Source: Clostridia bacterium
Lineage (GTDB): Bacteria; Bacillota; Clostridia; Christensenellales; CAAEEZ01
NCBI GenBank assembly: GCA_900755035.1
Contig: CAAEEZ010000016.1
Coordinates: 89,058 to 153,057, forward strand
Length of the DNA stretch: 64,000 nucleotides
Direction: 5' to 3'
Position 1 is the first letter of the stretch, and the number at the start of each line of letters is the position of its first letter. Below are positions 1 through 64,000 of the stretch, one piece after another. Made by a program: the position numbers and the translations under genes. The notes beneath the pieces were generated by a model. The model did not search any database and was not told where the DNA came from. It saw only the letters and a program-made list of their open reading frames with translations.

Positions 1-9
1 ATACGATTT

Positions 10-47
10 ACGATAAAATAAAAAACGCCACTGTTTAGTAGCGTTTT
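10..47 (-). terminator. Rho-independent terminator downstream of the lipoprotein gene (copy 1 of an identical 38-bp repeat)
   Basis: Minus strand reads AAAACGCTACT-AAAC-AGTGGCGTTTT followed by TTATTTT. This is an 8-bp stem with one G-U pair plus a T-run, 13 nt past the stop at 60-62. Confidence 0.6.
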
Positions 48-59
48 TGCTTGTTTTAT

Positions 60-665
60 TTATATTACGAATATATCAACCCACGGCGTTCCGTCTATCA
101 AAATCACTTGATACTCACCTTCCGCCACTTTCGTTCCGTCGGTTTTAGACCTATCTTCGTACGTTATCGTGTACACTTTTACGTTACCACGCATTCCTAC
201 AACTGCCCCTTTTTCATAATCAGCAGGTCTAAACGTATATCCCGAATTTGATTTTTTACTCCACTCGTTATATGTATTCAAACCTGTTAAATTGCCGTGT
301 GTTAACTCATTTGCTATTGCCGATTTGTTTTCTACGCCTATCAATTTGTACACTTGCTCTACGCCTTTTCTATTTATAGTACTGCCATCCTGAAATAATA
401 TATCGTTTGCAGTTAGTCCACAGTCTACCGTTGCCGTAAAGGTTTCGAATGCGTCGCCGTTTATTCTTGGCATATACGAATGTAGTGGAAATTTTTCTAT
501 TTTTTCGGGCTCGCTATTTTTCAGTTTTATCACTCTGTACACGCCGTCTATCTCGTAATAATTTTCATTACTACTTGGCTGATAGCCCGTATTCGTGCAG
601 CCCGTTAAACATACCAAGCCTATTGCCGTTAGCGTTAGCATAATTGCCGTAATTTTTTTCTTCAT
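60..665 (-). CDS. Hypothetical lipoprotein
   Basis: ORF 60-671. The ATG at 665 is preceded by AAGGAGG (the track start is a GTG 2 codons upstream). N-terminus MKKKITAIMLTLTAIGLVCLTGC is a signal peptide plus lipobox Cys. I recognise no family. Confidence 0.75.
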   Translation of the reverse strand: MKKKITAIMLTLTAIGLVCLTGCTNTGYQPSSNENYYEIDGVYRVIKLKNSEPEKIEKFPLHSYMPRINGDAFETFTATVDCGLTANDILFQDGSTINRKGVEQVYKLIGVENKSAIANELTHGNLTGLNTYNEWSKKSNSGYTFRPADYEKGAVVGMRGNVKVYTITYEDRSKTDGTKVAEGEYQVILIDGTPWVDIFVI

Positions 666-843
666 ACACACCTCCTTATGCTATAAATCTTCTATCGTTA
701 ATTTTTTATTTCTACTTTCACTATACCACTCTTTATTCTTTTGTCAATAACGTATTTTTTAATATTTATTTTTATTTCAAAACCGACGTCGTTTATTTTT
801 GAATTTGCTTTATATAGAAAAATATTATATATTTATAAATATA

Positions 844-881
844 ACGATAAAATAAAAAACGCCACTGTTTAGTAGCGTTTT
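844..881 (-). terminator. Rho-independent terminator downstream of the OadG-like gene (copy 2 of the 38-bp repeat)
   Basis: Identical 38 bp to 10-47 (ACGATAAAATAAAAAACGCCACTGTTTAGTAGCGTTTT). Lies 16 nt past the stop of ORF 897-1100. Confidence 0.6.
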
Positions 882-896
882 CGTATATTTTATTTT

Positions 897-1100
897 TTAT
901 TCGGGCTGATTATTATTTTCTTCTAGGGCTTTTGCCTCGGCTTTTTTCTTTTTGTTTTCTGCTCTCTTTTTATCCACGAACTTGAATACGTACATTATTA
1001 TTACAAGCACTGCTACGACTATTATCATAGCAAGCATACCTTTCCACAAAATATTTGCTGCTTGTTCTACTGCGCTTGCCATTAAAAAGTAGTTAAACAT
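897..1100 (-). CDS. Small single-TM subunit, OadG-like (gamma subunit of Na+-translocating decarboxylase)
   Basis: 67 aa with one hydrophobic helix followed by a Lys/Glu-rich tail. It sits immediately downstream of the beta subunit gene, and TAGGAGG lies 5 nt before the ATG. Confidence 0.6.
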   Translation of the reverse strand: MFNYFLMASAVEQAANILWKGMLAMIIVVAVLVIIMYVFKFVDKKRAENKKKKAEAKALEENNNQPE

Positions 1101-1109
1101 ATCCGCCTC

Positions 1110-2222
1110 CTATAACATTAGGCTAAGTATAATGCCACCAGCGATTGCCGACGCTACTTGCCCAGACACGTTACAGCCGATAGAGAACATAAGTAAGTGG
1201 TTCGTCCTATCTGCCTCCAAACCAAGTTTTTGCACTACCCTTGCCGACATAGGAAACGCCGATATACCGGCTGCGCCTATCATAGGGTTGATTTTGGTTT
1301 TTGCAAAAATATTGTATACTTTACCAGCAATTACGCCAACTGCCGTATCCAAAATGAAAGCCATTAGACCTAACGCCATAATCATAAGCGTTTGCGTTTG
1401 CAAGAAGTTTTCGCCTTTCATTTGAGATGCAATACTAATACCAAGTAACAAGGTAATTAGGTTGCTAAGTACTTTTGACGCCGTTTCGGATAGGTTATCC
1501 AAAACTCCGCACTCCCTAATCAAGTTACCGAACATTAGACAGCCTACTAGCGACACACTCATAGGGGCAAACAAACCTGCAATAAGCGTGATAAATATCG
1601 GGAACAAAATCCTAGTGGTTTTCGATACGTTTGCACTATTGTATTGCATACGAATTTGCCTTTCCTTTTTGGTGGTTAGGCACTTAATAACGGCTGGCTG
1701 TATTATAGGCACTAACGCCATATACGAGTACGCCACTACCATAATTGGCGCAAAATACTTACTGCCTAGTACGTTTGCTACGTAAATAGACGTAGGGCCG
1801 TCGGCTGCGCCGATTATACCTATTGCGCATGCGTCCTTTATATCAAAGCCCATAGCTGCCGCAATCAAAATAGTAAGGAAAATACCACTTTGAGCAAACA
1901 CGCCGAACATAAATAGTTTTGGATTTTCTAGTAGCGGTCCAAAATCTATCATTGCGCCTATACCTATAAATAGGATAAGGGGCATTGCCTCAGAAATTTC
2001 GATACCGATATTAAACAACCAGTCTAATATACCTATCGTTTCGCCTTGGTTTACTGCCGAACTAAACGGGATATTTACAAGAATTGCACCAAATCCTATA
2101 GGAAGAAGTAAAGCAGGCTCTAATTTTTTGACGATAGCAAGTAGGATAAGCACACCGCCTATCACCCACATTACTACGTGTTGCCACGTAATAGCGGCAA
2201 AGCCGTTAATCAAAAACTCCAT
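1110..2222 (-). CDS. Na+-translocating decarboxylase beta subunit (OadB/GcdB/MmdB family)
   Basis: 370 aa polytopic membrane protein. The N-terminus MEFLINGFAAITWQHVVMWVIGGVLILLAIVKKLEPALLLPIGFGAILVNIP and overall length are typical of the family. GGAGGG lies before the ATG. Confidence 0.85.
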   Translation of the reverse strand: MEFLINGFAAITWQHVVMWVIGGVLILLAIVKKLEPALLLPIGFGAILVNIPFSSAVNQGETIGILDWLFNIGIEISEAMPLILFIGIGAMIDFGPLLENPKLFMFGVFAQSGIFLTILIAAAMGFDIKDACAIGIIGAADGPTSIYVANVLGSKYFAPIMVVAYSYMALVPIIQPAVIKCLTTKKERQIRMQYNSANVSKTTRILFPIFITLIAGLFAPMSVSLVGCLMFGNLIRECGVLDNLSETASKVLSNLITLLLGISIASQMKGENFLQTQTLMIMALGLMAFILDTAVGVIAGKVYNIFAKTKINPMIGAAGISAFPMSARVVQKLGLEADRTNHLLMFSIGCNVSGQVASAIAGGIILSLML

Positions 2223-2240
2223 AAACCCTCCAAATAAGTA

Positions 2241-2270
2241 TAAAAAAAGACTGCACTTAATACAGTCTTG
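2241..2270 (-). terminator. Intrinsic terminator inside the 5' leader of the decarboxylase beta gene (candidate attenuator or riboswitch expression platform)
   Basis: Minus strand reads AAGACTG-TATTAAGTG-CAGTCTT followed by TTTTTTT. It ends about 20 nt before the SD/ATG of ORF 1110-2222 and about 185 nt after the ktrA stop. Confidence 0.5.
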
Positions 2271-2456
2271 TCATTTGAAACTAAACCGAAGGCAACGCCT
2301 CGTGATGACGGCTTAATTACGCTTTTAGCGTCGACTACTCCCTATATCGTCTTTTTTATATAACATAATAAAATTAGCATTTTTACACTAAAAAGTCAAC
2401 CTTGAAACAAACAAAATTTCCTTTTCGCCGTTAATTTCTTGGCTTAAAAATCTACG

Positions 2457-3140
2457 TTACGTTAGGTCGCCTATCTTTTTGGTAAACTTGGATATTAGTC
2501 CTAGTTCGCCACCGACAATAACGTAATCGCCGTTTTTAATAATCGTACTACCAGCAGGGTTAATTATTACGTCGTTCTCCCTTTTTACTATCAGTACGCT
2601 TACGCCGTATTTTTTACGTATATCTAGTTCTAGTAGGCTCTTTCCGCCCCAATCCGGTGGAAGTGCTATCTCGGCAAGCACGTAGCCTTGCGTTAGTTCC
2701 ATTACGTCGGATAGCCTTGGGCTAGTTAGCATAGTTGCTACTTTATGTCCTATTTCAGCCTCAGGAACAAGCACTTGGTCTGCGCCTATTTTCTCTAATA
2801 CCTTTTTGTGTTTGTCGTTTTTTGCCTTGCACACCACGAACAAACCTGCTTGTTTGCAAAGCATAGTGGTAAGGATACTTACTTCTAGGTTGTTAGAAGT
2901 ACAAATAATTGCCACTTCAAAGTTTCTTAGTCCTATCTTTTCTAGCACGCCTTCCTCGCTTGCATCGGCGATTATTGCGTGTGTGGAATAGTTTACCACT
3001 TCATTTATTTTTTCTTCGTCAATATCTATAGCAAGCACGTCCTTGCCTAGTTCGTACAAAGTTCTAGTAACTTCCATACCAAATCTACCCAGACCGACTA
3101 CTAAAAATTGCGAATAACTTTTTTCAAATATCTTAAACAT
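2457..3140 (-). CDS. ktrA: K+ uptake system, cytoplasmic RCK/NAD-binding subunit (KtrA/TrkA-N+C type)
   Basis: 227 aa. Rossmann motif VVGLGRFG, single RCK_N plus RCK_C length, directly downstream of ktrB. Confidence 0.9.
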   Translation of the reverse strand: MFKIFEKSYSQFLVVGLGRFGMEVTRTLYELGKDVLAIDIDEEKINEVVNYSTHAIIADASEEGVLEKIGLRNFEVAIICTSNNLEVSILTTMLCKQAGLFVVCKAKNDKHKKVLEKIGADQVLVPEAEIGHKVATMLTSPRLSDVMELTQGYVLAEIALPPDWGGKSLLELDIRKKYGVSVLIVKRENDVIINPAGSTIIKNGDYVIVGGELGLISKFTKKIGDLT

Positions 3141-3150
3141 ATTTTCTCCT

Positions 3151-4548
3151 TTATCCTACCATAATATCAGAATTTGGATATTTTATATTTACTTGCGTTT
3201 TATTTACCTTTTTAACAAGGGCAAAGCCCATCGTAATAGGACCCGTTCTACCTATTAGCATAACTAGGCATAGCATTAGTTTGCTTACCACCGATAACGT
3301 AGGCGTAATGCCCATAGACAGCCCGACGGTTGCAAAAGCACTGATACTTTCGAATAAAATTTCTTCAAAACCTGCGTACTTATTGCCGTTTACGCCCTCT
3401 GCAATAGATATAATCATTACCGAGCCTACGATTACCAAAACTGCCGTGATAATAATAGACACAGCCTTTTTTAATTGAGCCGCCGTAATTTGCTTTTTGT
3501 TTAGCACAAGTTCCTTTTCTCCCCGCAAATTCGACCATAGGTACGCTATCATTATCAAAAACGTAGTCGTTTTAATACCACCGCCCGTAGACGCAGGCGA
3601 CGCACCTATAAACATTAGCGCCATAGTTAGCGTTGCACCCGATACCGTTAAATTGGCTTGGTTTAACACCTGAAAGCCTGCCGTTCGTGGCGTAATTGCT
3701 TGGAACAAGGAGTTTAGAAGTTTGTTACCAAAACTCATATTGCCTATCGTTTTTGGGTTGTTGTACTCAAAGCCCAAAAACATCGCCGTGCCTAGTACGA
3801 TAAGGATAGTCGTCATTAAAAGCACCGCCTTAGAGTGTGCCCTAAGTCTGTTGCTCTTTTTTCTGCTGATAATATCGGTGATTACTGCAAATCCTAACCC
3901 GCCCATTATAATAAGCACACCCAAAGTAAGTAGTACTAGCGGATTGTTCTGGTAATGCGCTAGGCTAGAAAACGCCCCGTAGTTTGCTCCCAAAACGTCG
4001 AATCCTGCGTTGCAAAACGCCGAAACGCTCATAAAAATCGCCTTGAATATTCCTTCGCCAACGCCGAAATCCTTTGCAAATTGGAAAGATAAAATAAACG
4101 CCCCCATCGCCTCGAACGCCAAAGTGTAAATTACTATCTTTTGCGCTAACCTTACCACGCCTTTTAGGTTGTCCTCGGACACGGACTCTTGCATATAAAT
4201 ACGGCTTTGCAAATTTATCTTTTTGCCAAATACGATAAACATCACCGTTGCAAGCGTCATAAAACCTAGCCCGCCTATTTGAATAAGTAGTAGTATTACG
4301 ATTTGCCCAAACAATGTAAATTCTATTGCCGTATCTACTACGACTAGCCCCGTAACACATACGCAACTAGTGGCGGTAAACAACGAATCGGTAAAACCGA
4401 ACCACTCGCCGTCGTTGTGGCTGATAGGTAAACTAAGCAAAAATGCGCCTATCAAAATCACTGCAAGAAAACCTAACGTAGTTGCTCTTGCAGGCGTAAA
4501 AATGCTTTTTTTATTCAGTTTTCCCGCATTTCGCTGACTATCTATCAT
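3151..4548 (-). CDS. ktrB: K+ uptake system membrane subunit (KtrB/TrkH family)
   Basis: 465 aa polytopic protein with repeated pore-loop GLG/GGG motifs (IQIGGLGF, SPASTGGGIKTTT). Its start overlaps the ung stop by 11 nt. Confidence 0.9.
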   Translation of the reverse strand: MIDSQRNAGKLNKKSIFTPARATTLGFLAVILIGAFLLSLPISHNDGEWFGFTDSLFTATSCVCVTGLVVVDTAIEFTLFGQIVILLLIQIGGLGFMTLATVMFIVFGKKINLQSRIYMQESVSEDNLKGVVRLAQKIVIYTLAFEAMGAFILSFQFAKDFGVGEGIFKAIFMSVSAFCNAGFDVLGANYGAFSSLAHYQNNPLVLLTLGVLIIMGGLGFAVITDIISRKKSNRLRAHSKAVLLMTTILIVLGTAMFLGFEYNNPKTIGNMSFGNKLLNSLFQAITPRTAGFQVLNQANLTVSGATLTMALMFIGASPASTGGGIKTTTFLIMIAYLWSNLRGEKELVLNKKQITAAQLKKAVSIIITAVLVIVGSVMIISIAEGVNGNKYAGFEEILFESISAFATVGLSMGITPTLSVVSKLMLCLVMLIGRTGPITMGFALVKKVNKTQVNIKYPNSDIMVG

Positions 4549-5215
4549 TATCCCTCGTCCAACGAATTTCCTCTTTATTTTGGCTTTTCAAAATCTCGTT
4601 GGTTTTTATAAAATGTCCGCACCCAAAAAATCCACGATACGCAGATAACGGAGACGGATGCGCCGACGTTAGCGTGATATTGTCTTGTAAAAGTGCTTGC
4701 TTTTTAATAGCGTCCGCTCCCCACAACAAAAATATTACGCTTTTATCCTTTGCTATTTCCTCTATTATTCTATCGGTAAAAATTTCCCAGCCGTAGTTTT
4801 TGTGGGAATTTGCCTCGCCTTCTCTTACCGTTAGCGTTGCGTTTAATAGCAGTACACCCTGCTTTGCCAAATATTCAAGGTCGCCTACGGTATCTACCGT
4901 AGTTTCGTACTCGTCGGCAATTTCCTTGTATATATTTCTTAGGCTAGGCGGAAGTTTTACACCCTCTTTTACGCTAAACGCAAGCCCCGTTGCCTGCCCC
5001 TTTTCGTGATAAGGGTCTTGCCCTAGTATTACTACCTTTACCTTATCTTTTGGGGTGAGTTCTAACGCTCTCAATATGTTTTCGTAGGGTGGGAATACCG
5101 TTTTTTGTGAGTATTCCTCGTTTACCCTTTTTGCCAATTTTTCAAAGTACGGCTGACTCATTTCATTTTGTAAAAAATCTTCCCAGCCCGTACATTTTTT
5201 AATAAGCTCTTGCAA
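4538..5215 (-). CDS. ung: Uracil-DNA glycosylase (family 1)
   Basis: Catalytic motif VVILGQDPYH, GLAFSV and a C-terminal HPSPLS motif. TTG start at 5215 with GGTGA 7 nt upstream. Overlaps the proS stop by 17 nt. Confidence 0.93.
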   Translation of the reverse strand: MQELIKKCTGWEDFLQNEMSQPYFEKLAKRVNEEYSQKTVFPPYENILRALELTPKDKVKVVILGQDPYHEKGQATGLAFSVKEGVKLPPSLRNIYKEIADEYETTVDTVGDLEYLAKQGVLLLNATLTVREGEANSHKNYGWEIFTDRIIEEIAKDKSVIFLLWGADAIKKQALLQDNITLTSAHPSPLSAYRGFFGCGHFIKTNEILKSQNKEEIRWTRDNDR

Positions 5216-6641
5216 ATATCATCACCTTTTCTGCTTTTTTGCCACAAATTGGACATACGTCGCCAACAGGCGTTTGGTCAAACGGCATTACCCTTGAACT
5301 TGCGTTGGTCATTTCCTTTATCTTGTCTTCGCACGCTCTATCACCACACCACATCATTTTTGCAAAGTTGCCCGTCTCGACAGCATCTTTCAGCTCGTCC
5401 AAACTGTGAACTACTTTGATGTGGCTATGTAAAAAGTCGCTTGCTTTTTGGTAGATATTGTCGTGAATTTGGTCAAGTAAACTGCTGATAGTTTCGCCTA
5501 AACCGTCCATACTTGCCGTTATTTTCTCGTTTGTATCACGCCTTGCAAGTACTACTTGATTATTCTCTATATCTCTTGGTCCAACTTCTAATCTAATAGG
5601 AACGCCTTTCATTTCCCACTCGTTGAACTTCCAGCCGGTAGATGCGTCAGTTAGGTCGGTTTTTACCCTTATTCCTGCCGATTTCAACTCTTTTTCTAGT
5701 TCCTTAGCCTTGTCTATTACGCCGTCCTTATGCATAGCGATAGGCACTATAATTACTTGGATAGGAGCAACTCTTGGCGGAAGCACTAGTCCCCTTTGGT
5801 CGCCGTGAGCCATAATAAGCGCACCGATTAGCCTTGTTGTCGTGCCCCAACTTGTTTGGTAAGGCAATTTATGAGTACCGTCTTTATCCAAGAATTTAAT
5901 ATTGAACGCTTCGGCAAAGTTTTGTCCAAGGTCGTGCGACGTACCTGCTTGCAAACTTTTGCCATCTAGCATCATTGCTTCCATTGCGTAGGTTGCGTAT
6001 GCGCCTGCAAACTTCTCCTTTTCGCTCTTTCTGCCCGTAAGTACAGGCATTGCTAGTACGTTTTTCATAAATTCCTCGTATACGCCCAGCATTTTAAGAG
6101 CCTCTTCTTCTGCTTCTTCTTTTGTTGCGTGCACGGTATGACCTTCTTGCCACAAAAATTCCGACGTTCTTAAAAACGGTCTAGTCGTTTTTTCACAACG
6201 CATTACGTTTGCCCATTGATTTATTAAAAGAGGCAAATCTCTATAACTTTTTATCCACTTAGAGTACATTTCACAAATAATGGTCTCGGAAGTAGGTCTT
6301 ACTACTAATTTTTCCGAAAGTTCCTCTTCGCCAAAATGAGTGATTAAAGCAACTTCTGGCGCAAATCCTTCCACGTGCTCCTTTTCCCTAGTTAGAAAAC
6401 TGTACGGAATCAGCATAGGAAAATAAGCGTTTTCGTGTCCGGTCGCCTTTATCCTTTTGTCCATTTCCTCTTGTATCTTTTCCCAAATAGCGTAACCATA
6501 CGGGCGTATAACCATAGTGCCCTTTACTGGTCCGTAATCCACTAGCCCGGTCTTTATTACAACGTCGGTGTACCAACCTGGGAAATCCTTGTTAATGTCC
6601 GCTATTTCGCTTACGAATTGATTTTGATTTTTCTTAGCCAT
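5199..6641 (-). CDS. proS: Prolyl-tRNA synthetase (short, archaeal/eukaryote-like type with C-terminal Zn domain)
   Basis: 480 aa class II aaRS. N-terminus ...FPGWYTDVVIKTGLVDYGPVKGTMVIRPYGYAIWE and C-terminal CGDRACE...CPICGK are typical of this ProRS type. Confidence 0.93.
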   Translation of the reverse strand: MAKKNQNQFVSEIADINKDFPGWYTDVVIKTGLVDYGPVKGTMVIRPYGYAIWEKIQEEMDKRIKATGHENAYFPMLIPYSFLTREKEHVEGFAPEVALITHFGEEELSEKLVVRPTSETIICEMYSKWIKSYRDLPLLINQWANVMRCEKTTRPFLRTSEFLWQEGHTVHATKEEAEEEALKMLGVYEEFMKNVLAMPVLTGRKSEKEKFAGAYATYAMEAMMLDGKSLQAGTSHDLGQNFAEAFNIKFLDKDGTHKLPYQTSWGTTTRLIGALIMAHGDQRGLVLPPRVAPIQVIIVPIAMHKDGVIDKAKELEKELKSAGIRVKTDLTDASTGWKFNEWEMKGVPIRLEVGPRDIENNQVVLARRDTNEKITASMDGLGETISSLLDQIHDNIYQKASDFLHSHIKVVHSLDELKDAVETGNFAKMMWCGDRACEDKIKEMTNASSRVMPFDQTPVGDVCPICGKKAEKVMIFARAY

Positions 6642-7080
6642 ATAAAACCTCTATTTTTTTACTACGTATATTATATTACATCAAAAATATTATTGCAATT
6701 ATTTTGACTATTATATATTTATACTATATGTGTCTTGTTTACTTATCGTATCCTATATATTTTATCATTTATACAACTACTATCACTACAATGCTTATCA
6801 ATTTTAATATAACAAAATCTTACGAAAAATATAATTATAATAACTCCCGTTTTATATTATTTGTATTATTATCATCTTTAACCTATGCTATTACGCAATA
6901 CGCTTGGCTTCGTTTTCAAAATCATATATCTTTTACTTTTTTATATTGCTTTATCACTTACGCTTTATATTATTAAAAAATAAAACACACTAAACCCCTA
7001 ATAAATACTAGCATTTTTTATAATATCGGTACGTTTAATGGTATTAAATTAACCTACCCGTTATTTCCGTATCGTTTTAA

Positions 7081-7113
7081 TAAAAAACACGATACACAAA
7101 TTAGTGTACCGTG
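7081..7113 (-). terminator. Rho-independent terminator ending the glycan-utilisation operon
   Basis: Minus strand reads CACGGTACAC-TAATTT-GTGTATCGTG followed by TTTTTTA, 22 nt past the stop of ORF 7135-8070. Confidence 0.6.
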
Positions 7114-7134
7114 CTAGAAAGAGTGAGAAGTTGT

Positions 7135-8070
7135 TTATTCTACGTCAATAAAATTAGCAATTAATTCGTACGCAAATAATCTTCCTAATTCTATCATAGA
7201 CGATGAATCGTAGTGATAAATATCTGGCATTCCTGCCGGTTCGCCATTGTATTTTAGTCCATGCGCAATCGTATCGATAAAAATATGGCTTTGATTTTCT
7301 TGTGATAGTTTTTTCTTTGCTTCGTTAATCACTTTTTGCTGTGTCCAAGCAGGACAATCAGATATTCCGCCATCTACAAAACCAATTTCGCTATTAGCCG
7401 GTTTGTAATATGCCAAGTCTTTTCTTAAATCATTAACAAAATTTCTTTCTAATTTCTCATAAGAATTAAAGTTATTCCCACTTGAATCGTCCTCTCCTTG
7501 CATCCAGCATATCGCTTTTATTTCTGGATACAAATCCATTTGTTCTAATTTCTTACATTGTTCTAATACGTAATTTACTGCGTTCGTATACAATGAGCCC
7601 GTATTTTTGCTAGAAGGCGAACGCCATTGCGTAGTAAGCGAAGTTCCACCATACGCATATTTTATAACGTATACTTTCTTTTTGGAGTCTATTTTTGATA
7701 ATTGCTCTGCAATACCTATCTCTGGTCCAAATTGATTAACGGAGTGCCCTTGCCCTAATTTTATAGGTGTGAATTCTCCGTTGCTTGTATTATCGGCAAT
7801 TGTGCACGCATAACTTATATTTACGTTGTCATAGCCGTTTATATACTCTTTGGTTTTTTCCTCCCCCATCGTTTTAGACAAATATTTGCTCCACGTATGA
7901 CCTTCGGCATTGCTTTGTCCTAACAATACTATTACTTGTACTTCGTTTGAATACTCTTTTTGTGTTTCGATATTTTCATTCATATTATTACATCCCGAGC
8001 AAATTGCAACTAGTGCCGTTACTATTGCACACAATAACGCAATTTTTATTTTTTTCTTATTCATATACAA
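7135..8070 (-). CDS. Secreted lipoprotein, SASA/DUF303-type SGNH carbohydrate acetylesterase
   Basis: Signal peptide plus lipobox (LVAICSGC). Catalytic block VIVLLGQSNAEGH, GGTSL and a C-terminal HYD motif are typical of sialate-O-acetylesterase-like esterases. Confidence 0.75.
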   Translation of the reverse strand: MYMNKKKIKIALLCAIVTALVAICSGCNNMNENIETQKEYSNEVQVIVLLGQSNAEGHTWSKYLSKTMGEEKTKEYINGYDNVNISYACTIADNTSNGEFTPIKLGQGHSVNQFGPEIGIAEQLSKIDSKKKVYVIKYAYGGTSLTTQWRSPSSKNTGSLYTNAVNYVLEQCKKLEQMDLYPEIKAICWMQGEDDSSGNNFNSYEKLERNFVNDLRKDLAYYKPANSEIGFVDGGISDCPAWTQQKVINEAKKKLSQENQSHIFIDTIAHGLKYNGEPAGMPDIYHYDSSSMIELGRLFAYELIANFIDVE

Positions 8071-8935
8071 TCAGCTCCCCGTCCTTTATTTGCAAATAAT
8101 ATATTGCTGCACGCTCCTTTCCACAAAGACTATTATTTTCATGTAGTGCAATACGATATCTACCGTTAAAATCCTTAAACACCATAGCGTGCCCACAATC
8201 GTTATGTGGCATTTTTAATAATTTATGTATATACTTACCATCTAAAATACCACAATTCTGTTGTGGATAAACTACCCCCACGGAATATCCGTCCTCTTCT
8301 ATGGTAGACCAACTAGACCAAAGCATAAACTTTACGTTGTCAATTTCAAATACGTACGGGGCATCTACTACGAATATTGGCTCGTCGCCTTCGTGCCACT
8401 TTGGACTTTTTGCCCACTTAGATTCGCTTGCCTTAAACAAAACTTTCGTATCTGAAACGGGTTTTGACAAATCCTTTTCCAACTCTACTACGCACATTTC
8501 ACCGTCTTTCGTTTGCAACCATTCGTGAGAAAATATTGAGTACGGAGTATCGTTTTCTACGTAAAGCGTTGCGTCTAACGCATACCAATCCTGTGGCGCT
8601 AAGGGCGTACTATATCCTTTGAACGGACCTAATAGATTATCTGCTACTAGTATTTGCGACGTCCTTATTTTTTCGTCAGAACTAAACGTACCGAATAAAT
8701 AAAATTTATCGTTATATTTGTGCACCTCTGGCGCCCAAAAATCCTTTGTAGCCCAAAACTCGTCGTTTGCTTCAAATACCGTTTGAGGCAAACTCCATTC
8801 CTCTAAGTCCGTTGACGTATATACGCAAAAACCTTTAACTAAATTAGAAGGACTAGAAGAATACATATAATATTTTTTGCTTTTCTCGTCTGCATAAATA
8901 AACGGGTCTCTTACGTTAATCTCACGTAGCTTCAT
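8057..8935 (-). CDS. Cytoplasmic glycoside hydrolase family 43 (arabinofuranosidase/xylosidase-like)
   Basis: 292 aa with no signal peptide. N-terminal VRDPFIY plus WAPEVHKYNDKFYLF are five-bladed propeller GH43 signatures. The start overlaps the GH36 stop (ATGA). Confidence 0.8.
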   Translation of the reverse strand: MKLREINVRDPFIYADEKSKKYYMYSSSPSNLVKGFCVYTSTDLEEWSLPQTVFEANDEFWATKDFWAPEVHKYNDKFYLFGTFSSDEKIRTSQILVADNLLGPFKGYSTPLAPQDWYALDATLYVENDTPYSIFSHEWLQTKDGEMCVVELEKDLSKPVSDTKVLFKASESKWAKSPKWHEGDEPIFVVDAPYVFEIDNVKFMLWSSWSTIEEDGYSVGVVYPQQNCGILDGKYIHKLLKMPHNDCGHAMVFKDFNGRYRIALHENNSLCGKERAAIYYLQIKDGELIVYE

Positions 8936-11103
8936 TTTATTTCCTCCAAAACAACAAGTTGCGATTCAAACTCGTTTAACGTTTTCGACATATTTATACC
9001 CACTTCCATATAATAACTACCTTTGTAGGTTTTATTATCAAGACTATTTATATACTTCTTATTAGGGTTCAATCCTCGCAACTTTATAAACCTGCTTGCA
9101 CGCAATCTTTTAAGCAAATTAACCATTAAAAACAGGGCTTTTTCCTTATTTTTATCTACCATTATTATGCTAAATTCATTAGTTTCAAATGGCGACGACA
9201 ATCTAAACAAATCCCCTTTTAAGACTACGTCTCGATATTTTTTATAAATTTCGTTCGTAATTTTTATTTGCTCTATGTCTTTATCTGCAACTCTTCGAGG
9301 GTCTAATTCAAATCCGTACGAACCGAATAACGCTATTTCCGATTTGGTTTTATAAGAGGCAGTATCACATTCGTTTACGTGCGCTCCCATAACTGACGGC
9401 GGATATGCAAACGACGTTCCGTATTGAATAAACAATCTTTGAATAGGGTCGTTTTCATCGCTTGTCCATATTTCAGGAAAATAGAAAAGCGTTCCAAAGT
9501 CAAAACGTCCTCCACCACTAGCACAACCTTGAAAATGCACGTTTGCAAATCTCTTAGTTAGTCTATCGGCCAATTTATAATATCCAAGCGTATTTCTATG
9601 ATAAAATTCGTCTTGGTGCAAATAATCCAAATTATCGGCAAAATAGTCTTCCATCGTACGATTATGGTCCCATTTAATATAGTCTATTTCGTACCTAGAC
9701 AGAGTTGCCTCCAATACGTTATAAATATAGTCGACTACTTCGTCGTTTGCAAAATTGAGCATTACTTGATGCCTAGATAACCAAGGGTTACTTTTTACGT
9801 CAACGGCAGCGTATTCGGGGTGTTCTCTTAATAAATTAGAATCAAAATTAGCCATTTCAGGCTCTATCCAAATACCAAATTTCATTCCGTTTTTATGGCA
9901 CTCGTCAATAACCTTATTTAAGTTTATTTTTTCTTCGTTTACCTGCCAATCGCCAAGGGCCCTTTTATCGTCGCATCGATTACCAAACCACCCGTCGTCA
10001 AGCACAAATAACTCGGCACCCATTTTTTTGCCTTCCGTTATGAAATTCAATACCTTTTCGGTATTAAAATCCATATAGCAACCTTCCCACGAATTTAACA
10101 AAATAGACCGATACACGTCTTCGTTATTATCTATTACTATTCTTTCTCGTGTTAAATCGTGTAATTGATGACTAACTGATTCAAAACCATTTTTTCCGTA
10201 TACGATAAATCCTTCGGGAAATATAAACGATTCTTTACTCTTTACTTCGTATCTAAAATCGCCTATTCCTATATTTATTCTAGTTACCCCGACTTTGCCA
10301 ACGTTTACTTCGCATTTGAAAGCCCCCGAATACATAAACGATACTGCAAATACTTCACCGTTAGTTTCGGTTGCACTTGGATCGGCTAGCATTATAAAAG
10401 GATTGTGCTCGTGCGAACTGCGTCCCGTTTTAGAAGAAATAACCTTAGTTCCTTCCGTTATTCGTTCTCTCCTAAACTGCCTTTCAAATAGCCATTCCCC
10501 CGGGAAATGAATCAAATCGTAATTTGCACTAGCAAAATCTTGCGTTAGACTCATTGATTTCGTTAGCCATAAATTTTTATCCGTTCCATTAATAAATTTT
10601 GTATTACGTATTATTACGTTATAATTTTCAAAAATTGAAAGTGATAAAATTATAGTTACGTCTTTACTAAAATCTTTCGCCGTTATTTCTAGCGTCTCTG
10701 CCTCGCTTAAATCATCACGAATATACGGCATATCTACTAATTGTGGTTTACCTTTTAATATTTTGTGTGAAACGTAACGAAAATCTAATTTGTTATTTTC
10801 TAAACCGTCAATCTTTACGAAAGAAGGTCTTACGTCTGCGGCACGATATGATGGCAAAAGCATTTTAGATGCATTCAAATACAAATTTTCATATTTTTTC
10901 TCGGCTTTTTCTTCGTAATCGTAATAATTAGAAAACCAATCTTCTCCACCTATTACGCTAATTTGGTCCAAATCAATATCGTCTAAATACGAACCAAAAT
11001 ACGGGCAAGTTATCGCTTTGCTTTCGTGTATATGTACGTAATATGAAAATTCGCTATTGTATAAATGAAATAAATTCCTGTCTTTGAAAAATTTAATTGC
11101 CAT
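8932..11103 (-). CDS. Alpha-galactosidase, GH36
   Basis: 723 aa. Motifs FVLDDGWF, IDYIKWDHNR and CASGGGRFD are GH36 catalytic signatures. Confidence 0.9.
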   Translation of the reverse strand: MAIKFFKDRNLFHLYNSEFSYYVHIHESKAITCPYFGSYLDDIDLDQISVIGGEDWFSNYYDYEEKAEKKYENLYLNASKMLLPSYRAADVRPSFVKIDGLENNKLDFRYVSHKILKGKPQLVDMPYIRDDLSEAETLEITAKDFSKDVTIILSLSIFENYNVIIRNTKFINGTDKNLWLTKSMSLTQDFASANYDLIHFPGEWLFERQFRRERITEGTKVISSKTGRSSHEHNPFIMLADPSATETNGEVFAVSFMYSGAFKCEVNVGKVGVTRINIGIGDFRYEVKSKESFIFPEGFIVYGKNGFESVSHQLHDLTRERIVIDNNEDVYRSILLNSWEGCYMDFNTEKVLNFITEGKKMGAELFVLDDGWFGNRCDDKRALGDWQVNEEKINLNKVIDECHKNGMKFGIWIEPEMANFDSNLLREHPEYAAVDVKSNPWLSRHQVMLNFANDEVVDYIYNVLEATLSRYEIDYIKWDHNRTMEDYFADNLDYLHQDEFYHRNTLGYYKLADRLTKRFANVHFQGCASGGGRFDFGTLFYFPEIWTSDENDPIQRLFIQYGTSFAYPPSVMGAHVNECDTASYKTKSEIALFGSYGFELDPRRVADKDIEQIKITNEIYKKYRDVVLKGDLFRLSSPFETNEFSIIMVDKNKEKALFLMVNLLKRLRASRFIKLRGLNPNKKYINSLDNKTYKGSYYMEVGINMSKTLNEFESQLVVLEEIK

Positions 11104-11123
11104 ATTATTACCTATTTGATTTC

Positions 11124-11149
11124 GGGGAAGAAGCCTTTACTTCTTCCCT
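11124..11149 (-). other. Perfect 9-bp GC-rich intra-operon hairpin without a U-tract
   Basis: GGGAAGAAG-CCTTTA-CTTCTTCCC lies between the stop of ORF 11170-12894 and the GH36 start. No T-run follows on either strand. Confidence 0.5.
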
Positions 11150-11169
11150 AAAATCAACGTTTTATTTAA

Positions 11170-12894
11170 CTATTTGATTACGATATTACTAATAGTACAG
11201 TCTAAATCACGACACAAAAAACTTATGGACGCTCTTCCAAAATAACCGTCGTTATTCCAGCCCCACGTTCCTTCGAACAATACGTTGTCTTGGCTATCTT
11301 TTACGGTTAGTTTGTTGTCTTGTCCCGTTTCGGTCATAAGACGAGTTACCGTGATTTTATAAGTAGCACCTTCTTCTAATCTAGCAGTTTCACCATTAAG
11401 TTTGTAATATCTATCCTCTTGCGCAGGTGCTCCTATTCCCGGATTTAAGTCGCCGTTAGAATTCCAGCCCGTCCAGCCTGCTTGATATTGTCCAACTAGA
11501 AGAGAACGTGCCTCTGCATATTTTTCATCATATCTATTCATAGTGATAGCAAGAGCAGGTAAAGCATCTCTACTACCTATACAATCAATCGTCAAGTCAA
11601 ACGACATACTTCCTTCCACGTTTGCTGCAAAAACAGCATTAGTACCAATATGTTTTGCTGCGTGGTCTTTTGCGTTAAGCGGTGAAGTTTGGTCTTTTGC
11701 ACCCGTGAACTTTATGGTATCGTTTTCAATAATTACTTTATCGCTTGACGCATAAAATTTTGATGCGTCGGCAGTTTCTAAAAATTCGGTTACTGCTTGC
11801 TCGCCATAACTTACTTGCATATTTGTATATTCTGCCGAGCAACTACCTAGATTAAGTACCGGGATAGTATCTACGTCGGTAAATTCTTCCAAACCGTCTT
11901 CGCTATAATATAATTCGTCGTTAATGTAAGCAGAAAAATTGTTTCCATTTCTCACCGTCGTAAGTTTTACACTTTCAAAATTTATATTACCTACTCCGTG
12001 TTGATTCCACGATTGCGAACGGTCGGTTATAGTTCCCCACTCTACGTTACCCGAGTTAATTACCATAGTTACCGTTTTACGAGCATTATAGTTTGGCCCT
12101 GGGGATAGTTGCAATCCGTAATATTTTGCTCCGTTATAATGCGAAATGCCTACTCTTGACCAAGTGTCGTTTGCATCAGGGTTAGTCACCTTTACGGTTG
12201 CACTAGCCACGTAATACTTAGACGCCTCTCCGTTGAACGCAGCAAAAGAATTACGATTGCCGTTACTCTTTAATACGGCGTTATCTTGATAAAGCCCCGT
12301 CATATCAAAGTCGTCTGCATTTACCTTCGTATCGATTACGGTATCTTTTACCGTTATAGTTATGCTTTTAGTCGTTTTGCCAACGGTTGCCGAAATAGTA
12401 GTAGTTCCAGCACTTATTGCCGTAACTAATCCGTCTTTATTTACAGAGGCAACGTTCTCGTTTTCCGACTTCCAAGTAAGTAAAGCGTCTAACGGCGTTT
12501 GTGTTGCAGTTAATTGAAGGGTTTTTGTAGGATAAATTGTTGCGTTATCCACTTTACCCAACTCTACTTCGCACGGTTTTACCGTTATGACTAACTTATC
12601 TTTTTCCTTATCGTTTACTTTTATGCTAATTGTAGTTTTGCCTTGGTTTAATCCCGTTACTAATCCGTCTTGACTTACGGTAGCAACGCTTTCGTCCGAC
12701 GAAAACCATACTTCTTTTTGCGTTGTAGTATTTTTAACGCCTAGTTGCAAGGTTAGTCCTTCGTAAACTTCCGTTATGCTTTTATCTATAATTTTCACTA
12801 CTTCTTCGTTTGTAGTTTGATTACAACCAGAAAAAACAAATGCAAATGAAGTAATTAGAAGTACCATTATCGTAATTAAAGATTTCTTTCTCAT
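11170..12894 (-). CDS. Surface lipoprotein: 2x Big_2 (Ig-like) domains plus two C-terminal beta-sandwich (ConA/LamG-like) regions
   Basis: Lipobox FVFSGC. Two Big_2-type repeats (...LTLQLGV...WFSSDESVATVSQDGLVTGLNQGKTTISI...; ...LQLTAT...WKSENENVASVNKDGLVTAISAGTTTISA...). Paralogous to ORF 12910-14736. Confidence 0.75.
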   Translation of the reverse strand: MRKKSLITIMVLLITSFAFVFSGCNQTTNEEVVKIIDKSITEVYEGLTLQLGVKNTTTQKEVWFSSDESVATVSQDGLVTGLNQGKTTISIKVNDKEKDKLVITVKPCEVELGKVDNATIYPTKTLQLTATQTPLDALLTWKSENENVASVNKDGLVTAISAGTTTISATVGKTTKSITITVKDTVIDTKVNADDFDMTGLYQDNAVLKSNGNRNSFAAFNGEASKYYVASATVKVTNPDANDTWSRVGISHYNGAKYYGLQLSPGPNYNARKTVTMVINSGNVEWGTITDRSQSWNQHGVGNINFESVKLTTVRNGNNFSAYINDELYYSEDGLEEFTDVDTIPVLNLGSCSAEYTNMQVSYGEQAVTEFLETADASKFYASSDKVIIENDTIKFTGAKDQTSPLNAKDHAAKHIGTNAVFAANVEGSMSFDLTIDCIGSRDALPALAITMNRYDEKYAEARSLLVGQYQAGWTGWNSNGDLNPGIGAPAQEDRYYKLNGETARLEEGATYKITVTRLMTETGQDNKLTVKDSQDNVLFEGTWGWNNDGYFGRASISFLCRDLDCTISNIVIK

Positions 12895-12909
12895 AAGTTC
12901 CCTCCTATT

Positions 12910-14736
12910 TTACAAATTAGATTTAATTTGCAAATTCTTTACTTGACCTGAAGCATATTCTCCACCTAACCATAGAATATATGCGCCCGTATATTTGCTA
13001 GTCATAGTTGCCCATTGATTATTCGCTTTGTCAAACACTATTTCATTGCCGTCTATAAACATTTTGAACGTTGCCACATTGTCTACTATCGTACGAGTAA
13101 CTTTAACGTGATGCGTTCCACTTGGATTTTCAATAGCCGACGTACTTTCTAGCCAATAATATGGTGCTGCCGGGTCGTCAAAAGAAAGTTGATAATTCCA
13201 ACTATACATTCCTGCAATACCTGCTTTTCCACCTTGATTAGAAGACGTACCGAATATAAACGTTTCTACGGTATCTGCCGATTCGTAACGAGATAAATTT
13301 AGAGATAAACCCGTCATTGCCTTTGCGTGTGCTAAATTACAACTCATTTGGTCAATATCAAATTCAATTTCAAAGTTTCCTACAAGTTTTGCATTATCTC
13401 CTATGCTTTTTGCTTTATTATCTTTCGACAACACGTTATTCGTTTTGAAGGTGTATACGCCGTCTTTAATATCTACTATTTCATCGTTAGACGCATAAAG
13501 TTTTTGTTGGAATTTTTCCGTTTGTAACATTTTGTCCAACTCTGCATTATCAGTTATAGCAGAATAATCGGTTACTTCTACGTTAACGTCTATTGCAACG
13601 AATACAGGCATAGTTGCAATATCGTCATAAACCGTCGTTTCGTCTACGTACATAAGCCTATCGTTTACTAAGTAATAGTATTTATTGTTATCACGAAGCA
13701 AGCCGAATTTTACTCTATCGTTTTGCCAATTTACTTGGTCTAGTCCGTTTTCGCCCCATATTTGAGAACGAGTAGTTATTGCAGGCCACGTTTCATTTGG
13801 CAAATCCTTTACGATAAACTTGTTGTAATCGTTTCCTTGTCCTTCTACTCTAGGAGAAAACATACCGTATCTTGTTGAAGTATCGCTAAGTCCACTTCCA
13901 ATACCTATTCCTTGCCATACCCAAGCAGTAACTTGTTCTTGAATTCTAAAATAACCTTCTACGTAATATCTTGTTCCACTCACGTTAGATAAGTATAGCG
14001 AATGATAGCCTGCTTTACTTGCATCTATATTCAAACTTACGTGAGGGTTTACGTCGTCCCTTTGCGTGCTTATATCCCAATAAGGCGAACCTAAATCATT
14101 ACGGAAGAAACCTCTCTTTACTATAAAAGTTACTCGTGCGGATATTTTGTCGTCCATTGCGGAAGTTACCACTATATCCACGTCGCCCTCTTCCTTAAAG
14201 GTTACTAAACCATTTTGGTCTACTTCGGCAACGCCTTCGTTGGTTGATTTCCAGTTTAGTATCGCATATGCGTCGCTAGGCATAACGTTTGCGTTTAATT
14301 GCAACGTTTGTCCTACCCATTGCGTTGCTTCAACGTCTTCTAACACAATATCCGTAGGAGCAACTGACCGCTCTACCGTTACGGTTATGGATTTTTTACA
14401 TTTAGGCTCGATAACGAGTGTGGCAGTAATCGTTACCTTGCCTTCTTTAAGTCCCGTAACCAAACCCTTTTCGTTAACAGTAGCAATTTCATCATCGCTT
14501 GAAGAATAGGTTACGTCTTTATTTGTAGTCCCCGTAACGGAAGAACGCAGTTGTAATGTTTGTCCTGCTTTTATCGTTGTTTGTCCTATTGCCGTTAGTC
14601 TTATTTCATACGGTCCGTTATAATCGTTATTCGAACCACTTTGTTGTTCGCCACCACTACACGAAACGAACACGAAAGACATACAAACAACTAACGCAAC
14701 CAAAACGATTGACAATGTTTTTCTTTTGTTTTTCAT
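12910..14736 (-). CDS. Surface lipoprotein: Big_2 domains plus two beta-sandwich regions (paralogue of 11170-12894)
   Basis: Lipobox FVFVSCSG. Big_2 repeats (QTLQLRSS...YSSSDDEIATVNEKGLVTGLKEGKVTITA; QTLQLNANV...WKSTNEGVAEVDQNGLVTFKEEGDVDIVV). The shared C-terminal architecture includes the VKL/FxxxRxxNxxxxxxNDxL block. Confidence 0.75.
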   Translation of the reverse strand: MKNKRKTLSIVLVALVVCMSFVFVSCSGGEQQSGSNNDYNGPYEIRLTAIGQTTIKAGQTLQLRSSVTGTTNKDVTYSSSDDEIATVNEKGLVTGLKEGKVTITATLVIEPKCKKSITVTVERSVAPTDIVLEDVEATQWVGQTLQLNANVMPSDAYAILNWKSTNEGVAEVDQNGLVTFKEEGDVDIVVTSAMDDKISARVTFIVKRGFFRNDLGSPYWDISTQRDDVNPHVSLNIDASKAGYHSLYLSNVSGTRYYVEGYFRIQEQVTAWVWQGIGIGSGLSDTSTRYGMFSPRVEGQGNDYNKFIVKDLPNETWPAITTRSQIWGENGLDQVNWQNDRVKFGLLRDNNKYYYLVNDRLMYVDETTVYDDIATMPVFVAIDVNVEVTDYSAITDNAELDKMLQTEKFQQKLYASNDEIVDIKDGVYTFKTNNVLSKDNKAKSIGDNAKLVGNFEIEFDIDQMSCNLAHAKAMTGLSLNLSRYESADTVETFIFGTSSNQGGKAGIAGMYSWNYQLSFDDPAAPYYWLESTSAIENPSGTHHVKVTRTIVDNVATFKMFIDGNEIVFDKANNQWATMTSKYTGAYILWLGGEYASGQVKNLQIKSNL

Positions 14737-14753
14737 AATTCTCCTCCTTATTT

Positions 14754-16193
14754 TTATCTAATAGCAAGTCCACTTTCTACGTCGAATATATGAATTTTTT
14801 CATTATCGATTTCTAGGTCTTTTACGTCGCCATTATTTATCCCCATTACTTTCGTTTTGACTTGGAAATCAATCCCAAATAAGTCAAAATGCAATATATT
14901 TTCACTACCAAGCAATTCCACTAAGGTTGTTTTAGCAGAAATTTTAGGAGCCGTTATATCCATCGTTTCTTCTACTACTTTCACGTGTTCGGGACGTATA
15001 CCCACTTTAACTACGCCTTTATCCAGCATAGACAAATAGCGTTGCTCCATTTCTTTCATTTCTTGTACTAGAAGTTCTTTTTGTTTTTCCTTTTCGGCAA
15101 GTATATCGGCTTTTTTTCTAAATATTCTTTTTATTTTAGCTACTTGCTCGTTTATCGACCTCTTGTTTTTTACAGCGACTTTCTTTTCTTCTTTTTTATA
15201 AATTTGCGCTGCCTTCATCTTTGCAACTGCCATATCGGAAAATTTGTCTGCGTTGTCGATACTATCCCTTAATTGCTTTATTCTTTCGTTTATAAATGCC
15301 TTATATCTTTCATCAAACCCATCACGCAATTTTATTACTACGCCGTTTTCCAAAGTAATACAACCGTCTTTATATTCTGCTTCAACCACGTTCATTGCAG
15401 GACTACCAATAAACGTAGCAACGAATAGATTGTCGGGCTTTTCATACACGTCAATAGCTTTGCCTATTTGTTGAACAAATCCCTTATTCATTACTACGAT
15501 AACGTTTGCCATGGTCATTGCTTCGGTTTGGTCGTGTGTTACGTAGATTGTCGTTGCGCCTACTTCTTTGTGTATTCTTATAATTTCCGACCTCATTTGA
15601 ACACGAAGTTTTGCGTCTAGATTTGACAACGGCTCGTCCATAAGAAATATATCGGTATCTCGTACTATTGCTCTTCCTAGCGCTACTCTCTGCATTTGTC
15701 CACCAGATAATTGCTTAGGTTTTCTGTCTAGTAGGTCGCCTAAATCCAAAATATCTGCCGCCTTATATACTCTCTCTTTTATTTCTTCCTTAGGCAGTTT
15801 TCTTATTTTTAACCCAAAAGCGATATTATCGTATACGGTCATTTGTGGATAAAGTGCATAACTTTGGAATACCATAGCTATATTTCTATCTTTACTTTGC
15901 AAATAGTTACTATACGTTTTATTGATATACAATTCACCGTCCGTAATATCTTCTAACCCTGCAATCATTCTAAGCGTAGTGCTTTTTCCACAACCACTAG
16001 GTCCTACTAATGCAACAAAATCGTTTTTATTGATTTTCAAATTAAAATCATAAACTGCGTGAAACCCGTTAGGATAAACTTTATTTACGTTTTTTAATTC
16101 AACGAAAGAGGTCAAACTTTCGTCTACGAGCCTATTTTTGTTTTCTTTCAATATTTTTTTCGCTTCAACTTTCGTCATCATATTTTCGCTCAT
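14754..16193 (-). CDS. Sugar ABC transporter ATP-binding protein (MsmK/MalK/UgpC type) with an N-terminal extension and a long charged insertion
   Basis: Walker A GPSGCGKST, signature LSGGQMQRVALGRA, Walker B FLMDEPLSNLD, FIGSPAMN. It is 479 aa, longer than I expect for this family (roughly 360-380 aa, recalled). Confidence 0.9.
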   Translation of the reverse strand: MSENMMTKVEAKKILKENKNRLVDESLTSFVELKNVNKVYPNGFHAVYDFNLKINKNDFVALVGPSGCGKSTTLRMIAGLEDITDGELYINKTYSNYLQSKDRNIAMVFQSYALYPQMTVYDNIAFGLKIRKLPKEEIKERVYKAADILDLGDLLDRKPKQLSGGQMQRVALGRAIVRDTDIFLMDEPLSNLDAKLRVQMRSEIIRIHKEVGATTIYVTHDQTEAMTMANVIVVMNKGFVQQIGKAIDVYEKPDNLFVATFIGSPAMNVVEAEYKDGCITLENGVVIKLRDGFDERYKAFINERIKQLRDSIDNADKFSDMAVAKMKAAQIYKKEEKKVAVKNKRSINEQVAKIKRIFRKKADILAEKEKQKELLVQEMKEMEQRYLSMLDKGVVKVGIRPEHVKVVEETMDITAPKISAKTTLVELLGSENILHFDLFGIDFQVKTKVMGINNGDVKDLEIDNEKIHIFDVESGLAIR

Positions 16194-16203
16194 AATTATC
16201 TCC

Positions 16204-17097
16204 TTAACGTTTGATACCCGTATTGGCTACGCCCTCTATAATCTTGCTTTGAGCAACTAAATAAACTATAAATATTGGTATCATTGCTATTACTGCACTT
16301 GCCAACGCTAGCGTCATTGATTCATACGCTTCACATTGGTCGGAAATAACTTTTAGTCCATACGCTAAGGTCCAAGTGCTACGTGGCGCATTACCTATTA
16401 TTAATTGCGCCCACTGTACGTCGTTCCACGCTCCCATAAAACCGAACAAACCTTGAACAAATAGTGCAGATTTACCTAACGGTAAAACTATTTTGAAAAA
16501 TATTTTCATATTGCTTGCACCGTCTATTCTTGCATTTTCTATCAAATCCTTAGGGATTCCTAAAAAGAATTGCCGTATTAAAAACACTCCGTATACTCCA
16601 CCTAATGATGGCAAAATAAGTCCTAATAGTGATTTGTACGCCCCTAGTAAATTCATATTGATAAGTTGTGGCGTTGTAGATACAATACCCGGAATAGTCA
16701 TCGTGCAAATTAGAAAATAAAATATTTTGTTAGAATACTTAAAATCCAAAAAGACAAATGCATATGCAGCAAAAGACGCTATTACCAAGTACACTAACGT
16801 GCCACCTAATGCAACGATAAGCGAATTAAACAACCAATTCCATATTGGAAACCATTCGTTTGGATGCGTATTGTTAAATTCTGTTTTTGAAAACAATTCT
16901 GCATATCCTTCAAACGTAAAGGCATCCCAATTAGACGGGAAAAATTTCTCTGGATTTTGAAGCACGTCGCTACTTGTTCTAAAAGAACCGGCAACACCCC
17001 ATATAAGAGGTATTATCATAAATATAGATACTGCTAGCAAAATCACGAAGGAAATAGTTTTACCTGCTTTCTTTCCATTGTCTAAACCCTTCAGCAT
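16204..17097 (-). CDS. Carbohydrate ABC transporter permease (MalG-like)
   Basis: 297 aa, 6 TM, with the EAA-loop region ENARIDGASNMKIFFKIVLP. GGGGAGG lies before the ATG. Overlaps the upstream permease by 38 nt. Confidence 0.9.
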   Translation of the reverse strand: MLKGLDNGKKAGKTISFVILLAVSIFMIIPLIWGVAGSFRTSSDVLQNPEKFFPSNWDAFTFEGYAELFSKTEFNNTHPNEWFPIWNWLFNSLIVALGGTLVYLVIASFAAYAFVFLDFKYSNKIFYFLICTMTIPGIVSTTPQLINMNLLGAYKSLLGLILPSLGGVYGVFLIRQFFLGIPKDLIENARIDGASNMKIFFKIVLPLGKSALFVQGLFGFMGAWNDVQWAQLIIGNAPRSTWTLAYGLKVISDQCEAYESMTLALASAVIAMIPIFIVYLVAQSKIIEGVANTGIKR

Positions 17098-18037
17098 GTT
17101 TACTACCTCCCCTTCTTTCTTTTGTTACGATAAGTTGTACTATTGCAATAACTATAATTATCAATCCTAGACATATTCCCATTGCCGCAGCATAACCAAA
17201 CGCCTTAGGGTTTGAACCTGCTAGCAAATCTTGTATTCTGTATACTGCCGATTTCATCGAATCAAGGTCCGGATTATTACTTCCTAAAATGAATATTTGC
17301 CCGTAAATATTCATATACCCGATTAGCGTTGTAAATAGCGTTAAAAATAATTGCGGTTTTATGCCCGGTAAAGTAACGTGTATAAATTTTCTCCATCCGC
17401 TACATCCGTCAATCTTTGCAGCCTCGTAAAGCGTTTTGTCTACGTTTTCAAGTCCAGCACACATAATAATAAAGTTACCGCCTATTCCACACCACAAACA
17501 CAAGAAGCCAATCATAAACCAGCAACCTATTACGCTACCGAACCAATCAATAGACAAACCAAAAACGTTATTGACCCAGCCGTAATGCGCATCAAACATA
17601 CGCATCAATATCAGTCCCGTAGCAGTAAGAGGGAAAATTCCTGGGATATAAATCAATGCTCTAAATAATTTATATCCCGGTGGTTTTTGATTCGTTAATA
17701 GCGCTAATCCTAGTGGAATAATCATTGATAACGGCACTATACACGCACTAAACTTAATAGTTGTCCAAACTGACGACCAAAAATCCCGTGCTATTGAATT
17801 ATCCCCAAACAAAACGGTAAAATTTTGTAACGTTCCTACTTCGTTTGGCAAAAAAGACGTCGGTGTAAATTTTGAAAACGCCATTACGATACCAAATATC
17901 AAAGGAAATACGAAAAACATTACGAAACAAATGGTATATGGACCTAAAAACGTTCCTACCGATACCGTTTTGCGTGTCAATGCCTTTCTCATTTCTCTGG
18001 TTTTGGCGTATTGTTTTATTTCAACCGATTTTTGCAT
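17060..18037 (-). CDS. Carbohydrate ABC transporter permease (MalF-like)
   Basis: 325 aa polytopic protein with the EAA loop YEAAKIDGCSGWRKFIHVTLPGI. Confidence 0.9.
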   Translation of the reverse strand: MQKSVEIKQYAKTREMRKALTRKTVSVGTFLGPYTICFVMFFVFPLIFGIVMAFSKFTPTSFLPNEVGTLQNFTVLFGDNSIARDFWSSVWTTIKFSACIVPLSMIIPLGLALLTNQKPPGYKLFRALIYIPGIFPLTATGLILMRMFDAHYGWVNNVFGLSIDWFGSVIGCWFMIGFLCLWCGIGGNFIIMCAGLENVDKTLYEAAKIDGCSGWRKFIHVTLPGIKPQLFLTLFTTLIGYMNIYGQIFILGSNNPDLDSMKSAVYRIQDLLAGSNPKAFGYAAAMGICLGLIIIVIAIVQLIVTKERRGGSKHAEGFRQWKESR

Positions 18038-18057
18038 AACTATCCCCCGTTTTAGAC

Positions 18058-19551
18058 TTAACTATATAGTTGAATATAATCAATACAGTTCTTATACTCC
18101 TCGTTCAACATTGCCTTTATAGACGTATTTTTATAGGAATTTGCTATCGCTTTTTGCGCAACCGTCTTAAAATACGAATCTACGTAAGAATAGTATTTTG
18201 TCGGAGGAACTACCACGTAATTTTCAGGAGCGCCCCAATATTTAATATACGATTCATATGCTGGGTCGCTTAGATACTCCTCAGATGCCGCTACCGATTT
18301 AACTGCTGGCAAGTGGCCTCTTTTTGCCCATTCTATGCCCGAATAATTTGCCATATAATCCATAAATACAGTTGCAGCCGCTGCTTTTGTATAGCTAGTA
18401 ACGGTATTCATTAAAGTGATTGCGTGTCCTTCGCCTTTTATAAGCGATGCATATTCCTTTTGAGAATCTTTTGCAAACATTCCCGATAAAGAACGAGTAG
18501 TGATATTATTAGCGCCACCGTCTTTTGCCATCATTTGATTGAAAGTTTGCATTTCTTTTTGCCATGCCCAAGGACCTTGTAATTTGAAAATACATTTACC
18601 ACTATTAAACGGAGCGTCGCCTACGTCGTAGGACGAACCGTAATCCTTGCTTAATGCCGTTTTATTGGTAGATTGCTCGCTTGGGAAAATCCAATCACGC
18701 AATACTTGTAAACCATTTGCAGTTTCATTACTATTCCAAGCAGGCATACCTTTCTCGTCTACAATCGAACCACCGTTTTGTACGGCTGCCGTATAATCTA
18801 CGAATTCGTGTACCCACATATCACCATACGATATAGGAAATGCCGTATACGCTTCTGCCGTAGACGCTTTTCTCCATTCCGTAGCGCTATATCCCTCGGA
18901 ATTTTCGCCTCTTATCCACAAATTATTATTTCTTGCTAATTCTGCTGCTTTATCCGCTACGCTACATAACTCTTCGTAATTTGTAGGAATAGGTAAATTG
19001 TTTTTTTCTAAAATATCTTTTCTCATACAAATAATTGCAGAGTGACAATCAATAGGTACGCCGTAAGCCTTACCGTTTATCGTTACGCTTTCTAATAGTG
19101 ATGGAACGAAATCGTTTTTATCAAACGACGCACCACTCTTGCCAAAAAAGAAATCTACTTCTTGTAACCATCCTCTTTCGTTATACTCAGCCACTCTTGC
19201 GCCGTGATTAAATAACATATCAGGAGCATTCTTTTTGTCGAATTGCATAGTATTACTTAGTAGAGTTTCTAAATCGTACCTGCTATGATGTTCAACCGTA
19301 ACGTGAATCATACCATCATACATTTTGTTAAATTCACTTACGATTTTATCTTGCGTATTCGCATCATCACCCGTCGTAACGCTCCACATCTTCAAATTAA
19401 TGTTTTGATATATTACGTTGCCGTTCTCGTCGTACTTTATGTCGCCATCACCTTGTAATGGTTGATTCGTACTTACGTTGCCTGCACAGCCAGCTAACAT
19501 TACCGATACTACTGCAAGCACCATAAACAAGCTAAATAATTTTTTTCTCAT
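18058..19551 (-). CDS. Extracellular sugar-binding lipoprotein of the ABC importer
   Basis: Signal peptide plus lipobox MLAGCAG. At 497 aa it is at the large end of the family-1 solute-binding proteins. It is the first transporter gene of the cluster. Confidence 0.85.
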   Translation of the reverse strand: MRKKLFSLFMVLAVVSVMLAGCAGNVSTNQPLQGDGDIKYDENGNVIYQNINLKMWSVTTGDDANTQDKIVSEFNKMYDGMIHVTVEHHSRYDLETLLSNTMQFDKKNAPDMLFNHGARVAEYNERGWLQEVDFFFGKSGASFDKNDFVPSLLESVTINGKAYGVPIDCHSAIICMRKDILEKNNLPIPTNYEELCSVADKAAELARNNNLWIRGENSEGYSATEWRKASTAEAYTAFPISYGDMWVHEFVDYTAAVQNGGSIVDEKGMPAWNSNETANGLQVLRDWIFPSEQSTNKTALSKDYGSSYDVGDAPFNSGKCIFKLQGPWAWQKEMQTFNQMMAKDGGANNITTRSLSGMFAKDSQKEYASLIKGEGHAITLMNTVTSYTKAAAATVFMDYMANYSGIEWAKRGHLPAVKSVAASEEYLSDPAYESYIKYWGAPENYVVVPPTKYYSYVDSYFKTVAQKAIANSYKNTSIKAMLNEEYKNCIDYIQLYS

Positions 19552-19569
19552 AATTATCCTCCTACCTAA

Positions 19570-20742
19570 TTAGAATTTCACTATCGTCGGGCCGAGTTTT
19601 TCCTCGCCTACCGAGGCTTTTCGCCCCTCAACGTACGGCATTCCATTTTCGTCCCATAATAATTTATCCATAAACACTATTCGCTCACTTGGGCGTTCTC
19701 CGTACACGTCGTATCCGTGATAGAATAGCCAATATTCGCCTGCAAAATCTTTTACTACCGCATTATGCCCTACCCCTACGACTTTATCGCTTGGCGATAT
19801 AACTTCTTCTCCATAAGGTGCTTTATCAAGCGTAATTCCGTCGTGCGTTGTGAACTTATCTAAAAATTTGTCTGCAACGCCAACCCTTACTTTATAAGTA
19901 GAATCCGTAGATGCAAGACACGTTCCTTGTGAACCAAAATAATATATTTTTCCATTGTGCTCTACTAGATAACTACCTTCGTAATTTATATCAACGTTCA
20001 TTCCATTTCCTTCGGTATTATCGTCAATCAAATAATGTACGTAGTCTTTTACTTGGTCACCGTAGAACAACTCCGTTCCGTCATCGGTAAGTTTAGTTGC
20101 CGCTATTCCAAAAAAACTACCCCACACCATGTATAATTCCTCACCATCGTAATACGGAAATGGGTCTATTCCGTTGCGAACTCCCGTCATTTTTTGGTCT
20201 AACAATTTTCCGTAATGCGTCCATGGTCCATAAGGCGTTGGCGCCGTTGCTACGCCTATTCCTGGATTATCGTCTCCCCAAAGAGATAAGGAATAATAAT
20301 AGTTATATCTTTCTCCAACCTTTATTACGGCTGGCGCCCATACGCCTGCATTTTTATCGTGCCAATCCAAAGCGTTTGGGTGTCCGTCAAAAACGCTACC
20401 TACCCACGTCCAATCAACTAAATTTTTACTTCTAAATATAGGTCCTCTATCATACTGCATCCCCTTATCACCCATTTCGCAGTAGGTATTAGTACAATAC
20501 ATATAAAAATATCCGCTTTCGTCATCTCGATATACGTCGGGGTCTGCTACCGTTACTTGATATTCCGAACCGTCTTGCTTATAAAACTTTAACGGGTTTG
20601 AATAAGTTTCATTAGTATATTCTCTTTTTGCAGGAAAGTTTGGATTTGTAGACGCAGTCGAACATCCCGCAGTAAAGATACAAGTAGCAATTATTAACAC
20701 TATCGCTATTGACGCTAACTTTTTATTCATAATTTTCTCCAC
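19570..20742 (-). CDS. Secreted GH43 lipoprotein (endo-arabinanase-like)
   Basis: Lipobox FTAGCS. Motifs ADPDVYRDD, GVWAPAVIKVGERYNYYYSLS, GIGVATAPTPYGPWTHYGKL and GVGHNAV. Confidence 0.8.
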   Translation of the reverse strand: MEKIMNKKLASIAIVLIIATCIFTAGCSTASTNPNFPAKREYTNETYSNPLKFYKQDGSEYQVTVADPDVYRDDESGYFYMYCTNTYCEMGDKGMQYDRGPIFRSKNLVDWTWVGSVFDGHPNALDWHDKNAGVWAPAVIKVGERYNYYYSLSLWGDDNPGIGVATAPTPYGPWTHYGKLLDQKMTGVRNGIDPFPYYDGEELYMVWGSFFGIAATKLTDDGTELFYGDQVKDYVHYLIDDNTEGNGMNVDINYEGSYLVEHNGKIYYFGSQGTCLASTDSTYKVRVGVADKFLDKFTTHDGITLDKAPYGEEVISPSDKVVGVGHNAVVKDFAGEYWLFYHGYDVYGERPSERIVFMDKLLWDENGMPYVEGRKASVGEEKLGPTIVKF

Positions 20743-20749
20743 AAATCGT

Positions 20750-21892
20750 TTACTTTTTTTCCAGACTATTTATATAAGGTCCTGGCAACATTTCGCCGTT
20801 ACTTGCAATGGTATCCTTTACGTAAGGCATTTTTGTATTTGTATCCCAAAGCAATTTATCTAGATACAAAACTCTTGGTTCTGCCGTTACAGTAGTATCA
20901 TAACCGTGATACAACATCCAATATTCGCCTAAATCATCTTGAATAACTGCACAATGTCCCGTGCCCATTGCCCCCGTTAAAGATGGTACAACTACGGCGT
21001 CGCCTCTATTTGGTCCAAACATATCTCTTCCTTTTGAGTCTAGGTACGGACCTTTCAAGGATTTTGACTTTGCAACCACTACGTGATAGGTAGATTTTTT
21101 ACCACTTAAACACGTGCCCGTTGACAAAAACAAATAATACCAGCCGTCTTTTTTAAGTATTATGCTACCCTCATAGTTGTCCATATTAAATATTTCAAAA
21201 CCGGCTAACGCAACCTTGTTGTTCTTTTGATATTCAACGCCACCCATTAGTCCTAATCCGTCGTCAGTAAGTTCTACAAGGGTAATAAGTCCTCCAAACG
21301 AACCAAAAACCATATATAATTTTCCTTCGTCGTAAAAGACGTGTGGGTCAATAGAATTAGTTACGCCTATTTCGTTACTATCAAATAATTTTCCGTAATG
21401 CGTCCACGGTCCATAAGGAGTAGGCGCTGTGGCAACGCCGATTCCAGGATTAGAATCTCCCCCCGTAGATAGAGAATAATAAAAATTCCATTTATCTCCA
21501 ACTTTGCACACGGTAGGCGCCCATACGCCTGCACCGTTCGTTCCCCAAGTAGGCGTGTAATTTTCGAACACGTCTCCTACGTATTGCCAACTATGCATAT
21601 CTATAGATTTCCAAATAGGACCTCTTTTGAAAGAAAGACTAGGAGTATAAACGTCCGTTTGAGTACAATACATATAGTACGTACCATCGTCATCACGAAC
21701 TATATAAGGATCTGCTTGATACGTGCTTTTCCTTTCTCCGTTAACAATAGGGAAAATAGGATTTGTATAAAAATTATTCTCTGCAACTATTGGCTCTTGC
21801 GGAACTACCGTTTGCGGTTCGTTCGCTTTGCAAGAAGCAAAAGCAGTTAATGTTACCAAACACGTTACAAACGTTAAAAACAACTTGTTCAT
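20750..21892 (-). CDS. Secreted GH43 lipoprotein (paralogue of 19570-20742)
   Basis: Lipobox AFASCK. Motifs ADPYIVRDDDG and GVWAPTVCKVGDKWNFYYSLS, plus the same GIGVATAPTPYGPWTHYGKL block as its neighbour. Confidence 0.8.
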   Translation of the reverse strand: MNKLFLTFVTCLVTLTAFASCKANEPQTVVPQEPIVAENNFYTNPIFPIVNGERKSTYQADPYIVRDDDGTYYMYCTQTDVYTPSLSFKRGPIWKSIDMHSWQYVGDVFENYTPTWGTNGAGVWAPTVCKVGDKWNFYYSLSTGGDSNPGIGVATAPTPYGPWTHYGKLFDSNEIGVTNSIDPHVFYDEGKLYMVFGSFGGLITLVELTDDGLGLMGGVEYQKNNKVALAGFEIFNMDNYEGSIILKKDGWYYLFLSTGTCLSGKKSTYHVVVAKSKSLKGPYLDSKGRDMFGPNRGDAVVVPSLTGAMGTGHCAVIQDDLGEYWMLYHGYDTTVTAEPRVLYLDKLLWDTNTKMPYVKDTIASNGEMLPGPYINSLEKK

Positions 21893-21919
21893 TAGTTGAT
21901 CACCTCCTATTCTTTGCTT

Positions 21920-21948
21920 ATATTATCATACAGCAACCTCGTTTTCAA
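21920..21948 (-). promoter_or_regulatory. Candidate sigma-70 promoter of the glycan-utilisation operon
   Basis: Minus strand: TTGAAA, 17 nt spacer, TAATAT with a TG extension (TGATAATAT). Lies about 30 nt upstream of the AGGAGG/ATG of ORF 20750-21892. Confidence 0.45.
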
Positions 21949-22019
21949 TATATTTTTTTACATTTTGTTATTTTTTTTTATGATAAACAATAAAAAAAGT
22001 TAATTTAATTTTCCAAAAA

Positions 22020-22048
22020 TTGACAAATAAAAAAATAGGTGTTATATT
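22020..22048 (+). promoter_or_regulatory. Candidate promoter of the AraC regulator, positioned for a leaderless transcript
   Basis: TTGACA (22020-22025), 17 nt spacer, TGtTATATT extended -10 (22040-22048). The ATG at 22055 is 7 nt after the -10 and no SD lies in between. Confidence 0.45.
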
Positions 22049-22054
22049 GAAAAT

Positions 22055-23062
22055 ATGAATAATCAAATTGAAAAACTTTCTGAACCTATTCCACGGCTAA
22101 AAGATGCCGATAACAGTTACTTTTTGTTAAAAAATTGGTATCTGGAAATTTTTGATTCTAATTTTACGATGGAATTTCATACTCATCCACAATATGAAAT
22201 TATGTACTGCGAAAGCGGTCAATTCGACCTAATTTGTAAAAAGGATAAAACGTCCAAACCTTTTGAGATAGCAACCGTTACTAATAATTGTTTTATTCTA
22301 ATAAATAATAGTTATTATCATAAATTAGCAAATATACACGGACCAACTAAAATTCTTAATTTGGAATTTTTGCCCACAAAAGACGTAATACTAGAAGAAA
22401 CGAAATCTTCGCAAATTATTAAACGTTTTTCGTTACCTCTTAAAAAACTGTTAGATATATCGCCTAATTTGGAAAAAATCGTTAAGATGGACCAAGACTT
22501 CTATATTTTCGTAGATAATAACAACATATTAGGCATTATGCGTGAAATATTACGAAAAACCGAAGAATCTAGCCCTGACGAGCGTGCAATAAATATTGCT
22601 TTGCTTACAAACAAATTGTTTTTAGATATTGCACATTGTTCATCACCTATCGGCTACAAAAAAACAGGTATTATTTACGTTGATACTGCTATGGCATATA
22701 TAAACTCTAATTTTCTTAAAAAGATATCCGTTGAAGAAATTGCTAATGCATCTGGCATTTCTACGGTATATTTACAAAAAATGTTCAAAGAACAATACGG
22801 GAAAACCGTACATAGAATTATAAACGAAAAAAGAATCGTTCAAGCAAAATACCTTCTACAACAAAGCAATGCAAATATGAACGTAATCGCTTCCCAATGT
22901 GGATTTGGCAGTTGCGAACATATGATATACACTTTCAAAAAAATTGAAGGTTGCTCTCCTTCTAAATATCGTACTAATTTTTCGTCAAAGTCGATTAGAT
23001 TTTTTTCACATCAAGGCGAAGTAAAATTGTATACTAGAAAATTTAGAAAAAATCAAAAATAA
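22055..23062 (+). CDS. AraC/XylS family transcriptional regulator (cupin sensor plus HTH)
   Basis: 335 aa. N-terminal cupin-like FHTHPQYEIMYCESG. C-terminal double HTH (ISVEEIANASGISTVYLQKMFKEQYG ... IASQCGFGSCEHMIYTFKK). Divergent from the glycan operon. Confidence 0.88.
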   Translation: MNNQIEKLSEPIPRLKDADNSYFLLKNWYLEIFDSNFTMEFHTHPQYEIMYCESGQFDLICKKDKTSKPFEIATVTNNCFILINNSYYHKLANIHGPTKILNLEFLPTKDVILEETKSSQIIKRFSLPLKKLLDISPNLEKIVKMDQDFYIFVDNNNILGIMREILRKTEESSPDERAINIALLTNKLFLDIAHCSSPIGYKKTGIIYVDTAMAYINSNFLKKISVEEIANASGISTVYLQKMFKEQYGKTVHRIINEKRIVQAKYLLQQSNANMNVIASQCGFGSCEHMIYTFKKIEGCSPSKYRTNFSSKSIRFFSHQGEVKLYTRKFRKNQK

Positions 23063-23137
23063 TTTATTATTAAAAAATAAAACATACTTAAACACTACTA
23101 TTTACTAGCAAAAATTATATTATCGCATACAAATAAA

Positions 23138-23155
23138 GCGACCTAATTAGGTCGC
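23138..23155. terminator. Bidirectional hairpin between convergent genes
   Basis: GCGACC-TAATTA-GGTCGC with A/T-rich flanks, between the AraC stop and the stop of ORF 23169-23591. Confidence 0.45.
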
Positions 23156-23168
23156 CGTTATTTTAATA

Positions 23169-23591
23169 TTATTTTTCTTCCTCTTTTCTTTCCTTATACG
23201 TTTTGTATCCTGCCTTTTGGTTGTCACCTGCGTCCCACTTCTTACCACTAGTAATTAGCGTACCTATTATCAATAGCGACGCAAGCACCACTGCTATTAT
23301 CGGCCATATTATTTCGGTTGGAAGTGCCAAAGCAAAAGCAATGCTTACGGCAACTATCACGAACATAATAGACGCTACTATTAAATACAGCCTTTTGGCT
23401 ACGACCGAGTTTCTTGCTAAAACGGCGTTTATCACAAACGCAATTCCGTTCATACCTGCAAAAACCACCACTCCCCACGCAAGATTAAATCCGCCCAAAC
23501 TATTAGGTTTTAGCGTGGATACAAGCCACAAAATAACCACTATCAAAAAGGAAAAACCCGATATAAGTTTTGGTATTATTTTTCTATTCAT
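23169..23591 (-). CDS. Hypothetical small membrane protein (about 4 TM)
   Basis: 140 aa with four hydrophobic segments and a charged C-terminal tail (KTYKERKEEEK). I recognise no family. Confidence 0.6.
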   Translation of the reverse strand: MNRKIIPKLISGFSFLIVVILWLVSTLKPNSLGGFNLAWGVVVFAGMNGIAFVINAVLARNSVVAKRLYLIVASIMFVIVAVSIAFALALPTEIIWPIIAVVLASLLIIGTLITSGKKWDAGDNQKAGYKTYKERKEEEK

Positions 23592-23720
23592 TTTCCACCT
23601 ATTTTATTCTACCGCTTTTACCACCAATTTACAAAACTGCCCCAAATTTCCACTTTTTCAAACTTTTTTGCTATTTATTTGAATTTATTTTATAAATTTA
23701 CTTATTTCTTAGTTAAATGA

Positions 23721-23749
23721 TTGACTTTACTTAAAATAGTTAATATAAT
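23721..23749 (+). promoter_or_regulatory. Near-consensus sigma-70 promoter upstream of the DUF898-like gene
   Basis: TTGACT (23721-23726), 17 nt spacer, TATAAT (23744-23749). Confidence 0.55.
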
Positions 23750-23874
23750 TCATTTGTAATCGTGATCAGTTATTTATTCTATTGTAAATAACCGATTTTT
23801 ATTGTCACTTTTAGGGGTTAGGGCTACCTAAAAGCGTATATCTGCCCTAAAATATAGGTTTTGGAGATGAGATT

Positions 23875-25221
23875 ATGAATTATTATGGCAAGTATTACGA
23901 AAAGTCGCTAAATAAGCGACTGGCTGTTAACTACGTTTCACGTGCTAGCGTTTGCGTATTTTTTAGTATAATTTGGTATATTTTATGTACAAATTTGAAT
24001 GCCACTTTTGAACTTTATTTAGTTCCTGTACCTGTTATTTTGTTTTCTGTATTTAACAAAATAAGTCACGTTGTTAGAACTAGCAGAGTGAATAGGCGTA
24101 CTTACTTTATTGCCGAAAATCTTGGCGACGACGTAAAGGCGCTTAAAAAGGAGTTTATAAAAAGGCGTTTCCCACGTGATTACGCTTTGATAATGGAAAC
24201 TACCGATAGTTACTACAAAAAATGCGAGGAGAAAAAGGAAGAATTTTTGGCTAATCCGCCCGCTCAAAACATATTAAACGACGGAATAGGCGATTTTTCA
24301 GGTGGTGCATTTGCAAGACTTGGTATGCTACTAGCATGCATTCTTATCCCCGCATTTACATTCGGCATAGGCTTTCCCGTTGCATACGTTCTATATCAAC
24401 GCTGGATTTTCAAAAACACTACCTACGACGGAAGACAAGTGATATTCGACGGAAAAATTTCAAACCTTATGCTAAAATGGATTGCCGGCATATTTATTTT
24501 AGTGCTGTGTGTTGCAATTCCGCAAATTCTTCAACTTGGTATGTATACCGTTTCTTTCATTGTAGTACCTCATTTCTATATTCTTATACTTCTTCCTTCA
24601 AGGCTACTTAGATGGAAGGTATCGCGTCTTCATATTGAAGGCGAAAACAGAATACTAGGCAGTTCTTGGACGGGCAACGCAATCCTATTAGACCTACTAT
24701 ATATCGGCACGTTCATTCTTTGGGTAATTACCCTAGGCATAATGAAACCCGTAAACATTTGTTGGCGTAAGTCCTACGTTCAAAAACACATGTTTATCGA
24801 CGGACACAACGTTCGTTTTGACGGCGACGGCGGACAAATGATAGGCAACTATATTTTGTGGAATTTGCTTTCGATAATAACACTTGGCATTTACGCCTTG
24901 TTTGTAAAAGTAAGAATTGCAAAATGGGTAAACAAACACACCCACCTTTCAAAAGCAGTTCGTCAAGCACCCGTAGTAAAAGAGGAAAAAGTAAAAAACA
25001 CTAGCCCTAAAACGGCAACCGCTCAAACGATAACTACCGAAAACGCTAGCGAGATACAAAGAAATAACGACAAAGTAAAAGCGGAACAAGCCGTTATAGC
25101 AAGCGAAGAAGTTGTGGCTAGCAAAGAGGAAACCGTAACCGTAGAAAACACCTCCGATACCATAAATATAGCAGGCGATGTTACAGAGCCTACGGATAAC
25201 GCTGATAGCGAAAATAACTAA
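23875..25221 (+). CDS. Membrane protein with two DUF898 (YjgN)-like repeats and an acidic low-complexity tail
   Basis: 448 aa. Two repeats of the type Y/FxGxxVxFDG...(hydrophobic)...TLGI (TYDGRQVIFDGKISNLMLKW...; FIDGHNVRFDGDGGQMIGNYILWNLLSIITLGIYALFVKVRIAKW). The C-terminal roughly 90 aa are T/E/N/S-rich. Confidence 0.65.
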   Translation: MNYYGKYYEKSLNKRLAVNYVSRASVCVFFSIIWYILCTNLNATFELYLVPVPVILFSVFNKISHVVRTSRVNRRTYFIAENLGDDVKALKKEFIKRRFPRDYALIMETTDSYYKKCEEKKEEFLANPPAQNILNDGIGDFSGGAFARLGMLLACILIPAFTFGIGFPVAYVLYQRWIFKNTTYDGRQVIFDGKISNLMLKWIAGIFILVLCVAIPQILQLGMYTVSFIVVPHFYILILLPSRLLRWKVSRLHIEGENRILGSSWTGNAILLDLLYIGTFILWVITLGIMKPVNICWRKSYVQKHMFIDGHNVRFDGDGGQMIGNYILWNLLSIITLGIYALFVKVRIAKWVNKHTHLSKAVRQAPVVKEEKVKNTSPKTATAQTITTENASEIQRNNDKVKAEQAVIASEEVVASKEETVTVENTSDTINIAGDVTEPTDNADSENN

Positions 25222-25285
25222 AATATAATTTGCTACTTGCAAACTATATATCTTACCCTATTTCAAAGCAATTTGAATAAAAATT

Positions 25286-25310
25286 CCCGACTACGAGGTC
25301 GGGTTTTTTA
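25286..25310 (+). terminator. Rho-independent terminator
   Basis: CCCGAC-TACGAG-GTCGGG followed by TTTTTT. Confidence 0.7.
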
Positions 25311-25357
25311 TAGTTTTATTAGGTTTTATCGGCTATTTAGCAGATTTTTTAATGCCG

Positions 25358-26524
25358 TTATTGTAAATTGGTATTTTTCTTCGTTATCTTAAACGTAAGT
25401 TCCGTCATAGTTATCATTAGCACGACGAACACGATAATATATATCGGCAATATATCAAATCCAAACGTTTTGCCAAGTAGCCCGAATAGTGGCGGAATAA
25501 AGGTAGAACCAACATAGGCGCTTGCCATCTGTATACCAATTATTGCGCCCGAATTTTCTGCGCCGAAGTTGTTTGGCGTGGAGTGGATAATGCACGGATA
25601 GATAGGCGCACAACCAAAACCTATTGTTACAAATGCAGACGGAGCAAGCATTGCGTTATCAACAGGAATAAACAGCAATATAATACCTATTATCAGTATA
25701 CTAGTACCAAGCAGTATCATTTTTCTGTCGCCCATCTTTTCGGCGATAAATCCACTTAAAAACCTACCCGCCGTAATGCCTATATAAAACAGCGAGGCAA
25801 ACTGCGCCGCTTGTTCGGTTGGTAGCCCTTTTACCTCAACAAAGTAGATGCTAGCCCAATACATCGTGGTTGCCTCTAATGCACAATAGGCAAAAAAGCC
25901 TATTAGTAAAAACGGCACGCCTTTTATTCTTAGCGCCTTAATAATGCCCACTTTTGCTTGTTTTTCGGTAACTCTATCCTCGTTTGCCTTCCACAGTGGC
26001 AACGTTAGTAGTAGCACCACACCTATTGCAATCTGCACGTAGCCTACTATTCTGTATCCATCGTTCCAAGTTGACGTACTAAGTGCGTAACTCATCACGA
26101 ACGGGCTAATAATTGCCCCTACGCCCCAAAAACAATGTAGCCAACTCATATGTTTGGATTTATAATGCACGGCTACGTAGTTGTTAAGTGCAGCATCTAT
26201 TGCCCCTGCCCCTAGTCCGTACGGAATAGCAAATAAAATCAGCATCCAAAACGCCGTAGAAAAGGAAAAACCTATCATTGCGCCAGCAGTTAGAAACACA
26301 CTAAATATCGTAACCAACTTTACGCCGAACCTTCTTGTTAGCATATCGGACATCAGGCTAGAAACTATCGTTCCGCCCGAGATAATCATAGATATTATGC
26401 CCATATACGAAACGGGTACGTTAAACCCTGCGTACATATCAGGCCAGCCTGCCCCCAGCAAAGAATCTGGAAGCCCCAAACTAATAAACGCTAAATATAT
26501 GATTGCAATTAGCAACGTGTACAT
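25358..26524 (-). CDS. MFS transporter
   Basis: 12-TM-like profile. The start is moved to the ATG at 26524 (MYTLLIAIIYLAF...), which is preceded by AGAGAGGA. The track ORF extends 13 codons further upstream. Confidence 0.8.
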   Translation of the reverse strand: MYTLLIAIIYLAFISLGLPDSLLGAGWPDMYAGFNVPVSYMGIISMIISGGTIVSSLMSDMLTRRFGVKLVTIFSVFLTAGAMIGFSFSTAFWMLILFAIPYGLGAGAIDAALNNYVAVHYKSKHMSWLHCFWGVGAIISPFVMSYALSTSTWNDGYRIVGYVQIAIGVVLLLTLPLWKANEDRVTEKQAKVGIIKALRIKGVPFLLIGFFAYCALEATTMYWASIYFVEVKGLPTEQAAQFASLFYIGITAGRFLSGFIAEKMGDRKMILLGTSILIIGIILLFIPVDNAMLAPSAFVTIGFGCAPIYPCIIHSTPNNFGAENSGAIIGIQMASAYVGSTFIPPLFGLLGKTFGFDILPIYIIVFVVLMITMTELTFKITKKNTNLQ

Positions 26525-26625
26525 ATTGTCCTCTCTGCAAACTATTTTCAGGTAAAGTTGCAAAATGCTTCTTTTCTCCCCGTAAATAGTCTATTTTTAT
26601 TAGATTATCTCAAAAAATCAATGTA

Positions 26626-26654
26626 ATTTTACTCGTTTTCGAAAAATTAGTCAA
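26626..26654 (-). promoter_or_regulatory. Candidate promoter of the MFS gene
   Basis: Minus strand: TTGACT, 17 nt spacer, TAAAAT. Confidence 0.4.
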
Positions 26655-26744
26655 CTTTACTTTTACAATTAAATAGTATCAATTTTATATTTTTACATAA
26701 AATATTATTCTAGCCAAATACTATCCCTTACCTACAAATTGCAA

Positions 26745-27179
26745 ATAAAAAAGCACGGACCTTTCTGTATCGCTTATTTTGTCTTAGGTGGGAACAAAAC
26801 GACATAAATATTTCTATCAAATTTTCATATCAATTTTCTTTTTCATTCTGCTTATTAACTATATCATAGTCGTGCGACCTTCGGTCTAATGTGCGTTCGC
26901 CTATTTGTAGTCAACCAATAAAAAAGCACGGAATAAATCCGTGCATAAGTAATTTTTCTATTCTATAATTTCTTTATTTAGAATTTTCACTCGTTCGTGG
27001 TAGGAACAATACGACATAGGTACATTTCTCAAAATTTTATACCACTTAATATGTTTTTTCTTGCTAAAAAACTACACCATAGTCGTGCGACCTTCGGTCT
27101 AATGTGCGTTCGCCTATTTGTAGTCAACCAATAAAAAAGCACGGAATAAATCCGTGCTTTTTTATTGGTGGGAACAATA
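26745..27179. repeat. Tandem repeat array (about 213-bp period) downstream of tRNA-Val, each unit carrying a terminator hairpin and a pseudo-copy of the tRNA-Val 3' end
   Basis: 80 bp at 26865-26944 are identical to 27078-27157. TGGTAGGAACAATA (26998-27011) and GGTGGGAACAA (26787-26797) copy the genuine tRNA-Val 3' end TGGTGGGAACAATA (27166-27179). A third partial hairpin arm, ATAAAAAAGCACGGA, lies at 26745-26759. Confidence 0.85.
27133..27163. terminator. Bidirectional intrinsic terminator ending the tRNA operon
   Basis: AAAAAA-GCACGG-AATAAAT-CCGTGC-TTTTTT, 3 nt after the CCA end of tRNA-Val. Confidence 0.75.
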
Positions 27180-27241
27180 GGGCTCGAACCTATGACCCTC
27201 TGCTTGTAAGGCAGATGCTCTCCCAACTGAGCTATGCTCCC
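27166..27241 (-). tRNA. tRNA-Val (anticodon TAC), CCA encoded
   Basis: Minus strand reads GGGAGCATAGCTCAGTTGGGAGAGCATCTGCCTTACAAGCAGAGGGTCATAGGTTCGAGCCCTATTGTTCCCACCA. Folds as a cloverleaf with anticodon loop CTTACAA. Confidence 0.9.
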
Positions 27242-27246
27242 GATTA

Positions 27247-27322
27247 TGGTGACCCCGACGAGAATCGAACTCGTGTTACCGCCGTGAAAGGGCGATGTCT
27301 TAGACCGCTTGACCACGGGGCC
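27247..27322 (-). tRNA. tRNA-Glu (anticodon TTC), CCA encoded
   Basis: GGCCCCGTGGTCAAGCGGTCTAAGACATCGCCCTTTCACGGCGGTAACACGAGTTCGATTCTCGTCGGGGTCACCA, with anticodon loop CTTTCAC. Confidence 0.9.
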
Positions 27323-27327
27323 ATAAA

Positions 27328-27404
27328 TGGTAGCGGCGGTAAGATTCGAACCTACGACCTGTCGGGTATGAACCGACTGCTCTAACCAGCTGAGCCACGC
27401 CGCC
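27328..27404 (-). tRNA. Elongator tRNA-Met (anticodon CAT), CCA encoded
   Basis: GGCGGCGTGGCTCAGCTGGTTAGAGCAGTCGGTTCATACCCGACAGGTCGTAGGTTCGAATCTTACCGCCGCTACCA. Position 1-72 is paired, and the GGTTCATACCC anticodon arm resembles elongator Met rather than Ile2 or fMet. Confidence 0.8.
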
Positions 27405-27409
27405 ATAAT

Positions 27410-27487
<78 letters not shown>

Positions 27488-27514
27488 ACGTATACATCAA
27501 AATGATGCTTATTT

Positions 27515-27543
27515 ATTGTATAGGAATTTAATTGTTTTGTCAA
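27515..27543 (-). promoter_or_regulatory. Consensus-like sigma-70 promoter of the tRNA operon
   Basis: Minus strand: TTGACA (27538-27543), 17 nt spacer, TACAAT (27515-27520), about 28 nt upstream of the tRNA-fMet 5' end. Confidence 0.6.
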
Positions 27544-27751
27544 TGAATTTTAGCCCGTTTTTAATTTTTTTTGGTTTTTTACTTTTTTTGACCTTTATCG
27601 TATTGTATACTTATATTTATTTTATAAGAATATGCTCTATATTAAGCCGTCTTCTTTCATTTTATTATATATTTCAATTCCTTTTTCTATTGACTTATAA
27701 TAAGTTTCGTCTTTCGTCATAGGTATTCTCGGATTTCTTTCAAAAGGTCCT

Positions 27752-28048
27752 TTATTCGCTAGGTCTGCCCAAAAAAATAGCCGTTGCTATACCGTTTATT
27801 TCTTTTTCGGTTAAATGCACTTTCTTTTCCGCGTCTTGCTTTACAGTTTCTTGGCTAGTTTTCTCATCACATGCAGTTCTACTCTCTTCTACCTTTGACA
27901 TCATATTTTGATAGGTTTCATCTTTAATCATTACAAGGTTGCCTACTTCCGTATTTACTTTTATAACTTCGTCGTTTTGTATGCAGTTTTCAGCCAAGTT
28001 TTCTAGTTTTTTGCTAAATTCGTCAATATTTGCATTTATCGTTTTCAT
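27752..28048 (-). CDS. Phd/YefM-like antitoxin-domain protein with a C-terminal extension (orphan)
   Basis: 98 aa. The N-terminal roughly 55 aa (MKTINANIDEFSKKLENLAENCIQNDEVIKVNTEVGNLVMIKDETYQNMMSKVEE) follow the Phd/YefM pattern (xxVxIxxxxxxxxVlIsxxxYxxlxE). Confidence 0.5.
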   Translation of the reverse strand: MKTINANIDEFSKKLENLAENCIQNDEVIKVNTEVGNLVMIKDETYQNMMSKVEESRTACDEKTSQETVKQDAEKKVHLTEKEINGIATAIFLGRPSE

Positions 28049-28079
28049 ATTATTTTTCCCCCGTTCGTTTGGTTTTCTA

Positions 28080-28856
28080 TTAAACTAGCAAGTCCTCAAT
28101 CTTTTTGTACACGTAATTCTTTTTTAGCACCCTGTAAAAAGTAGGGATACTAGAAAAGCCCGAACTAAATATTGCTTCTGATATGGTTACGTCGGAGTTT
28201 TTTAGCATTTCCAAAACTTTGTCTGCCCTAATAATAGATATGTAGTCGGTAATAGACGTACCCATACAGCTATTAAATAGCCTAGAAAAGTAGTATTTGC
28301 TGTACCCAAAGTGATTTGCTAGCGTATCCAAGGTGATTTCTTCGGCGTAGTGCTCGTCGATATAAGTGATAATATCGCCGATAATACCCACGTCGTATTT
28401 ATACTCTTTTTCGCTAACGCCAAGTTTATCTACTATTTTACCAAGTAATAGGTCTACGCAACCTTGCGTAACTAGATTGTTGCGGTTTTCGTCCTTTAAC
28501 GACCTAATTATAGGCAAAAGTTCGCTAGTAAATTCTTTATCAGTAATAACGTTACCCGACAGCAATTTGTTGCCGTAGGCGTTAAAGTAGTCGGTTAGAT
28601 ACATATTTGGAAATACGATGCACGTTTGCGTACTATTTCTGCTATCAAGGTATGCGTGAATTACGTAACTATCGGCAATAAACAAATCCCCTTTGTGTAA
28701 AACTATCATTTTATTGTTCGTAATTATTTTTTTATCGCCTTCGTCTACGTACAATATCTCCAACTTTTTGTGGAAGTGGCTAGGGCAAGATTGGTCAATA
28801 CCAGACAAATAAAACAATTTTTCGTCTTTTTCTCTACTTATTTCGTAATTTATCAT
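28080..28856 (-). CDS. AraC family transcriptional regulator (cupin plus HTH)
   Basis: 258 aa. Motifs HFHKKLEILYVDEG and a C-terminal HTH (ITLDTLANHFGYSKYYFSRLFNSCMGTSITDYI ... FSSGFSSIPTFYRVLKK). GGAG lies before the ATG. Confidence 0.88.
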   Translation of the reverse strand: MINYEISREKDEKLFYLSGIDQSCPSHFHKKLEILYVDEGDKKIITNNKMIVLHKGDLFIADSYVIHAYLDSRNSTQTCIVFPNMYLTDYFNAYGNKLLSGNVITDKEFTSELLPIIRSLKDENRNNLVTQGCVDLLLGKIVDKLGVSEKEYKYDVGIIGDIITYIDEHYAEEITLDTLANHFGYSKYYFSRLFNSCMGTSITDYISIIRADKVLEMLKNSDVTISEAIFSSGFSSIPTFYRVLKKNYVYKKIEDLLV

Positions 28857-29123
28857 TTTAATCTCCGCAATATTTGAGAATACTAAAACTAAATGTTTAA
28901 TGCATTATTCCTGTCTTTATTATACACTATAATCACAAATAAGCAATAAAATTCGAGGTGATAATATGAAAAAAGTTACAAAAAAAAGTCAAAGCGTTAT
29001 CACAAACTTGAGTGTCGCTTTATTTTATTTGTTGTCTAAATAGCAATAAATAAAAATTTCGCTACTTTTAGTAGCATCAAGTTTTGCTCATAATTTTCTT
29101 TCACAAATATAACCATTAACAGT

Positions 29124-29151
29124 AAAAATCCCACTACTAAGTGGGATTTTT
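29124..29151. terminator. Bidirectional intrinsic terminator
   Basis: AAAAATCCCAC-TACTAA-GTGGGATTTTT, 4 nt past the stop of the zinc-ribbon gene. Confidence 0.7.
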
Positions 29152-29154
29152 ACT

Positions 29155-29298
29155 TTATTCTTCTTCAAAAGTTGTGTTGTTACATCTTGGGCACGGTGGC
29201 ATTTTATCATACTCGTTTAGAGAAACTTCGGTATGACAATTAGTGCAACAATAACAGCCCTTGCCTGGCTTTTCGCCGGTATTTACGATATTGCTCAT
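29155..29298 (-). CDS. Small zinc-ribbon protein (two CxxC pairs)
   Basis: The start is moved to the ATG at 29298 (MSNIVNTGEKPGKGCYCCTNCHTEVSLNEYDKMPPCPRCNNTTFEEE), preceded by AGGAGGG. Carries CxxC...CxxC motifs. Confidence 0.6.
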   Translation of the reverse strand: MSNIVNTGEKPGKGCYCCTNCHTEVSLNEYDKMPPCPRCNNTTFEEE

Positions 29299-29363
29299 AA
29301 TAATACTTCCCTCCTGTTTTGATAGTATTATTTTTAGCAATTCTTTCCGTTTTATACCAACTT

Positions 29364-31049
29364 TTACATTTTGCTAGGCGCTTTTATTCCAATTAAGCCA
29401 AGTCCCGACTTAATTACGTCCTTTACTGCCTTGGTTAATAGTAGCCTTGCGTTCCTAATTCCTTCCGGTTGGTCGATAATTCTATGATTTATGTAGAATT
29501 TGTTGTACGCTTGGCTTATATCGATAATTTGTCTAGTTACCATACTAGGCTCGTATTTTTCGCTTGCGTCCTTGATAATATCAGGATATCTATCTAATAG
29601 TTTGCAAAGTTCGAACGCCTCTAGGTTATTTACGCCTTCGTAATCAATCTCTCTAGTGATTTCGCATTTTTCTAGCACGCTACAACACCTTGCGTGCGTG
29701 TACTGAACGTACGGCGCAGTTTCACCGTCGAAGTTAAGCACTTTGTCGTAACTGAAACTAATATCCTTTATCCTATTATTAGAAAGTGCGCTAAATACAA
29801 CCGCTCCAACGCCAACTTCTTCGGCAATTTCTTCCTTATTTTGCAAATCGTTGTTTTTGTCGCAAATAATCTCGTATGCTTTTTTAACTGCGTTGTCTAA
29901 TACTTCTTCCAAAAATACGACGTTGCCCTTTCTAGTTGACAGCGAACTTCCTTCTAGCGACACCATACCGAAAGCAACGTGGATTAAATCCTTTGCCCAC
30001 GGATAGCCCATAAGTTCTACCACCTTAAACCATTGCTTAAAGTGTAGGTTTTGTTGATAAGCAACCACGTATAAGCATTTGTCAAAATCGTAGGTTTTTT
30101 TCCTATAAAAAGCAGCGGCTAAGTCCCTAGTTGCGTACAGCGTAGCTCCGTCCGCCTTTTTAAGTAGGCATGGTGGCATACCGTACTCTTCTAAGTCTAC
30201 TATCGTAGCCCCTTCGGATATTTTTGCAAGCCCTTTTTCTTCTATCTCGTCTAGTACGGGCTCCATTTTGTCGTTGTAGAAACTTTCACCGTTGTAACTA
30301 TCGAAGGTTACGTCTAGCCTGTCGTACACCCTTTGCACTTCTTTTAAGGTGATTGCCTTGAACCAATTAAATAGTTTTAGCGCCTCTTCGTTGCCGTCCT
30401 CTATCTTCTTGAACCACGCCCTAGCCTCGCCATTTAGAGCGTCGTTTTTCTCGGCTTCGTCGTGGAATTTTACGTATATTTCAAGTAGTGCCTTGATGCC
30501 GTTTTCTTCTATTTTTTGCTTATCTCCCCACAATTTGTAGGCAACGATAAGTTTTCCAAACTGAGTACCCCAATCGCCAAGGTGATTTATTCCAACGGTA
30601 TTATAGCCCAAAAATTTGTAAATTCTATAAAGCGCTGCACCTATTACGGTGGTGGATAAATGACCTATGTGGAAGGGCTTTGCAATATTTATAGACGAAT
30701 AGTCTATGCACACGGTTTTGCCTTTTCCAAGGTCGCTTCTACCATAGTTTTCGCCCGTTTCACTTACGTTATTTAGCGTTTTTACGATAAAATCCCTTTT
30801 GTTTATCGTAAAATTTAGGTATCCCGCTACGCTTTCAACCTTTGTAATTACGTTGTTTAGTTCTACTTTGCTCTTTAGTTCGTCCGCTATCATAACGGGA
30901 GATTTTCTTAGCATTTTGCTATATTTGAAACAAGGCAAAGCATAGTCGCCCATTGCGCTGTCTTTTGGGAAAACGATAAGGCTTTCTATCTCCTCTTGAC
31001 TAACGCCTTCGATTTTGATAAGTTTTGCAATCTCTTTCTTATAATCCAT
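29364..31049 (-). CDS. argS: Arginyl-tRNA synthetase
   Basis: 561 aa. Class I HIGH motif (PFHIGHLSTTVIG), an N-terminal Arg_tRNA_synt_N-like region and a C-terminal DALR anticodon-binding region. Confidence 0.93.
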   Translation of the reverse strand: MDYKKEIAKLIKIEGVSQEEIESLIVFPKDSAMGDYALPCFKYSKMLRKSPVMIADELKSKVELNNVITKVESVAGYLNFTINKRDFIVKTLNNVSETGENYGRSDLGKGKTVCIDYSSINIAKPFHIGHLSTTVIGAALYRIYKFLGYNTVGINHLGDWGTQFGKLIVAYKLWGDKQKIEENGIKALLEIYVKFHDEAEKNDALNGEARAWFKKIEDGNEEALKLFNWFKAITLKEVQRVYDRLDVTFDSYNGESFYNDKMEPVLDEIEEKGLAKISEGATIVDLEEYGMPPCLLKKADGATLYATRDLAAAFYRKKTYDFDKCLYVVAYQQNLHFKQWFKVVELMGYPWAKDLIHVAFGMVSLEGSSLSTRKGNVVFLEEVLDNAVKKAYEIICDKNNDLQNKEEIAEEVGVGAVVFSALSNNRIKDISFSYDKVLNFDGETAPYVQYTHARCCSVLEKCEITREIDYEGVNNLEAFELCKLLDRYPDIIKDASEKYEPSMVTRQIIDISQAYNKFYINHRIIDQPEGIRNARLLLTKAVKDVIKSGLGLIGIKAPSKM

Positions 31050-31100
31050 ATTTACCTCAGTTTATTTATTCTAGCATAATAAACTAAAATAATCAATTAT

Positions 31101-31856
31101 TTAGAAATAAAAGAAAAGAGTAACCAAACTAAGCACGGCAAGGTATATTCCAAACCACAAAAAACTGCTTTTTTTAATCGCTTTATAAAGAAGTGTTAAA
31201 CTGATAACTCCCCCTAAAAAACTGAACGCCATACCCACCATCAAAGGTATCGGCTCGATTACGCCTACGCCTGACTTATCTAGCGTAACAAGTTCCATCG
31301 CTACGCTTGCTAGAATAATAGGGATACTTAGCATAAAAGAAAAGTCCATCGCTTTCTTTTTATCTACCCCAAGCATAGTAAGAGTGCTTACTGTAATTCC
31401 GCTACGGCTAATTCCTGGTAGTACGGCTATTCCTTGCATAACGCCCGTTAATAGTGCGTTTTTGAACGATAAAGTCCTGTTTTTGTTAGTTGAAAAGTAC
31501 GACGAAAGAATTAGAACCACTGCCGACACCATGAAAAACAACGGTAAAAACTTGCCCGTTAAATACTCTTCTAAAAAGGTTTTGAATAAAATAGCAATTA
31601 TTCCCGTTGGAATAGAGGCAATTAAAATATACCGTAAATCGCTTTTTATAGGGTGGCGAAGCATATAAAAAATCTGTTTGTAAAACACGAAAAACACGCT
31701 AAGTAGCGTGCCAAGATGTAGCATTACGTTCAAAAAAACGGACGGCTCGGTTAGGCCTGCTTGCTCTAATAAAATTAAATGCCCACTGCTAGACACGGGC
31801 AAAAACTCGGTAAAACCCTGCACTAATCCTAAAACTATTGCTTTTACACTTTGCAT
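31101..31856 (-). CDS. uppP: Undecaprenyl-diphosphate phosphatase (BacA/UppP)
   Basis: 251 aa, 8 TM. N-terminal GLVQGFTEFLPVSSSGHLIL and PGISRSG motifs. Confidence 0.92.
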   Translation of the reverse strand: MQSVKAIVLGLVQGFTEFLPVSSSGHLILLEQAGLTEPSVFLNVMLHLGTLLSVFFVFYKQIFYMLRHPIKSDLRYILIASIPTGIIAILFKTFLEEYLTGKFLPLFFMVSAVVLILSSYFSTNKNRTLSFKNALLTGVMQGIAVLPGISRSGITVSTLTMLGVDKKKAMDFSFMLSIPIILASVAMELVTLDKSGVGVIEPIPLMVGMAFSFLGGVISLTLLYKAIKKSSFLWFGIYLAVLSLVTLFFYF

Positions 31857-31945
31857 TACTTTACTATTCCTTTTTTTTAAGATATAATATTTAAGATAAT
31901 AATAAATATTCGAAAATCTTACCGATTATTCATAACGGAGGAAAT

Positions 31946-33034
31946 ATGAAACTTGGCGTTGTAGGTCTACCAAACGTAGGCAAAAGCACACTTTTTAACG
32001 CAATAACTAAGGCGGGCGCTCAAAGCGCAAACTACCCTTTCTGCACGATAGAGCCAAACGTTGGCGTAGTTGACGTTCCTGACGAAAGGCTAGACAAACT
32101 AGCAAAACTATACGACTGCAAAAAAATAACCCACACTACCCTTGAATTCGTGGATATTGCAGGGCTTGTAAAGGGTGCGTCTAGGGGCGAAGGACTTGGA
32201 AACAAATTTTTAAGCCACATAAGAGAAGTAGACGCAATAGTACACGTAGTAAGGTGCTTTGACGACGAAAATATCGTACACGTAGAAAATACCGTAAACC
32301 CTATAAGAGATATAGAAACCATTAACTACGAACTTATTTTTGCCGATATGGAAAGTTTGGAAAAAAGAATTGCCAAACTAAACCAAAGCGCTAAGGGTGG
32401 CGATAAAAAGTTTTTGCAAGACGCTGCCGTGCTAAAAAAGGTGTACGACAACCTTGAAAAAGGCGTTCCTTGTAGGCTTATGGACTTAAACGAGGACGAA
32501 CAAGCGCTTGTAGACGAACAATTTTTGCTGACGACTAAGCCCGTAATATACGCCGCTAACGTTGGCGAAAACGACCTTGGGGAAGATAACGACTACGTTA
32601 AAAAGGTAAAGGACCTTGCAAATAAAGAAAACAGCGAAGTAATCGTACTATGCGCTAAGGTAGAAGAGGAACTTTCCACTCTTGACGACGAAGAAAAAAA
32701 TATGTTCTTAGAGGAAATGGGCATAGAAAAAAGTGGTCTTGACCAACTAGTATCTGCTTGCTACAAACTACTAGGACTAATCAGTTACCTTACCGCCGGC
32801 GAAAAAGAAACTAGGGCTTGGACGATAAAAAAAGGCACGAAAGCACCACAAGCAGCAGGCAAAATACATAGCGATTTTGAAAAAGGCTTTATAAGGGCTG
32901 AAATCGTGGACTACAACGTGCTACTTGAATGTGGCTCGGTTGCAAAAGCCCGTGAACTAGGCAAAGTGCGTAGCGAAGGCAAAGACTACATAATGCAAGA
33001 AAACGACGTGGTTGAATTTAGATTTAACGTATAA
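31946..33034 (+). CDS. ychF: Ribosome-binding ATPase YchF
   Basis: MKLGVVGLPNVGKSTLFNAIT..., DIAGLVKGAS, and a C-terminal TGS-like IHSDFEKGFIRAE. Confidence 0.95.
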   Translation: MKLGVVGLPNVGKSTLFNAITKAGAQSANYPFCTIEPNVGVVDVPDERLDKLAKLYDCKKITHTTLEFVDIAGLVKGASRGEGLGNKFLSHIREVDAIVHVVRCFDDENIVHVENTVNPIRDIETINYELIFADMESLEKRIAKLNQSAKGGDKKFLQDAAVLKKVYDNLEKGVPCRLMDLNEDEQALVDEQFLLTTKPVIYAANVGENDLGEDNDYVKKVKDLANKENSEVIVLCAKVEEELSTLDDEEKNMFLEEMGIEKSGLDQLVSACYKLLGLISYLTAGEKETRAWTIKKGTKAPQAAGKIHSDFEKGFIRAEIVDYNVLLECGSVAKARELGKVRSEGKDYIMQENDVVEFRFNV

Positions 33035-33168
33035 GCGTTGGTTTTAGATGATAGCCTTTAAGCCTATTCTTTTAAGTTTGATAAACTTACAAGTATAAAT
33101 ATACCGTCGTTTAAGCCACGCAAAAGCATATCTTAAAATTCTAATTTATTATATTTTTGCAAAATAAA

Positions 33169-33196
33169 ACAGCGTAAGTAGTTACGCTGTTTTTTA
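33169..33196. terminator. Bidirectional intrinsic terminator between ychF and the GH13 gene
   Basis: ACAGCGTAA-GTAG-TTACGCTGT followed by TTTTT, with an A-run upstream. Confidence 0.7.
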
Positions 33197-33244
33197 ATTG
33201 CCTAGTGTTTAGTAATGTTTCAGGTCGTTTTATTTTTTAATTCG

Positions 33245-34927
33245 TTAGTCGAATAGATATACCCTAGCCTCGTACGGTCTTGCCTCGAAACCTTTTTCTG
33301 TTATATCGTTACCATCTAAATAAGTAGATAGCAATAGTTTGCCGTCTTTTAGGTCGTAGCCTTTTGGCGTTTTGAAAGTTTCGTTATTTTTGCTGAAACT
33401 ACATATTACTAACATCTTTTTGCCTTCGTATTCTCTGCTGTAAACAAACCATTTTTTGCTACGTGGATAATACAAGGTAAAGTCGCCGTAGATAGCCACT
33501 TCGTTTTCCTTTCTTAGTTTTAGTACCTTTCTATAATGGTTTAGTACGCTACTTGGGTTTTCTTCCTCGGCTTTTACGTTGATTTCGGTGTAGTTAGGGT
33601 TTACGGTAAACCACGGCGTTCCCGTCGTAAAGCCTGCGTTTTTGCTGTCGTCCCATTGAACCGGCGTACGAGCGTTGTCCCTTGCGCTATAATGTACTCT
33701 ACCCATAGCGAACTTATCGCTAAAACCAAGTTTTCTAAACAAATTATAGAAGGTTTTGGAGTTTACGTCAGGATAATCGTCAATAGTTGGCAACTCGATA
33801 TTTAGCATACCTATCTCTTGTCCTTGGTATACGTACGGATTTCCGCATAGCAAAATATACATAGTTGCTAGCATTTTTCCGCTTTCTTCCCTCATTTCAG
33901 GGTTGCCGTAACGATTGATAATTCTAGGTTGGTCGTGGTTTTCCAAAAACAAGGTATTCCACGCCTTGCCGTAAAACGCAGTTTGCCATTTGTTGTATAT
34001 TCTTTTTAGTTTTGGCAAACTAAATCCCGTTCTCATCCAACTTGCCTTAAAGCAATCGCCTTCCATTTGCTCGAATTGGAACATCGTTCTAAGCACTTGA
34101 CCTTCGCCTTCGCCTATAAAGTCAAGCATTTTATTTACGCCAACAAGCGGTGCTTCGCCTACCGTCATTACTTCGTCGTACTCGTCGTAAACCTTTCTAA
34201 ATTCCATTAGGTATTCTTTTAGGTGCGGACCGTTTACGTAGTGCTCCATACCCGTCATAGCAGGTAGTGGGAAGCCGTTTGGCAAGCCTTCTTTTTTGCT
34301 GATATAGTTTATTACGTCCTCTCTAAATCCGTCTATTCCAAGGTCTAGCCAGAACCTAATTATGCCCTTAATTTCCTCTCTTACCTTAGGATTATCCATA
34401 TTCAAGTCGGGCTGACCTACGTCGAACAAATGCAAATAGTACTCGTCGCACTCAGGCACGTATTCCCAAGCAGAACCGGGGAAGTTAGATGCCCAGTTGT
34501 TAGGCGGTCTTTTGCCGTTTTTGCCCTTGCCTTTTCTCCAAATATAGTAGTCGTGATACGGATTATCTACGCTTTTTCTTGCTTCCTTAAACCATGCGTG
34601 CTCGCTAGAAGTGTGGTTTATAACTAAATCCATAATAATTTTTAACCCACGCTTATGCGCTTCGTCTATCACTTTTTTCATATCGTCAAGCGTACCGAAC
34701 TCCGGATTTATATCTCTATAATCCGATATATCGTAGCCATAGTCTTTGTTCGGCGATTTGTAAAGTGGACTGAACCATATAGCGTCTACGTTCAAACTCT
34801 TAATATAATCTAGTTTTTCAAGCACGCCTTTTAGGTCGCCTACTCCGTCGCCGTTGCCGTCCTTAAAACTTCTTGGCCATATTTGGTAAAAAGACATTTT
34901 TTTATACCATTCTTTCTTGATTTCCAT
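33245..34927 (-). CDS. GH13 alpha-glucosidase / oligo-1,6-glucosidase family enzyme
   Basis: 560 aa cytoplasmic protein. Motifs YQIWPRSFKDGNGDGVGDL, DLVINHTS, GFREDVINY and FLENHDQPR are the GH13 conserved regions. Confidence 0.9.
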   Translation of the reverse strand: MEIKKEWYKKMSFYQIWPRSFKDGNGDGVGDLKGVLEKLDYIKSLNVDAIWFSPLYKSPNKDYGYDISDYRDINPEFGTLDDMKKVIDEAHKRGLKIIMDLVINHTSSEHAWFKEARKSVDNPYHDYYIWRKGKGKNGKRPPNNWASNFPGSAWEYVPECDEYYLHLFDVGQPDLNMDNPKVREEIKGIIRFWLDLGIDGFREDVINYISKKEGLPNGFPLPAMTGMEHYVNGPHLKEYLMEFRKVYDEYDEVMTVGEAPLVGVNKMLDFIGEGEGQVLRTMFQFEQMEGDCFKASWMRTGFSLPKLKRIYNKWQTAFYGKAWNTLFLENHDQPRIINRYGNPEMREESGKMLATMYILLCGNPYVYQGQEIGMLNIELPTIDDYPDVNSKTFYNLFRKLGFSDKFAMGRVHYSARDNARTPVQWDDSKNAGFTTGTPWFTVNPNYTEINVKAEEENPSSVLNHYRKVLKLRKENEVAIYGDFTLYYPRSKKWFVYSREYEGKKMLVICSFSKNNETFKTPKGYDLKDGKLLLSTYLDGNDITEKGFEARPYEARVYLFD

Positions 34928-35049
34928 ATATTTCTCCCCGTAATTTTATACTATCATTATATATCTTTATTTTTTTATTGCCATATTTTTAGCAAAAAAT
35001 TTCAACTAATTCTTTTTATTATTCGCTTTTAGAGGTTTTTTATTAACTA

Positions 35050-35080
35050 TAAAAATAAGCGTCCATAAGGACGCAAATTT
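35050..35080 (-). terminator. Intrinsic terminator downstream of gyrA
   Basis: Minus strand reads GCGTCC-TTAT-GGACGC followed by TTATTTTTA. Confidence 0.6.
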
Positions 35081-37660
35081 TTATTCTTCGCTACTAGCAG
35101 GTTCGTCTGTTGTTTCTACGTTGTTTTCGCTAGCGTTTTCGCCGATTACTGCATTTTCTTCAACGGTTTCGCTATTTTCGGTTACAATTTCTTCTTCGTC
35201 GTCCCTTGGAACTACTGCCACCATAACTGCCTTAGCGTCCTCTTTCATCTTCATTAGTCTTACGCCTTGGGTATTTCTACCTATCTTAGATATTTCGTCG
35301 CTATGAATTCTAATAACTACGCCGTTGTCGCAAATTATCATAACGTCGCTCTCCTCGTCGGTTATTACCTTTAAGCCGATAAGTTCGCCCGTTTTATCGT
35401 TGAATACGCCTGCTTTAATACCCTTTCCGCCTCTAGTTTGAGTCTTATAATCGTCTGGGCTAGTGCGTTTTCCATATCCCTCTGAGGATATCGTCAAAAT
35501 CTCGTCAGTATCAGCAACTTTGCTCATATCTATTACGGTGTCGCCCTTTTCAAGTTTGATACTTCTTACTCCCATAGTATCTCTACCCATCGAACGAATA
35601 TCGTTTTCGTTAAAGCGTATGCACTTGCCTTGCTTGGTTGCAACGATAATATCTTCTTCGCCGTTAGTTAAGGTTGCGCCGATTAGTTCGTCGTCGCCTA
35701 CTAAGTTAATAGCAATCTTACCACCCTTTCTAATGCTTGCAAATTCCTTCATATCGGTCTTTTTGATTAGCCCGTTTTTCGTTGCAAGTGTTAGATAGGT
35801 ATGCTCGCTATCCTCTGGTAGTGGCAAGAACGCCGTTACCTTCTCTCCGCCGTCAAGTTGCAATAGGTTGATAATAGCCCTGCCCCTTGCCATACGTTGA
35901 GCCTCTGGTATTTCGTAGCCTTTCATCGTGTAAACTTTGCCCATATTCGTAAAGAATAGTAGGTCGATATGCGTGTTGGTTACGAACATATTTTCGATAA
36001 AGTCGTCCTCTTTTGCCTTATGCGCAGTTATACCCATACCACCACGACGTTGACTCTTGTACTCGCTTACCGCCATACGTTTAATGTAGCCTTCGTGCGT
36101 CATAGATACGATAATATCTTGCTTTTCAATAAGGTCAGCAATATCGATATCAGAATAATCGTAGGTAATTTCAGCACGTCTTGGCGTATTATATTTTTCC
36201 TTAATTTCAAGCATTTCGTTTTTGATAATATCTCTTATCTTAGTTATATCGCCCAAAATCTCTCTATATTCTACGATTAGTCTTTCTTTCTCTGCAAGTT
36301 CGTCGGTTAGTTTGTCTACTTCTAGGCTTGTCAAACGACGCAATTTCATTTCAAGTATAGCGTTTGCTTGTTTTTCGCTTAGTTCAAACGTAGACATCAA
36401 ACGTTCGCTTGCAATATCGGTAGTTTCACTCGTTTTGATTATTTGTACTACTTCGTCGATATTAGCCTCGGCAATTACTAAGCCCCTTAAAATATGCGCT
36501 CTTTCTTCTGCTCTTTCAAGGTCGAATTTAGTTCTTCTAGTTACTACGTCTTCTTGGTGTTTAACGTATGCAACCAAAATCTCCTTTAAGTTCATTATCT
36601 TTGGCACGCCGTCTTGAAGGGCAAGCATAATCATACTATTAGATACTTGCAAAGCCGTTTGCTTGAACAAAGTATTAAGTACTACTTGTGCGTTTGCGTC
36701 CTTTTTGATATCGATTACGATACGCATACCTTCTCTATCCGACTCTTCCTTAATATCGGCAATACCCTCGATTCTTTTATCTTTTACTTGGGTAGCCATA
36801 TTTTCGATTAGTTGAGCCTTGTTTACTTGGTACGGTATTTCGGTAATGATTATTCTATCTCTGTTGTGATGCTCGCCTGCCGTTTCAATCTCCGTCTTAG
36901 CCCTAATAATAGCGCTACCCCTACCCGTTCTATACGCCTCTTTTATAGAGTTTCTAGCAAGTACTAAACCGCCCGTTGGATAGTCGGGAGCAGGGATATA
37001 TTGCATAAGTTCTTCTATCGTTATATCAGGATTTTCGATAAGTGCAACCGTTCCGTCAATTACTTCGCCTAGGTTGTGAGGAGGAATAGAGGTTGCCATA
37101 CCTACCGCTATACCGTCCGAGCCGTTTACAAGTAGGTTTGGATATCTTGCCGGAAGTACCGTTGGTTGCTCTAACGTATCGTCGAAGTTAGGATAGTAGT
37201 CTACCGTCTTTTTGTCGATATCACGTAGCATTTCGGCACTTATTTTAGATAGTCTTGCCTCGGTATACCTTTGCGCCGCAGGAGGATCGCCGTCCACTGA
37301 ACCAAAGTTTCCGTGTCCTTCAACAAGCGGACATCTAATAGAGAAGTCTTGCGCTAATCTAACAAGCGCGTCGTAAACGGCAGTATCACCGTGTGGGTGG
37401 TACTTACCTAATACGTCACCTACGATTCTTGCACACTTTCTAAACGGTTTGTCGTTAGACAAGCCAAGTTCGTTCATAGCGTACAAAATACGACGATGAA
37501 CGGGCTTTAATCCGTCCCTTACGTCTGGTATTGCTCTTGATACGTTTACCGCCATTGCGTAGGCAATAAACGATTTTTTCATTTCGTCTTCTACTTTGAC
37601 GTCCTTTATTTTCGAGTTTTCTAATGATTTGGCAAAATCTTGTTTTTCTTCTTCTTTCAT
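35081..37660 (-). CDS. gyrA: DNA gyrase subunit A
   Basis: 859 aa. Motifs [26 protein letters not shown] and the active-site [10 protein letters not shown]. Acidic C-terminal tail. Confidence 0.97.
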
Positions 37661-37669
37661 ATTTCTCTC

Positions 37670-39592
<1,923 letters not shown>

Positions 39593-39683
39593 TTATTTTA
39601 ATTAAAAAATAATTGCTTATATTTATATATATTATAATAACATATAATAATACATTAATAAAGTCATTAGTGAAAAAAAGTTA

Positions 39684-39716
39684 TAAAAAATGAGAAAACT
39701 ACTTGAATTTTCTCAT
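39684..39716 (-). terminator. Intrinsic terminator downstream of recF
   Basis: Minus strand reads ATGAGAAAA-(9 nt loop)-TTTTCTCAT followed by TTTTTT, about 90 nt past the recF stop. Confidence 0.65.
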
Positions 39717-39803
39717 AATTTACGCTTATTTGCTTGTTTTGGCTTATTTTAATATAATTTATTGACTTTTATATATTCGTTTACTGTACGCTAATTTACG
39801 GGC

Positions 39804-40901
39804 TTATTTACTAAGGTTACTTACTACTCCTTTATTTACGTTGTATACCGTTTTTTCAGCGTCCACGTTTTCTTCGTACTCGGTTGCCGTTATTATCGTT
39901 TGTTCTTTTGACGCAATTTTTATCAGTTGCTCCCTTCTATTTTTGTCAAGTTCGCTTAAAACGTCGTCTAGTAGTAATATAGGGCTTTCTCCCGTTTTTT
40001 CATAAAATAAATCTATTTCGGCAAGTTTTAACGCTAGCGCCGTGCTTCGTTGCTGACCTTGCGAGCCGTACTTTCTTACGTCGACGCCGTTTACTTCTAT
40101 TCGTAAATCGTCTCGATGCACACCACTTGACGTATATGTTAGTTTTAAGTCTTTTTCTCTGTCTTCTTTAAGTACTTGCAAAAACTCTTCTACGGGGCTA
40201 TTACTACTCGTATTTACTCTCGTTTCGTAAAAAAGATTAACGTTCTCTTTACCGTCCGTTAATTCAAGCATTTTTTTGCTTGCAATAACCTCTAAATCTT
40301 TCAAAAATTTTTCTCTTTTATCGGCAATAAGAACGGCTTTTTTACTTAACTCATTATCCCAAATTTCTAGCATATTTTCTATGCCTTTACTGCCGTAATA
40401 ATCCTTTAATAATTTGTTTCTCTGCCCGAGAATTTTGTTATATTGCACTAAATTATAGTAATAATTTTTGTCTTGCTGAGATAGACTTATATCCATAAAT
40501 CTACGTCTTTCAAGGGGCGTTTCTTTTATAAATTTCATCTCCTCGGGTGAAAACAACACCACTTTAAGCACGCCTATTAGTTCGCCTATTTTCGTAATTG
40601 GAATTTTATTTATAATTATCTTTTTCTGCCCTTTTTCGTCAATTTGCATCTCTATCGTATGAGTTCTATATTTTTTTTCAATAACTATTTTAAGGTAGGC
40701 GCTACTCTCCCCCCATTTTACAAGTTCCTTATCTTTTGACGTCTTAAAAGACTTACCCACTCCTAGATAGTACACGCTTTCAAGTAAATTCGTTTTACCA
40801 CTAGCGTTTTCTCCTATAAAAATATTTAGTTTAGGAGATAAATTCAAGGCAAGTTTTTCGTAATTTCTAAAATTATTAAGTTCTAACTCTACGATTCTCA
40901 T
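39804..40901 (-). CDS. recF: DNA replication and repair protein RecF
   Basis: 365 aa. Motifs NFRNYEKL...FIGENASGKTNLLESVYYL (Walker A), the signature SQGQQRS and LLLDDVLSELD. Confidence 0.95.
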   Translation of the reverse strand: MRIVELELNNFRNYEKLALNLSPKLNIFIGENASGKTNLLESVYYLGVGKSFKTSKDKELVKWGESSAYLKIVIEKKYRTHTIEMQIDEKGQKKIIINKIPITKIGELIGVLKVVLFSPEEMKFIKETPLERRRFMDISLSQQDKNYYYNLVQYNKILGQRNKLLKDYYGSKGIENMLEIWDNELSKKAVLIADKREKFLKDLEVIASKKMLELTDGKENVNLFYETRVNTSSNSPVEEFLQVLKEDREKDLKLTYTSSGVHRDDLRIEVNGVDVRKYGSQGQQRSTALALKLAEIDLFYEKTGESPILLLDDVLSELDKNRREQLIKIASKEQTIITATEYEENVDAEKTVYNVNKGVVSNLSK

Positions 40902-41017
40902 TACTTAAAATTATACACCATTTTAGAGTTTTTTACAATTTATATATTAATAATTATATTATAAGATTATTATGGTTTTTTATTGAAATTTTTGCCTATT
41001 TATAGTATTATAAATGT

Positions 41018-42376
41018 ATGATAAATATAAATAGTCTTTGGACGGAAACATTACAAGAATTATCCACCAAAATGCTAGCAGTCAGCTACGAAGTATGGAT
41101 AGAAAAATTAAAACCATTATTTATTTATAATTCGCAACTCGTTTTAGTTGCGCCAAATCCAAGCGCAAAAAAATTAGTCATTAAAGAATATCAAGACACA
41201 ATAAATAAGGCGCTAGAAAAGGTAAACAAAACTATAAAAGGCGCTATTATCATTATCGAAGACGAAAAAGATAACTACAATCAAGACGAAGAGGTTGCCG
41301 TAAGTCAAGTTGAAAATGAAAAAGAATCTAACGACGACGGCTTTACTCCGTTTACCAAAAAATATACGTTTGATAATTTCGTCGTTGGTAAATCAAACGA
41401 ATTTGCTGCGGCAGCAGGTATTGCAGTTAGCGAAAACCCGGGCGAACAATACAACCCACTATTTATTTACGGTGGCGTTGGGCTTGGTAAAACGCACCTT
41501 ATGCACGCAATAGGCAATAAAATTAGAAAAACTAAGCCTTCGCTAAAAGTGAGATATATCACGTGCGAAACTTTCGTAAACGAATTCGTTGATTCTATAA
41601 AACAAAAAGCAAACACCAACGCAATGCGTGATTTTAACGAAAAATATCGTAGCGTTGACGTACTTATGATAGACGATATTCAGTTTATTGCAGGTAAACC
41701 CGGTTTTCAAGAAGGTATTTTCCATACCTTTAACGACCTATACCAAAACAACAAACAAATTATACTTACGTCCGATAGACCTCCAAAAGAGATAAACCCT
41801 CTTGAAGAAAGGCTAAGAACTAGGTTTGAGTGGGGACTTATAGTCGATATACAACCACCTGACCTTGAAACGAGAATTGCTATTTTGTCTAAAAAGGCAG
41901 AGCAACAAAATAAAGTATATTCGCTAGAATTACTTACTTTTATTGCTCAAAAAGTAGATAGCAATATTCGTGAAATGGAAGGGCTACTTTCAAGGGTAAT
42001 ATTCTACTCTGACCTAATTAAAAAGGATGCAACGATAAGTATTGCCGAAGAGGCGCTTCGTGATTACGTAGATACTAAAAAAGAAACTATAACGGCGTAC
42101 GACATAATAAATACCACGTGCAATTACTTTGGAATTACAAGCGACGACATAAAGGGTAAAAAAAGAAATAAAAACTTTATTATTCCTCGCCAAATTGCAA
42201 TCTATTTAATTACCGACCTACTTAATTTACCACTCGTTTCAATAGGCGAACTATTTGGCGGAAGAGACCATACGACAGTTATTCACGCAAGGGATAAAAT
42301 AGCCGAACAAATAAAAGTAGACACTAAACTAAAACTACAAGTAAGCGATATAAAAGATATGATATACAAACGTTAG
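41018..42376 (+). CDS. dnaA: Chromosomal replication initiator DnaA
   Basis: 452 aa. Motifs NPLFIYGGVGLGKTHLMHAIGN and DVLMIDDIQF, plus the C-terminal DNA-binding domain ...GGRDHTTVIHARDKI. Confidence 0.97.
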   Translation: MININSLWTETLQELSTKMLAVSYEVWIEKLKPLFIYNSQLVLVAPNPSAKKLVIKEYQDTINKALEKVNKTIKGAIIIIEDEKDNYNQDEEVAVSQVENEKESNDDGFTPFTKKYTFDNFVVGKSNEFAAAAGIAVSENPGEQYNPLFIYGGVGLGKTHLMHAIGNKIRKTKPSLKVRYITCETFVNEFVDSIKQKANTNAMRDFNEKYRSVDVLMIDDIQFIAGKPGFQEGIFHTFNDLYQNNKQIILTSDRPPKEINPLEERLRTRFEWGLIVDIQPPDLETRIAILSKKAEQQNKVYSLELLTFIAQKVDSNIREMEGLLSRVIFYSDLIKKDATISIAEEALRDYVDTKKETITAYDIINTTCNYFGITSDDIKGKKRNKNFIIPRQIAIYLITDLLNLPLVSIGELFGGRDHTTVIHARDKIAEQIKVDTKLKLQVSDIKDMIYKR

Positions 42377-42560
42377 TGGATAAGTTTTTTGAAATATGGA
42401 CAACTTGTGAAAAACTAACAAAAGTTATCCACACCATAAAATACTACTACTTGTATATAAATTTGGACTGACGTCTATATTTAGTATAAAATAAAAGTTA
42501 TCCACTTTATCCACAGTATTATTATTAGAACAATTATCTAAACAATATATATAACACGAA
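42375..42560. other. oriC-type module in the dnaA-dnaN spacer: four DnaA boxes, a trinucleotide run and an AT-rich unwinding tract
   Basis: Perfect TTATCCACA at 42425-42433 and 42507-42515. TTATCCACT at 42498-42506, directly abutting the latter box. AGTGGATAA (the inverted orientation, one mismatch) at 42375-42383. A TAT-TAT-TAT-TAG run at 42517-42528 is followed by an AT-rich stretch extending to the dnaN SD. Confidence 0.7.
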
Positions 42561-42575
42561 GGGGAAGGAGACATT

Positions 42576-43676
42576 ATGAAAATTATATGTAATGGAACAG
42601 AGTTAAGCGATGCTCTTAATAAAGTTGTAAAAGCAATGCCTGTAAAAAAGACTTTGCCTATCTTAGAAGGAATAAATCTTAAAACGGACGGCGATATTTT
42701 GGTTATTTCTGCTACCGATTTGAACCTATATATTCAAAAAAGGATAAATGCAGACGTACTTATCGACGGTGAAATTGTAGTGCCTGGTAAGTTTTTCTCG
42801 GAATTTATTAGAAAAATAAATTGCGACCAAATTACGCTAGACGCAACTGACGATGCAAAATTAAAAATATCTTACGGAGAAAACGAAACTTTCGTAAATC
42901 TATTAAACGTAGACGAATTTCCACCGTTTGAAATGGCAAGCGAAGACGTAACTTTTAATATGAAGAAAAAAGATATGAAAGAACTTGTAAATAAAGTAAG
43001 TTTCGCAGTTGCTACCGACGATTCTAGACCTATGCTTAAAGGCTGTTGCTTGGACGTAACTAAAAATTTGGTTACGGCTGTAGCGTCCGACGGATATAGG
43101 CTTGCTCTTGTAAATAAATCTATTGATTATAACGGTGGCGACATAAAAATAATAATACCACAAAGAGCAATAGTAGAAATTGTAAAACTTTTGGACGACG
43201 ACGAAGATTTTGTAAAGGTAAATATCGATAAAAATATGATTACCTTGGATATGTTCCACACAAAAATTGCTACCAAACTTATCGTTGGCGATTATATCAA
43301 TTATAGACGTATTATTCCTACCGCTTTTGAAAGCGAAATAAGCGTGGAAAAGAACGCTTTTGACCAAGGTATCGAAAGGGCTGGAATTATATCAAGAGAA
43401 GGCAATAACACCGTTATTTTGGACGTAAAGGAAGACGTACTTACTATTGATTCAAAATCGGAAATAGGTACTATTAAAGAGAATATTAAAATAAAACTAG
43501 AAGGAAAGGATATAAAGATAGGCTTTAACGTAAAATATATATCCGATTGCTTGAAAAACATTAACGACGAGTTTATATCAATTAACTGCAATAGCCCGTC
43601 CGTTCCTGTAATAATAAAGCAAGTAGATCCTGACAAACTAGATTATTTATTCCTTGTATTACCTGTAAGAATTTAA
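42576..43676 (+). CDS. dnaN: DNA polymerase III beta sliding clamp
   Basis: 366 aa. N-terminus MKIICNGTELSDALNKVVKAMPVKKTLPILEGINL and the typical three-domain length. AAGGAG lies before the ATG. Confidence 0.95.
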   Translation: MKIICNGTELSDALNKVVKAMPVKKTLPILEGINLKTDGDILVISATDLNLYIQKRINADVLIDGEIVVPGKFFSEFIRKINCDQITLDATDDAKLKISYGENETFVNLLNVDEFPPFEMASEDVTFNMKKKDMKELVNKVSFAVATDDSRPMLKGCCLDVTKNLVTAVASDGYRLALVNKSIDYNGGDIKIIIPQRAIVEIVKLLDDDEDFVKVNIDKNMITLDMFHTKIATKLIVGDYINYRRIIPTAFESEISVEKNAFDQGIERAGIISREGNNTVILDVKEDVLTIDSKSEIGTIKENIKIKLEGKDIKIGFNVKYISDCLKNINDEFISINCNSPSVPVIIKQVDPDKLDYLFLVLPVRI

Positions 43677-43694
43677 TATTGATAAATAAAAAAA

Positions 43695-43717
43695 AGGGAG
43701 CAACTGCTCTCTTTTTT
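43695..43717 (+). terminator. Intrinsic terminator downstream of dnaN
   Basis: AGGGAGC-AACT-GCTCTCT followed by TTTTT. Confidence 0.6.
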
Positions 43718-43942
43718 ATTTATAAAATTACCATACGTTATTTATATATTTTAACGTTATAAAACTGTTAAAATTTTTAATACGTTATTAAAATTTACAT
43801 TTTTTATTACGTGGTGACGTCGTTAAAATACTAATTAATATCATTTCTTTTATATGTAACAGGTGTTTATTTATTTTTTTGCTTCTTTAATACGTTTTTA
43901 TACGTTTGTTTTGAAGTCATAATATACCTATTAAGTTATTTA

Positions 43943-44443
43943 TTATTTTTCTATTTTTAAGTTATAATTAGGATTCCAAAAAATTAAATTAACTACGTAA
44001 CCGTTTTTATTTAGTTTATTATAAAACTCTTTATGTTTAAAAATAAAATAAAACGAATCGTTATAGTTACTATCTATTTTGTGTTTTTCAAATTTTTTAC
44101 TACCATACCACTCCCCGTTTTTATCTTCTATATAACCACAACAAACATTATTTTCTAGAATATTTTTTATTGTATCAATAAGATACTCGTATTCTGTTTG
44201 ATATGGTAAATAATGAGTGTGAAGATTATTAAAATATAAAGTAAATTCTCCCATATCACCAACGTTTATAGTAAGATTATTATCACTATAAGGGTTAAAA
44301 AATACGATACATTTATAGTCGTCTTCCATAATCCACTCGTATCCTTTATCTAAATTAGAGAATATTTTAGGATTATAATCCTTAAATAAAGAGATTATTT
44401 CGTCGATTTTTTCAAGTGGATTAATTGATATATTTTTTTTCAT
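43943..44443 (-). CDS. Hypothetical cytoplasmic protein (orphan, very AT-rich gene)
   Basis: 166 aa with no TM or signal peptide, rich in N/Y/K. AAGGAGA lies before the ATG. It is flanked by 266 and 345 bp of very AT-rich spacer. I recognise no family. Confidence 0.55.
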   Translation of the reverse strand: MKKNISINPLEKIDEIISLFKDYNPKIFSNLDKGYEWIMEDDYKCIVFFNPYSDNNLTINVGDMGEFTLYFNNLHTHYLPYQTEYEYLIDTIKNILENNVCCGYIEDKNGEWYGSKKFEKHKIDSNYNDSFYFIFKHKEFYNKLNKNGYVVNLIFWNPNYNLKIEK

Positions 44444-44788
44444 AATAAAGTCTCCTTTATTTAATTATACAATAAATAAACAAACGAATAAATATTAAAA
44501 AGTATCATAAATAAAACAAGTTTATAGTTTTATTAGATATTATTTATTATTTTATATATAACATATAGATAATATTATTAAAAAACAATTTTATAATTAT
44601 AACGTTATATTGTAAAAATAAATAACGATAAAGTTAGAAACCTCAGTAAATACTATATATTAAGGCTAAAATTTTTTTCACTAAGTAGTAACGAATAATA
44701 TAATTAAATAAAAATATTATAAAAAATAAACGTTAAAACAACTAAAATAAAAATGCGACTATAAGTAAATCTTATAATCGCATATATT

Positions 44789-44864
44789 TGGCACCCTTAG
44801 CGGGGTTCGAACCCGCGATACCGGCGTGAGAGGCCAGCGTCCTAGACCGCTAGACTATAAGGGC
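44789..44864 (-). tRNA. tRNA-Glu (anticodon CTC), CCA encoded
   Basis: GCCCTTATAGTCTAGCGGTCTAGGACGCTGGCCTCTCACGCCGGTATCGCGGGTTCGAACCCCGCTAAGGGTGCCA. Folds as a cloverleaf with a G1-U72 pair and anticodon loop CTCTCAC. Confidence 0.8.
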
Positions 44865-44941
44865 ACGTCCAACGATAAATAATATATCATAAAAAAGGCA
44901 TGTTTTCAACTATTTTTAGGCTGTTTTAATAAAATTTTTAT

Positions 44942-45949
44942 TTACGCTTTAATTTCTATAAAAACAAAGTCTTTATTATTTTGTTTATATGCGTCTAATA
45001 AATCACTTGGAACGCTAATTTTAAGCTCCTTACTACAATTCTTAAACACGTTATCTAATTTAAGAACAGTGGTAGAATTAAGAGTAACGGATTTAAGTTT
45101 GGTGCAGTCGATAAAAGCGTTTCTATATAAATTAGTAACGGACGAAGGAATATTTATTGATTCTATACTGCTTGCAGCAAAAGCCCCTTCACCGATTTCT
45201 TTAAGCGAAGAATTATTTTCAAAGGTTACAACCTTTAATTTTCCGTTATAAGCAAACGCCTGCTTATTTATTTTAGTTACCGAGTGTGGTATAGTTATAC
45301 TTTCAATACTACCGCATAGCGTTAAAAAACGAGCAGGTATAACGTTTGTATTTGGTAAAATCACGCTTGTAAGATTTGAGCAAGCGGTAATTTTAACTTT
45401 TTCAATACTTAGTAGTTTAGATAAATCTATACTTTTGATATTATCGCACGTAATATATAAATTATCTACTATAACGTTGTCCATAAAAGACAAAGAATTA
45501 AGCCAAGAGTAACTAATTGAATTTATATTTACGTTTTTTACGTTATACGTTTTTCCGTTTACAGAAAGCGTGTTTGGAATAACGACGTCGTGATTTTGCG
45601 GGCAGTTTAATAGATTAGTAATAGTTAAGGTATCGTCGTCGTTAATAGTATAATCAAAAATACCTTTTCTAAATTTTGCGTATAAAGTAAGGTTTTTAGT
45701 AGGTTTTACGGGGAAAACTACGGGATTGCCACTGAAATCTTCGTTGTAGTACCAATTTTCAAAATAGTAATCTTTTTTTGAAGTAATAGGTTTTTTACTT
45801 AAAAAAGACGTGGTAACGCTTTCAACTGTCGTTCCACCGTTTACTTCAAAAGTAATAGTATATTTTATCTCTTCCTGATTGTTACAGCCTGCAAAACAAA
45901 AAGCGACGGTAATTAAAGTAAACAATAATAATATAAGTTTTTTCTTCAT
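44942..45949 (-). CDS. Surface lipoprotein with a Listeria-Bacteroides (Flg_new) repeat and BspA-type leucine-rich repeats
   Basis: Lipobox FCFAGCN. YTITFEVNGGTTV...YYFENWYYNEDFSGNPV...LTLYAKF is an Flg_new-like repeat. Repeating ~22-25 aa LRR_5 units follow (SIESITIPHSVTKINKQAFAYNGKLKVVTF..., SIESINIPSSVTNLYRNAFIDCTKLKSVTL). Confidence 0.75.
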   Translation of the reverse strand: MKKKLILLLFTLITVAFCFAGCNNQEEIKYTITFEVNGGTTVESVTTSFLSKKPITSKKDYYFENWYYNEDFSGNPVVFPVKPTKNLTLYAKFRKGIFDYTINDDDTLTITNLLNCPQNHDVVIPNTLSVNGKTYNVKNVNINSISYSWLNSLSFMDNVIVDNLYITCDNIKSIDLSKLLSIEKVKITACSNLTSVILPNTNVIPARFLTLCGSIESITIPHSVTKINKQAFAYNGKLKVVTFENNSSLKEIGEGAFAASSIESINIPSSVTNLYRNAFIDCTKLKSVTLNSTTVLKLDNVFKNCSKELKISVPSDLLDAYKQNNKDFVFIEIKA

Positions 45950-46046
45950 AGTATCCTCGTAAATTCTTGTAAATATATTATATCACAAAACTGAAAATTT
46001 ACAAAAACGATAAATAAAAAACTCTCGCAAAGCAAGAGTTTTGATA

Positions 46047-46949
46047 TTAGACTTCTCTATTTATATCCTTTCTAAGTTTTTCGATTATGTCGTAGATACG
46101 TTGCAAATCGTCCTCGTTGTAATAATCTATGTAAATTCTACCTTTTTGGTTGTTTCCAAGTGCTTTTACTTTCGTTCCAAAAATACGCTTCATATCGTTT
46201 ATAAGTTCCTTAACTTCCTTCGATTGAGCCTCTTTTTTTCTTGGTCCTTGCGGAATAAGTTTCCTATTAAAGAAAAGTTTTACCTGGGTTTCAAGTTGGC
46301 GAACACTCATTTTATTATCAGCGGCTTGCTCTGCAAGTTTTACTTGGAAAGCCTTGTCGTCAACTACTACTAGCGCCCTTGCGTGGCCTGCTGATAGTCT
46401 ACCCTCTCTTACCATATCAATTACAGGTTTTTCAAGGGTTAGTAGACGTAAAGTATTAGTAATTCCCGGTCTACTTTTGCCTATTTTAGACGCAACTTGC
46501 TCTTGGGTAAGGTTGTGGCTAACCATTAGTTCTTGAATAGCCTCAGCCGCTTCTATTGGGTTTAAGTCCTCCCTTTGCAAGTTTTCGATAAGCGCAATTT
46601 CTTGTACTTCTTGGTTGGTCAGTTCTTTAATTACGGCAGGAACGACGGTTAGACCTGCAAGTTTTGCTGCTCTAAACCTTCTTTCGCCCGCAATTATTAG
46701 ATATCTTTCGCCCGTTTGAAGAAGAATAAGCGGTTGGATAATGCCGTAATGCTTAATAGACTCCGCCAAATCTTTAAGGGCGTCCTCGTCAAAATATTTT
46801 CTTGGTTGGTTAGGGTTGGTATCTATCAAATTGATATCAACGTCGTCTAATTGTTTTTTAATAATGGTTTTGGTTTCGATAAAGTCGTCGTCTAAAATGT
46901 CGCTAAATAATGCGTTAAGACCTTTTCCTAGTGGATTTTTTTCAGACAT
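46047..46949 (-). CDS. parB: Chromosome partitioning protein ParB/Spo0J
   Basis: 300 aa. Motifs NPNQPRKYFDEDALKDLAESIKHYGIIQPL and the GERRFRAAKLAG box, followed by an HTH. Confidence 0.95.
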   Translation of the reverse strand: MSEKNPLGKGLNALFSDILDDDFIETKTIIKKQLDDVDINLIDTNPNQPRKYFDEDALKDLAESIKHYGIIQPLILLQTGERYLIIAGERRFRAAKLAGLTVVPAVIKELTNQEVQEIALIENLQREDLNPIEAAEAIQELMVSHNLTQEQVASKIGKSRPGITNTLRLLTLEKPVIDMVREGRLSAGHARALVVVDDKAFQVKLAEQAADNKMSVRQLETQVKLFFNRKLIPQGPRKKEAQSKEVKELINDMKRIFGTKVKALGNNQKGRIYIDYYNEDDLQRIYDIIEKLRKDINREV

Positions 46950-46957
46950 AGTTCACC

Positions 46958-47737
46958 TCAGTTTTTTGCTTGACGTTTAATAAATTCTATAGTTAGTTTA
47001 GTATAAGCAATAGCACCGTTGCAAGATTTATCGTACACTACGATAGGTTTTCCGTAACTTGGCGCTTCTGCTAGTTTTACGTTTCGTGGAATTTTGGTTT
47101 CGTACACAACGTTGCCGAAGAATTTTCGTATTTCGTCTTCTACTTGGAAAGAAAGTTTCGACCTACTGTCGAACATAGTTAGTACAACTCCCTCTATTTC
47201 CAAATCTTTGTTAAGGAATTTTTTAACTATACGAACGGTATTTATCAGTTGCGACAAACCTTCAAGCGCATAAAATTCGCATTGAATAGGAATTATTAGT
47301 GAATCGCTTGCGGTAAGAGAGTTTAACGTAAGTAGTCCAAGAGAAGGCGGACAATCCAAAACTATGTAGTCGAACATATCTTTTACAGGGGCAATTTTTT
47401 GTTTTAAGATTTTCTCTCTGCCCTTTTCTATTCCTGCAAGTTCTATTTCAGCGCCCGCTAGGTCTATATTAGAAGGCAAAATAGACAAATTAGGAACGGA
47501 AGTTTCCTGTAAAACGCCGTCGTCTAAAATAGATTTGTCAGTACATAATAAATTGTATACCGAGAAGGAATTTTTGGATTTTTTTGCGCCAAGACCACTA
47601 CTTGCGTTGCCTTGTGGGTCCATGTCGATTAAAAGAACCTTTTTACCTGCAATAGCAAGGTATGCAGCAACGTTTACGCAGGTAGTCGTTTTACCAACGC
47701 CACCTTTTTGGTTGGTGAAAGTGATAATTTTTCCCAT
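46958..47737 (-). CDS. parA: Chromosome partitioning ATPase ParA/Soj
   Basis: 259 aa. Deviant Walker A NQKGGVGKTTT, plus DMDPQGNAS and DCPPSL. Confidence 0.95.
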   Translation of the reverse strand: MGKIITFTNQKGGVGKTTTCVNVAAYLAIAGKKVLLIDMDPQGNASSGLGAKKSKNSFSVYNLLCTDKSILDDGVLQETSVPNLSILPSNIDLAGAEIELAGIEKGREKILKQKIAPVKDMFDYIVLDCPPSLGLLTLNSLTASDSLIIPIQCEFYALEGLSQLINTVRIVKKFLNKDLEIEGVVLTMFDSRSKLSFQVEDEIRKFFGNVVYETKIPRNVKLAEAPSYGKPIVVYDKSCNGAIAYTKLTIEFIKRQAKN

Positions 47738-47869
47738 TAAAACCTCTTACTTTTGATTTACTATATATAATTATATCATTTTTTAGAATAAAATAAAGCA
47801 AAAAATACCATCTAACTATTTTTATTTCATTTATATTAAAAAAATAGCAAAAATTATTAACATTATTGA

Positions 47870-48565
47870 TTATAGAGGGCTTAATTTCGGCTTGTTTTTA
47901 TCCCTTGGATATAACTTATCTGTTTTTGCCTCTTTTTTAATAACGACAAGCGTTCTATTGTAGTCTGTTTCAGGCAAAGTAAACTTGTCTATCTCTATAA
48001 TTTTAGCGTGCAATTTAGATAGTGCGTATTTAGCGTTTGCAATTTCTTCGTCGGCGTTGCCTTTGTATGCTACGAAAATGCCACCGACTTTAAGAAGTGG
48101 AACGGCGTACTCGATAAGGGTATTAAGCGATGCAACTGCCCTTGCAACCACCACGTCGAAACTCTCTCTAAAATCCTTTCTAGCAGCCTCTTCTGCCCGT
48201 AAATGATAGGCTTTTATACTGCTAAGCCCAAGCAAATTAACGGTGTCGTTTAGAAAAACCACCCTTTTATTTAGGCTGTCTATAAGTGTGAAATCAAGGT
48301 CTTGCCTAACTATTTTTAATGGTATACTAGGAAATCCTGCGCCTGCTCCAATATCGCAAACTTTTGCGTTTTCACCTATAAATTTTTGCCCTGCAATGCT
48401 ATCGATAATATGCTTGTCTACAAACTCATTTTCTTCCAAAATCGAGGTTAAATTGCAAGTTTGGTTGCGTAAAACTACGTTTTGGTAATATTTATTAAAA
48501 AGTTCGTTTTGGTTTTCGCTGATATTTATATCTAATTTAGACGCTTTTTCTATTAGTTTTTCCAT
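47870..48565 (-). CDS. rsmG: 16S rRNA (guanine527-N7)-methyltransferase RsmG (GidB)
   Basis: 231 aa. SAM motif DIGAGAGFPSIPLKI and the typical C-terminal RTLVVIKK. Confidence 0.92.
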   Translation of the reverse strand: MEKLIEKASKLDINISENQNELFNKYYQNVVLRNQTCNLTSILEENEFVDKHIIDSIAGQKFIGENAKVCDIGAGAGFPSIPLKIVRQDLDFTLIDSLNKRVVFLNDTVNLLGLSSIKAYHLRAEEAARKDFRESFDVVVARAVASLNTLIEYAVPLLKVGGIFVAYKGNADEEIANAKYALSKLHAKIIEIDKFTLPETDYNRTLVVIKKEAKTDKLYPRDKNKPKLSPL

Positions 48566-48654
48566 TATCTTTCCTTAAATTTTTTACTTTATATTATTAT
48601 ACCATTTATTTTTCGTTTTTACAAACTTGTGATATAATAAATCGTGAGGTAAAT

Positions 48655-49347
48655 ATGAAACGAATAGGAATAATAGTTGCTATGAAGTCCGAATTTGAGG
48701 CTTTGTACGACAAAATAGGCGAAAAACAAGAAAGTATACGAGTAGGCAGTAGAGAAATTTATCATTACGTAAACGGTAAACTTGATTTGTACGTTACCGA
48801 TACTGCCGAAGGTGAAATTGCAGCCACTATGATGACGCAATATTTAATCACGAAATTCGGCGTGGAAATGATACTTAATTTTGGGCTATGCGGTTCGCTA
48901 AAACCCGAGTACAAATGTAAGGACCTTGTGCTAGTAAAAGAAATGGTACACTTTGATTTTGATATCACAGCCCTAAATCCAGAAATGAAAGTTGGCGAGT
49001 ACCCAGATAGAGAAAGTATCTACTTTACAACCGACGAAACTCTAAGAAAAGAGGTGCTAAAACTAGAAAACATCAAGGAAGTTAGGGTTGCCTCGTCCGA
49101 CAAATTTATCGGCGAAGAAAGCAAAAAACAATGGCTTATCAGGGACTTTGACGCCGACGTTTGCGAAATGGAAAGTGCAGGTATAGTAATTACTAGCGAG
49201 GCAAACGAAGTGCCGTGCCTACTTATTAAATGTATATCGGATAACGCAAGCGACGATGCTAAATACGAATTTAGAGATATAGTTAAATCGGGCGTAAAAG
49301 AGTACGTAGACTTAATTATCAAACTGCTTAAAACTTTGCAAAATTAG
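48655..49347 (+). CDS. mtnN: 5'-methylthioadenosine/S-adenosylhomocysteine nucleosidase
   Basis: 230 aa. Motifs MKRIGIIVAMKSE, the GLCGSL loop, EMESAG and SDNA are signatures of the Pfs/MtnN family. Confidence 0.88.
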   Translation: MKRIGIIVAMKSEFEALYDKIGEKQESIRVGSREIYHYVNGKLDLYVTDTAEGEIAATMMTQYLITKFGVEMILNFGLCGSLKPEYKCKDLVLVKEMVHFDFDITALNPEMKVGEYPDRESIYFTTDETLRKEVLKLENIKEVRVASSDKFIGEESKKQWLIRDFDADVCEMESAGIVITSEANEVPCLLIKCISDNASDDAKYEFRDIVKSGVKEYVDLIIKLLKTLQN

Positions 49348-49357
49348 AGAGGATACT

Positions 49358-49792
49358 ATGGAAGAGTTAAAAAGAATTAAATCATTTACGATAGACCATA
49401 CCGTTCACAAGGAAGGTTTTTATTTGTCAGGAGTTGCAAACGGTATTTTCACCTACGATCTTAGGTTCAAAAAGCCAAACGGTGGCAGTTACGTTCCTAT
49501 TGATGCAATGCACACTATCGAACATTTGTTCGCAACCGTTGTAAGAAACAGCAACGTTCAAGACAAGGTAGTATATTTTGGACCTATGGGTTGCAGAACG
49601 GGTTTTTACCTATTGCTACTAGGTATAGATAAGGATGAAGCAAGGCAACTGACTATAAATTGTATGGAAAAATGTCTAGAACTTGACTATATTCCCGGTT
49701 GCTCCGAAATGGAGTGCGGTAACTACAAGGAGCACGACCTACAAAAAGCCAAGGAAGAAATACAAAAATATCTTAGTGTGCTAAAAGCATAG
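49358..49792 (+). CDS. luxS: S-ribosylhomocysteine lyase LuxS
   Basis: 144 aa. Metal motif HTIEHLFAT and GPMGCRTGFY...C. Adjacent to mtnN, forming an activated-methyl-cycle pair. Confidence 0.92.
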   Translation: MEELKRIKSFTIDHTVHKEGFYLSGVANGIFTYDLRFKKPNGGSYVPIDAMHTIEHLFATVVRNSNVQDKVVYFGPMGCRTGFYLLLLGIDKDEARQLTINCMEKCLELDYIPGCSEMECGNYKEHDLQKAKEEIQKYLSVLKA

Positions 49793-49941
49793 TACTAAAA
49801 GTTAGGTTATTTGCAAAGTTAAAAAAAGTTTTATTGAAAAAAACTTGTAAATTGCAAATATAATTTTACAATAATAATATAAGAAACAATTTTAGAAACG
49901 CAAGACGCTAATTAAAACTAAATATAAGTAAAAATACAATT

Positions 49942-49967
49942 AAAGACTACTTTCGTGGTCTTTTTTT
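49942..49967 (+). terminator. Intrinsic terminator downstream of luxS
   Basis: AAAGACTAC-TTTC-GTGGTCTTT followed by TTTT (one G-U pair). Confidence 0.6.
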
Positions 49968-49992
49968 GTTTTTAATTTACACGAAGCGTAAT

Positions 49993-50012
49993 ATATTTGC
50001 TAATTATAATTA
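49993..50012. repeat. 20-nt direct repeat, copy 1 (contains the 12-bp palindrome TAATTATAATTA)
   Basis: ATATTTGCTAATTATAATTA is identical to 52276-52295, and both copies are preceded by GTAAT. Confidence 0.8.
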
Positions 50013-50528
50013 GAAAAAAATAAATAAAATTTTCAAGGAGCAGTTAAATAAACGAATAAAACAAGGGGATAGTGTCTTGGTTTAACGTGAATATAGGTAT
50101 GGTTTAGCGTAAAGTAATGAATAAATACACGAAAAGGTGTATATTAATTCTTTGCATTGAGAATATTATTAAACGTTTTCCAAACAACGTATCTAATATA
50201 GACGTTTGGCTGTGAAAAATGCTTAAAATATCCTAAAATCGTATAAAAGTGCATCAAAATTAGCAAAATTGCAGCAATTTTTAATATTTTATTGTATTGT
50301 GAAACAAATATATAAAAATATGCAAAAAAAGTATATAAATACAAAAATTTATTAAAAAACACGAATAATATTAGTATTTTTATTAAAAAATATGCATTTT
50401 TATTAAATATATGAATATTTGTTAATTTGTTAAACATTTTCCATAATTTTTTCAATGAGCAAAACAGCAAAAAATTAATAAAAATTTTCAAGGAGCAAAA
50501 TCGGTTATTTATTTTGCATACCAAAATA

Positions 50529-50609
50529 ATGTATAAAACATACGATAATATACATAAATACGGTAAAATATACATATATTATGTATAAAATAAGAAAATA
50601 TACATATAT
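50529..50609. repeat. Iteron-like cluster of the heptamer TATACAT/ATGTATA
   Basis: AAAATATACATATAT at 50565-50579 and 50595-50609 (30-bp spacing). AATATACATA also at 50547-50556. The inverted form ATGTATAAAA lies at 50529-50538 and 50581-50590. Confidence 0.6.
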
Positions 50610-50620
50610 AATGAATAGAT

Positions 50621-50636
50621 TGTTTAACGTGAAACG
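50621..50636. promoter_or_regulatory. parS-like site (14/16 match to TGTTNCACGTGAAACA)
   Basis: TGTTTAACGTGAAACG. Confidence 0.5.
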
Positions 50637-50653
50637 ATCGAGCGATGGGGCGT

Positions 50654-50669
50654 TGTTCCATGTGAAACA
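50654..50669. promoter_or_regulatory. parS site (15/16)
   Basis: TGTTCCATGTGAAACA. Confidence 0.7.
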
Positions 50670-50722
50670 TATGCTTTTTGATTATGAAAACAATTAATAG
50701 TAAGTTAGATAAAAGCTTATAT

Positions 50723-50738
50723 TGTTCCACGTGAAACA
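50723..50738. promoter_or_regulatory. parS site (perfect consensus)
   Basis: TGTTCCACGTGAAACA is a perfect 16-bp palindrome, identical to the Firmicutes Spo0J/ParB consensus. Confidence 0.85.
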
Positions 50739-50835
50739 ATTATATAAAATATATAAAAATTAAGATTAAATTAAATAAAATTATTAGTGAAAGATTGAAT
50801 AACCTATAATATAAATTTGAAAAAGAATAAAAATT

Positions 50836-50876
50836 TGTGGATAAGTTAATAATATTGTGGATAAAAATGTGGATAA
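50836..50876. promoter_or_regulatory. Cluster of three perfect, co-oriented DnaA boxes
   Basis: TGTGGATAA (complement of TTATCCACA) at 50836-50844, 50856-50864 and 50868-50876. Confidence 0.8.
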
Positions 50877-52275
50877 TAAGAAAATTGTAACATTGGGAAA
50901 ATAAAATTAAAGCTAAAAATAAGAATAAATACAAAAAATAATACACACGAATAATAAGACCAAAGGAATAAAATAATAAAATATTGCGTGTTTGGTAGAA
51001 CGTATGTGAAAAAGTACAAAAAGTATTATAATTGTAAATAAATCAAGGAATTTTGTAATGCAAATATATTTTGATACGGTTTGGTAATAAGTTTGAAATT
51101 ATAAATACGTTTACGTCTTGTTTCTTCCAGAAAGAGAAGCAAAATACTTAATCGTTTGTAATTAGATGTTTAATTTTATAAATATATGTAGTTAATTGTA
51201 AAATAAAGCATATTAGTGAAGGAAAATACGTATAAAGTGTGTAAGTAATATCAAAATGCAGATGTTCAAATAACATAGAAACGTTTATAAAAAAGTAAAT
51301 ATGTTCTGTTGGTCAATGCAAAGATAAGAACGTACAGCGGTCGAAGAATAGTTATAAGAAAATTAAAAGGGTGTATATTTATGCTATATGGTGCTTTATT
51401 GTATATATAAATGGCGTAAATATGCAAAAGGAGGTATATATATTCAATACGGAAGGTGCTTCGGGTAGTAGTTACGTTGCGACCAAAAGACCTAATAGAT
51501 ATCGAAGAACCAAAGTTAATTATATGTTGATATATAAAATGATTTGTTCTGGTGGAATAGTGTTTAGATTAGTATAGGATAAGCTTATTAAAAGGCTGGG
51601 TAATAAACTTTACAAATTTTTGCAGTTTGTTTGTATTTTATTAGATTTTTAGTATATTCGCTATAATAACGTCAAAAAGGTATAAATATATTTATTAGGC
51701 ATCATAAAATATTTCAATTTATATATTTAACTATATATAATAACCAAAAAATAACAAAAATGAATAATTTTATCCTGTTCGAGTATAAAAAATCACGTAG
51801 TTGAAGATTTTTAAGTTACAAATTTTAGAATTTTTAATTTTAAGATTATATTTTTATTAAATAATTTACTTTTACATTGGAAAAAAATTAGTAAATTGTA
51901 TCATTAAGGAATAATTGGTATTTTTTATAATAATATATAGTTTTTTTAATAATTTGATGCCTAAATTATAAATTTTATTTAGTAATTTAATAAAATAATT
52001 AGTAAAATTTTATCCAAAAATATGGATATCTAAATTAAAATGAATTATTTAGAATTTATTTATAAATTATTAAAGATTTTATATTTAATATCTAAAAAAT
52101 TGATTATAAAAATAAATATAATTGAAAGATTTAATTGGTTAGATTTTCTTTATATATTAGTGATTTTTATTTTTTTGATATCCAAAGTTATTATATAAAG
52201 AATTTTTTAATCGCTAGTTTTATTCCTGTTTTTATTGCAACGTATAGCATCTTAATTATATATATGCAAATTGTA

Positions 52276-52295
52276 ATATTTGCTAATTATAATTA
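52276..52295. repeat. 20-nt direct repeat, copy 2
   Basis: ATATTTGCTAATTATAATTA is identical to 49993-50012, 2283 bp away. Confidence 0.8.
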
Positions 52296-52444
52296 TCAAA
52301 AATGAATATATATAAATATTTCCTTAAATATTTTAATTAAAAATGTATAAATATGCAATATTATTTATATTATAAAAAATAATAAATTTGTTATTTAATG
52401 AAATTTTTTTGTATATTTGGGGCTTATCTAAAGATAAAAAGTAG

Positions 52445-52472
52445 TTGACAATAACGATAATTGGGGTATAAT
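52445..52472 (+). promoter_or_regulatory. Full-consensus sigma-70 promoter driving the zeta-like gene through a ~235-nt AT-rich leader
   Basis: TTGACA (52445-52450), 16 nt spacer, TATAAT (52467-52472). Confidence 0.6.
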
Positions 52473-52718
52473 AAAGGTAGGTAGTAGTTCGATTGAACGT
52501 TTTACCGTTTGTATATTTTTAGATTTATTTATAAAGTTTTTGTTAAAAATTCATATTGCAAAGAAGAAGTTGATTTTAGTTTTTGTATTTATTTTAAGTT
52601 TTGATTAGGTTTATTGATTTTATTTTAATTTAATTTTTTATTTATTTCCAAATAATCGTTTGTAATTTGTGTAGCATATTTCAAAATTTTATAATTTTTA
52701 TTTTTAAGGAGTTACATT

Positions 52719-53894
52719 ATGGCATTGTTTGACAAATCTTATTTAGACAAAGAAAGGGACGTTGTGGTATTTGAAGTAGATAAGGAAAAACTTGAAGACG
52801 TAAGCGAAGAGAGTTACAAAGACGGCATTGTAGGGGCTCTGATTGGCGACCTTATAGATAAGTTCCCAAATAAAGAGGGCGAACTTTTAGACGTTGTTAG
52901 CAATATGAATAAACGTAAATACGACGACCCTAAGGACGCAGAAAATACCTTAATCCTAAAAGGTATCAATCATTTTGCAGAACAATTATTTATGGCGCTG
53001 AAAGATAATAAAGTAACAAGCGCATATACGATGGACGAATTTGAAACTACGAAGCAAGCACTATTAAATAAGGCAATAGACGATGATAACGTGCACGAAG
53101 TGGAAAATCCAAAGTTGGTGTTTGTTGGTGGACAAATGGGGGTTGAAAAGGAATATGCGATAAAAAAGATATTTGACACCCTTAACGGAAACGCAATCTT
53201 GGTGGATAAAAACGAATATATTAAATATCACCCGAATTATGAATATTTTGATGATAATGCAGACTTTTGGGATATTGTTGACGAGGATTGGGCTTGCGAA
53301 TTGGAGATTGCCATAAACGACGTGCTGTCGAAAAAGAAATATAACGTAGTTATTGTAGATGCATTAAGTAATTTTTGCAAAAATCAAAGAATTATAGACC
53401 AATACGGAACGGGTTTTGAGATATTGGTATTCGTAGATGCAATAAAACCAGATATCTCAAAGATAAATTTAATATCAAAATACGCTGAAAACAAGCAAAA
53501 AGGAAGGCCTGCTAGAAATTACTCGCTAGATATGCACGATTTCGAAGTGGCGTCGTTACCGTACTCGATAGGGCTACTTGCTAAGTCCAAAGAAGTGAGC
53601 AATGTGTTTATTATCAATAGCCAATTAGAAACAATATATGAAAAAGCGGTGGGTGGCAGTAATGCCGAAAAATTCTTAAAAAAAGTGTTTCACGAGCCTT
53701 TAACCGAGCAGGAAATAGAAAAATTAAAAACGACGTGTATGAACAGTATACTACCTTACCTTCCGGTTTGCAACAAAACCTATCCGCACTTAAACTTTGT
53801 GAGCGAGTTGTATAGAAAGTTTATAGAGATAGAAAAGAGAGGGAAAAAATTGAGCAAAAAGAATAGACGTAACGCTTATCGTGTTAAGAAATAA
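52719..53894 (+). CDS. Zeta-toxin-fold (P-loop kinase-like) protein with degenerate catalytic motifs and a ~130-aa N-terminal extension
   Basis: 391 aa, with AAGGAG 7 nt before the ATG. Residues ~130-310 align by eye with zeta/PezT: GGQMGVEKE vs GGQPGSGKT; GNAILVDKNEYIKYHPNY vs GNVIVIDNDTFKQQHPNF; KYNVVIVDALS vs GYNLVIEGTGR; GFEILVFVDAIKP vs GYETKMYVMAVP. Confidence 0.65.
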   Translation: MALFDKSYLDKERDVVVFEVDKEKLEDVSEESYKDGIVGALIGDLIDKFPNKEGELLDVVSNMNKRKYDDPKDAENTLILKGINHFAEQLFMALKDNKVTSAYTMDEFETTKQALLNKAIDDDNVHEVENPKLVFVGGQMGVEKEYAIKKIFDTLNGNAILVDKNEYIKYHPNYEYFDDNADFWDIVDEDWACELEIAINDVLSKKKYNVVIVDALSNFCKNQRIIDQYGTGFEILVFVDAIKPDISKINLISKYAENKQKGRPARNYSLDMHDFEVASLPYSIGLLAKSKEVSNVFIINSQLETIYEKAVGGSNAEKFLKKVFHEPLTEQEIEKLKTTCMNSILPYLPVCNKTYPHLNFVSELYRKFIEIEKRGKKLSKKNRRNAYRVKK

Positions 53895-53965
53895 AAATTT
53901 AGTAAAAGCAGATAAAAATGTAACGCAACTATATCAAGAAATAAAAGGAAGAGAGGTAAAAGGGT

Positions 53966-54361
53966 ATGATTATAATAGAAGAACATTACGCACAAGGGGA
54001 CGGACCAACAGTACAAGAGTTAAGAGCAATGGAAAGAGCAGAGAGAATGAAAACAGAACCCGAGAACGTAGTGATTTTGGGCAAGTGGGGAACGCAAGCA
54101 CTAGAAATGATGGAAGATAGCAACAACGAACTGTATACGAAACTAAAACAAGAGATGAAGTTAGTGCCGTTCCTATTAGACCTGAATGAAACATGCTTGC
54201 AGCAATACAGGAAGATGAAAGAGAAAATGTGGCCAAAAGCGACGGGCGACTTTTTGACGGATTGGCAGAACAGAGAGGCAATGGTGAGAACGATAGACGA
54301 GATACTACTGAACGATATAATAATACCACAAGTGATGCAAGGCAAAGAATTGGATTATTAA
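53966..54361 (+). CDS. TnpV-like small protein (mobile-element-associated family)
   Basis: 131 aa, with GAGAGG/AAAGGG before the ATG. The pattern ILGKWGTQALEMMEDSNNELYTKLKQEMKLVPFLLDLNETCLQQY... resembles the LGKYGxxALxYLKExxPxxYxxLxxxGxLxxxLxEvD core of clostridial TnpV proteins as I recall them. Confidence 0.5.
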   Translation: MIIIEEHYAQGDGPTVQELRAMERAERMKTEPENVVILGKWGTQALEMMEDSNNELYTKLKQEMKLVPFLLDLNETCLQQYRKMKEKMWPKATGDFLTDWQNREAMVRTIDEILLNDIIIPQVMQGKELDY

Positions 54362-54746
54362 GCGTTTTTGAAACGATACAAAATTTTATAAAATAGGCAT
54401 TTATGTGGAAGTTAAATATAAATAAGCGTAAATAATAAGCGAATAAAATTACGTATATTATTATATAATTAGACATTGCCGATAAAAATTGAAATATTAG
54501 TAAATAGTAGGGTTTTAGTGCGATTTATTTTTAATTAACACTTGCCGATATGAAGAATATGCAATTAAAACGCCCGTTTATTTAACTGTGAAACGATACG
54601 AAAATTGCAAATATCGTTTATGAATTAAATGAAGAATAGAACGCTAAAATTGTGAAACGGACAGAAGAAAGGTCTAAGAAAAATAGCAAAAGAAGGCGAA
54701 AATTAGCAAAAAAATAGACGCTACTGGCAATTACGCTTTATTTTGT

Positions 54747-54775
54747 TTGACAGAGACCTTTCTTTCATATATAAT
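54747..54775 (+). promoter_or_regulatory. Full-consensus sigma-70 promoter of the rpmH-rnpA operon
   Basis: TTGACA (54747-54752), 17 nt spacer, TATAAT (54770-54775). Confidence 0.65.
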
Positions 54776-54819
54776 TTAATGGTTATATTAAAATACAATA
54801 CAAGCGGAGGGCTTAATAA

Positions 54820-54954
54820 ATGAAAAGAACTTATCAACCAAAGAAAAGACAAAGAAACAAGGTACACGGATTTAGAAAGAGAATGAGCAGTAAAGCTGGC
54901 AGAAACGTAATTGCTAGAAGAAGAAAAAGAGGTAGAAAAGCACTTAGTGCCTAA
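54820..54954 (+). CDS. rpmH: 50S ribosomal protein L34
   Basis: Not in the ORF track because it is under 60 aa. Translation [50 protein letters not shown] lies before the ATG. Confidence 0.95.
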
Positions 54955-54965
54955 CCGATGGATAT

Positions 54966-55304
54966 ATGCAAAAACAATATAGATTAAAAAAGAACGCTTC
55001 GTTTAACTACATATATCGTAACGGCAAAAGCGTATCGAATAAATATATGGTTCTTGTGTATGTAAAATCCTATCAATCGGTAAAGGTAGGCTTTTCGGTA
55101 AGTAAAAAAGTAGGGAATAGCGTGGTAAGAAACCACGTGAAAAGATTGATGAGAGAGAGCGTAAGAGGGTATATTCAAAATATGGACAAGCATACTCATT
55201 ACGTTTTCGTTGCAAGACCGCAGGTAGTAAACCTGACGTTTAGTCAATACCAAGAAAAAATAAAAGAACTGCTTACCAAGGCCTCGCTATACGTGGAACA
55301 ATGA
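54966..55304 (+). CDS. rnpA: Ribonuclease P protein component
   Basis: 112 aa, basic. Motifs [16 protein letters not shown]...[22 protein letters not shown]. Confidence 0.93.
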
Positions 55305-55543
55305 AAAAGCTGTTGATTTTTTTAGTAAGAGGTTACCAAAGATATTTTTCGCCGTTACTTGGCAAAAACTGCGTGTATACTCCCACTTGCTCGACTTATA
55401 TGATAGAAGCAATCGAGAAAAGGGGGGTATTTACGGGCACGGCAATGGGATTGTGGCGAATACTTAGGTGTAATCCCTTTTCTAAGGGCGGCTTTGACCC
55501 CGTAAAAGATAACTTGAAAGGAAAAGCAAAATGGTTAATTTGA
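55301..55543 (+). CDS. yidD: Membrane protein insertion efficiency factor YidD
   Basis: 80 aa. Motif [31 protein letters not shown]...RILRCNPF. The ATGA overlaps the rnpA stop. Confidence 0.92.
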
Positions 55544-56559
55544 CAAACTTTTTTATGATGGCGCAAACGGGCAACTTTATAGGCGACTGGCTATACGACC
55601 TAGGTAGCGTTATCGGTAATTTTGGTTGGACGGTAGTAGTGTTCACTATTATTCTAAAACTCGTTACTTCCCCTTTTGATATTTGGCAAAAGGTTGTAAT
55701 GAGAAAGAATAACAACGCTATGAAAAGAATGCAACCACAACTGGAAAAATTGCAAAAGCAATACGCTAATAACCAACAACTACTAGCAGAAAAGCAAATG
55801 CAACTTTACAAAAAAGAGCATTTTTCCACTTTTGGCGCATGCTTGCCTATGATACTAACGATGGTTATATTCTTCGTCGTTTTTGCAGGCTTTAACGCAA
55901 CCGTTCAATACCAAAACAAAGAGGTATTTTTAGAACTTCAAGCCACTTACACCGAGGCAGAAGCAGCGGCAAAGGCAGACGTTACGCTTACGACTGACGA
56001 AGCGAAACAAAAATATATTAACGAAAAGGTATTAGAAAAATACGAAAAAGATATTAGGGCAAAACAAGGTTTCTTGTGGATTGAGAATATCTTTATGCCA
56101 GATACCTGGTCTAAACCAATTCCGGATTGGGGCACGTTCGTTGGTACGGGTATGGGTAAACTAAACATACAGATATCAGGGCTAGAATCTGGCGAATATC
56201 AAAAGGTAATGAGCCCGATAATTGCTAAGTACAACAACCGTTGGAACGGATATTTAGTGTTGCCTATTCTTGCATTCGTATTAAACATAGTTACGAGCAA
56301 AATGATGCAAAATGCAAACGGTCAAATGCCGGCAGGTAGCGAAGAAATGCAAAAAGCAAACAAAATGAATATGAAAATTATGCAATGGGTAATGCCTATC
56401 ATGATGCTAGTATTTGCTTTGCTATATAGTTCGGCGTTCACCTTGTATATGTTCGTATCGGCGCTTGTTACTTCGTTATTCCAACTAATTACGAATTTAA
56501 TATTTAAGATAATAGACAAAAAAGCCGAGGAAAAGAAACTTTCCACGACGTACAAATAA
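55531..56559 (+). CDS. yidC: Membrane protein insertase YidC/Oxa1 family
   Basis: 342 aa. Motifs [23 protein letters not shown], ...[12 protein letters not shown] and [13 protein letters not shown]. No N-terminal lipobox is visible. Confidence 0.9.
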
Positions 56560-56568
56560 GGAGAGATA

Positions 56569-57279
56569 ATGGCAAAAGCGATAGAGATAGAAGCATCTAC
56601 CGTAGACGAGGCTACTAAGCAAGGACTAGAAGAATTGCAAGTAGGAATAGACGACGTTATGGTAGAAGTTCTAAAAGAAGGCGGATTGTTCAGCAAAGCA
56701 AGGGTAAGGCTTACGGTAAACAGCACAACCGAAACGGTGGAAGTTTTCGTAAATACCTTGCTTGAAAAAATGGGCATAGACGCTACTTGTAAGGCAGAAA
56801 AGTTAGAAGATAAAATAAGCGTTAAAATCACGGGAAAAGACAGCGCAAAGGCAATAGGATATCGTGGTGAGGCGCTAGACGCTATACAATATCTTGCCGT
56901 AATAGAGGCAAATAAAAATAGCGAAAAAGATTACGTAAAAGTAGTGGTAGACGCTGAAAATTACCGTGAAAAACGTAACGTAACTTTAAGTAGCCTTGCT
57001 AAAAAACTTGCCTACAAGGCATACAAAACGAGCAAAAAGGTAGAACTTGAACCTATGAATCCGTTTGAAAGAAGGATTATCCACACGGCACTACAAAACA
57101 ATCAATACGTAGAGACCGTAAGCGAGGGCGAAGGCATTGATAGGCACGTAGTAATACTACCTAAAAAGAAAACCGATGACAACGTAAGTTTGGATATTTT
57201 GGGGGCAAGCAACAGCAATTTCAAAAAGAATGGACCGAAAAAAATGAGAAGTTTCGGATATTCTAGAAGCAGGTTTTAG
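56569..57279 (+). CDS. jag: RNA-binding protein Jag/KhpB (Jag_N, KH, R3H domains)
   Basis: 236 aa. N-terminal AKAIEIEASTVDEATKQGLEEL, a KH-like GYRGEALDAIQYL and R3H ELEPMNPFERRIIHTAL. Confidence 0.9.
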   Translation: MAKAIEIEASTVDEATKQGLEELQVGIDDVMVEVLKEGGLFSKARVRLTVNSTTETVEVFVNTLLEKMGIDATCKAEKLEDKISVKITGKDSAKAIGYRGEALDAIQYLAVIEANKNSEKDYVKVVVDAENYREKRNVTLSSLAKKLAYKAYKTSKKVELEPMNPFERRIIHTALQNNQYVETVSEGEGIDRHVVILPKKKTDDNVSLDILGASNSNFKKNGPKKMRSFGYSRSRF

Positions 57280-57284
57280 AGCGA

Positions 57285-57323
57285 AAAGGAAAATTCCGAA
57301 AGGGTTTTCCTTTATTTATTTTT
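57285..57323 (+). terminator. Strong intrinsic terminator between jag and mnmE
   Basis: AAAGGAAAA-T-TCC-GAAA-GGG-TTTTCCTTT is a nearly continuous stem with a GNRA loop, followed by ATTTATTTTT. It ends at the base before the mnmE ATG. Confidence 0.65.
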
Positions 57324-58655
57324 ATGGACACGATTGTAGCGATAAGTACACCGCTTGGAAGCGGAGGAATAGGCGTAATAAGAATGAGCGGAAAAGAGGC
57401 GAAAGAAATTGCCTCTAAGGTTTTTGCAACAAAAAAACTGAAAAGTTTTATGGACGCAGAGCCAAATTATATGTATCTTGGCAATATCGACGAAGAAAAC
57501 GTAAAAGAAAAATGCTTTGCCGTATATTTTAAGTCGCCAAATTCCTATACGGGCGAGGACGTAGTGGAGTTTCAATGCCACGGCGGAGTTGCTCTTGTGA
57601 ATAAAGTAGTGGACCTACTACTTGAAAAAGGCGCAAAACTTGCCGATAGGGGCGAGTTTACTAGGCGTGCGTTCATTAACGGAAAGATGGCGCTTGCCGA
57701 TTGCGAAGGCGTAATAGAAATGATAAACGCCGATAGCGACGCTAGCCTAAATGCAGGGTATAGACTAATGGAAGGCAAACTTTCAAAACAAATAGTGGCT
57801 TTGCAGGATGAAATAACCGACCTACTTGCTCGTGGTGAAGCAAGCCTTGATTACCCTGAGGAATTAGAAGAAGAAGTGGACGAATATACAAGGGAAAAAA
57901 TGAAAAGCGTAAAAGCGGAAATAGAAAGCCTTGTAGATAGTTATACTTACGGCAGAATCGTAAAAGAAGGCGTTAAGGTGGCACTAGTTGGCAAAACTAA
58001 CGTTGGCAAAAGTTCTATGCTGAACGCTTTTTTAGGCAAGGAACGTGCAATCGTTACGGATATTGCGGGCACGACTAGGGACGTAATAGAAGAGAGCGTA
58101 GAAGTTGGCGGAATAAAAATCACCTTTACAGATACGGCTGGTATTCGTGAAAGCGACGACGTAGTGGAAAAGGTGGGCATAGAAAAGGCAAAAAGCGAAC
58201 TGAAATCTAGCGACATCGTCTTGTACGTGGTGGACGTAGAAGATAAGGAAAAAGACGAAGAATTTGAAAAACTACTTGAAGGCAAAAAAGTTATAAGAGT
58301 AGTAAATAAAATAGACAAGGTAGAAGATAGCAAAGACTTTGAGGACGGCGTAATTCCCGTATCTTGCAAAACGGGCGAGAACGTAAAAAAAGTTTTGGAC
58401 GAAATAGTAAACGCCGTAAGCGAAGGCAAGGTAACTAGTGGTGGCGAAACCGTAGTATTAAAAAGGCATTACCAAGCGATTGTAGAAGCGAAAAAGAGCA
58501 TAGACGAAGTATATTACAACTATGATATGATGGATAATTGCCTAAGACTTATGGAACTTAAAAACGCTTGGAACAAGCTGGGTGAAGTAACGGGAACGAC
58601 TGCAACGGAAGATATAATAGACGCAATTTTTTCAAAGTTTTGTTTGGGTAAATAG
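57324..58655 (+). CDS. mnmE: tRNA modification GTPase MnmE (TrmE)
   Basis: 443 aa. N-terminal MDTIVAISTPLGSGGIGVIRMSG, G1 GKTNVGKSS, DTAGIRE and the C-terminal FCLGK. Confidence 0.96.
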   Translation: MDTIVAISTPLGSGGIGVIRMSGKEAKEIASKVFATKKLKSFMDAEPNYMYLGNIDEENVKEKCFAVYFKSPNSYTGEDVVEFQCHGGVALVNKVVDLLLEKGAKLADRGEFTRRAFINGKMALADCEGVIEMINADSDASLNAGYRLMEGKLSKQIVALQDEITDLLARGEASLDYPEELEEEVDEYTREKMKSVKAEIESLVDSYTYGRIVKEGVKVALVGKTNVGKSSMLNAFLGKERAIVTDIAGTTRDVIEESVEVGGIKITFTDTAGIRESDDVVEKVGIEKAKSELKSSDIVLYVVDVEDKEKDEEFEKLLEGKKVIRVVNKIDKVEDSKDFEDGVIPVSCKTGENVKKVLDEIVNAVSEGKVTSGGETVVLKRHYQAIVEAKKSIDEVYYNYDMMDNCLRLMELKNAWNKLGEVTGTTATEDIIDAIFSKFCLGK

Positions 58656-58657
58656 AT

Positions 58658-60511
58658 ATGCAAGAATACGACGCAATAGTAGTTGGGGCAGGACACGCAG
58701 GCATTGAAGCAGGGCTTGCCTTAGCAAGAATGGGACACAAAACCGTAATAATGACGATTAGCCTAGATAATATAGGCTTTTTGGCGTGCAATCCGTCCAT
58801 TGGTGGAACTGCAAAAGGGCATTTGGTAAGGGAAATAGACGCACTTGGTGGCGAAATGGCTATTGCTGCCGACAAGACGCTACTACAAATCAAAATGCTA
58901 AATACAGGCAAAGGACCTGCCGTTCAGTCACTACGTGGACAAGCGGACAAGGTGCTGTATCATCAATATATGAAACGTGTGCTAGAAGAAGAAAAAAATC
59001 TTGATTTAGTGCAGCAAGAGGCAACCGAACTAATTGTAAAGGACGGCAAAATTGCAGGCGTAAAAACCGCTATGGGCATAGAATACGGGGCAAAAACGGT
59101 GGTTGTATGTAGTGGCGTATACCTAAATGCAAGGATAATAATAGGCGAGTACGTAAAGGACGAAGGGCCGTCGGGTTTTGCAAGGGCAACGGGATTAACG
59201 CAAAGTTTTATAGATAACGGCATAGAAATAAGAAGGTTTAAGACGGGAACGCCTGCAAGGCTGGATAAAAACAGCATTGATTTTACCAAAATGGTAAGGC
59301 AAGACGGCGACGAAAATATATCGGCGTTTTCCTTTATGACGAAGGAAAAACTTGTTAACAAAGAGCCGTGCTATTTAACGTATACCAACCCGAAAACACA
59401 CGAAGTAATAGTGAAAAATTTGGATAGGTCGCCAATATATAACGGAGAAATTACGGGCGTAGGTCCAAGATATTGTCCGTCGATAGAAACTAAGGTGATG
59501 CGTTTTAGAGATAAGCAGCGCCACCAAATATTTATCGAGCCGGAGAGTAGCACTACCAACGAAATGTATGCACAGGGGCTAAGTTCGTCTTTGCCGTACG
59601 ACGTGCAGGAAGAGATGTACCACACCATAGATGGCTTGGAGCATTGTAAATTTTTGCGTTATGCGTACGCTATCGAGTACGACTGCCTAAATCCAATGGA
59701 ATTGCTACCTAGCCTAATGACGAAAAAGATTGCAGGATTGTTCACGGCAGGGCAAATAAACGGCAGTAGCGGATACGAAGAGGCTGCTGCGCAAGGACTA
59801 ATTGCGGGCATAAACGCTAGTTTATATTTAAGAGGTCAAGAACCGCTAGTATTAAGGCGTGACCAAGCGTATATAGGCGTGCTTATAGACGATTTGGTAA
59901 CGAAAGGCACGGAAGAGCCGTACAGAATGATGACGTCAAGGGCGGAATATAGATTGTTTTTAAGGCAAGATAACGCAGATTTAAGGCTAACGCAAATAGG
60001 CTACGATATAGGGCTTGCAACTAAGGAAAGGCTAGATAACACTTTGGAAAAAAAGGCGCAAGTTGAAAAAATTATAGAGCTTGCAAACAAAACCGTTTCG
60101 CCTAAAACGGTAAACGGACTGCTAGAAGAAAAGGGCGAAACTATGGTGAAAAGCGGTATTATGATAAAGGATTTGTTTAAGCGTACCGCCGTAAAATATA
60201 CCGATATAGTAGACTTGTTTAGCGAGTTTGCAGAGTTTAGGGAAGATGCGCTTATCGAGGCTGAAACCGAACTAAAATACGAAGGCTATTTACAAAAACA
60301 GCTAGCGCAAATTAAGGAAACTGCAAAACTAGAAAATAAAAAACTGCCCGAAAATATCAATTATTTTGCTATGAATGGGCTTAGGGTAGAGGCAAGACAA
60401 AAATTAGATATGATTCGTCCGTTAAACCTAGGGCAAGCAAGTAGAATAAGCGGTGTATCGCCTGCTGATATAAACGTGCTTATCGTGTATTTGCAAAAGA
60501 CGAAACAATAA
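58658..60511 (+). CDS. mnmG: tRNA uridine 5-carboxymethylaminomethyl modification enzyme MnmG (GidA)
   Basis: 617 aa. FAD motif YDAIVVGAGHAGIEAG, plus GPRYCPSIE and the C-terminal GQASRISGVSPADI. Confidence 0.96.
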   Translation: MQEYDAIVVGAGHAGIEAGLALARMGHKTVIMTISLDNIGFLACNPSIGGTAKGHLVREIDALGGEMAIAADKTLLQIKMLNTGKGPAVQSLRGQADKVLYHQYMKRVLEEEKNLDLVQQEATELIVKDGKIAGVKTAMGIEYGAKTVVVCSGVYLNARIIIGEYVKDEGPSGFARATGLTQSFIDNGIEIRRFKTGTPARLDKNSIDFTKMVRQDGDENISAFSFMTKEKLVNKEPCYLTYTNPKTHEVIVKNLDRSPIYNGEITGVGPRYCPSIETKVMRFRDKQRHQIFIEPESSTTNEMYAQGLSSSLPYDVQEEMYHTIDGLEHCKFLRYAYAIEYDCLNPMELLPSLMTKKIAGLFTAGQINGSSGYEEAAAQGLIAGINASLYLRGQEPLVLRRDQAYIGVLIDDLVTKGTEEPYRMMTSRAEYRLFLRQDNADLRLTQIGYDIGLATKERLDNTLEKKAQVEKIIELANKTVSPKTVNGLLEEKGETMVKSGIMIKDLFKRTAVKYTDIVDLFSEFAEFREDALIEAETELKYEGYLQKQLAQIKETAKLENKKLPENINYFAMNGLRVEARQKLDMIRPLNLGQASRISGVSPADINVLIVYLQKTKQ

Positions 60512-60552
60512 GAGATATAAACAACTTAAAACGTGAAACGAAAAAGAAAAAA

Positions 60553-60580
60553 TGCCGACAATCGTCGGTATTTTTATTTT
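60553..60580 (+). terminator. Intrinsic terminator downstream of mnmG
   Basis: TGCCGAC-AATC-GTCGGTA followed by TTTTTATTTT. Confidence 0.6.
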
Positions 60581-60710
60581 AGGGAGTATGTTCTATATGA
60601 AGTAAGTTAGTAGACAAAATAATGTTAAGTAAGTTGCACCCCTATTGCAATAAAGGGTTTTCATTATACTATGTGTAAACCGTTTAATACCCGTTCAAAG
60701 TGGGCAAGAT

Positions 60711-61262
60711 CTATTTTACAAGGTTTAGCGCAGAGGTAACCATCTTTTTAATAGCGTCGTCAAAGGTAGGCATATATTCCTTGGTTTTTATCGTCGAAAG
60801 CCACAGTAGGTAGGTAGAAGTAAGCCCCGAAACGATAAATTCTAGGGCGTAGTCGTCCACCTGCGTGTAGTTTTTTATATGCGCTTTTAATTTTAATTTT
60901 ATCCTATCAAAAAAGACGGTTTGGTGGTACTTGCTTTTTATCAAAACCCTTAAAAATTTGTTGTTAAACGTGGATTTCGTTATCGCCTTGTACAAATCCA
61001 TTATCGTCGAGTTTAACGGCATTGCGCTATTTAGATAGGCGCTAGCAAACCCGTCTGCCGATTCTATTATCTGTTCCTGAATAAAATCGTTTACGCTTTG
61101 GTAATGAAGATAAAAGGTTTTTCTAGTGATATTTGCAAGGTTCGTTATTTCGCTCACCGTTATTTGCGACAGGTTTTTCCCCGCTTCGTATAGTTTTTCT
61201 ATTGCATCTTCGATTGCTACCTTAGTTTTTTGGTAGCGTTTGTCCTTTTCTGTTTTTTCCAC
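60711..61262 (-). CDS. TetR/AcrR family transcriptional regulator
   Basis: 183 aa with a GTG start. N-terminal HTH ITVSEITNLANITRKTFYLHY. Confidence 0.85.
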   Translation of the reverse strand: MEKTEKDKRYQKTKVAIEDAIEKLYEAGKNLSQITVSEITNLANITRKTFYLHYQSVNDFIQEQIIESADGFASAYLNSAMPLNSTIMDLYKAITKSTFNNKFLRVLIKSKYHQTVFFDRIKLKLKAHIKNYTQVDDYALEFIVSGLTSTYLLWLSTIKTKEYMPTFDDAIKKMVTSALNLVK

Positions 61263-61279
61263 TCTCTCTTTTTACCCTA

Positions 61280-61307
61280 TTGACAAATTTTCGTTTGGTA
61301 GTATAAT
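61280..61307 (+). promoter_or_regulatory. Consensus sigma-70 promoter of the GT4 gene
   Basis: TTGACA (61280-61285), 16 nt spacer, TATAAT (61302-61307). Confidence 0.6.
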
Positions 61308-61315
61308 GATTATAT

Positions 61316-61329
61316 TACACAAATGTGTA
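61316..61329. promoter_or_regulatory. Candidate TetR operator (inverted repeat)
   Basis: TACACA-AA-TGTGTA lies 9 nt downstream of the -10, in the TetR/GT4 divergent spacer. Confidence 0.45.
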
Positions 61330-61388
61330 TTAAGTCAATAAAAAGGTTTAATATCTTAAAAAAAGTTAAGAATATAATAGGATAAATT

Positions 61389-62531
61389 ATGGTAATAACG
61401 TTAGTAATGGATCAATACGTCGGCGACGACGGTAAAATAACGAACGGAACTACGATGACTACGCTAAGATTTGCCAAAAAACTTCAAGAGTTTGGCAACG
61501 AAGTTAGAATAGTTACTTGCACTAAAAATAGCGACGACAACGTGTACGTAGTACCGGAGTATCATTTTTGGTTTTTGGATAAAATTATCCACGAACAAGG
61601 TATGGCAATAGCAAAACCTGACAAAAAGACGATGAGAGAGGCGTTTCAAGGTAGCGACGTGGTGCATTTTTTGATGCCGTTCTTTTTAGCAAGAAAGGGC
61701 AAAAAGATTGCCGACGAAATGGGAATTGCAACGACTTGCGCATTTCACGTTCAGCCCGAGAATATGACGTTTTCGGTGGGACTTGGCAATATGAAATGGG
61801 CAAACGAAGCAATATATCGCAGTTTTAGGGGCTACTACAATAAATTCGGGCATATACATTGCCCAAGCAAAATGATAGCCGACCAACTTGCTGTGCACAA
61901 ATATACGGGCAAAACGCACGTAATCAGTAACGGCGTAGACAAGGGATTTAAGCCCGAAAAAGTGGAAAGACCAAAAGAGTACGAAGGCAAGATCGTAGTA
62001 ATGATGATAGGTAGGTACTCCAAAGAAAAACGTCAGGATTTAATAATAAAAGCAATAAGCGAGAGCAAGTACAAGGATAAAATGGTGCTTGTATTGTGTG
62101 GTGTAGGTCCTGAAAAAGAGAATTTGCAAAAGCTAGCAAAAGCAAAGGGCGTTTCGATAGAATTTAAGTTTCTTAGCCAGCCCGAACTTGTCAAGTTATG
62201 CAACTACGCCGACGTATACGTGCATGCTTCCGACGCTGAAATTGAGGCGATTGCCTGTATAGAGGCGTTCTCTTGCGGTATGGTACCTATTATATCCGAT
62301 AGTAAAATATCTGCAACTAATCAGTTTGCTTTAAGCGACAAAAATCTATTTAAGCAGGGTGATTATATGGATTTAAGAGATAAAATAGAGTATTTGATAG
62401 AGCACGAGGAAGAAAAGGAAAAACTAAGTAGGCAGTACGTAGAATACGCAAAACAGTTCGCACTAGATAACTGCGTTAGGGAACTAGAAAAGGTGTTTAG
62501 GACTGCAATTCAAGAAAAAGCAAACGAGTAA
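61389..62531 (+). CDS. GT4-family glycosyltransferase (diacylglycerol glucosyltransferase-like)
   Basis: 380 aa with the GT-B fold pattern. The C-terminal E-x7-E region is EAIACIEAFSCGMVPIISD. Length and N-terminus resemble monoglucosyl-DAG synthases; the specific substrate is not established. Confidence 0.75.
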   Translation: MVITLVMDQYVGDDGKITNGTTMTTLRFAKKLQEFGNEVRIVTCTKNSDDNVYVVPEYHFWFLDKIIHEQGMAIAKPDKKTMREAFQGSDVVHFLMPFFLARKGKKIADEMGIATTCAFHVQPENMTFSVGLGNMKWANEAIYRSFRGYYNKFGHIHCPSKMIADQLAVHKYTGKTHVISNGVDKGFKPEKVERPKEYEGKIVVMMIGRYSKEKRQDLIIKAISESKYKDKMVLVLCGVGPEKENLQKLAKAKGVSIEFKFLSQPELVKLCNYADVYVHASDAEIEAIACIEAFSCGMVPIISDSKISATNQFALSDKNLFKQGDYMDLRDKIEYLIEHEEEKEKLSRQYVEYAKQFALDNCVRELEKVFRTAIQEKANE

Positions 62532-62562
62532 TCTTCATAATATAGCCAAAAATCCAAAAAAG

Positions 62563-62591
62563 AAAAGATAGCCAACTTTGGCTATCTTTTT
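62563..62591. terminator. Bidirectional intrinsic terminator between the GT4 gene and ftsH
   Basis: AAAAGATAGCC-AACTTT-GGCTATCTTTT. Confidence 0.7.
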
Positions 62592-62608
62592 CTTATACTA
62601 AGTTTTGA

Positions 62609-64000
62609 TTATTCGGCTTCGCCTTTTTTATCGTTAGGCTCTTCGCTATTAGGCGTTTCGCTAGTTTCGTTTTCACTATTAGTCGTTTCGCTGTCGCTAT
62701 TAACAGAAGTATCTTCTTTAACCTCAGTCGTAGCGGTTACGTCGCAAGTAGTAGAGTTAGCGTCCGTCGTTTGCTCGTCGCTAGCCGTTTTAACTTCTTC
62801 GTTTACCGACGGCATAGGAACGACTACTGCGTTTTGTGGCGTTTCGGTTTTCTTAGACTTGTTGTACAAGTCCTCGTCACGCTTTTTGCTGTAAGCGATT
62901 ACTTCCTCGGCGCTCTTACCTTCAAATAACAAAGCAACTTCGTCGCTGTAAATGGTTTCTCTTTCAAATAGTACCATTACCATATTATTTAGTACCGATT
63001 TATTTTCGGTAAGTAGGTCTAGCGCACGTTTGTAGTTTCTATCAAGTATTGCTTTGATTTCTTCGTCGATAATGCCCGCAATCTCTTCGCTGTATTGATG
63101 TTGGCTACCAAAATCTCTACCGATAAATACTTCGCCCGATTGACCTAAGAAGAAGTTGCCAAGTTTTTTGCTCATTCCCCATTCGGTTACCATTTTTCTA
63201 GCAATACCGCTTGCTCTTTGAATATCGTTAGATGCGCCCGTTGAAATATCGTGGATAATAAGTTCTTCTGCGGCTCTACCTGCAAGCATCATAGCGATAG
63301 TATCTTCTAGCTTGTTTTTGGTTACGTGCTCGTCGTCGCTGTCAGGACGGGTGATAGTGTAGCCTGCTGCCATTCCACGAGGAATAATGCTTACTTCGTG
63401 TACGTTGTCGCAGTACGGAAGTAGTTGACCTACTATTGCGTGTCCTGATTCGTGGAAAGCGGTGATACGCTTGTCGGTTTCGGTAACTACGTGGCTCTTC
63501 TTTTGTGGGCCTGCTATTACCTTGTTTATAGCCTCGTTTATTTCCACCATCGTGATTACTTTAAGATTTTTTCTAGCGGCAAGAATTGCAGCTTCGTTTA
63601 GTAGGTTTTCAATATCAGCGCCCGTAAAGCCTGTGGTTAGTCTACCTAGTTTCTTAAAGTCTATGTCGCTACCAAGAGGTTTGTTTCTTGCGTGTACCTT
63701 GAAGATTGCTTCTCTACCTTTTACGTCAGGTGGGTTTACCGCAATTTGACGGTCGAATCTGCCCGGACGAAGAAGAGCAGGGTCTAGTATATCGGCACGG
63801 TTTGTTGCAGCCATAATGATAATTCCGTCGGAATGCTCAAAGCCGTCCATTTGTACAAGTAGTTGGTTAAGGGTTTGTTCTCTTTCGTCGTGTCCGCCAC
63901 CAAGACCCGTACCCCTTTGTCTACCAACGGCGTCTATCTCGTCGATAAATACGATACAAGGCATATTTTTTCTTGCTTCGGCGAACATATCTCTCACCCT
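62609..64000 (-). CDS. ftsH: ATP-dependent zinc metalloprotease FtsH (3' part; the N-terminus lies beyond the window end)
   Basis: The frame is open to the window edge. Walker B/SRH region [17 protein letters not shown]...[20 protein letters not shown] and zinc motif HESGHAIV. The last ~90 aa form an S/T/E/N-rich tail. Confidence 0.93.

Follow-up and report, generated by a model that had tools for sequence, protein, structure and literature searches.

A likely chromosome centromere with attached DnaA boxes, some 8 kb from dnaA, in the rearranged origin region of an uncultured gut Clostridia bacterium

Within the window (the whole stretch of 64,000 nucleotides analysed here), the segment at 50.5–50.9 kb is probably the centromere of the chromosome, with DnaA boxes attached to it, and unwinding of the origin would take place 8 kb away, in the spacer between dnaA and dnaN. 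The host is an uncultured human-gut Clostridia/Christensenellaceae-like bacterium whose origin region is rearranged. Three options had been put forward for this segment in the original prediction: the displaced half of a bipartite oriC, a hub for ParB loading and DnaA titration, or the real unwinding origin. Among these, a ParB-loading hub carrying DnaA boxes fits best, its parS triplet being found clade-wide, and the real origin is not borne out; the displaced half is discussed below with the evidence that bears on it. All the motifs listed in the original prediction are present where it put them, and far more than chance would give. The features concerned are collected in Table 1.

Table 1. 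Gene blocks, replication and partition genes, and motifs of the origin region (positions are those of the 64-kb window).
Feature	Position	Strand	Remarks
Block 1: gyrA, gyrB, recF		-	
Block 2: dnaA, dnaN		+	
Block 3: 166-aa ORF, tRNA-Glu, LRR protein, parB, parA, rsmG		-	
Block 4: mtnN, luxS		+	
Block 5: non-coding		none	2.9 kb, about 20% G+C; contains the motif cluster
Block 6: zeta-toxin-like gene, TnpV-like gene		+	
Block 7: rpmH, rnpA, yidD, yidC, jag, mnmE, mnmG		+	
dnaA	41018–42376	+	TIGR00362, 526.6 bits; expected binder of the boxes
Probable unwinding origin (oriC2-like), dnaA-dnaN spacer	42375–42530	+	Five DnaA boxes
Unwinding candidate 1	42425–42433; 42441–42455		Perfect box, 7-bp spacer, then ATA CTA CTA CTT GTA
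Unwinding candidate 2	42498–42515; 42516–42527		Tandem boxes TTATCCACtTTATCCACA, then GTA TTA TTA TTA and AT-rich DNA
parB	46047–46949	-	TIGR00180 (ParB), 187.5 bits
parA	46958–47737	-	ParA families
TTTTC(A/G)AGGAGCA copy 1	50030–50042	+	Motif search of window and relatives
TTTTC(A/G)AGGAGCA copy 2	50449–50461	+	1 mismatch; invariant alignment block
TTTTC(A/G)AGGAGCA copy 3	50485–50497	+	Exact; 36 bp from copy 2; invariant alignment block
TATACAT/ATGTATA phased inverted repeats	50526–50620	none	Abut parS1
parS1 TGTTTAACGTGAAACG	50621–50636	none	2 mismatches; position conserved in relatives
parS2 TGTTCCATGTGAAACA	50654–50669	none	1 mismatch; 33 bp after parS1
parS3 TGTTCCACGTGAAACA	50723–50738	none	Perfect match
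parS3-to-box spacer	50739–50835	none	97 bp, 9% G+C
Three DnaA boxes (TTATCCACA on the - strand)	50836–50844; 50856–50864; 50868–50876	-	Perfect match
Relaxed DnaA box TTTTTCACA	51005–51013	-	Fits TTWTNCACA

The gene order from dnaA to the cluster is as originally described (dnaN, a 166-aa ORF, tRNA-Glu, an LRR protein gene, parB, parA, rsmG, mtnN and luxS), and the distance of about 8 kb proved accurate, with 8.46 kb between the dnaA stop codon and the first box; rpmH lies 4 kb from the cluster. Compared with the classical Firmicute order, the region at 35081–60511 is scrambled, dnaA-dnaN being directed away from recF-gyrB-gyrA, and rsmG-parA-parB is inverted and detached from mnmG. Relatives (designated here by L numbers) have rearrangements of their own in the origin region: parAB is inverted in L013 and L014, dnaA and dnaN are convergent in L019–L021, and parB has no adjacent parA in L017 and L018, where mtnN and luxS are moreover fused into one 390-aa gene (6483–7655 in both L017 and L018).

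The DNA of the cluster can indeed be taken as non-coding. The sole overlapping ORF (50144–50575, - strand) has no family match and is left uncalled in most strain assemblies; on both counts, we treated it as spurious. No RNA family turned up in the luxS-rpmH spacer when the window, and separately 49.7–54.9 kb, was scanned with Rfam. In a scan for promoters and terminators, luxS was seen to have a terminator and both the zeta-toxin-like gene and rpmH a strong promoter, with no signal that could be assigned to the motif module.

The luxS-rpmH spacer itself (49793–52718) is exceptionally long, measuring 2.9 kb in this genome and 5.4 kb or more in the sister species, and it is poor in G+C (12–30% in the window at the same positions, in L011 at 1–5431 and in L014 at 6342–11500). 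It shows a strong excess of G over C toward rpmH (skew of +0.35 here); in L011, whose strand is reversed, the skew is -0.35 over positions 1–3723, and individual 400-bp segments reach -0.59. The public assemblies L005–L008 break inside this spacer. Between the cluster and rpmH (52445–54361) stand a zeta-toxin-like gene (391 aa) and a TnpV-like ORF; the former has a perfect TTGACA-16-TATAAT promoter (52445–52472), and no antitoxin gene is evident. This pair is absent from L015 and probably represents a species-level insertion.

The reading as a centromere starts from the parS sites. A scan of the whole window for the 16-bp palindrome TGTTNCACGTGAAACA, allowing up to 3 mismatches, returned the three parS-type palindromes reported in the original prediction, with the match qualities given there, as the sole matches in 64 kb; parS2 is even perfect in strain L004. 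ParB is canonical, with the motifs GERRFRAA (the CTP-binding GxxRxxA) and ENLQRE, and parB and parA are located 3.6–4.7 kb from the triplet. The segment thus has what is expected of a ParABS centromere (consensus palindromes, cognate ParB and ParA nearby, an origin-proximal position, conservation in relatives), and since a canonical ParB and a ParA encoded about 4 kb away go together with a conserved parS triplet, a centromere is the plain reading. At 50079–50094, 540 bp upstream of the triplet, lies a degenerate remnant of parS type, GTTTAACGTGAA, which repeats part of the parS1 sequence exactly.

The three perfect DnaA boxes are present as announced, reading TGTGGATAA on the + strand, their starts separated by 20 and 12 bp, and they make up three of the nine perfect boxes in the window. 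Together with the relaxed box, they form a cluster of boxes, one of the features of an oriC. The AT-rich spacer between parS3 and the first box resembles an unwinding element, a resemblance that is non-discriminating since the whole 3-kb region has about 20% G+C.

Relatives were gathered through ParB homologues and the contigs that carry them; a DnaA search of genome contigs returned two loci only. At ParB identities between 94% and about 58%, these relatives share the gene neighbourhood and a long stretch of non-coding DNA beside luxS/mtnN, and every relative examined has a parS array in the AT-rich spacer on the luxS/mtnN side, with a pair in a 32–33 bp register and usually a third site. Seven strain-level contigs retain the motifs despite intervening indels; within the genus, the parS flanks, the TATACAT repeats and the TTTTC(A/G)AGGAGCA motif are conserved as well. 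An insertion of about 490 bp in the sister species (L011, 3849–4353) separates parS3 from parS1-parS2 and leaves the 33-bp pair intact; the triplet, therefore, tolerates splitting.

Conservation in close relatives, which the original prediction named among its tests, is thus clade-wide for parS; as for the DnaA boxes, they are conserved in the sister species and missing from L015 and L014. The sister species has three boxes after parS3 with a 19/12-bp spacing, in flanks that are barely alignable, and this retention of the spacing despite diverged flanks argues for selection on the boxes. L015 and L014, which share the gene order of the window and are nearer relatives than the L017/L025 group, possess the parS triplet and have no DnaA box (up to 1 mismatch) in the spacer; the boxes are, thus, not generally required, and any role they have would be lineage-specific. 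Boxes in the same orientation reappear interleaved with parS in L017, L025, L044 and L128: one box fits into the 17 bp that separate the two sites of the parS pair (parS-2 bp-box-5 bp-parS, in L025/L044/L128 and in the L017 group), and another follows 14 bp after the third parS. In L019, two boxes lie between parS sites. L025 also has, at 1555–1869, a promoter-like TTGACA...TATAAT and the start of a 104-aa ORF about 40 bp past the last DnaA box, so that the boxes of this group could also affect transcription.

A survey of metagenomes puts this arrangement in perspective. The statement in the original prediction that parS sites are usually scattered singly has to be given up, as tandem arrays are common: a tandem parS pair in the 32–33 bp register occurs at at least 120 metagenome loci, in genomes of 33–74% G+C. 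Among the loci listed, these pairs are mostly found upstream of parA or beside rsmG/mnmG, in arrays of up to 14 sites. The large arrays beside rsmG/parA comprise 11–14 sites in 1–3 kb (L039, 1306–2157; L121, 3183–4023; L123, 244–3108). Among the 9 loci listed with a luxS/mtnN context, 7 have three DnaA boxes no more than 150 bp away from the parS pair, the seven being close relatives and, thus, non-independent counts; two or more boxes within 150 bp were found in 1 of the 111 loci listed with other contexts. DnaA boxes beside parS are a rarity overall, nearly restricted to this clade of gut Clostridia, in which they recur.

Could the cluster be the origin itself, or a second active one, with DnaA oligomerising from the boxes into the 97-bp spacer toward parS3? 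Several of its features would suit this idea, namely, the three perfect boxes with a tandem pair 3 bp apart, the adjoining spacer with its 9% G+C, and the long non-coding region beside rpmH; moreover, the dnaA-dnaN boxes are degenerate in the L017 group, where boxes are found among the parS sites instead. The tandem pair followed by ATA TTA TTA and an AT-rich stretch would also pass a loose pattern for a basal unwinding system (BUS, as defined in PMC8287927). These triplets, however, obey the loose NAN rule only and none is of the 3'-GAT-5' type that a DnaA-dependent origin is expected to have 0–16 bp after its boxes, whereas the dnaA-dnaN spacer offers CTA CTA CTT as well as conserved TTA repeats after tandem boxes; the absence of the boxes from L015 and L014 also speaks against an origin at the cluster.

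The dnaA-dnaN spacer contains two candidate sites for unwinding (Table 1), of which candidate 2 only is conserved beyond the sister species. Its layout, tandem boxes followed by TTA repeats, is found across relatives, and it keeps its place directly upstream of dnaN in those whose dnaA and dnaN converge. In both candidates, the orientation and the pattern are those of the BUS and of the trio in oriC2 of Clostridioides difficile, 5'-CACCTACTACTATTACTACTATGA (PMC7561715). From this architecture, unwinding probably occurs in the dnaA-dnaN spacer.

Nucleotide skew points to the same place. We modelled the GC skew of each gene, over all codon positions, as the sum of a strand term and a replichore term. 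The best switch falls at 42–45 kb, with a residual of 132–137 vs. 218 at 50–53 kb; in bootstraps, 42.5 kb beats 50.7 kb in 97.9% and the best point lies at 41–45 kb in 99.5%, 50.7 kb being the best switch in 5 of 2000. One has to keep in mind that this discrimination between 42.5 and 50.7 kb rests on about eight genes between the candidate sites and that skew records history rather than present firing. In this model, parB, parA and rsmG have the skew of head-on genes of the right replichore, and mtnN and luxS that of co-directional genes of the right replichore in three species (the window, L011 and L015). L013, where parAB is inverted, fits as well, and the skew of L021 flips at dnaA/dnaN, not at its own parS array. 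Non-coding DNA has a skew of the same sign on the two sides of the cluster (+0.146 on the left and +0.351 on the right). The raw cumulative GC skew of the window reaches its minimum at 40–42 kb and then stays level as far as 48 kb. GC skew at third codon positions and TA skew were too noisy to locate the switch, and the skew of L017 and L020 was too weak to be used. Given a switch at 41–45 kb and none at the cluster, flanks of the same sign around it, mtnN and luxS behaving as right-replichore genes and a trio architecture upstream of dnaN, we regard the proposal that the cluster is the real unwinding origin as unsupported, and an active origin there, whether the main or a second one, as unlikely.

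With unwinding probably located between dnaA and dnaN, the boxes beside parS might still be a displaced oriC1 half that remains required: an 8-kb DnaA-DnaA loop, perhaps aided by ParB/SMC compaction, would then enable unwinding in the dnaA-dnaN spacer, although we know of no precedent for an 8-kb separation of the halves of a bipartite oriC. The cluster does lie on the rpmH side, the place of oriC1 in classical Firmicutes, and the sister species keeps the boxes and their spacing. No DnaA boxes are present in the 116 bp between recF and dnaA, so the parS-side cluster would be the sole candidate if an oriC1-type cluster were needed; in C. difficile, unwinding in vitro does need both halves (PMC7561715). 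However, the cluster is separated from rpmH by 4 kb and from dnaA by 8.5 kb, it comprises only 3–4 boxes vs. 9–19 in clostridial oriC1 (PMC7561715), L015 and L014 do without any box at the same gene order, and the dnaA-dnaN spacer alone has 5–7 boxes. A half that is still required is, thus, rather unlikely; an oriC1 half may nevertheless be what the boxes derive from in evolution.

The five TATACAT/ATGTATA copies that were reported next to the triplet are all present, at 50529 (-), 50549 (+), 50569 (+), 50581 (-) and 50599 (+). They represent 5 of the 14 copies of the window within 77 bp (50529–50605); the total is what chance would give (14 vs. 14.5 expected), and the non-randomness is in the local clustering only. 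They are part of two longer repeats, a 27-nt unit with copies 30 bp apart and a 35-nt unit with copies 50 bp apart. These repeats are conserved in the sister species and in L015, weaker in L014 and absent from L017. They are likely sites for a dimeric DNA-binding protein or bent DNA. We also considered weak DnaA boxes, Spo0A boxes and cop-box-like operators, and the sequence fits none of them.

The description of these heptamers as iteron-like does not stand, because they are inverted 7-mers and not direct iterons of 17–22 bp. This bears on a further explanation, in which the module would be what is left of a plasmid or mobile element that had integrated, with iterons and a partition site. Short repeats do adjoin parS, the surroundings are AT-rich, and genes of the Zeta_toxin and TnpV families are found 1.8–3.5 kb downstream. 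On the other hand, the module lacks what defines an iteron-type plasmid origin (no tandem direct iterons, no rep gene, no similarity to any of 72,556 plasmids), the parS sites fit the chromosomal consensus, and the same chromosomal position is occupied in a relative that has neither the zeta-toxin nor the TnpV gene (L015). Such an integrated replicon is scarcely credible, and we dropped the idea for want of plasmid similarity.

A second short motif, TTTTC(A/G)AGGAGCA(A), was found in the window, L010/L011, L014 and L015, with 1–3 copies per locus in a constant orientation and on the luxS side of the parS triplet only. Copies in relatives are located at 20086, 20618 and 20653 in L010, at 6282 and 6329 (- strand) in L015 and at 8094 in L014; there is no copy elsewhere in the window or in the compared loci. 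We know of no factor that binds this motif.

To return to the centromere with attached DnaA boxes, what the sequence shows directly is the motifs and how far they are conserved, the course of the skew, and genes for a canonical ParB, ParA and DnaA; the steps that follow (protein binding, ParB spreading, the role of the boxes) are inferred. From what is known of the protein families, ParB-CTP clamps would load at the three parS sites, spread across the origin-proximal region, recruit SMC and be moved by ParA. DnaA would bind the three head-to-tail boxes 97 bp beyond parS3, as their perfect consensus suggests. The strands would be opened for replication at a distance of 8 kb, where the dnaA-dnaN spacer keeps tandem boxes, a DnaA-trio and AT-rich DNA. 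As for the boxes at the centromere, their most likely role is to link DnaA with ParB/ParA, or to buffer these activities, rather than to fire the origin. They could do so by titrating DnaA, by hindering the sliding of ParB or partnering it, or, if they are what remains of an oriC1, by contacting the origin through a loop. A bolder version, which we put forward tentatively and as a possibility only, is that centromere and initiator are wired in cis in this clade, with DnaA and ParB competing or cooperating on the same 150 bp. If so, DnaA occupancy would gate ParB loading or sliding, or ParB would gate the supply of DnaA to the origin, and the locus would be a compact device coupling replication and segregation, of a kind undescribed in Firmicute-like bacteria.

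The coordination of replication start with segregation is known in detail for a few model species only. This locus is a compact, sequence-defined case, with perfect boxes and tandem parS sites in the scrambled origin region of an abundant uncultured gut lineage, and it is amenable to testing with purified DnaA and ParB. It also has a practical side: programs that predict origins from clusters of DnaA boxes in AT-rich non-coding DNA would probably miscall the origin here, and estimates of growth from metagenomic peak-to-trough ratios depend on the origin that is assumed.

We found no literature on replication origins in Christensenellaceae. DnaA-box clusters outside the origin are known as datA in E. 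coli and as the DBCs in B. subtilis. Like them, a small cluster of high-affinity boxes some kilobases away could titrate or regulate DnaA; unlike the cluster described here, they are not joined to parS. Tandem parS arrays are known from actinobacterial parS clusters, and another example is the parS1-4 cluster near the origin of P. aeruginosa (PMC4368675). The likeness with such arrays, whether upstream of parAB or on the rsmG/mnmG side, is in several close parS sites near the origin; the array described here is, however, not upstream of parA but in a 3-kb non-coding luxS-rpmH spacer, and DnaA boxes are almost absent from the other arrays.

Bipartite origins, as in Bacillus subtilis, C. difficile and Helicobacter pylori (oriC1 between rpmH and dnaA, oriC2 between dnaA and dnaN), likewise have two box clusters. 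The dnaA-dnaN spacer of the window, with tandem boxes, trios and AT-rich DNA, is as in C. difficile oriC2, and the other cluster is again on the rpmH side. The two clusters are, however, 8.3 kb and eight genes apart here, whereas only dnaA separates them there, and the rpmH-side cluster is reduced to 3–4 boxes, fused to a parS triplet and dispensable in some relatives.

An initiator bound at a centromere, which joins segregation with replication control, is found in Vibrio cholerae chromosome II, where the centromere site parS2-B/rctA beside ori2 binds the initiator of the replicon (PMC3688505, PMC6399470). This initiator is RctB and not DnaA, and the replicon is a secondary chromosome of plasmid ancestry. 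The secondary replicons of Deinococcus are another case of an initiator at a centromere.

The nearest known system is that of Caulobacter crescentus, whose parS region, about 8 kb from the origin, contains DnaA boxes bound through domain IV of DnaA (Mera, Kalogeraki and Shapiro 2014, as reported in PMC6399470 and PMC6667618). The statement that no such arrangement is known to be described, therefore, needs correcting, since that work already places DnaA boxes within a centromere about 8 kb from an origin. As in Caulobacter, where this links the initiator to the centromere, the boxes here abut parS (97 bp away, or inside the pair in L025/L044/L128) and lie 8.3 kb from the dnaA-dnaN spacer. They differ in that Caulobacter belongs to another phylum, that the boxes here are perfect and head-to-tail, or inside the parS pair in relatives, and that a polar-anchoring context (PopZ) is not expected here. 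The parS-box cluster also stands apart from the known systems as a whole in that neither parAB nor dnaA adjoins the long AT-rich spacer that contains it. By analogy, it can be regarded as the Firmicute-like counterpart of the DnaA-bound centromere of Caulobacter.

What the first reader, a model, noticed from the sequence alone, without database searches (positions are those of the whole stretch)
52445..53894. Zeta-toxin-fold protein with eroded catalytic residues, no epsilon partner, and a consensus promoter next to the origin module
The central ~180 aa align block by block with zeta/PezT UDP-GlcNAc kinases (sequence recalled from memory). The Walker A is GGQMGVEKE instead of GGQPGSGKT: Lys is kept while the Gly and Thr are replaced by Glu. 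The IDND catalytic segment is VDKN, so the Asp corresponding to the catalytic base becomes Asn. The EGTGR segment is VDALS. This predicts a non-toxic pseudokinase or an altered specificity. It also carries an unassigned ~130-aa N-terminal domain and a basic tail. It is expressed from a perfect TTGACA-16-TATAAT promoter through a ~235-nt AT-rich leader. No antitoxin-sized ORF precedes it. It could be a domesticated toxin, a self-neutralised fused antitoxin-toxin, or a nucleotide-binding factor acting at the origin-proximal AT tract.
Basis: partly seen in the sequence, partly recalled or inferred. Interest (0 to 1): 0.65.

Follow-up and report, generated by a model that had tools for sequence, protein, structure and literature searches.

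The report
Dead zeta toxin fused to antitoxin
This gene is a toxin-antitoxin pair from a conjugative element that a one-base deletion joined into a single protein; the toxin half has lost its catalytic residues but selection still keeps it, probably as a harmless shield against related toxins carried by incoming mobile DNA.

Summary
ORF 52719-53894 (391 aa) matches Pfam Zeta_toxin (E=1.6e-15). Its model superposes on zeta and PezT (TM 0.81-0.86). The Walker A (GGQMGVEKE), the catalytic Asp (now N165) and the UNAG-contact loop (VDALS) are degenerate. A perfect TTGACA-16-TATAAT promoter lies ~240 nt upstream.

The "missing" partner is fused in. Residues 1-96 are homologous to a 97-aa ORF that lies just upstream of intact-motif zeta genes in conjugative elements of uncultured gut Clostridia, overlapping them by 8 nt (ATGAATAA). 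Against those operons the window lacks one G (GAT[G]AATAA), which merges the two frames.

It is not a pseudogene. dN/dS against a sister species is 0.25 (0.20 in the dead kinase part), and neutral drift would have broken the ORF.

The gene is a mosaic. The antitoxin module and the downstream TnpV gene are recent relatives of the conjugative element (dS ~0.2), while the dead zeta part is saturated. Related genomes carry, at the same rpmH-upstream site, arrays of 2-4 orphan antitoxin modules with toxin-gene stubs.

Best reading: an EzeT-like fusion of independent origin, catalytically dead, probably kept for anti-addiction immunity (function inferred). This is a new variant of a known kind, of moderate interest.

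The parts
52445..52472 (+). Sigma-70-type promoter: TTGACA (52445-52450), 16-nt spacer, TATAAT (52467-52472).
   Evidence: It scores 12/12. Both hexamers are identical in sister species L001 while the spacer differs. Expression was not tested.
52480..52507 (+). Conserved hairpin or palindrome just after the -10 element (GGTAgtaGTTCgattGAACgtttTACC). It could be a 5' stem-loop of the transcript or an operator remnant.
   Evidence: It is the only stable element in the MFE and centroid folds of the leader. It is conserved in L001 with A-to-G changes that keep G-U pairs. Its function is inferred.
52479..52718 (+). AT-rich 5' leader of about 240 nt, ending in the RBS AAGGAG (52706-52711).
   Evidence: Read from the sequence. 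There is no Rfam match and the fold z-score is -1.34, which is not significant. Homology to the conjugative-element operon starts only at 52706.
52719..53006 (+). Antitoxin-derived N-module (aa 1-96), acidic, predicted as a beta-hairpin plus three helices.
   Evidence: It is 34-77% identical to stand-alone 96-98-aa proteins. Those proteins lie immediately upstream of live zeta genes and overlap them in L019, L020, L022 and L023-25. It is 86% nt-identical to L023 9988-10294 with dS 0.22. Secondary structure is (low pLDDT).
53001..53015 (+). Fusion junction AAA GAT AAT AAA GTA (K95 D96 | N97 K98 V99). The intact operons read AAAGATGAATAA at this point.
   Evidence: L022/L023 read AAAGATGAATAAGCG and L020 reads AATGAATAAAGTA, against window AAAGAT-AATAAAGTA. 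Loss of one G removes both the stop codon and the ATG and joins the two frames.
53007..53865 (+). Zeta-toxin-fold domain (aa 97 to about 382), catalytically degenerate.
   Evidence: Supported by Pfam, PDB sequence hits and Foldseek. It scores 57.5 bits against 147-168 bits for live relatives. It is 32-35% identical to the live zetas of the conjugative elements. dN/dS is 0.20 against the sister species.
53127..53153 (+). Degenerate Walker A, GGQMGVEKE (aa 137-145).
   Evidence: From. The sister species has GGQMGVDKD. Strain variant P0011 has GGQMGVENE.
53202..53213 (+). VDKN segment. N165 replaces the catalytic base (Asp67 in zeta, Asp66 in PezT).
   Evidence: Alignment. The role of Asp67/Asp66 is from PMC3062530.
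53355..53369 (+). VDALS segment, replacing the E116-G-T118-G-R120 UNAG-phosphate loop of zeta.
   Evidence: Alignment. The roles of T118 and R120 are from PMC3062530.
53866..53894 (+). End of the basic C-terminal tail and the stop codon. This stretch is homologous to the interior of the conjugative element's giant gene, so it marks the right edge of an internal deletion of about 3.2 kb.
   Evidence: Window 53866-54346 is 91% nt-identical to L023 13473-13950. dN/dS of the C-terminal region (aa 341-end) is 0.56.
53966..54361 (+). TnpV-family gene (131 aa), probably co-transcribed with the fused gene. It derives from the same conjugative element.
   Evidence: Pfam TnpV gives 29 bits against a cut-off of 27. 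dN/dS is 0.13 against the sister species. It is 91% aa-identical to L023. It follows the N-modules in every related locus. No terminator is predicted between the two genes.

Best explanation
The gene is a chromosomal, domesticated remnant of a three-gene module (HTH regulator, 97-aa antitoxin, zeta-type toxin) carried by conjugative elements of gut Clostridia.

Shown here:
1. In those elements the antitoxin ORF ends inside the start of the toxin ORF (ATGAATAA).
2. In this lineage one base of that overlap is missing, so the antitoxin and toxin are translated as one 391-aa protein.
3. The toxin half keeps the zeta fold but has lost the P-loop glycine and threonine, the catalytic Asp and the UDP-GlcNAc-contacting residues. 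It should neither bind ATP normally nor phosphorylate UDP-GlcNAc.
4. The ORF, its strong promoter and the downstream TnpV gene are maintained by purifying selection.
5. The antitoxin module and TnpV have been exchanged recently with circulating conjugative elements, while the dead toxin part is old.

Inferred:
1. The protein is made constitutively. The element's HTH regulator is absent.
2. It acts through its antitoxin module. It binds and neutralises the live zeta toxins brought in by related conjugative elements, so the host is not killed or arrested when it loses such an element (anti-addiction immunity).
3. The dead kinase half serves as a non-toxic scaffold that folds and stabilises an otherwise labile antitoxin.
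For: Origin and architecture:
- Stand-alone homologues of aa 1-96 exist, and zeta homologues start at the position of aa 97.
- Six contigs from at least three element types carry VirB4-like ATPase, HTH_3, the 97-98-aa ORF, an intact-motif zeta gene overlapping it by 8-11 nt, and a primase-polymerase.
- The junction differs from the intact operons by a single base.
- The sister species has the same fused, dead gene at the same site.

Catalytic death:
- The Pfam score is 57.5 bits against 147-168 bits for live relatives.
- A strain variant has the Walker Lys changed to Asn.
- In PezT, D66T abolishes kinase activity and toxicity (PMC3062530).

Maintenance:
- dN/dS is 0.25 overall, 0.27 in the N-module and 0.20 in the zeta part.
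- In simulation, a neutral 293-codon ORF survives 0.19 substitutions per site with P < 1e-3.
- Within the species there are 27 synonymous-only and 17 amino-acid-changing polymorphic codons.
- The promoter hexamers are conserved across a diverged spacer.

Antitoxin-centred function:
- At the same rpmH-upstream site, related species keep 2-4 tandem orphan N-modules and have lost the zeta part.
- These cassettes are followed by 5' stubs of toxin genes (MNKVEKLVSSSTEY against P0181 MNKVEDFVNFSTEY).
- They are 90-95% nt-identical to an element's antitoxin.
- The window's N-module is closer to the element antitoxin P0169 (76%; the sister's is 88%) than the two fused genes' N-modules are to each other (71%).
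- dS against the element is 0.22 for the N-module and 0.24 for TnpV, but saturated for the zeta part.

Precedent:
- EzeT is a fused cis-antitoxin plus zeta kinase (PMC4826407).
- Anti-addiction by chromosomal or orphan antitoxins is reviewed in PMC7354431.
Against: - No binding, toxicity or expression data exist. That the 97-aa ORF is an antitoxin rests on position, size, overlap and helical prediction only.
- It shows no sequence similarity to Epsilon, and its model is low-confidence with no fold match.
- If the N-module binds its own fused dead partner in cis, it may not be free to neutralise a toxin in trans.
- The dead zeta part is itself under constraint (dN/dS 0.20), which a pure scaffold role explains only loosely.
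- Related species manage without the zeta part, so it is dispensable there.
- The dS values for the N-module and TnpV rest on only 55-75 synonymous sites.
- The direction of exchange (element to chromosome or the reverse) is unknown.
- The live elements were not shown to occur in the same host genome.
Confidence: 0.55

Rival explanations
1. It is a neofunctionalised pseudokinase. After losing catalysis, the zeta fold acquired a new, selected role unrelated to toxin neutralisation, such as binding a ligand or partner protein, or regulating the operon or TnpV. The N-module is then simply an attached domain.
For: The dead zeta part is under its own purifying selection (dN/dS 0.20). It is very divergent from all live relatives (32-35%), as would follow a functional shift. 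The fold is well predicted (pLDDT about 90).
Against: All known substrate-contact residues are changed, and no new conserved motif was identified. Related species have deleted this part while keeping the N-modules and TnpV. Nothing in the neighbourhood suggests a partner pathway.
Confidence: 0.2
2. It is a live, cis-inhibited toxin of the EzeT type. The kinase would still work with a non-canonical active site and be held off by its own N-terminal antitoxin domain until a trigger (proteolysis or phage) releases it.
For: The architecture is the same as EzeT. K144 and R266 are retained in this strain. The promoter is strong.
Against: The G-to-E and T-to-E changes sit in the P-loop, and the catalytic Asp is Asn. 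The UNAG loop is lost. The equivalent single change in PezT (D66T) already abolishes activity. K144 is Asn in a strain variant and R266 is Lys in the sister species.
Confidence: 0.07
3. It is a functionless remnant: a decaying mobile-element scar that has simply not yet been broken.
For: Homologues elsewhere are canonical and paired. Related lineages deleted the zeta part. The C-terminal region (aa 341-end) is weakly constrained (dN/dS 0.56) and its last codons are an accident of a deletion.
Against: The ORF is intact in two species separated by dS of about 0.76, with dN/dS 0.25. Neutral simulation gives P < 1e-3 for ORF survival. There is a synonymous excess within the species. The promoter is conserved.
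Confidence: 0.08
4. It is a nucleotide-binding factor that acts on the neighbouring origin, parS or AT-rich region.
For: The gene lies 1.8-2 kb from three DnaA boxes and two parS sites. It has a basic C-terminal tail.
Against: The P-loop is degenerate and no DNA-binding domain was detected. The tail is partly a deletion artefact and weakly constrained. The same gene block sits inside conjugative elements with no origin nearby. Species sharing the same origin region lack the zeta part.
Confidence: 0.03

Closest known systems
EzeT of Escherichia coli (Rocker & Meinhart 2015; reviewed in PMC4826407)
   Same: A single polypeptide with an N-terminal antitoxin domain and a C-terminal zeta-type kinase domain. 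It is thought to have arisen by fusion of a bicistronic operon. It is chromosomal and has no separate antitoxin gene.
   Different: EzeT is an active UDP-GlcNAc kinase held in check in cis. Here the P-loop, catalytic Asp and substrate loop are lost. The origin is independent: a Clostridia conjugative-element operon, with the fusing 1-nt deletion still readable. Homology between the two N-terminal domains was not tested.
epsilon/zeta (pSM19035) and PezAT (S. pneumoniae) type II TA systems
   Same: The toxin fold matches (TM 0.81-0.86). The ancestral operon has a small upstream, translationally coupled partner and a separate or fused HTH regulator. HTH_3 plus the 97-aa ORF resembles a split PezA, and the three-gene layout resembles omega-epsilon-zeta. 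The setting is plasmid or conjugative.
   Different: Sequence identity is about 20%. The partner shows no detectable similarity to Epsilon. In the window the two genes are fused and the kinase is dead.
Orphan antitoxins and chromosomal anti-addiction modules (for example Erwinia chrysanthemi CcdA against F-plasmid CcdB; PMC7354431)
   Same: Chromosomal antitoxin copies match toxins carried by invading elements, and the toxin is lost or disabled.
   Different: Here the antitoxin stays covalently attached to a dead toxin. In relatives the orphan antitoxins form tandem arrays of 2-4 diverged paralogues at one locus. I did not find such arrays described in the papers I read.
Phd-RelE fusion yb_293189 of Ralstonia eutropha (mentioned in PMC4826407)
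   Same: A fused antitoxin-toxin in which activity is thought to be lost. Whether it is a dead end or functional remains open.
   Different: It belongs to a different toxin superfamily. Its loss is attributed to truncations, whereas here the loss is by point substitutions and there is demonstrable purifying selection.
Orphan immunity-gene arrays (acquired interbacterial defence clusters of gut Bacteroidales; recalled from memory, not checked here)
   Same: Arrays of diverse orphan protective genes against toxins circulating in the gut community, sitting in a recombination-prone island.
   Different: Those neutralise secreted inter-bacterial effectors. Here the presumed targets are intracellular addiction toxins of conjugative elements. 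This is an analogy only.

Membership tests
Zeta_toxin / PezT P-loop kinase family (Pfam PF06414) | Sequence-profile match above the curated threshold | tested here: met
   57.5 bits against a cut-off of 22.3, E=1.6e-15, aa 121-307. This is much weaker than live relatives at 147-168 bits.
Zeta_toxin / PezT P-loop kinase family (Pfam PF06414) | Zeta/PezT phosphotransferase fold | tested here: met
   The AF2 kinase part has pLDDT about 90. Foldseek gives 1gvn_B, 3q8x and 2p5t at E=1e-13 to 1e-15 with target-normalised TM 0.81-0.86.
Zeta_toxin / PezT P-loop kinase family (Pfam PF06414) | Walker A GxxxxGK[ST] | tested here: not met
   GGQMGVEKE: the Gly before Lys is Glu and the Thr is Glu. A strain variant also loses the Lys.
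Zeta_toxin / PezT P-loop kinase family (Pfam PF06414) | Catalytic base Asp (zeta D67, PezT D66) | tested here: not met
   N165 aligns to D67. The role of this residue is from PMC3062530.
Zeta_toxin / PezT P-loop kinase family (Pfam PF06414) | UDP-GlcNAc-contact residues (T118, R120, T128, E100) | tested here: not met
   In the HMMER alignment T118 becomes A215, R120 becomes L216/S217, T128 becomes R and E100 becomes I.
Zeta_toxin / PezT P-loop kinase family (Pfam PF06414) | UDP-GlcNAc kinase activity and toxicity | not testable with these tools
   This needs a kinase assay and expression of aa 97-391.
NCBIfam PezT equivalog (NF041574) | Score above the equivalog cut-off | tested here: not met
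   41.5 bits against a cut-off of 470.
Type II epsilon/zeta-like TA operon | Small antitoxin gene immediately upstream of, and co-transcribed with, the toxin gene | tested here: not met
   The window has no separate ORF because the two are fused in frame. The feature is met in the relatives L019, L020, L022 and L023-25, with an 8-11-nt overlap.
Epsilon antitoxin family (three-helix bundle) | Sequence or fold homology of the partner to Epsilon or the PezA C-terminal domain | tested here: inconclusive
   hhalign of the N-module profile against Epsilon (sequence verified as 1gvn_A) gives probability 0.3. A PDB profile search finds nothing relevant. AF2 predicts a beta-hairpin plus three helices but with pLDDT 65. 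Foldseek gives no hit with E below 1.
Epsilon antitoxin family (three-helix bundle) | Neutralises the toxin by blocking its ATP site | not testable with these tools
   This needs co-expression rescue or a structure of the complex.
EzeT-type fused TA | N-terminal antitoxin domain and C-terminal zeta domain in one polypeptide | tested here: met
   aa 1-96 are homologous to the stand-alone upstream ORFs, and aa 97 onward are homologous to zeta from its residue 2.
EzeT-type fused TA | Catalytically competent kinase domain that is toxic when the antitoxin domain is removed | tested here: not met
   Judged at the motif level only. The experiment was not possible.
TnpV (Pfam PF14198), for the downstream gene | Profile match above the gathering score | tested here: met
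   29.0 bits against a cut-off of 27, aa 34-119. This is marginal. The family's function is unknown.

The most novel reading that the evidence does not exclude
The site upstream of rpmH in this Clostridia clade would be an expandable 'anti-addiction island'. Antitoxin modules captured from circulating conjugative elements are kept, duplicated into arrays and repeatedly refreshed by recombination with incoming elements. The matching toxins are deleted or, as here, kept only as a catalytically dead scaffold welded to the antitoxin. The fused protein would be a stable, constitutively made decoy that lets the host shed those elements without being poisoned. Different -1 deletions at the same 8-nt overlap in two species (G lost here, apparently T of the stop codon lost in the sister) would suggest that fusion itself is favoured.
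Probability: 0.3. Interest if true: 0.65.

Novelty: new variant of a known kind. Interest (0 to 1): 0.45.

Why it matters
It gives a second, independent and unusually readable example of how a two-gene toxin-antitoxin operon becomes one protein: a single base lost in the stop/start overlap. It also shows that a catalytically dead toxin can stay under selection for a long time. That is relevant to how TA 'pseudo-toxins' are annotated and interpreted.

Together with the orphan-antitoxin arrays in sister genomes, it provides a concrete and testable case for the long-debated anti-addiction role of chromosomal TA remnants. The setting is a prevalent but uncultured group of human-gut Clostridia and the conjugative elements that circulate among them. 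It also defines a previously unannotated ~97-aa putative antitoxin family for a divergent branch of zeta toxins.

Tried and rejected
- Rfam (E<=1) on 49500-55000 found nothing, so the leader matches no known riboswitch or sRNA.
- The leader RNA fold has z=-1.34, not significant. Only the 5' hairpin is stable.
- PADLOC found nothing for the fused protein, TnpV, the N-module or the 113-aa gene.
- PHROGs gave only an uncharacterised zeta-like family.
- Pfam found nothing for the N-module, apart from sub-threshold DUF7399 for one paralogue.
- The N-module matched neither the PDB by profile nor Epsilon by hhalign.
- The N-module structure alone has pLDDT 65, and its Foldseek search was empty.
- The N-module is absent from PLSDB plasmids, INPHARED phages, IMG/VR and JGI metagenome contigs. 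The GTDB genome scan gave a single locus.
- The closest plasmid-borne zeta toxins in PLSDB are at most 33% identical.
- tblastn found no extra N-modules, 113-aa genes or the HTH regulator in the window.
- The afdb50 fold library was unavailable, so a full-length structural comparison with EzeT-like proteins was not done.
- I considered rapid post-inactivation divergence as the sole reason the zeta part is only ~35% identical to its presumed parent. I rejected it because flanking synonymous divergence is only ~0.2 while the zeta part is saturated. A mosaic history fits better.
- A literature search for TnpV together with zeta toxin found nothing.
Full report
**1. What is there.**
ORF 52719..53894 (+) encodes 391 aa behind an AAGGAG RBS.
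- It matches Pfam Zeta_toxin at aa 121-307 (E=1.6e-15, 57.5 bits, cut-off 22.3).
- By sequence it matches the solved zeta and PezT toxins (E=1.4e-8 and 1.7e-6).
- An AlphaFold model built on 36 sequences has pLDDT about 90 through the kinase part.
- Foldseek ranks zeta (1gvn, 3q8x) and PezT (2p5t) first, with target-normalised TM 0.81-0.86.

The fold assignment is therefore solid.

- Walker A reads GGQMGVEKE (aa 137-145).
- N165 sits where the catalytic base Asp67 of zeta (Asp66 of PezT) should be.
- VDALS (aa 213-217) replaces the E116-G-T118-G-R120 loop.
- According to Mutschler et al. 2011, Asp67 hydrogen-bonds the 3'-OH of UDP-GlcNAc. The PezT D66T variant has no kinase activity and no toxicity. 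T118 and R120 contact the UDP-GlcNAc phosphates (PMC3062530).
- In an alignment with 20 homologues, every one keeps GQPGxGK[S/T/G], the Asp, [E/D][G/S]T and the Arg. Only this protein and its two close relatives do not.
- Live relatives score 147-168 bits against the same Pfam model.

**2. Promoter and setting.**
TTGACA-16-TATAAT at 52445-52472 is a 12/12 match.
- The only other 12/12 site in the 5.2 kb scanned is the rpmH promoter at 54747.
- Promoter-like sites in general are no more frequent than in shuffles.
- In a sister species both hexamers are unchanged while the 16-nt spacer has diverged. A short hairpin or palindrome just after the -10 is also kept.
- The ~240-nt leader has no Rfam match and no significant fold.

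The gene lies in a 5-kb gap between luxS and rpmH.
- That gap also holds three perfect DnaA boxes (50836-50876) and two parS sites (50654-50669 and 50723-50738).
- The cumulative GC-skew minimum spans about 41-48 kb, next to dnaA-dnaN.

The location 'next to the origin module' is therefore correct.

**3. The N-terminus is the missing partner.**
A full HMMER scan of 1.84 billion representatives gave two kinds of hit.
- Zeta homologues (P0019, 318 aa; P0020, 355 aa) align from their residue 2-5 to query residue ~97 onward.
- Separate 96-97-aa proteins (P0022, P0033, P0156) align to query residues 1-96 and stop exactly there.

A profile of the small proteins recovered 16 of them.

Looking up the contigs showed the ancestral arrangement.
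- In L019, L020/L021, L022 and L023-L025, a 97-98-aa homologue sits immediately upstream of a zeta gene with intact motifs (GQPGAGKS, DIDEY, IIDGTLKN, PARSVP). It overlaps the zeta gene by 8-11 nt.
- The pair is preceded by a 72-aa HTH_3 regulator and a VirB4-like ATPase.
- It is followed by a primase-polymerase and a 2,239-aa LPD25/Eco57I/SNF2 protein.
- A T4SS pilin, ParA and SSB genes lie further upstream, so this is a conjugative element.

This is the classic layout of an epsilon/zeta or PezAT addiction module. The small ORF is therefore most likely the antitoxin. That assignment is inferred from position, size and overlap, not shown.

Whether the small ORF is an Epsilon homologue is not established.
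- hhalign against the verified Epsilon sequence finds nothing.
- A PDB profile search finds nothing relevant.
- AlphaFold predicts a beta-hairpin plus three helices, reminiscent of Epsilon's three-helix bundle (PMC5923241). Confidence is low, however, and Foldseek returns no match.

**4. How the fusion happened.**
In the elements the antitoxin ends ...AAA GAT GAA TAA, and the toxin starts at the ATG inside that string (ATG AAT AAG/AAA).
- The window reads AAA GAT AAT AAA GTA. One G is missing.
- That loss destroys both the stop codon and the start codon and reads antitoxin ...K-D straight into toxin N2-K3-V4.
- The sister species (67% identical protein, same locus) is also fused and carries the same dead motifs: GGQMGVDKD, VDRNDY, VVVVDSLNN.
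- Its junction (AAA GAA AAG) looks more like loss of the T of TAA. I could not decide between one ancestral deletion followed by substitutions and two independent deletions.

**5. It is not a decaying pseudogene.**
- Against the sister species dN/dS is 0.25: 0.27 in the N-module, 0.20 in the zeta part and 0.56 in the C-terminal region (aa 341-end). dS is about 0.76.
- Housekeeping neighbours give 0.007-0.08, TnpV gives 0.13, and a surface LRR protein gives 0.23.
- Simulated neutral evolution of the 293 zeta codons leaves an open frame in fewer than 1 in 1,000 runs, even at 0.19 substitutions per site.
- Among eight alleles of the species, 27 polymorphic codons are synonymous-only and 17 change the amino acid. 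All eight alleles are intact.
- One strain variant has replaced the last canonical P-loop residue (K144N). This argues that nucleotide binding is not what is being preserved.

**6. Mosaic history.**
- Window 52706-53011 (RBS plus N-module) is 86% nt-identical to the element L023.
- Window 53866-54346 (end of the gene, spacer and TnpV) is 91% identical to L023 13473-13950.
- Nothing in between aligns at the DNA level.
- Synonymous divergence from L023 is 0.22 for the N-module and 0.24 for TnpV, but saturated (pS 0.86) for the zeta part.
- At the protein level the dead zeta part is 32-35% identical to all three live element zetas, which are 41-53% identical to each other. It scores best against the P0019 type.
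- The N-modules of the window and of the sister species are each closer to the element antitoxin P0169 (76% and 88%) than to each other (71%).

The simplest reading is that the flanks have been overwritten recently, and separately in each species, by recombination with circulating elements. The resident dead toxin segment was retained. The synonymous-site counts for the flanks are small (55-75), and the direction of transfer is not known.

The chromosomal block corresponds to the element with about 3.2 kb removed: the toxin's 3' end, the primase-polymerase and the first 468 nt of the giant gene. The last codons of the basic tail therefore come from the giant gene read in another frame. This fits their weak constraint.

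**7. What relatives do at the same site.**
- In another species group (L008-L012, L018) the site upstream of rpmH carries 2-4 tandem stand-alone N-modules of 41-77% identity to the window's. It also carries a 109-aa N-module without any zeta part, then TnpV, then 1-4 tandem copies of an unrelated 113-aa gene.
- Window 53006-53964 is simply absent there.
- A strain 97% identical to the window (L013) has one extra module upstream of the fused gene.
- Short ORFs follow some cassettes: MNKVEKLVSSSTEY... in L013 and MNKAEDLAF... in L012. These are 5' stubs of toxin genes (P0181 begins MNKVEDFVNFSTEY).
- Those cassettes are 90-95% nt-identical to the antitoxin of element L020.
- More distant arrays, again followed by a TnpV-like ORF, sit at other loci (L014-L017).

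The recurring pattern is that antitoxin modules are kept and multiplied, while toxins are deleted or disabled.

**8. Mechanism.**
Shown: the fusion architecture, its derivation from a conjugative-element operon, the degenerate catalytic and substrate residues, purifying selection, the conserved promoter, and the mosaic exchange with elements.

Inferred: the protein is made constitutively, since no HTH regulator is present in the window. It acts through the antitoxin module to neutralise incoming zeta toxins of related elements. This is anti-addiction as described for chromosomal CcdA and proposed for orphan antitoxins (PMC7354431). The dead kinase half would act as a harmless scaffold.

I put about 0.9 on the architectural and evolutionary account and about 0.4-0.45 on the anti-addiction function. 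The combined statement gets 0.55. The main weakness is that cis-binding to its own dead partner could compete with trans-neutralisation. Nothing was tested biochemically.

**9. Comparison with the known.**
- The closest system is EzeT of E. coli, a zeta-type UDP-GlcNAc kinase with a cis-acting N-terminal antitoxin domain. It is thought to derive from an operon fusion (PMC4826407). This gene shares that architecture but fails the 'competent kinase' feature and has a separate origin.
- It belongs to the Zeta_toxin family by sequence and fold, but fails every catalytic-motif criterion.
- It should not be filed as a PezT equivalog (41.5 bits against a cut-off of 470).
- The 2023 PezAT survey notes orphan PezT/zeta toxins without a cognate antitoxin (PMC10532202). 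In the passages my term search returned I saw no description of a dead fused form or of antitoxin arrays.
- The N-module family has no Pfam model and no hits in PLSDB, INPHARED, IMG/VR or JGI contigs. So far it seems confined to uncultured gut Clostridia MAGs and their elements.

**10. Verdict.**
This is a new variant of a known kind: an EzeT-like fusion, catalytically dead, maintained by selection, and embedded in a recombining island of orphan antitoxins. Interest is moderate at 0.45. The evolutionary story is clean and testable, but each ingredient has precedent: fused zeta TA systems, orphan antitoxins and anti-addiction.

Noticed in passing
window 50654-50876: The 2.9-kb ORF-free, ~21% GC gap between luxS and the zeta gene holds two parS sites and three perfect DnaA boxes. 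The parS sites are TGTTCCATGTGAAACA at 50654-50669 and a perfect TGTTCCACGTGAAACA at 50723-50738. The DnaA boxes (TTATCCACA, minus strand) are at 50836, 50856 and 50868. A second DnaA-box cluster lies in the dnaA-dnaN spacer (42375-42515). The origin looks bipartite, with its two halves about 8 kb apart.
   Followed up: partly
window 35081-60511: The gene order around the origin is unusual. gyrA, gyrB and recF diverge from dnaA-dnaN. The rpmH-rnpA-yidD-yidC-jag-mnmE-mnmG operon is co-oriented with dnaA and lies 12 kb downstream, rather than being divergent and adjacent. parB-parA-rsmG, mtnN and luxS lie in between.
   Followed up: no
L023 13570-13950; L020 8407-8712; L019 ~11640-12030; window 53881-54120 and 54193-54396: In the conjugative elements the TnpV ORF lies entirely inside the 2,239-2,374-aa LPD25/SNF2 giant gene, in its +1 frame. 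Both frames are open and conserved between elements only 39% identical in TnpV. This looks like a dual-coding (overprinted) region. In the window only the TnpV frame is intact, and the giant-gene frame survives as two fragments.
   Followed up: partly
L012 7098-9198; L018 2089-3424; L008 7101-8962: Related genomes carry 1-4 tandem copies of a 113-aa gene (MKMLIQLDEEKVLSDEKYALEDMW...) between TnpV and rpmH. The copies are 64-100% identical to each other. The gene has no Pfam, PHROG or PADLOC match and is absent from the window. It is a second amplifying small-gene array in the same island.
   Followed up: partly
window 49993-50019 and 52276-52302: A 27-nt, partly palindromic repeat (ATATTTGCTAATTATAATTA...) occurs twice, 93% identical and 2,283 nt apart, bracketing most of the AT-rich parS/DnaA-box region. 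Its meaning is unknown.
   Followed up: no
window 53001-53015 against L001 10279-10293: The fusion junction differs between the two species. The window reads GAT AAT AAA (loss of G). The sister reads AAA GAA AAG, which looks like loss of the T of the TAA stop. These may be independent -1 deletions in the same 8-nt overlap, or one deletion followed by four substitutions.
   Followed up: partly
L013 5988-6610: A strain 97% identical to the window carries an extra patchwork upstream of the fused gene. In order, it holds a P0181-type antitoxin cassette (P0178), 41 nt of that toxin's 5' end, the 3' end of another antitoxin with a second toxin start, and a 38-nt copy of the leader. This is evidence of repeated recombination at the cassettes' conserved ends.
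   Followed up: partly
window 54356-54666: Three copies of TGAAACG[AG]-type motifs (gtttttGAAACGATAC, ctgTGAAACGATAC, attGTGAAACGGAC), resembling parS half-sites, lie in the 460-nt spacer between TnpV and the rpmH promoter.
   Followed up: no
window 54747-54775: A second perfect consensus promoter (TTGACA-17-TATAAT) lies 45 nt upstream of rpmH. It is 92.5% conserved, together with its flanks, in the more distant species L012.
   Followed up: no
L020 4700-4745; L023 ~9930-9960: The live antitoxin-zeta operons on the conjugative elements also start from a perfect TTGACA-17-TATAAT, followed by a short GGGGTGG...CCCA hairpin. They have a separate Xre-type HTH gene just upstream. The layout resembles PezA split into two genes, or omega-epsilon-zeta.
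   Followed up: partly
window 44942-45949 (minus strand): A BspA-type LRR / Listeria-Bacteroides-repeat surface protein sits between dnaN and parB. It evolves fast (76% aa identity to the sister species, dN/dS 0.23) among otherwise near-identical neighbours (ParA and ParB about 100%).
   Followed up: no
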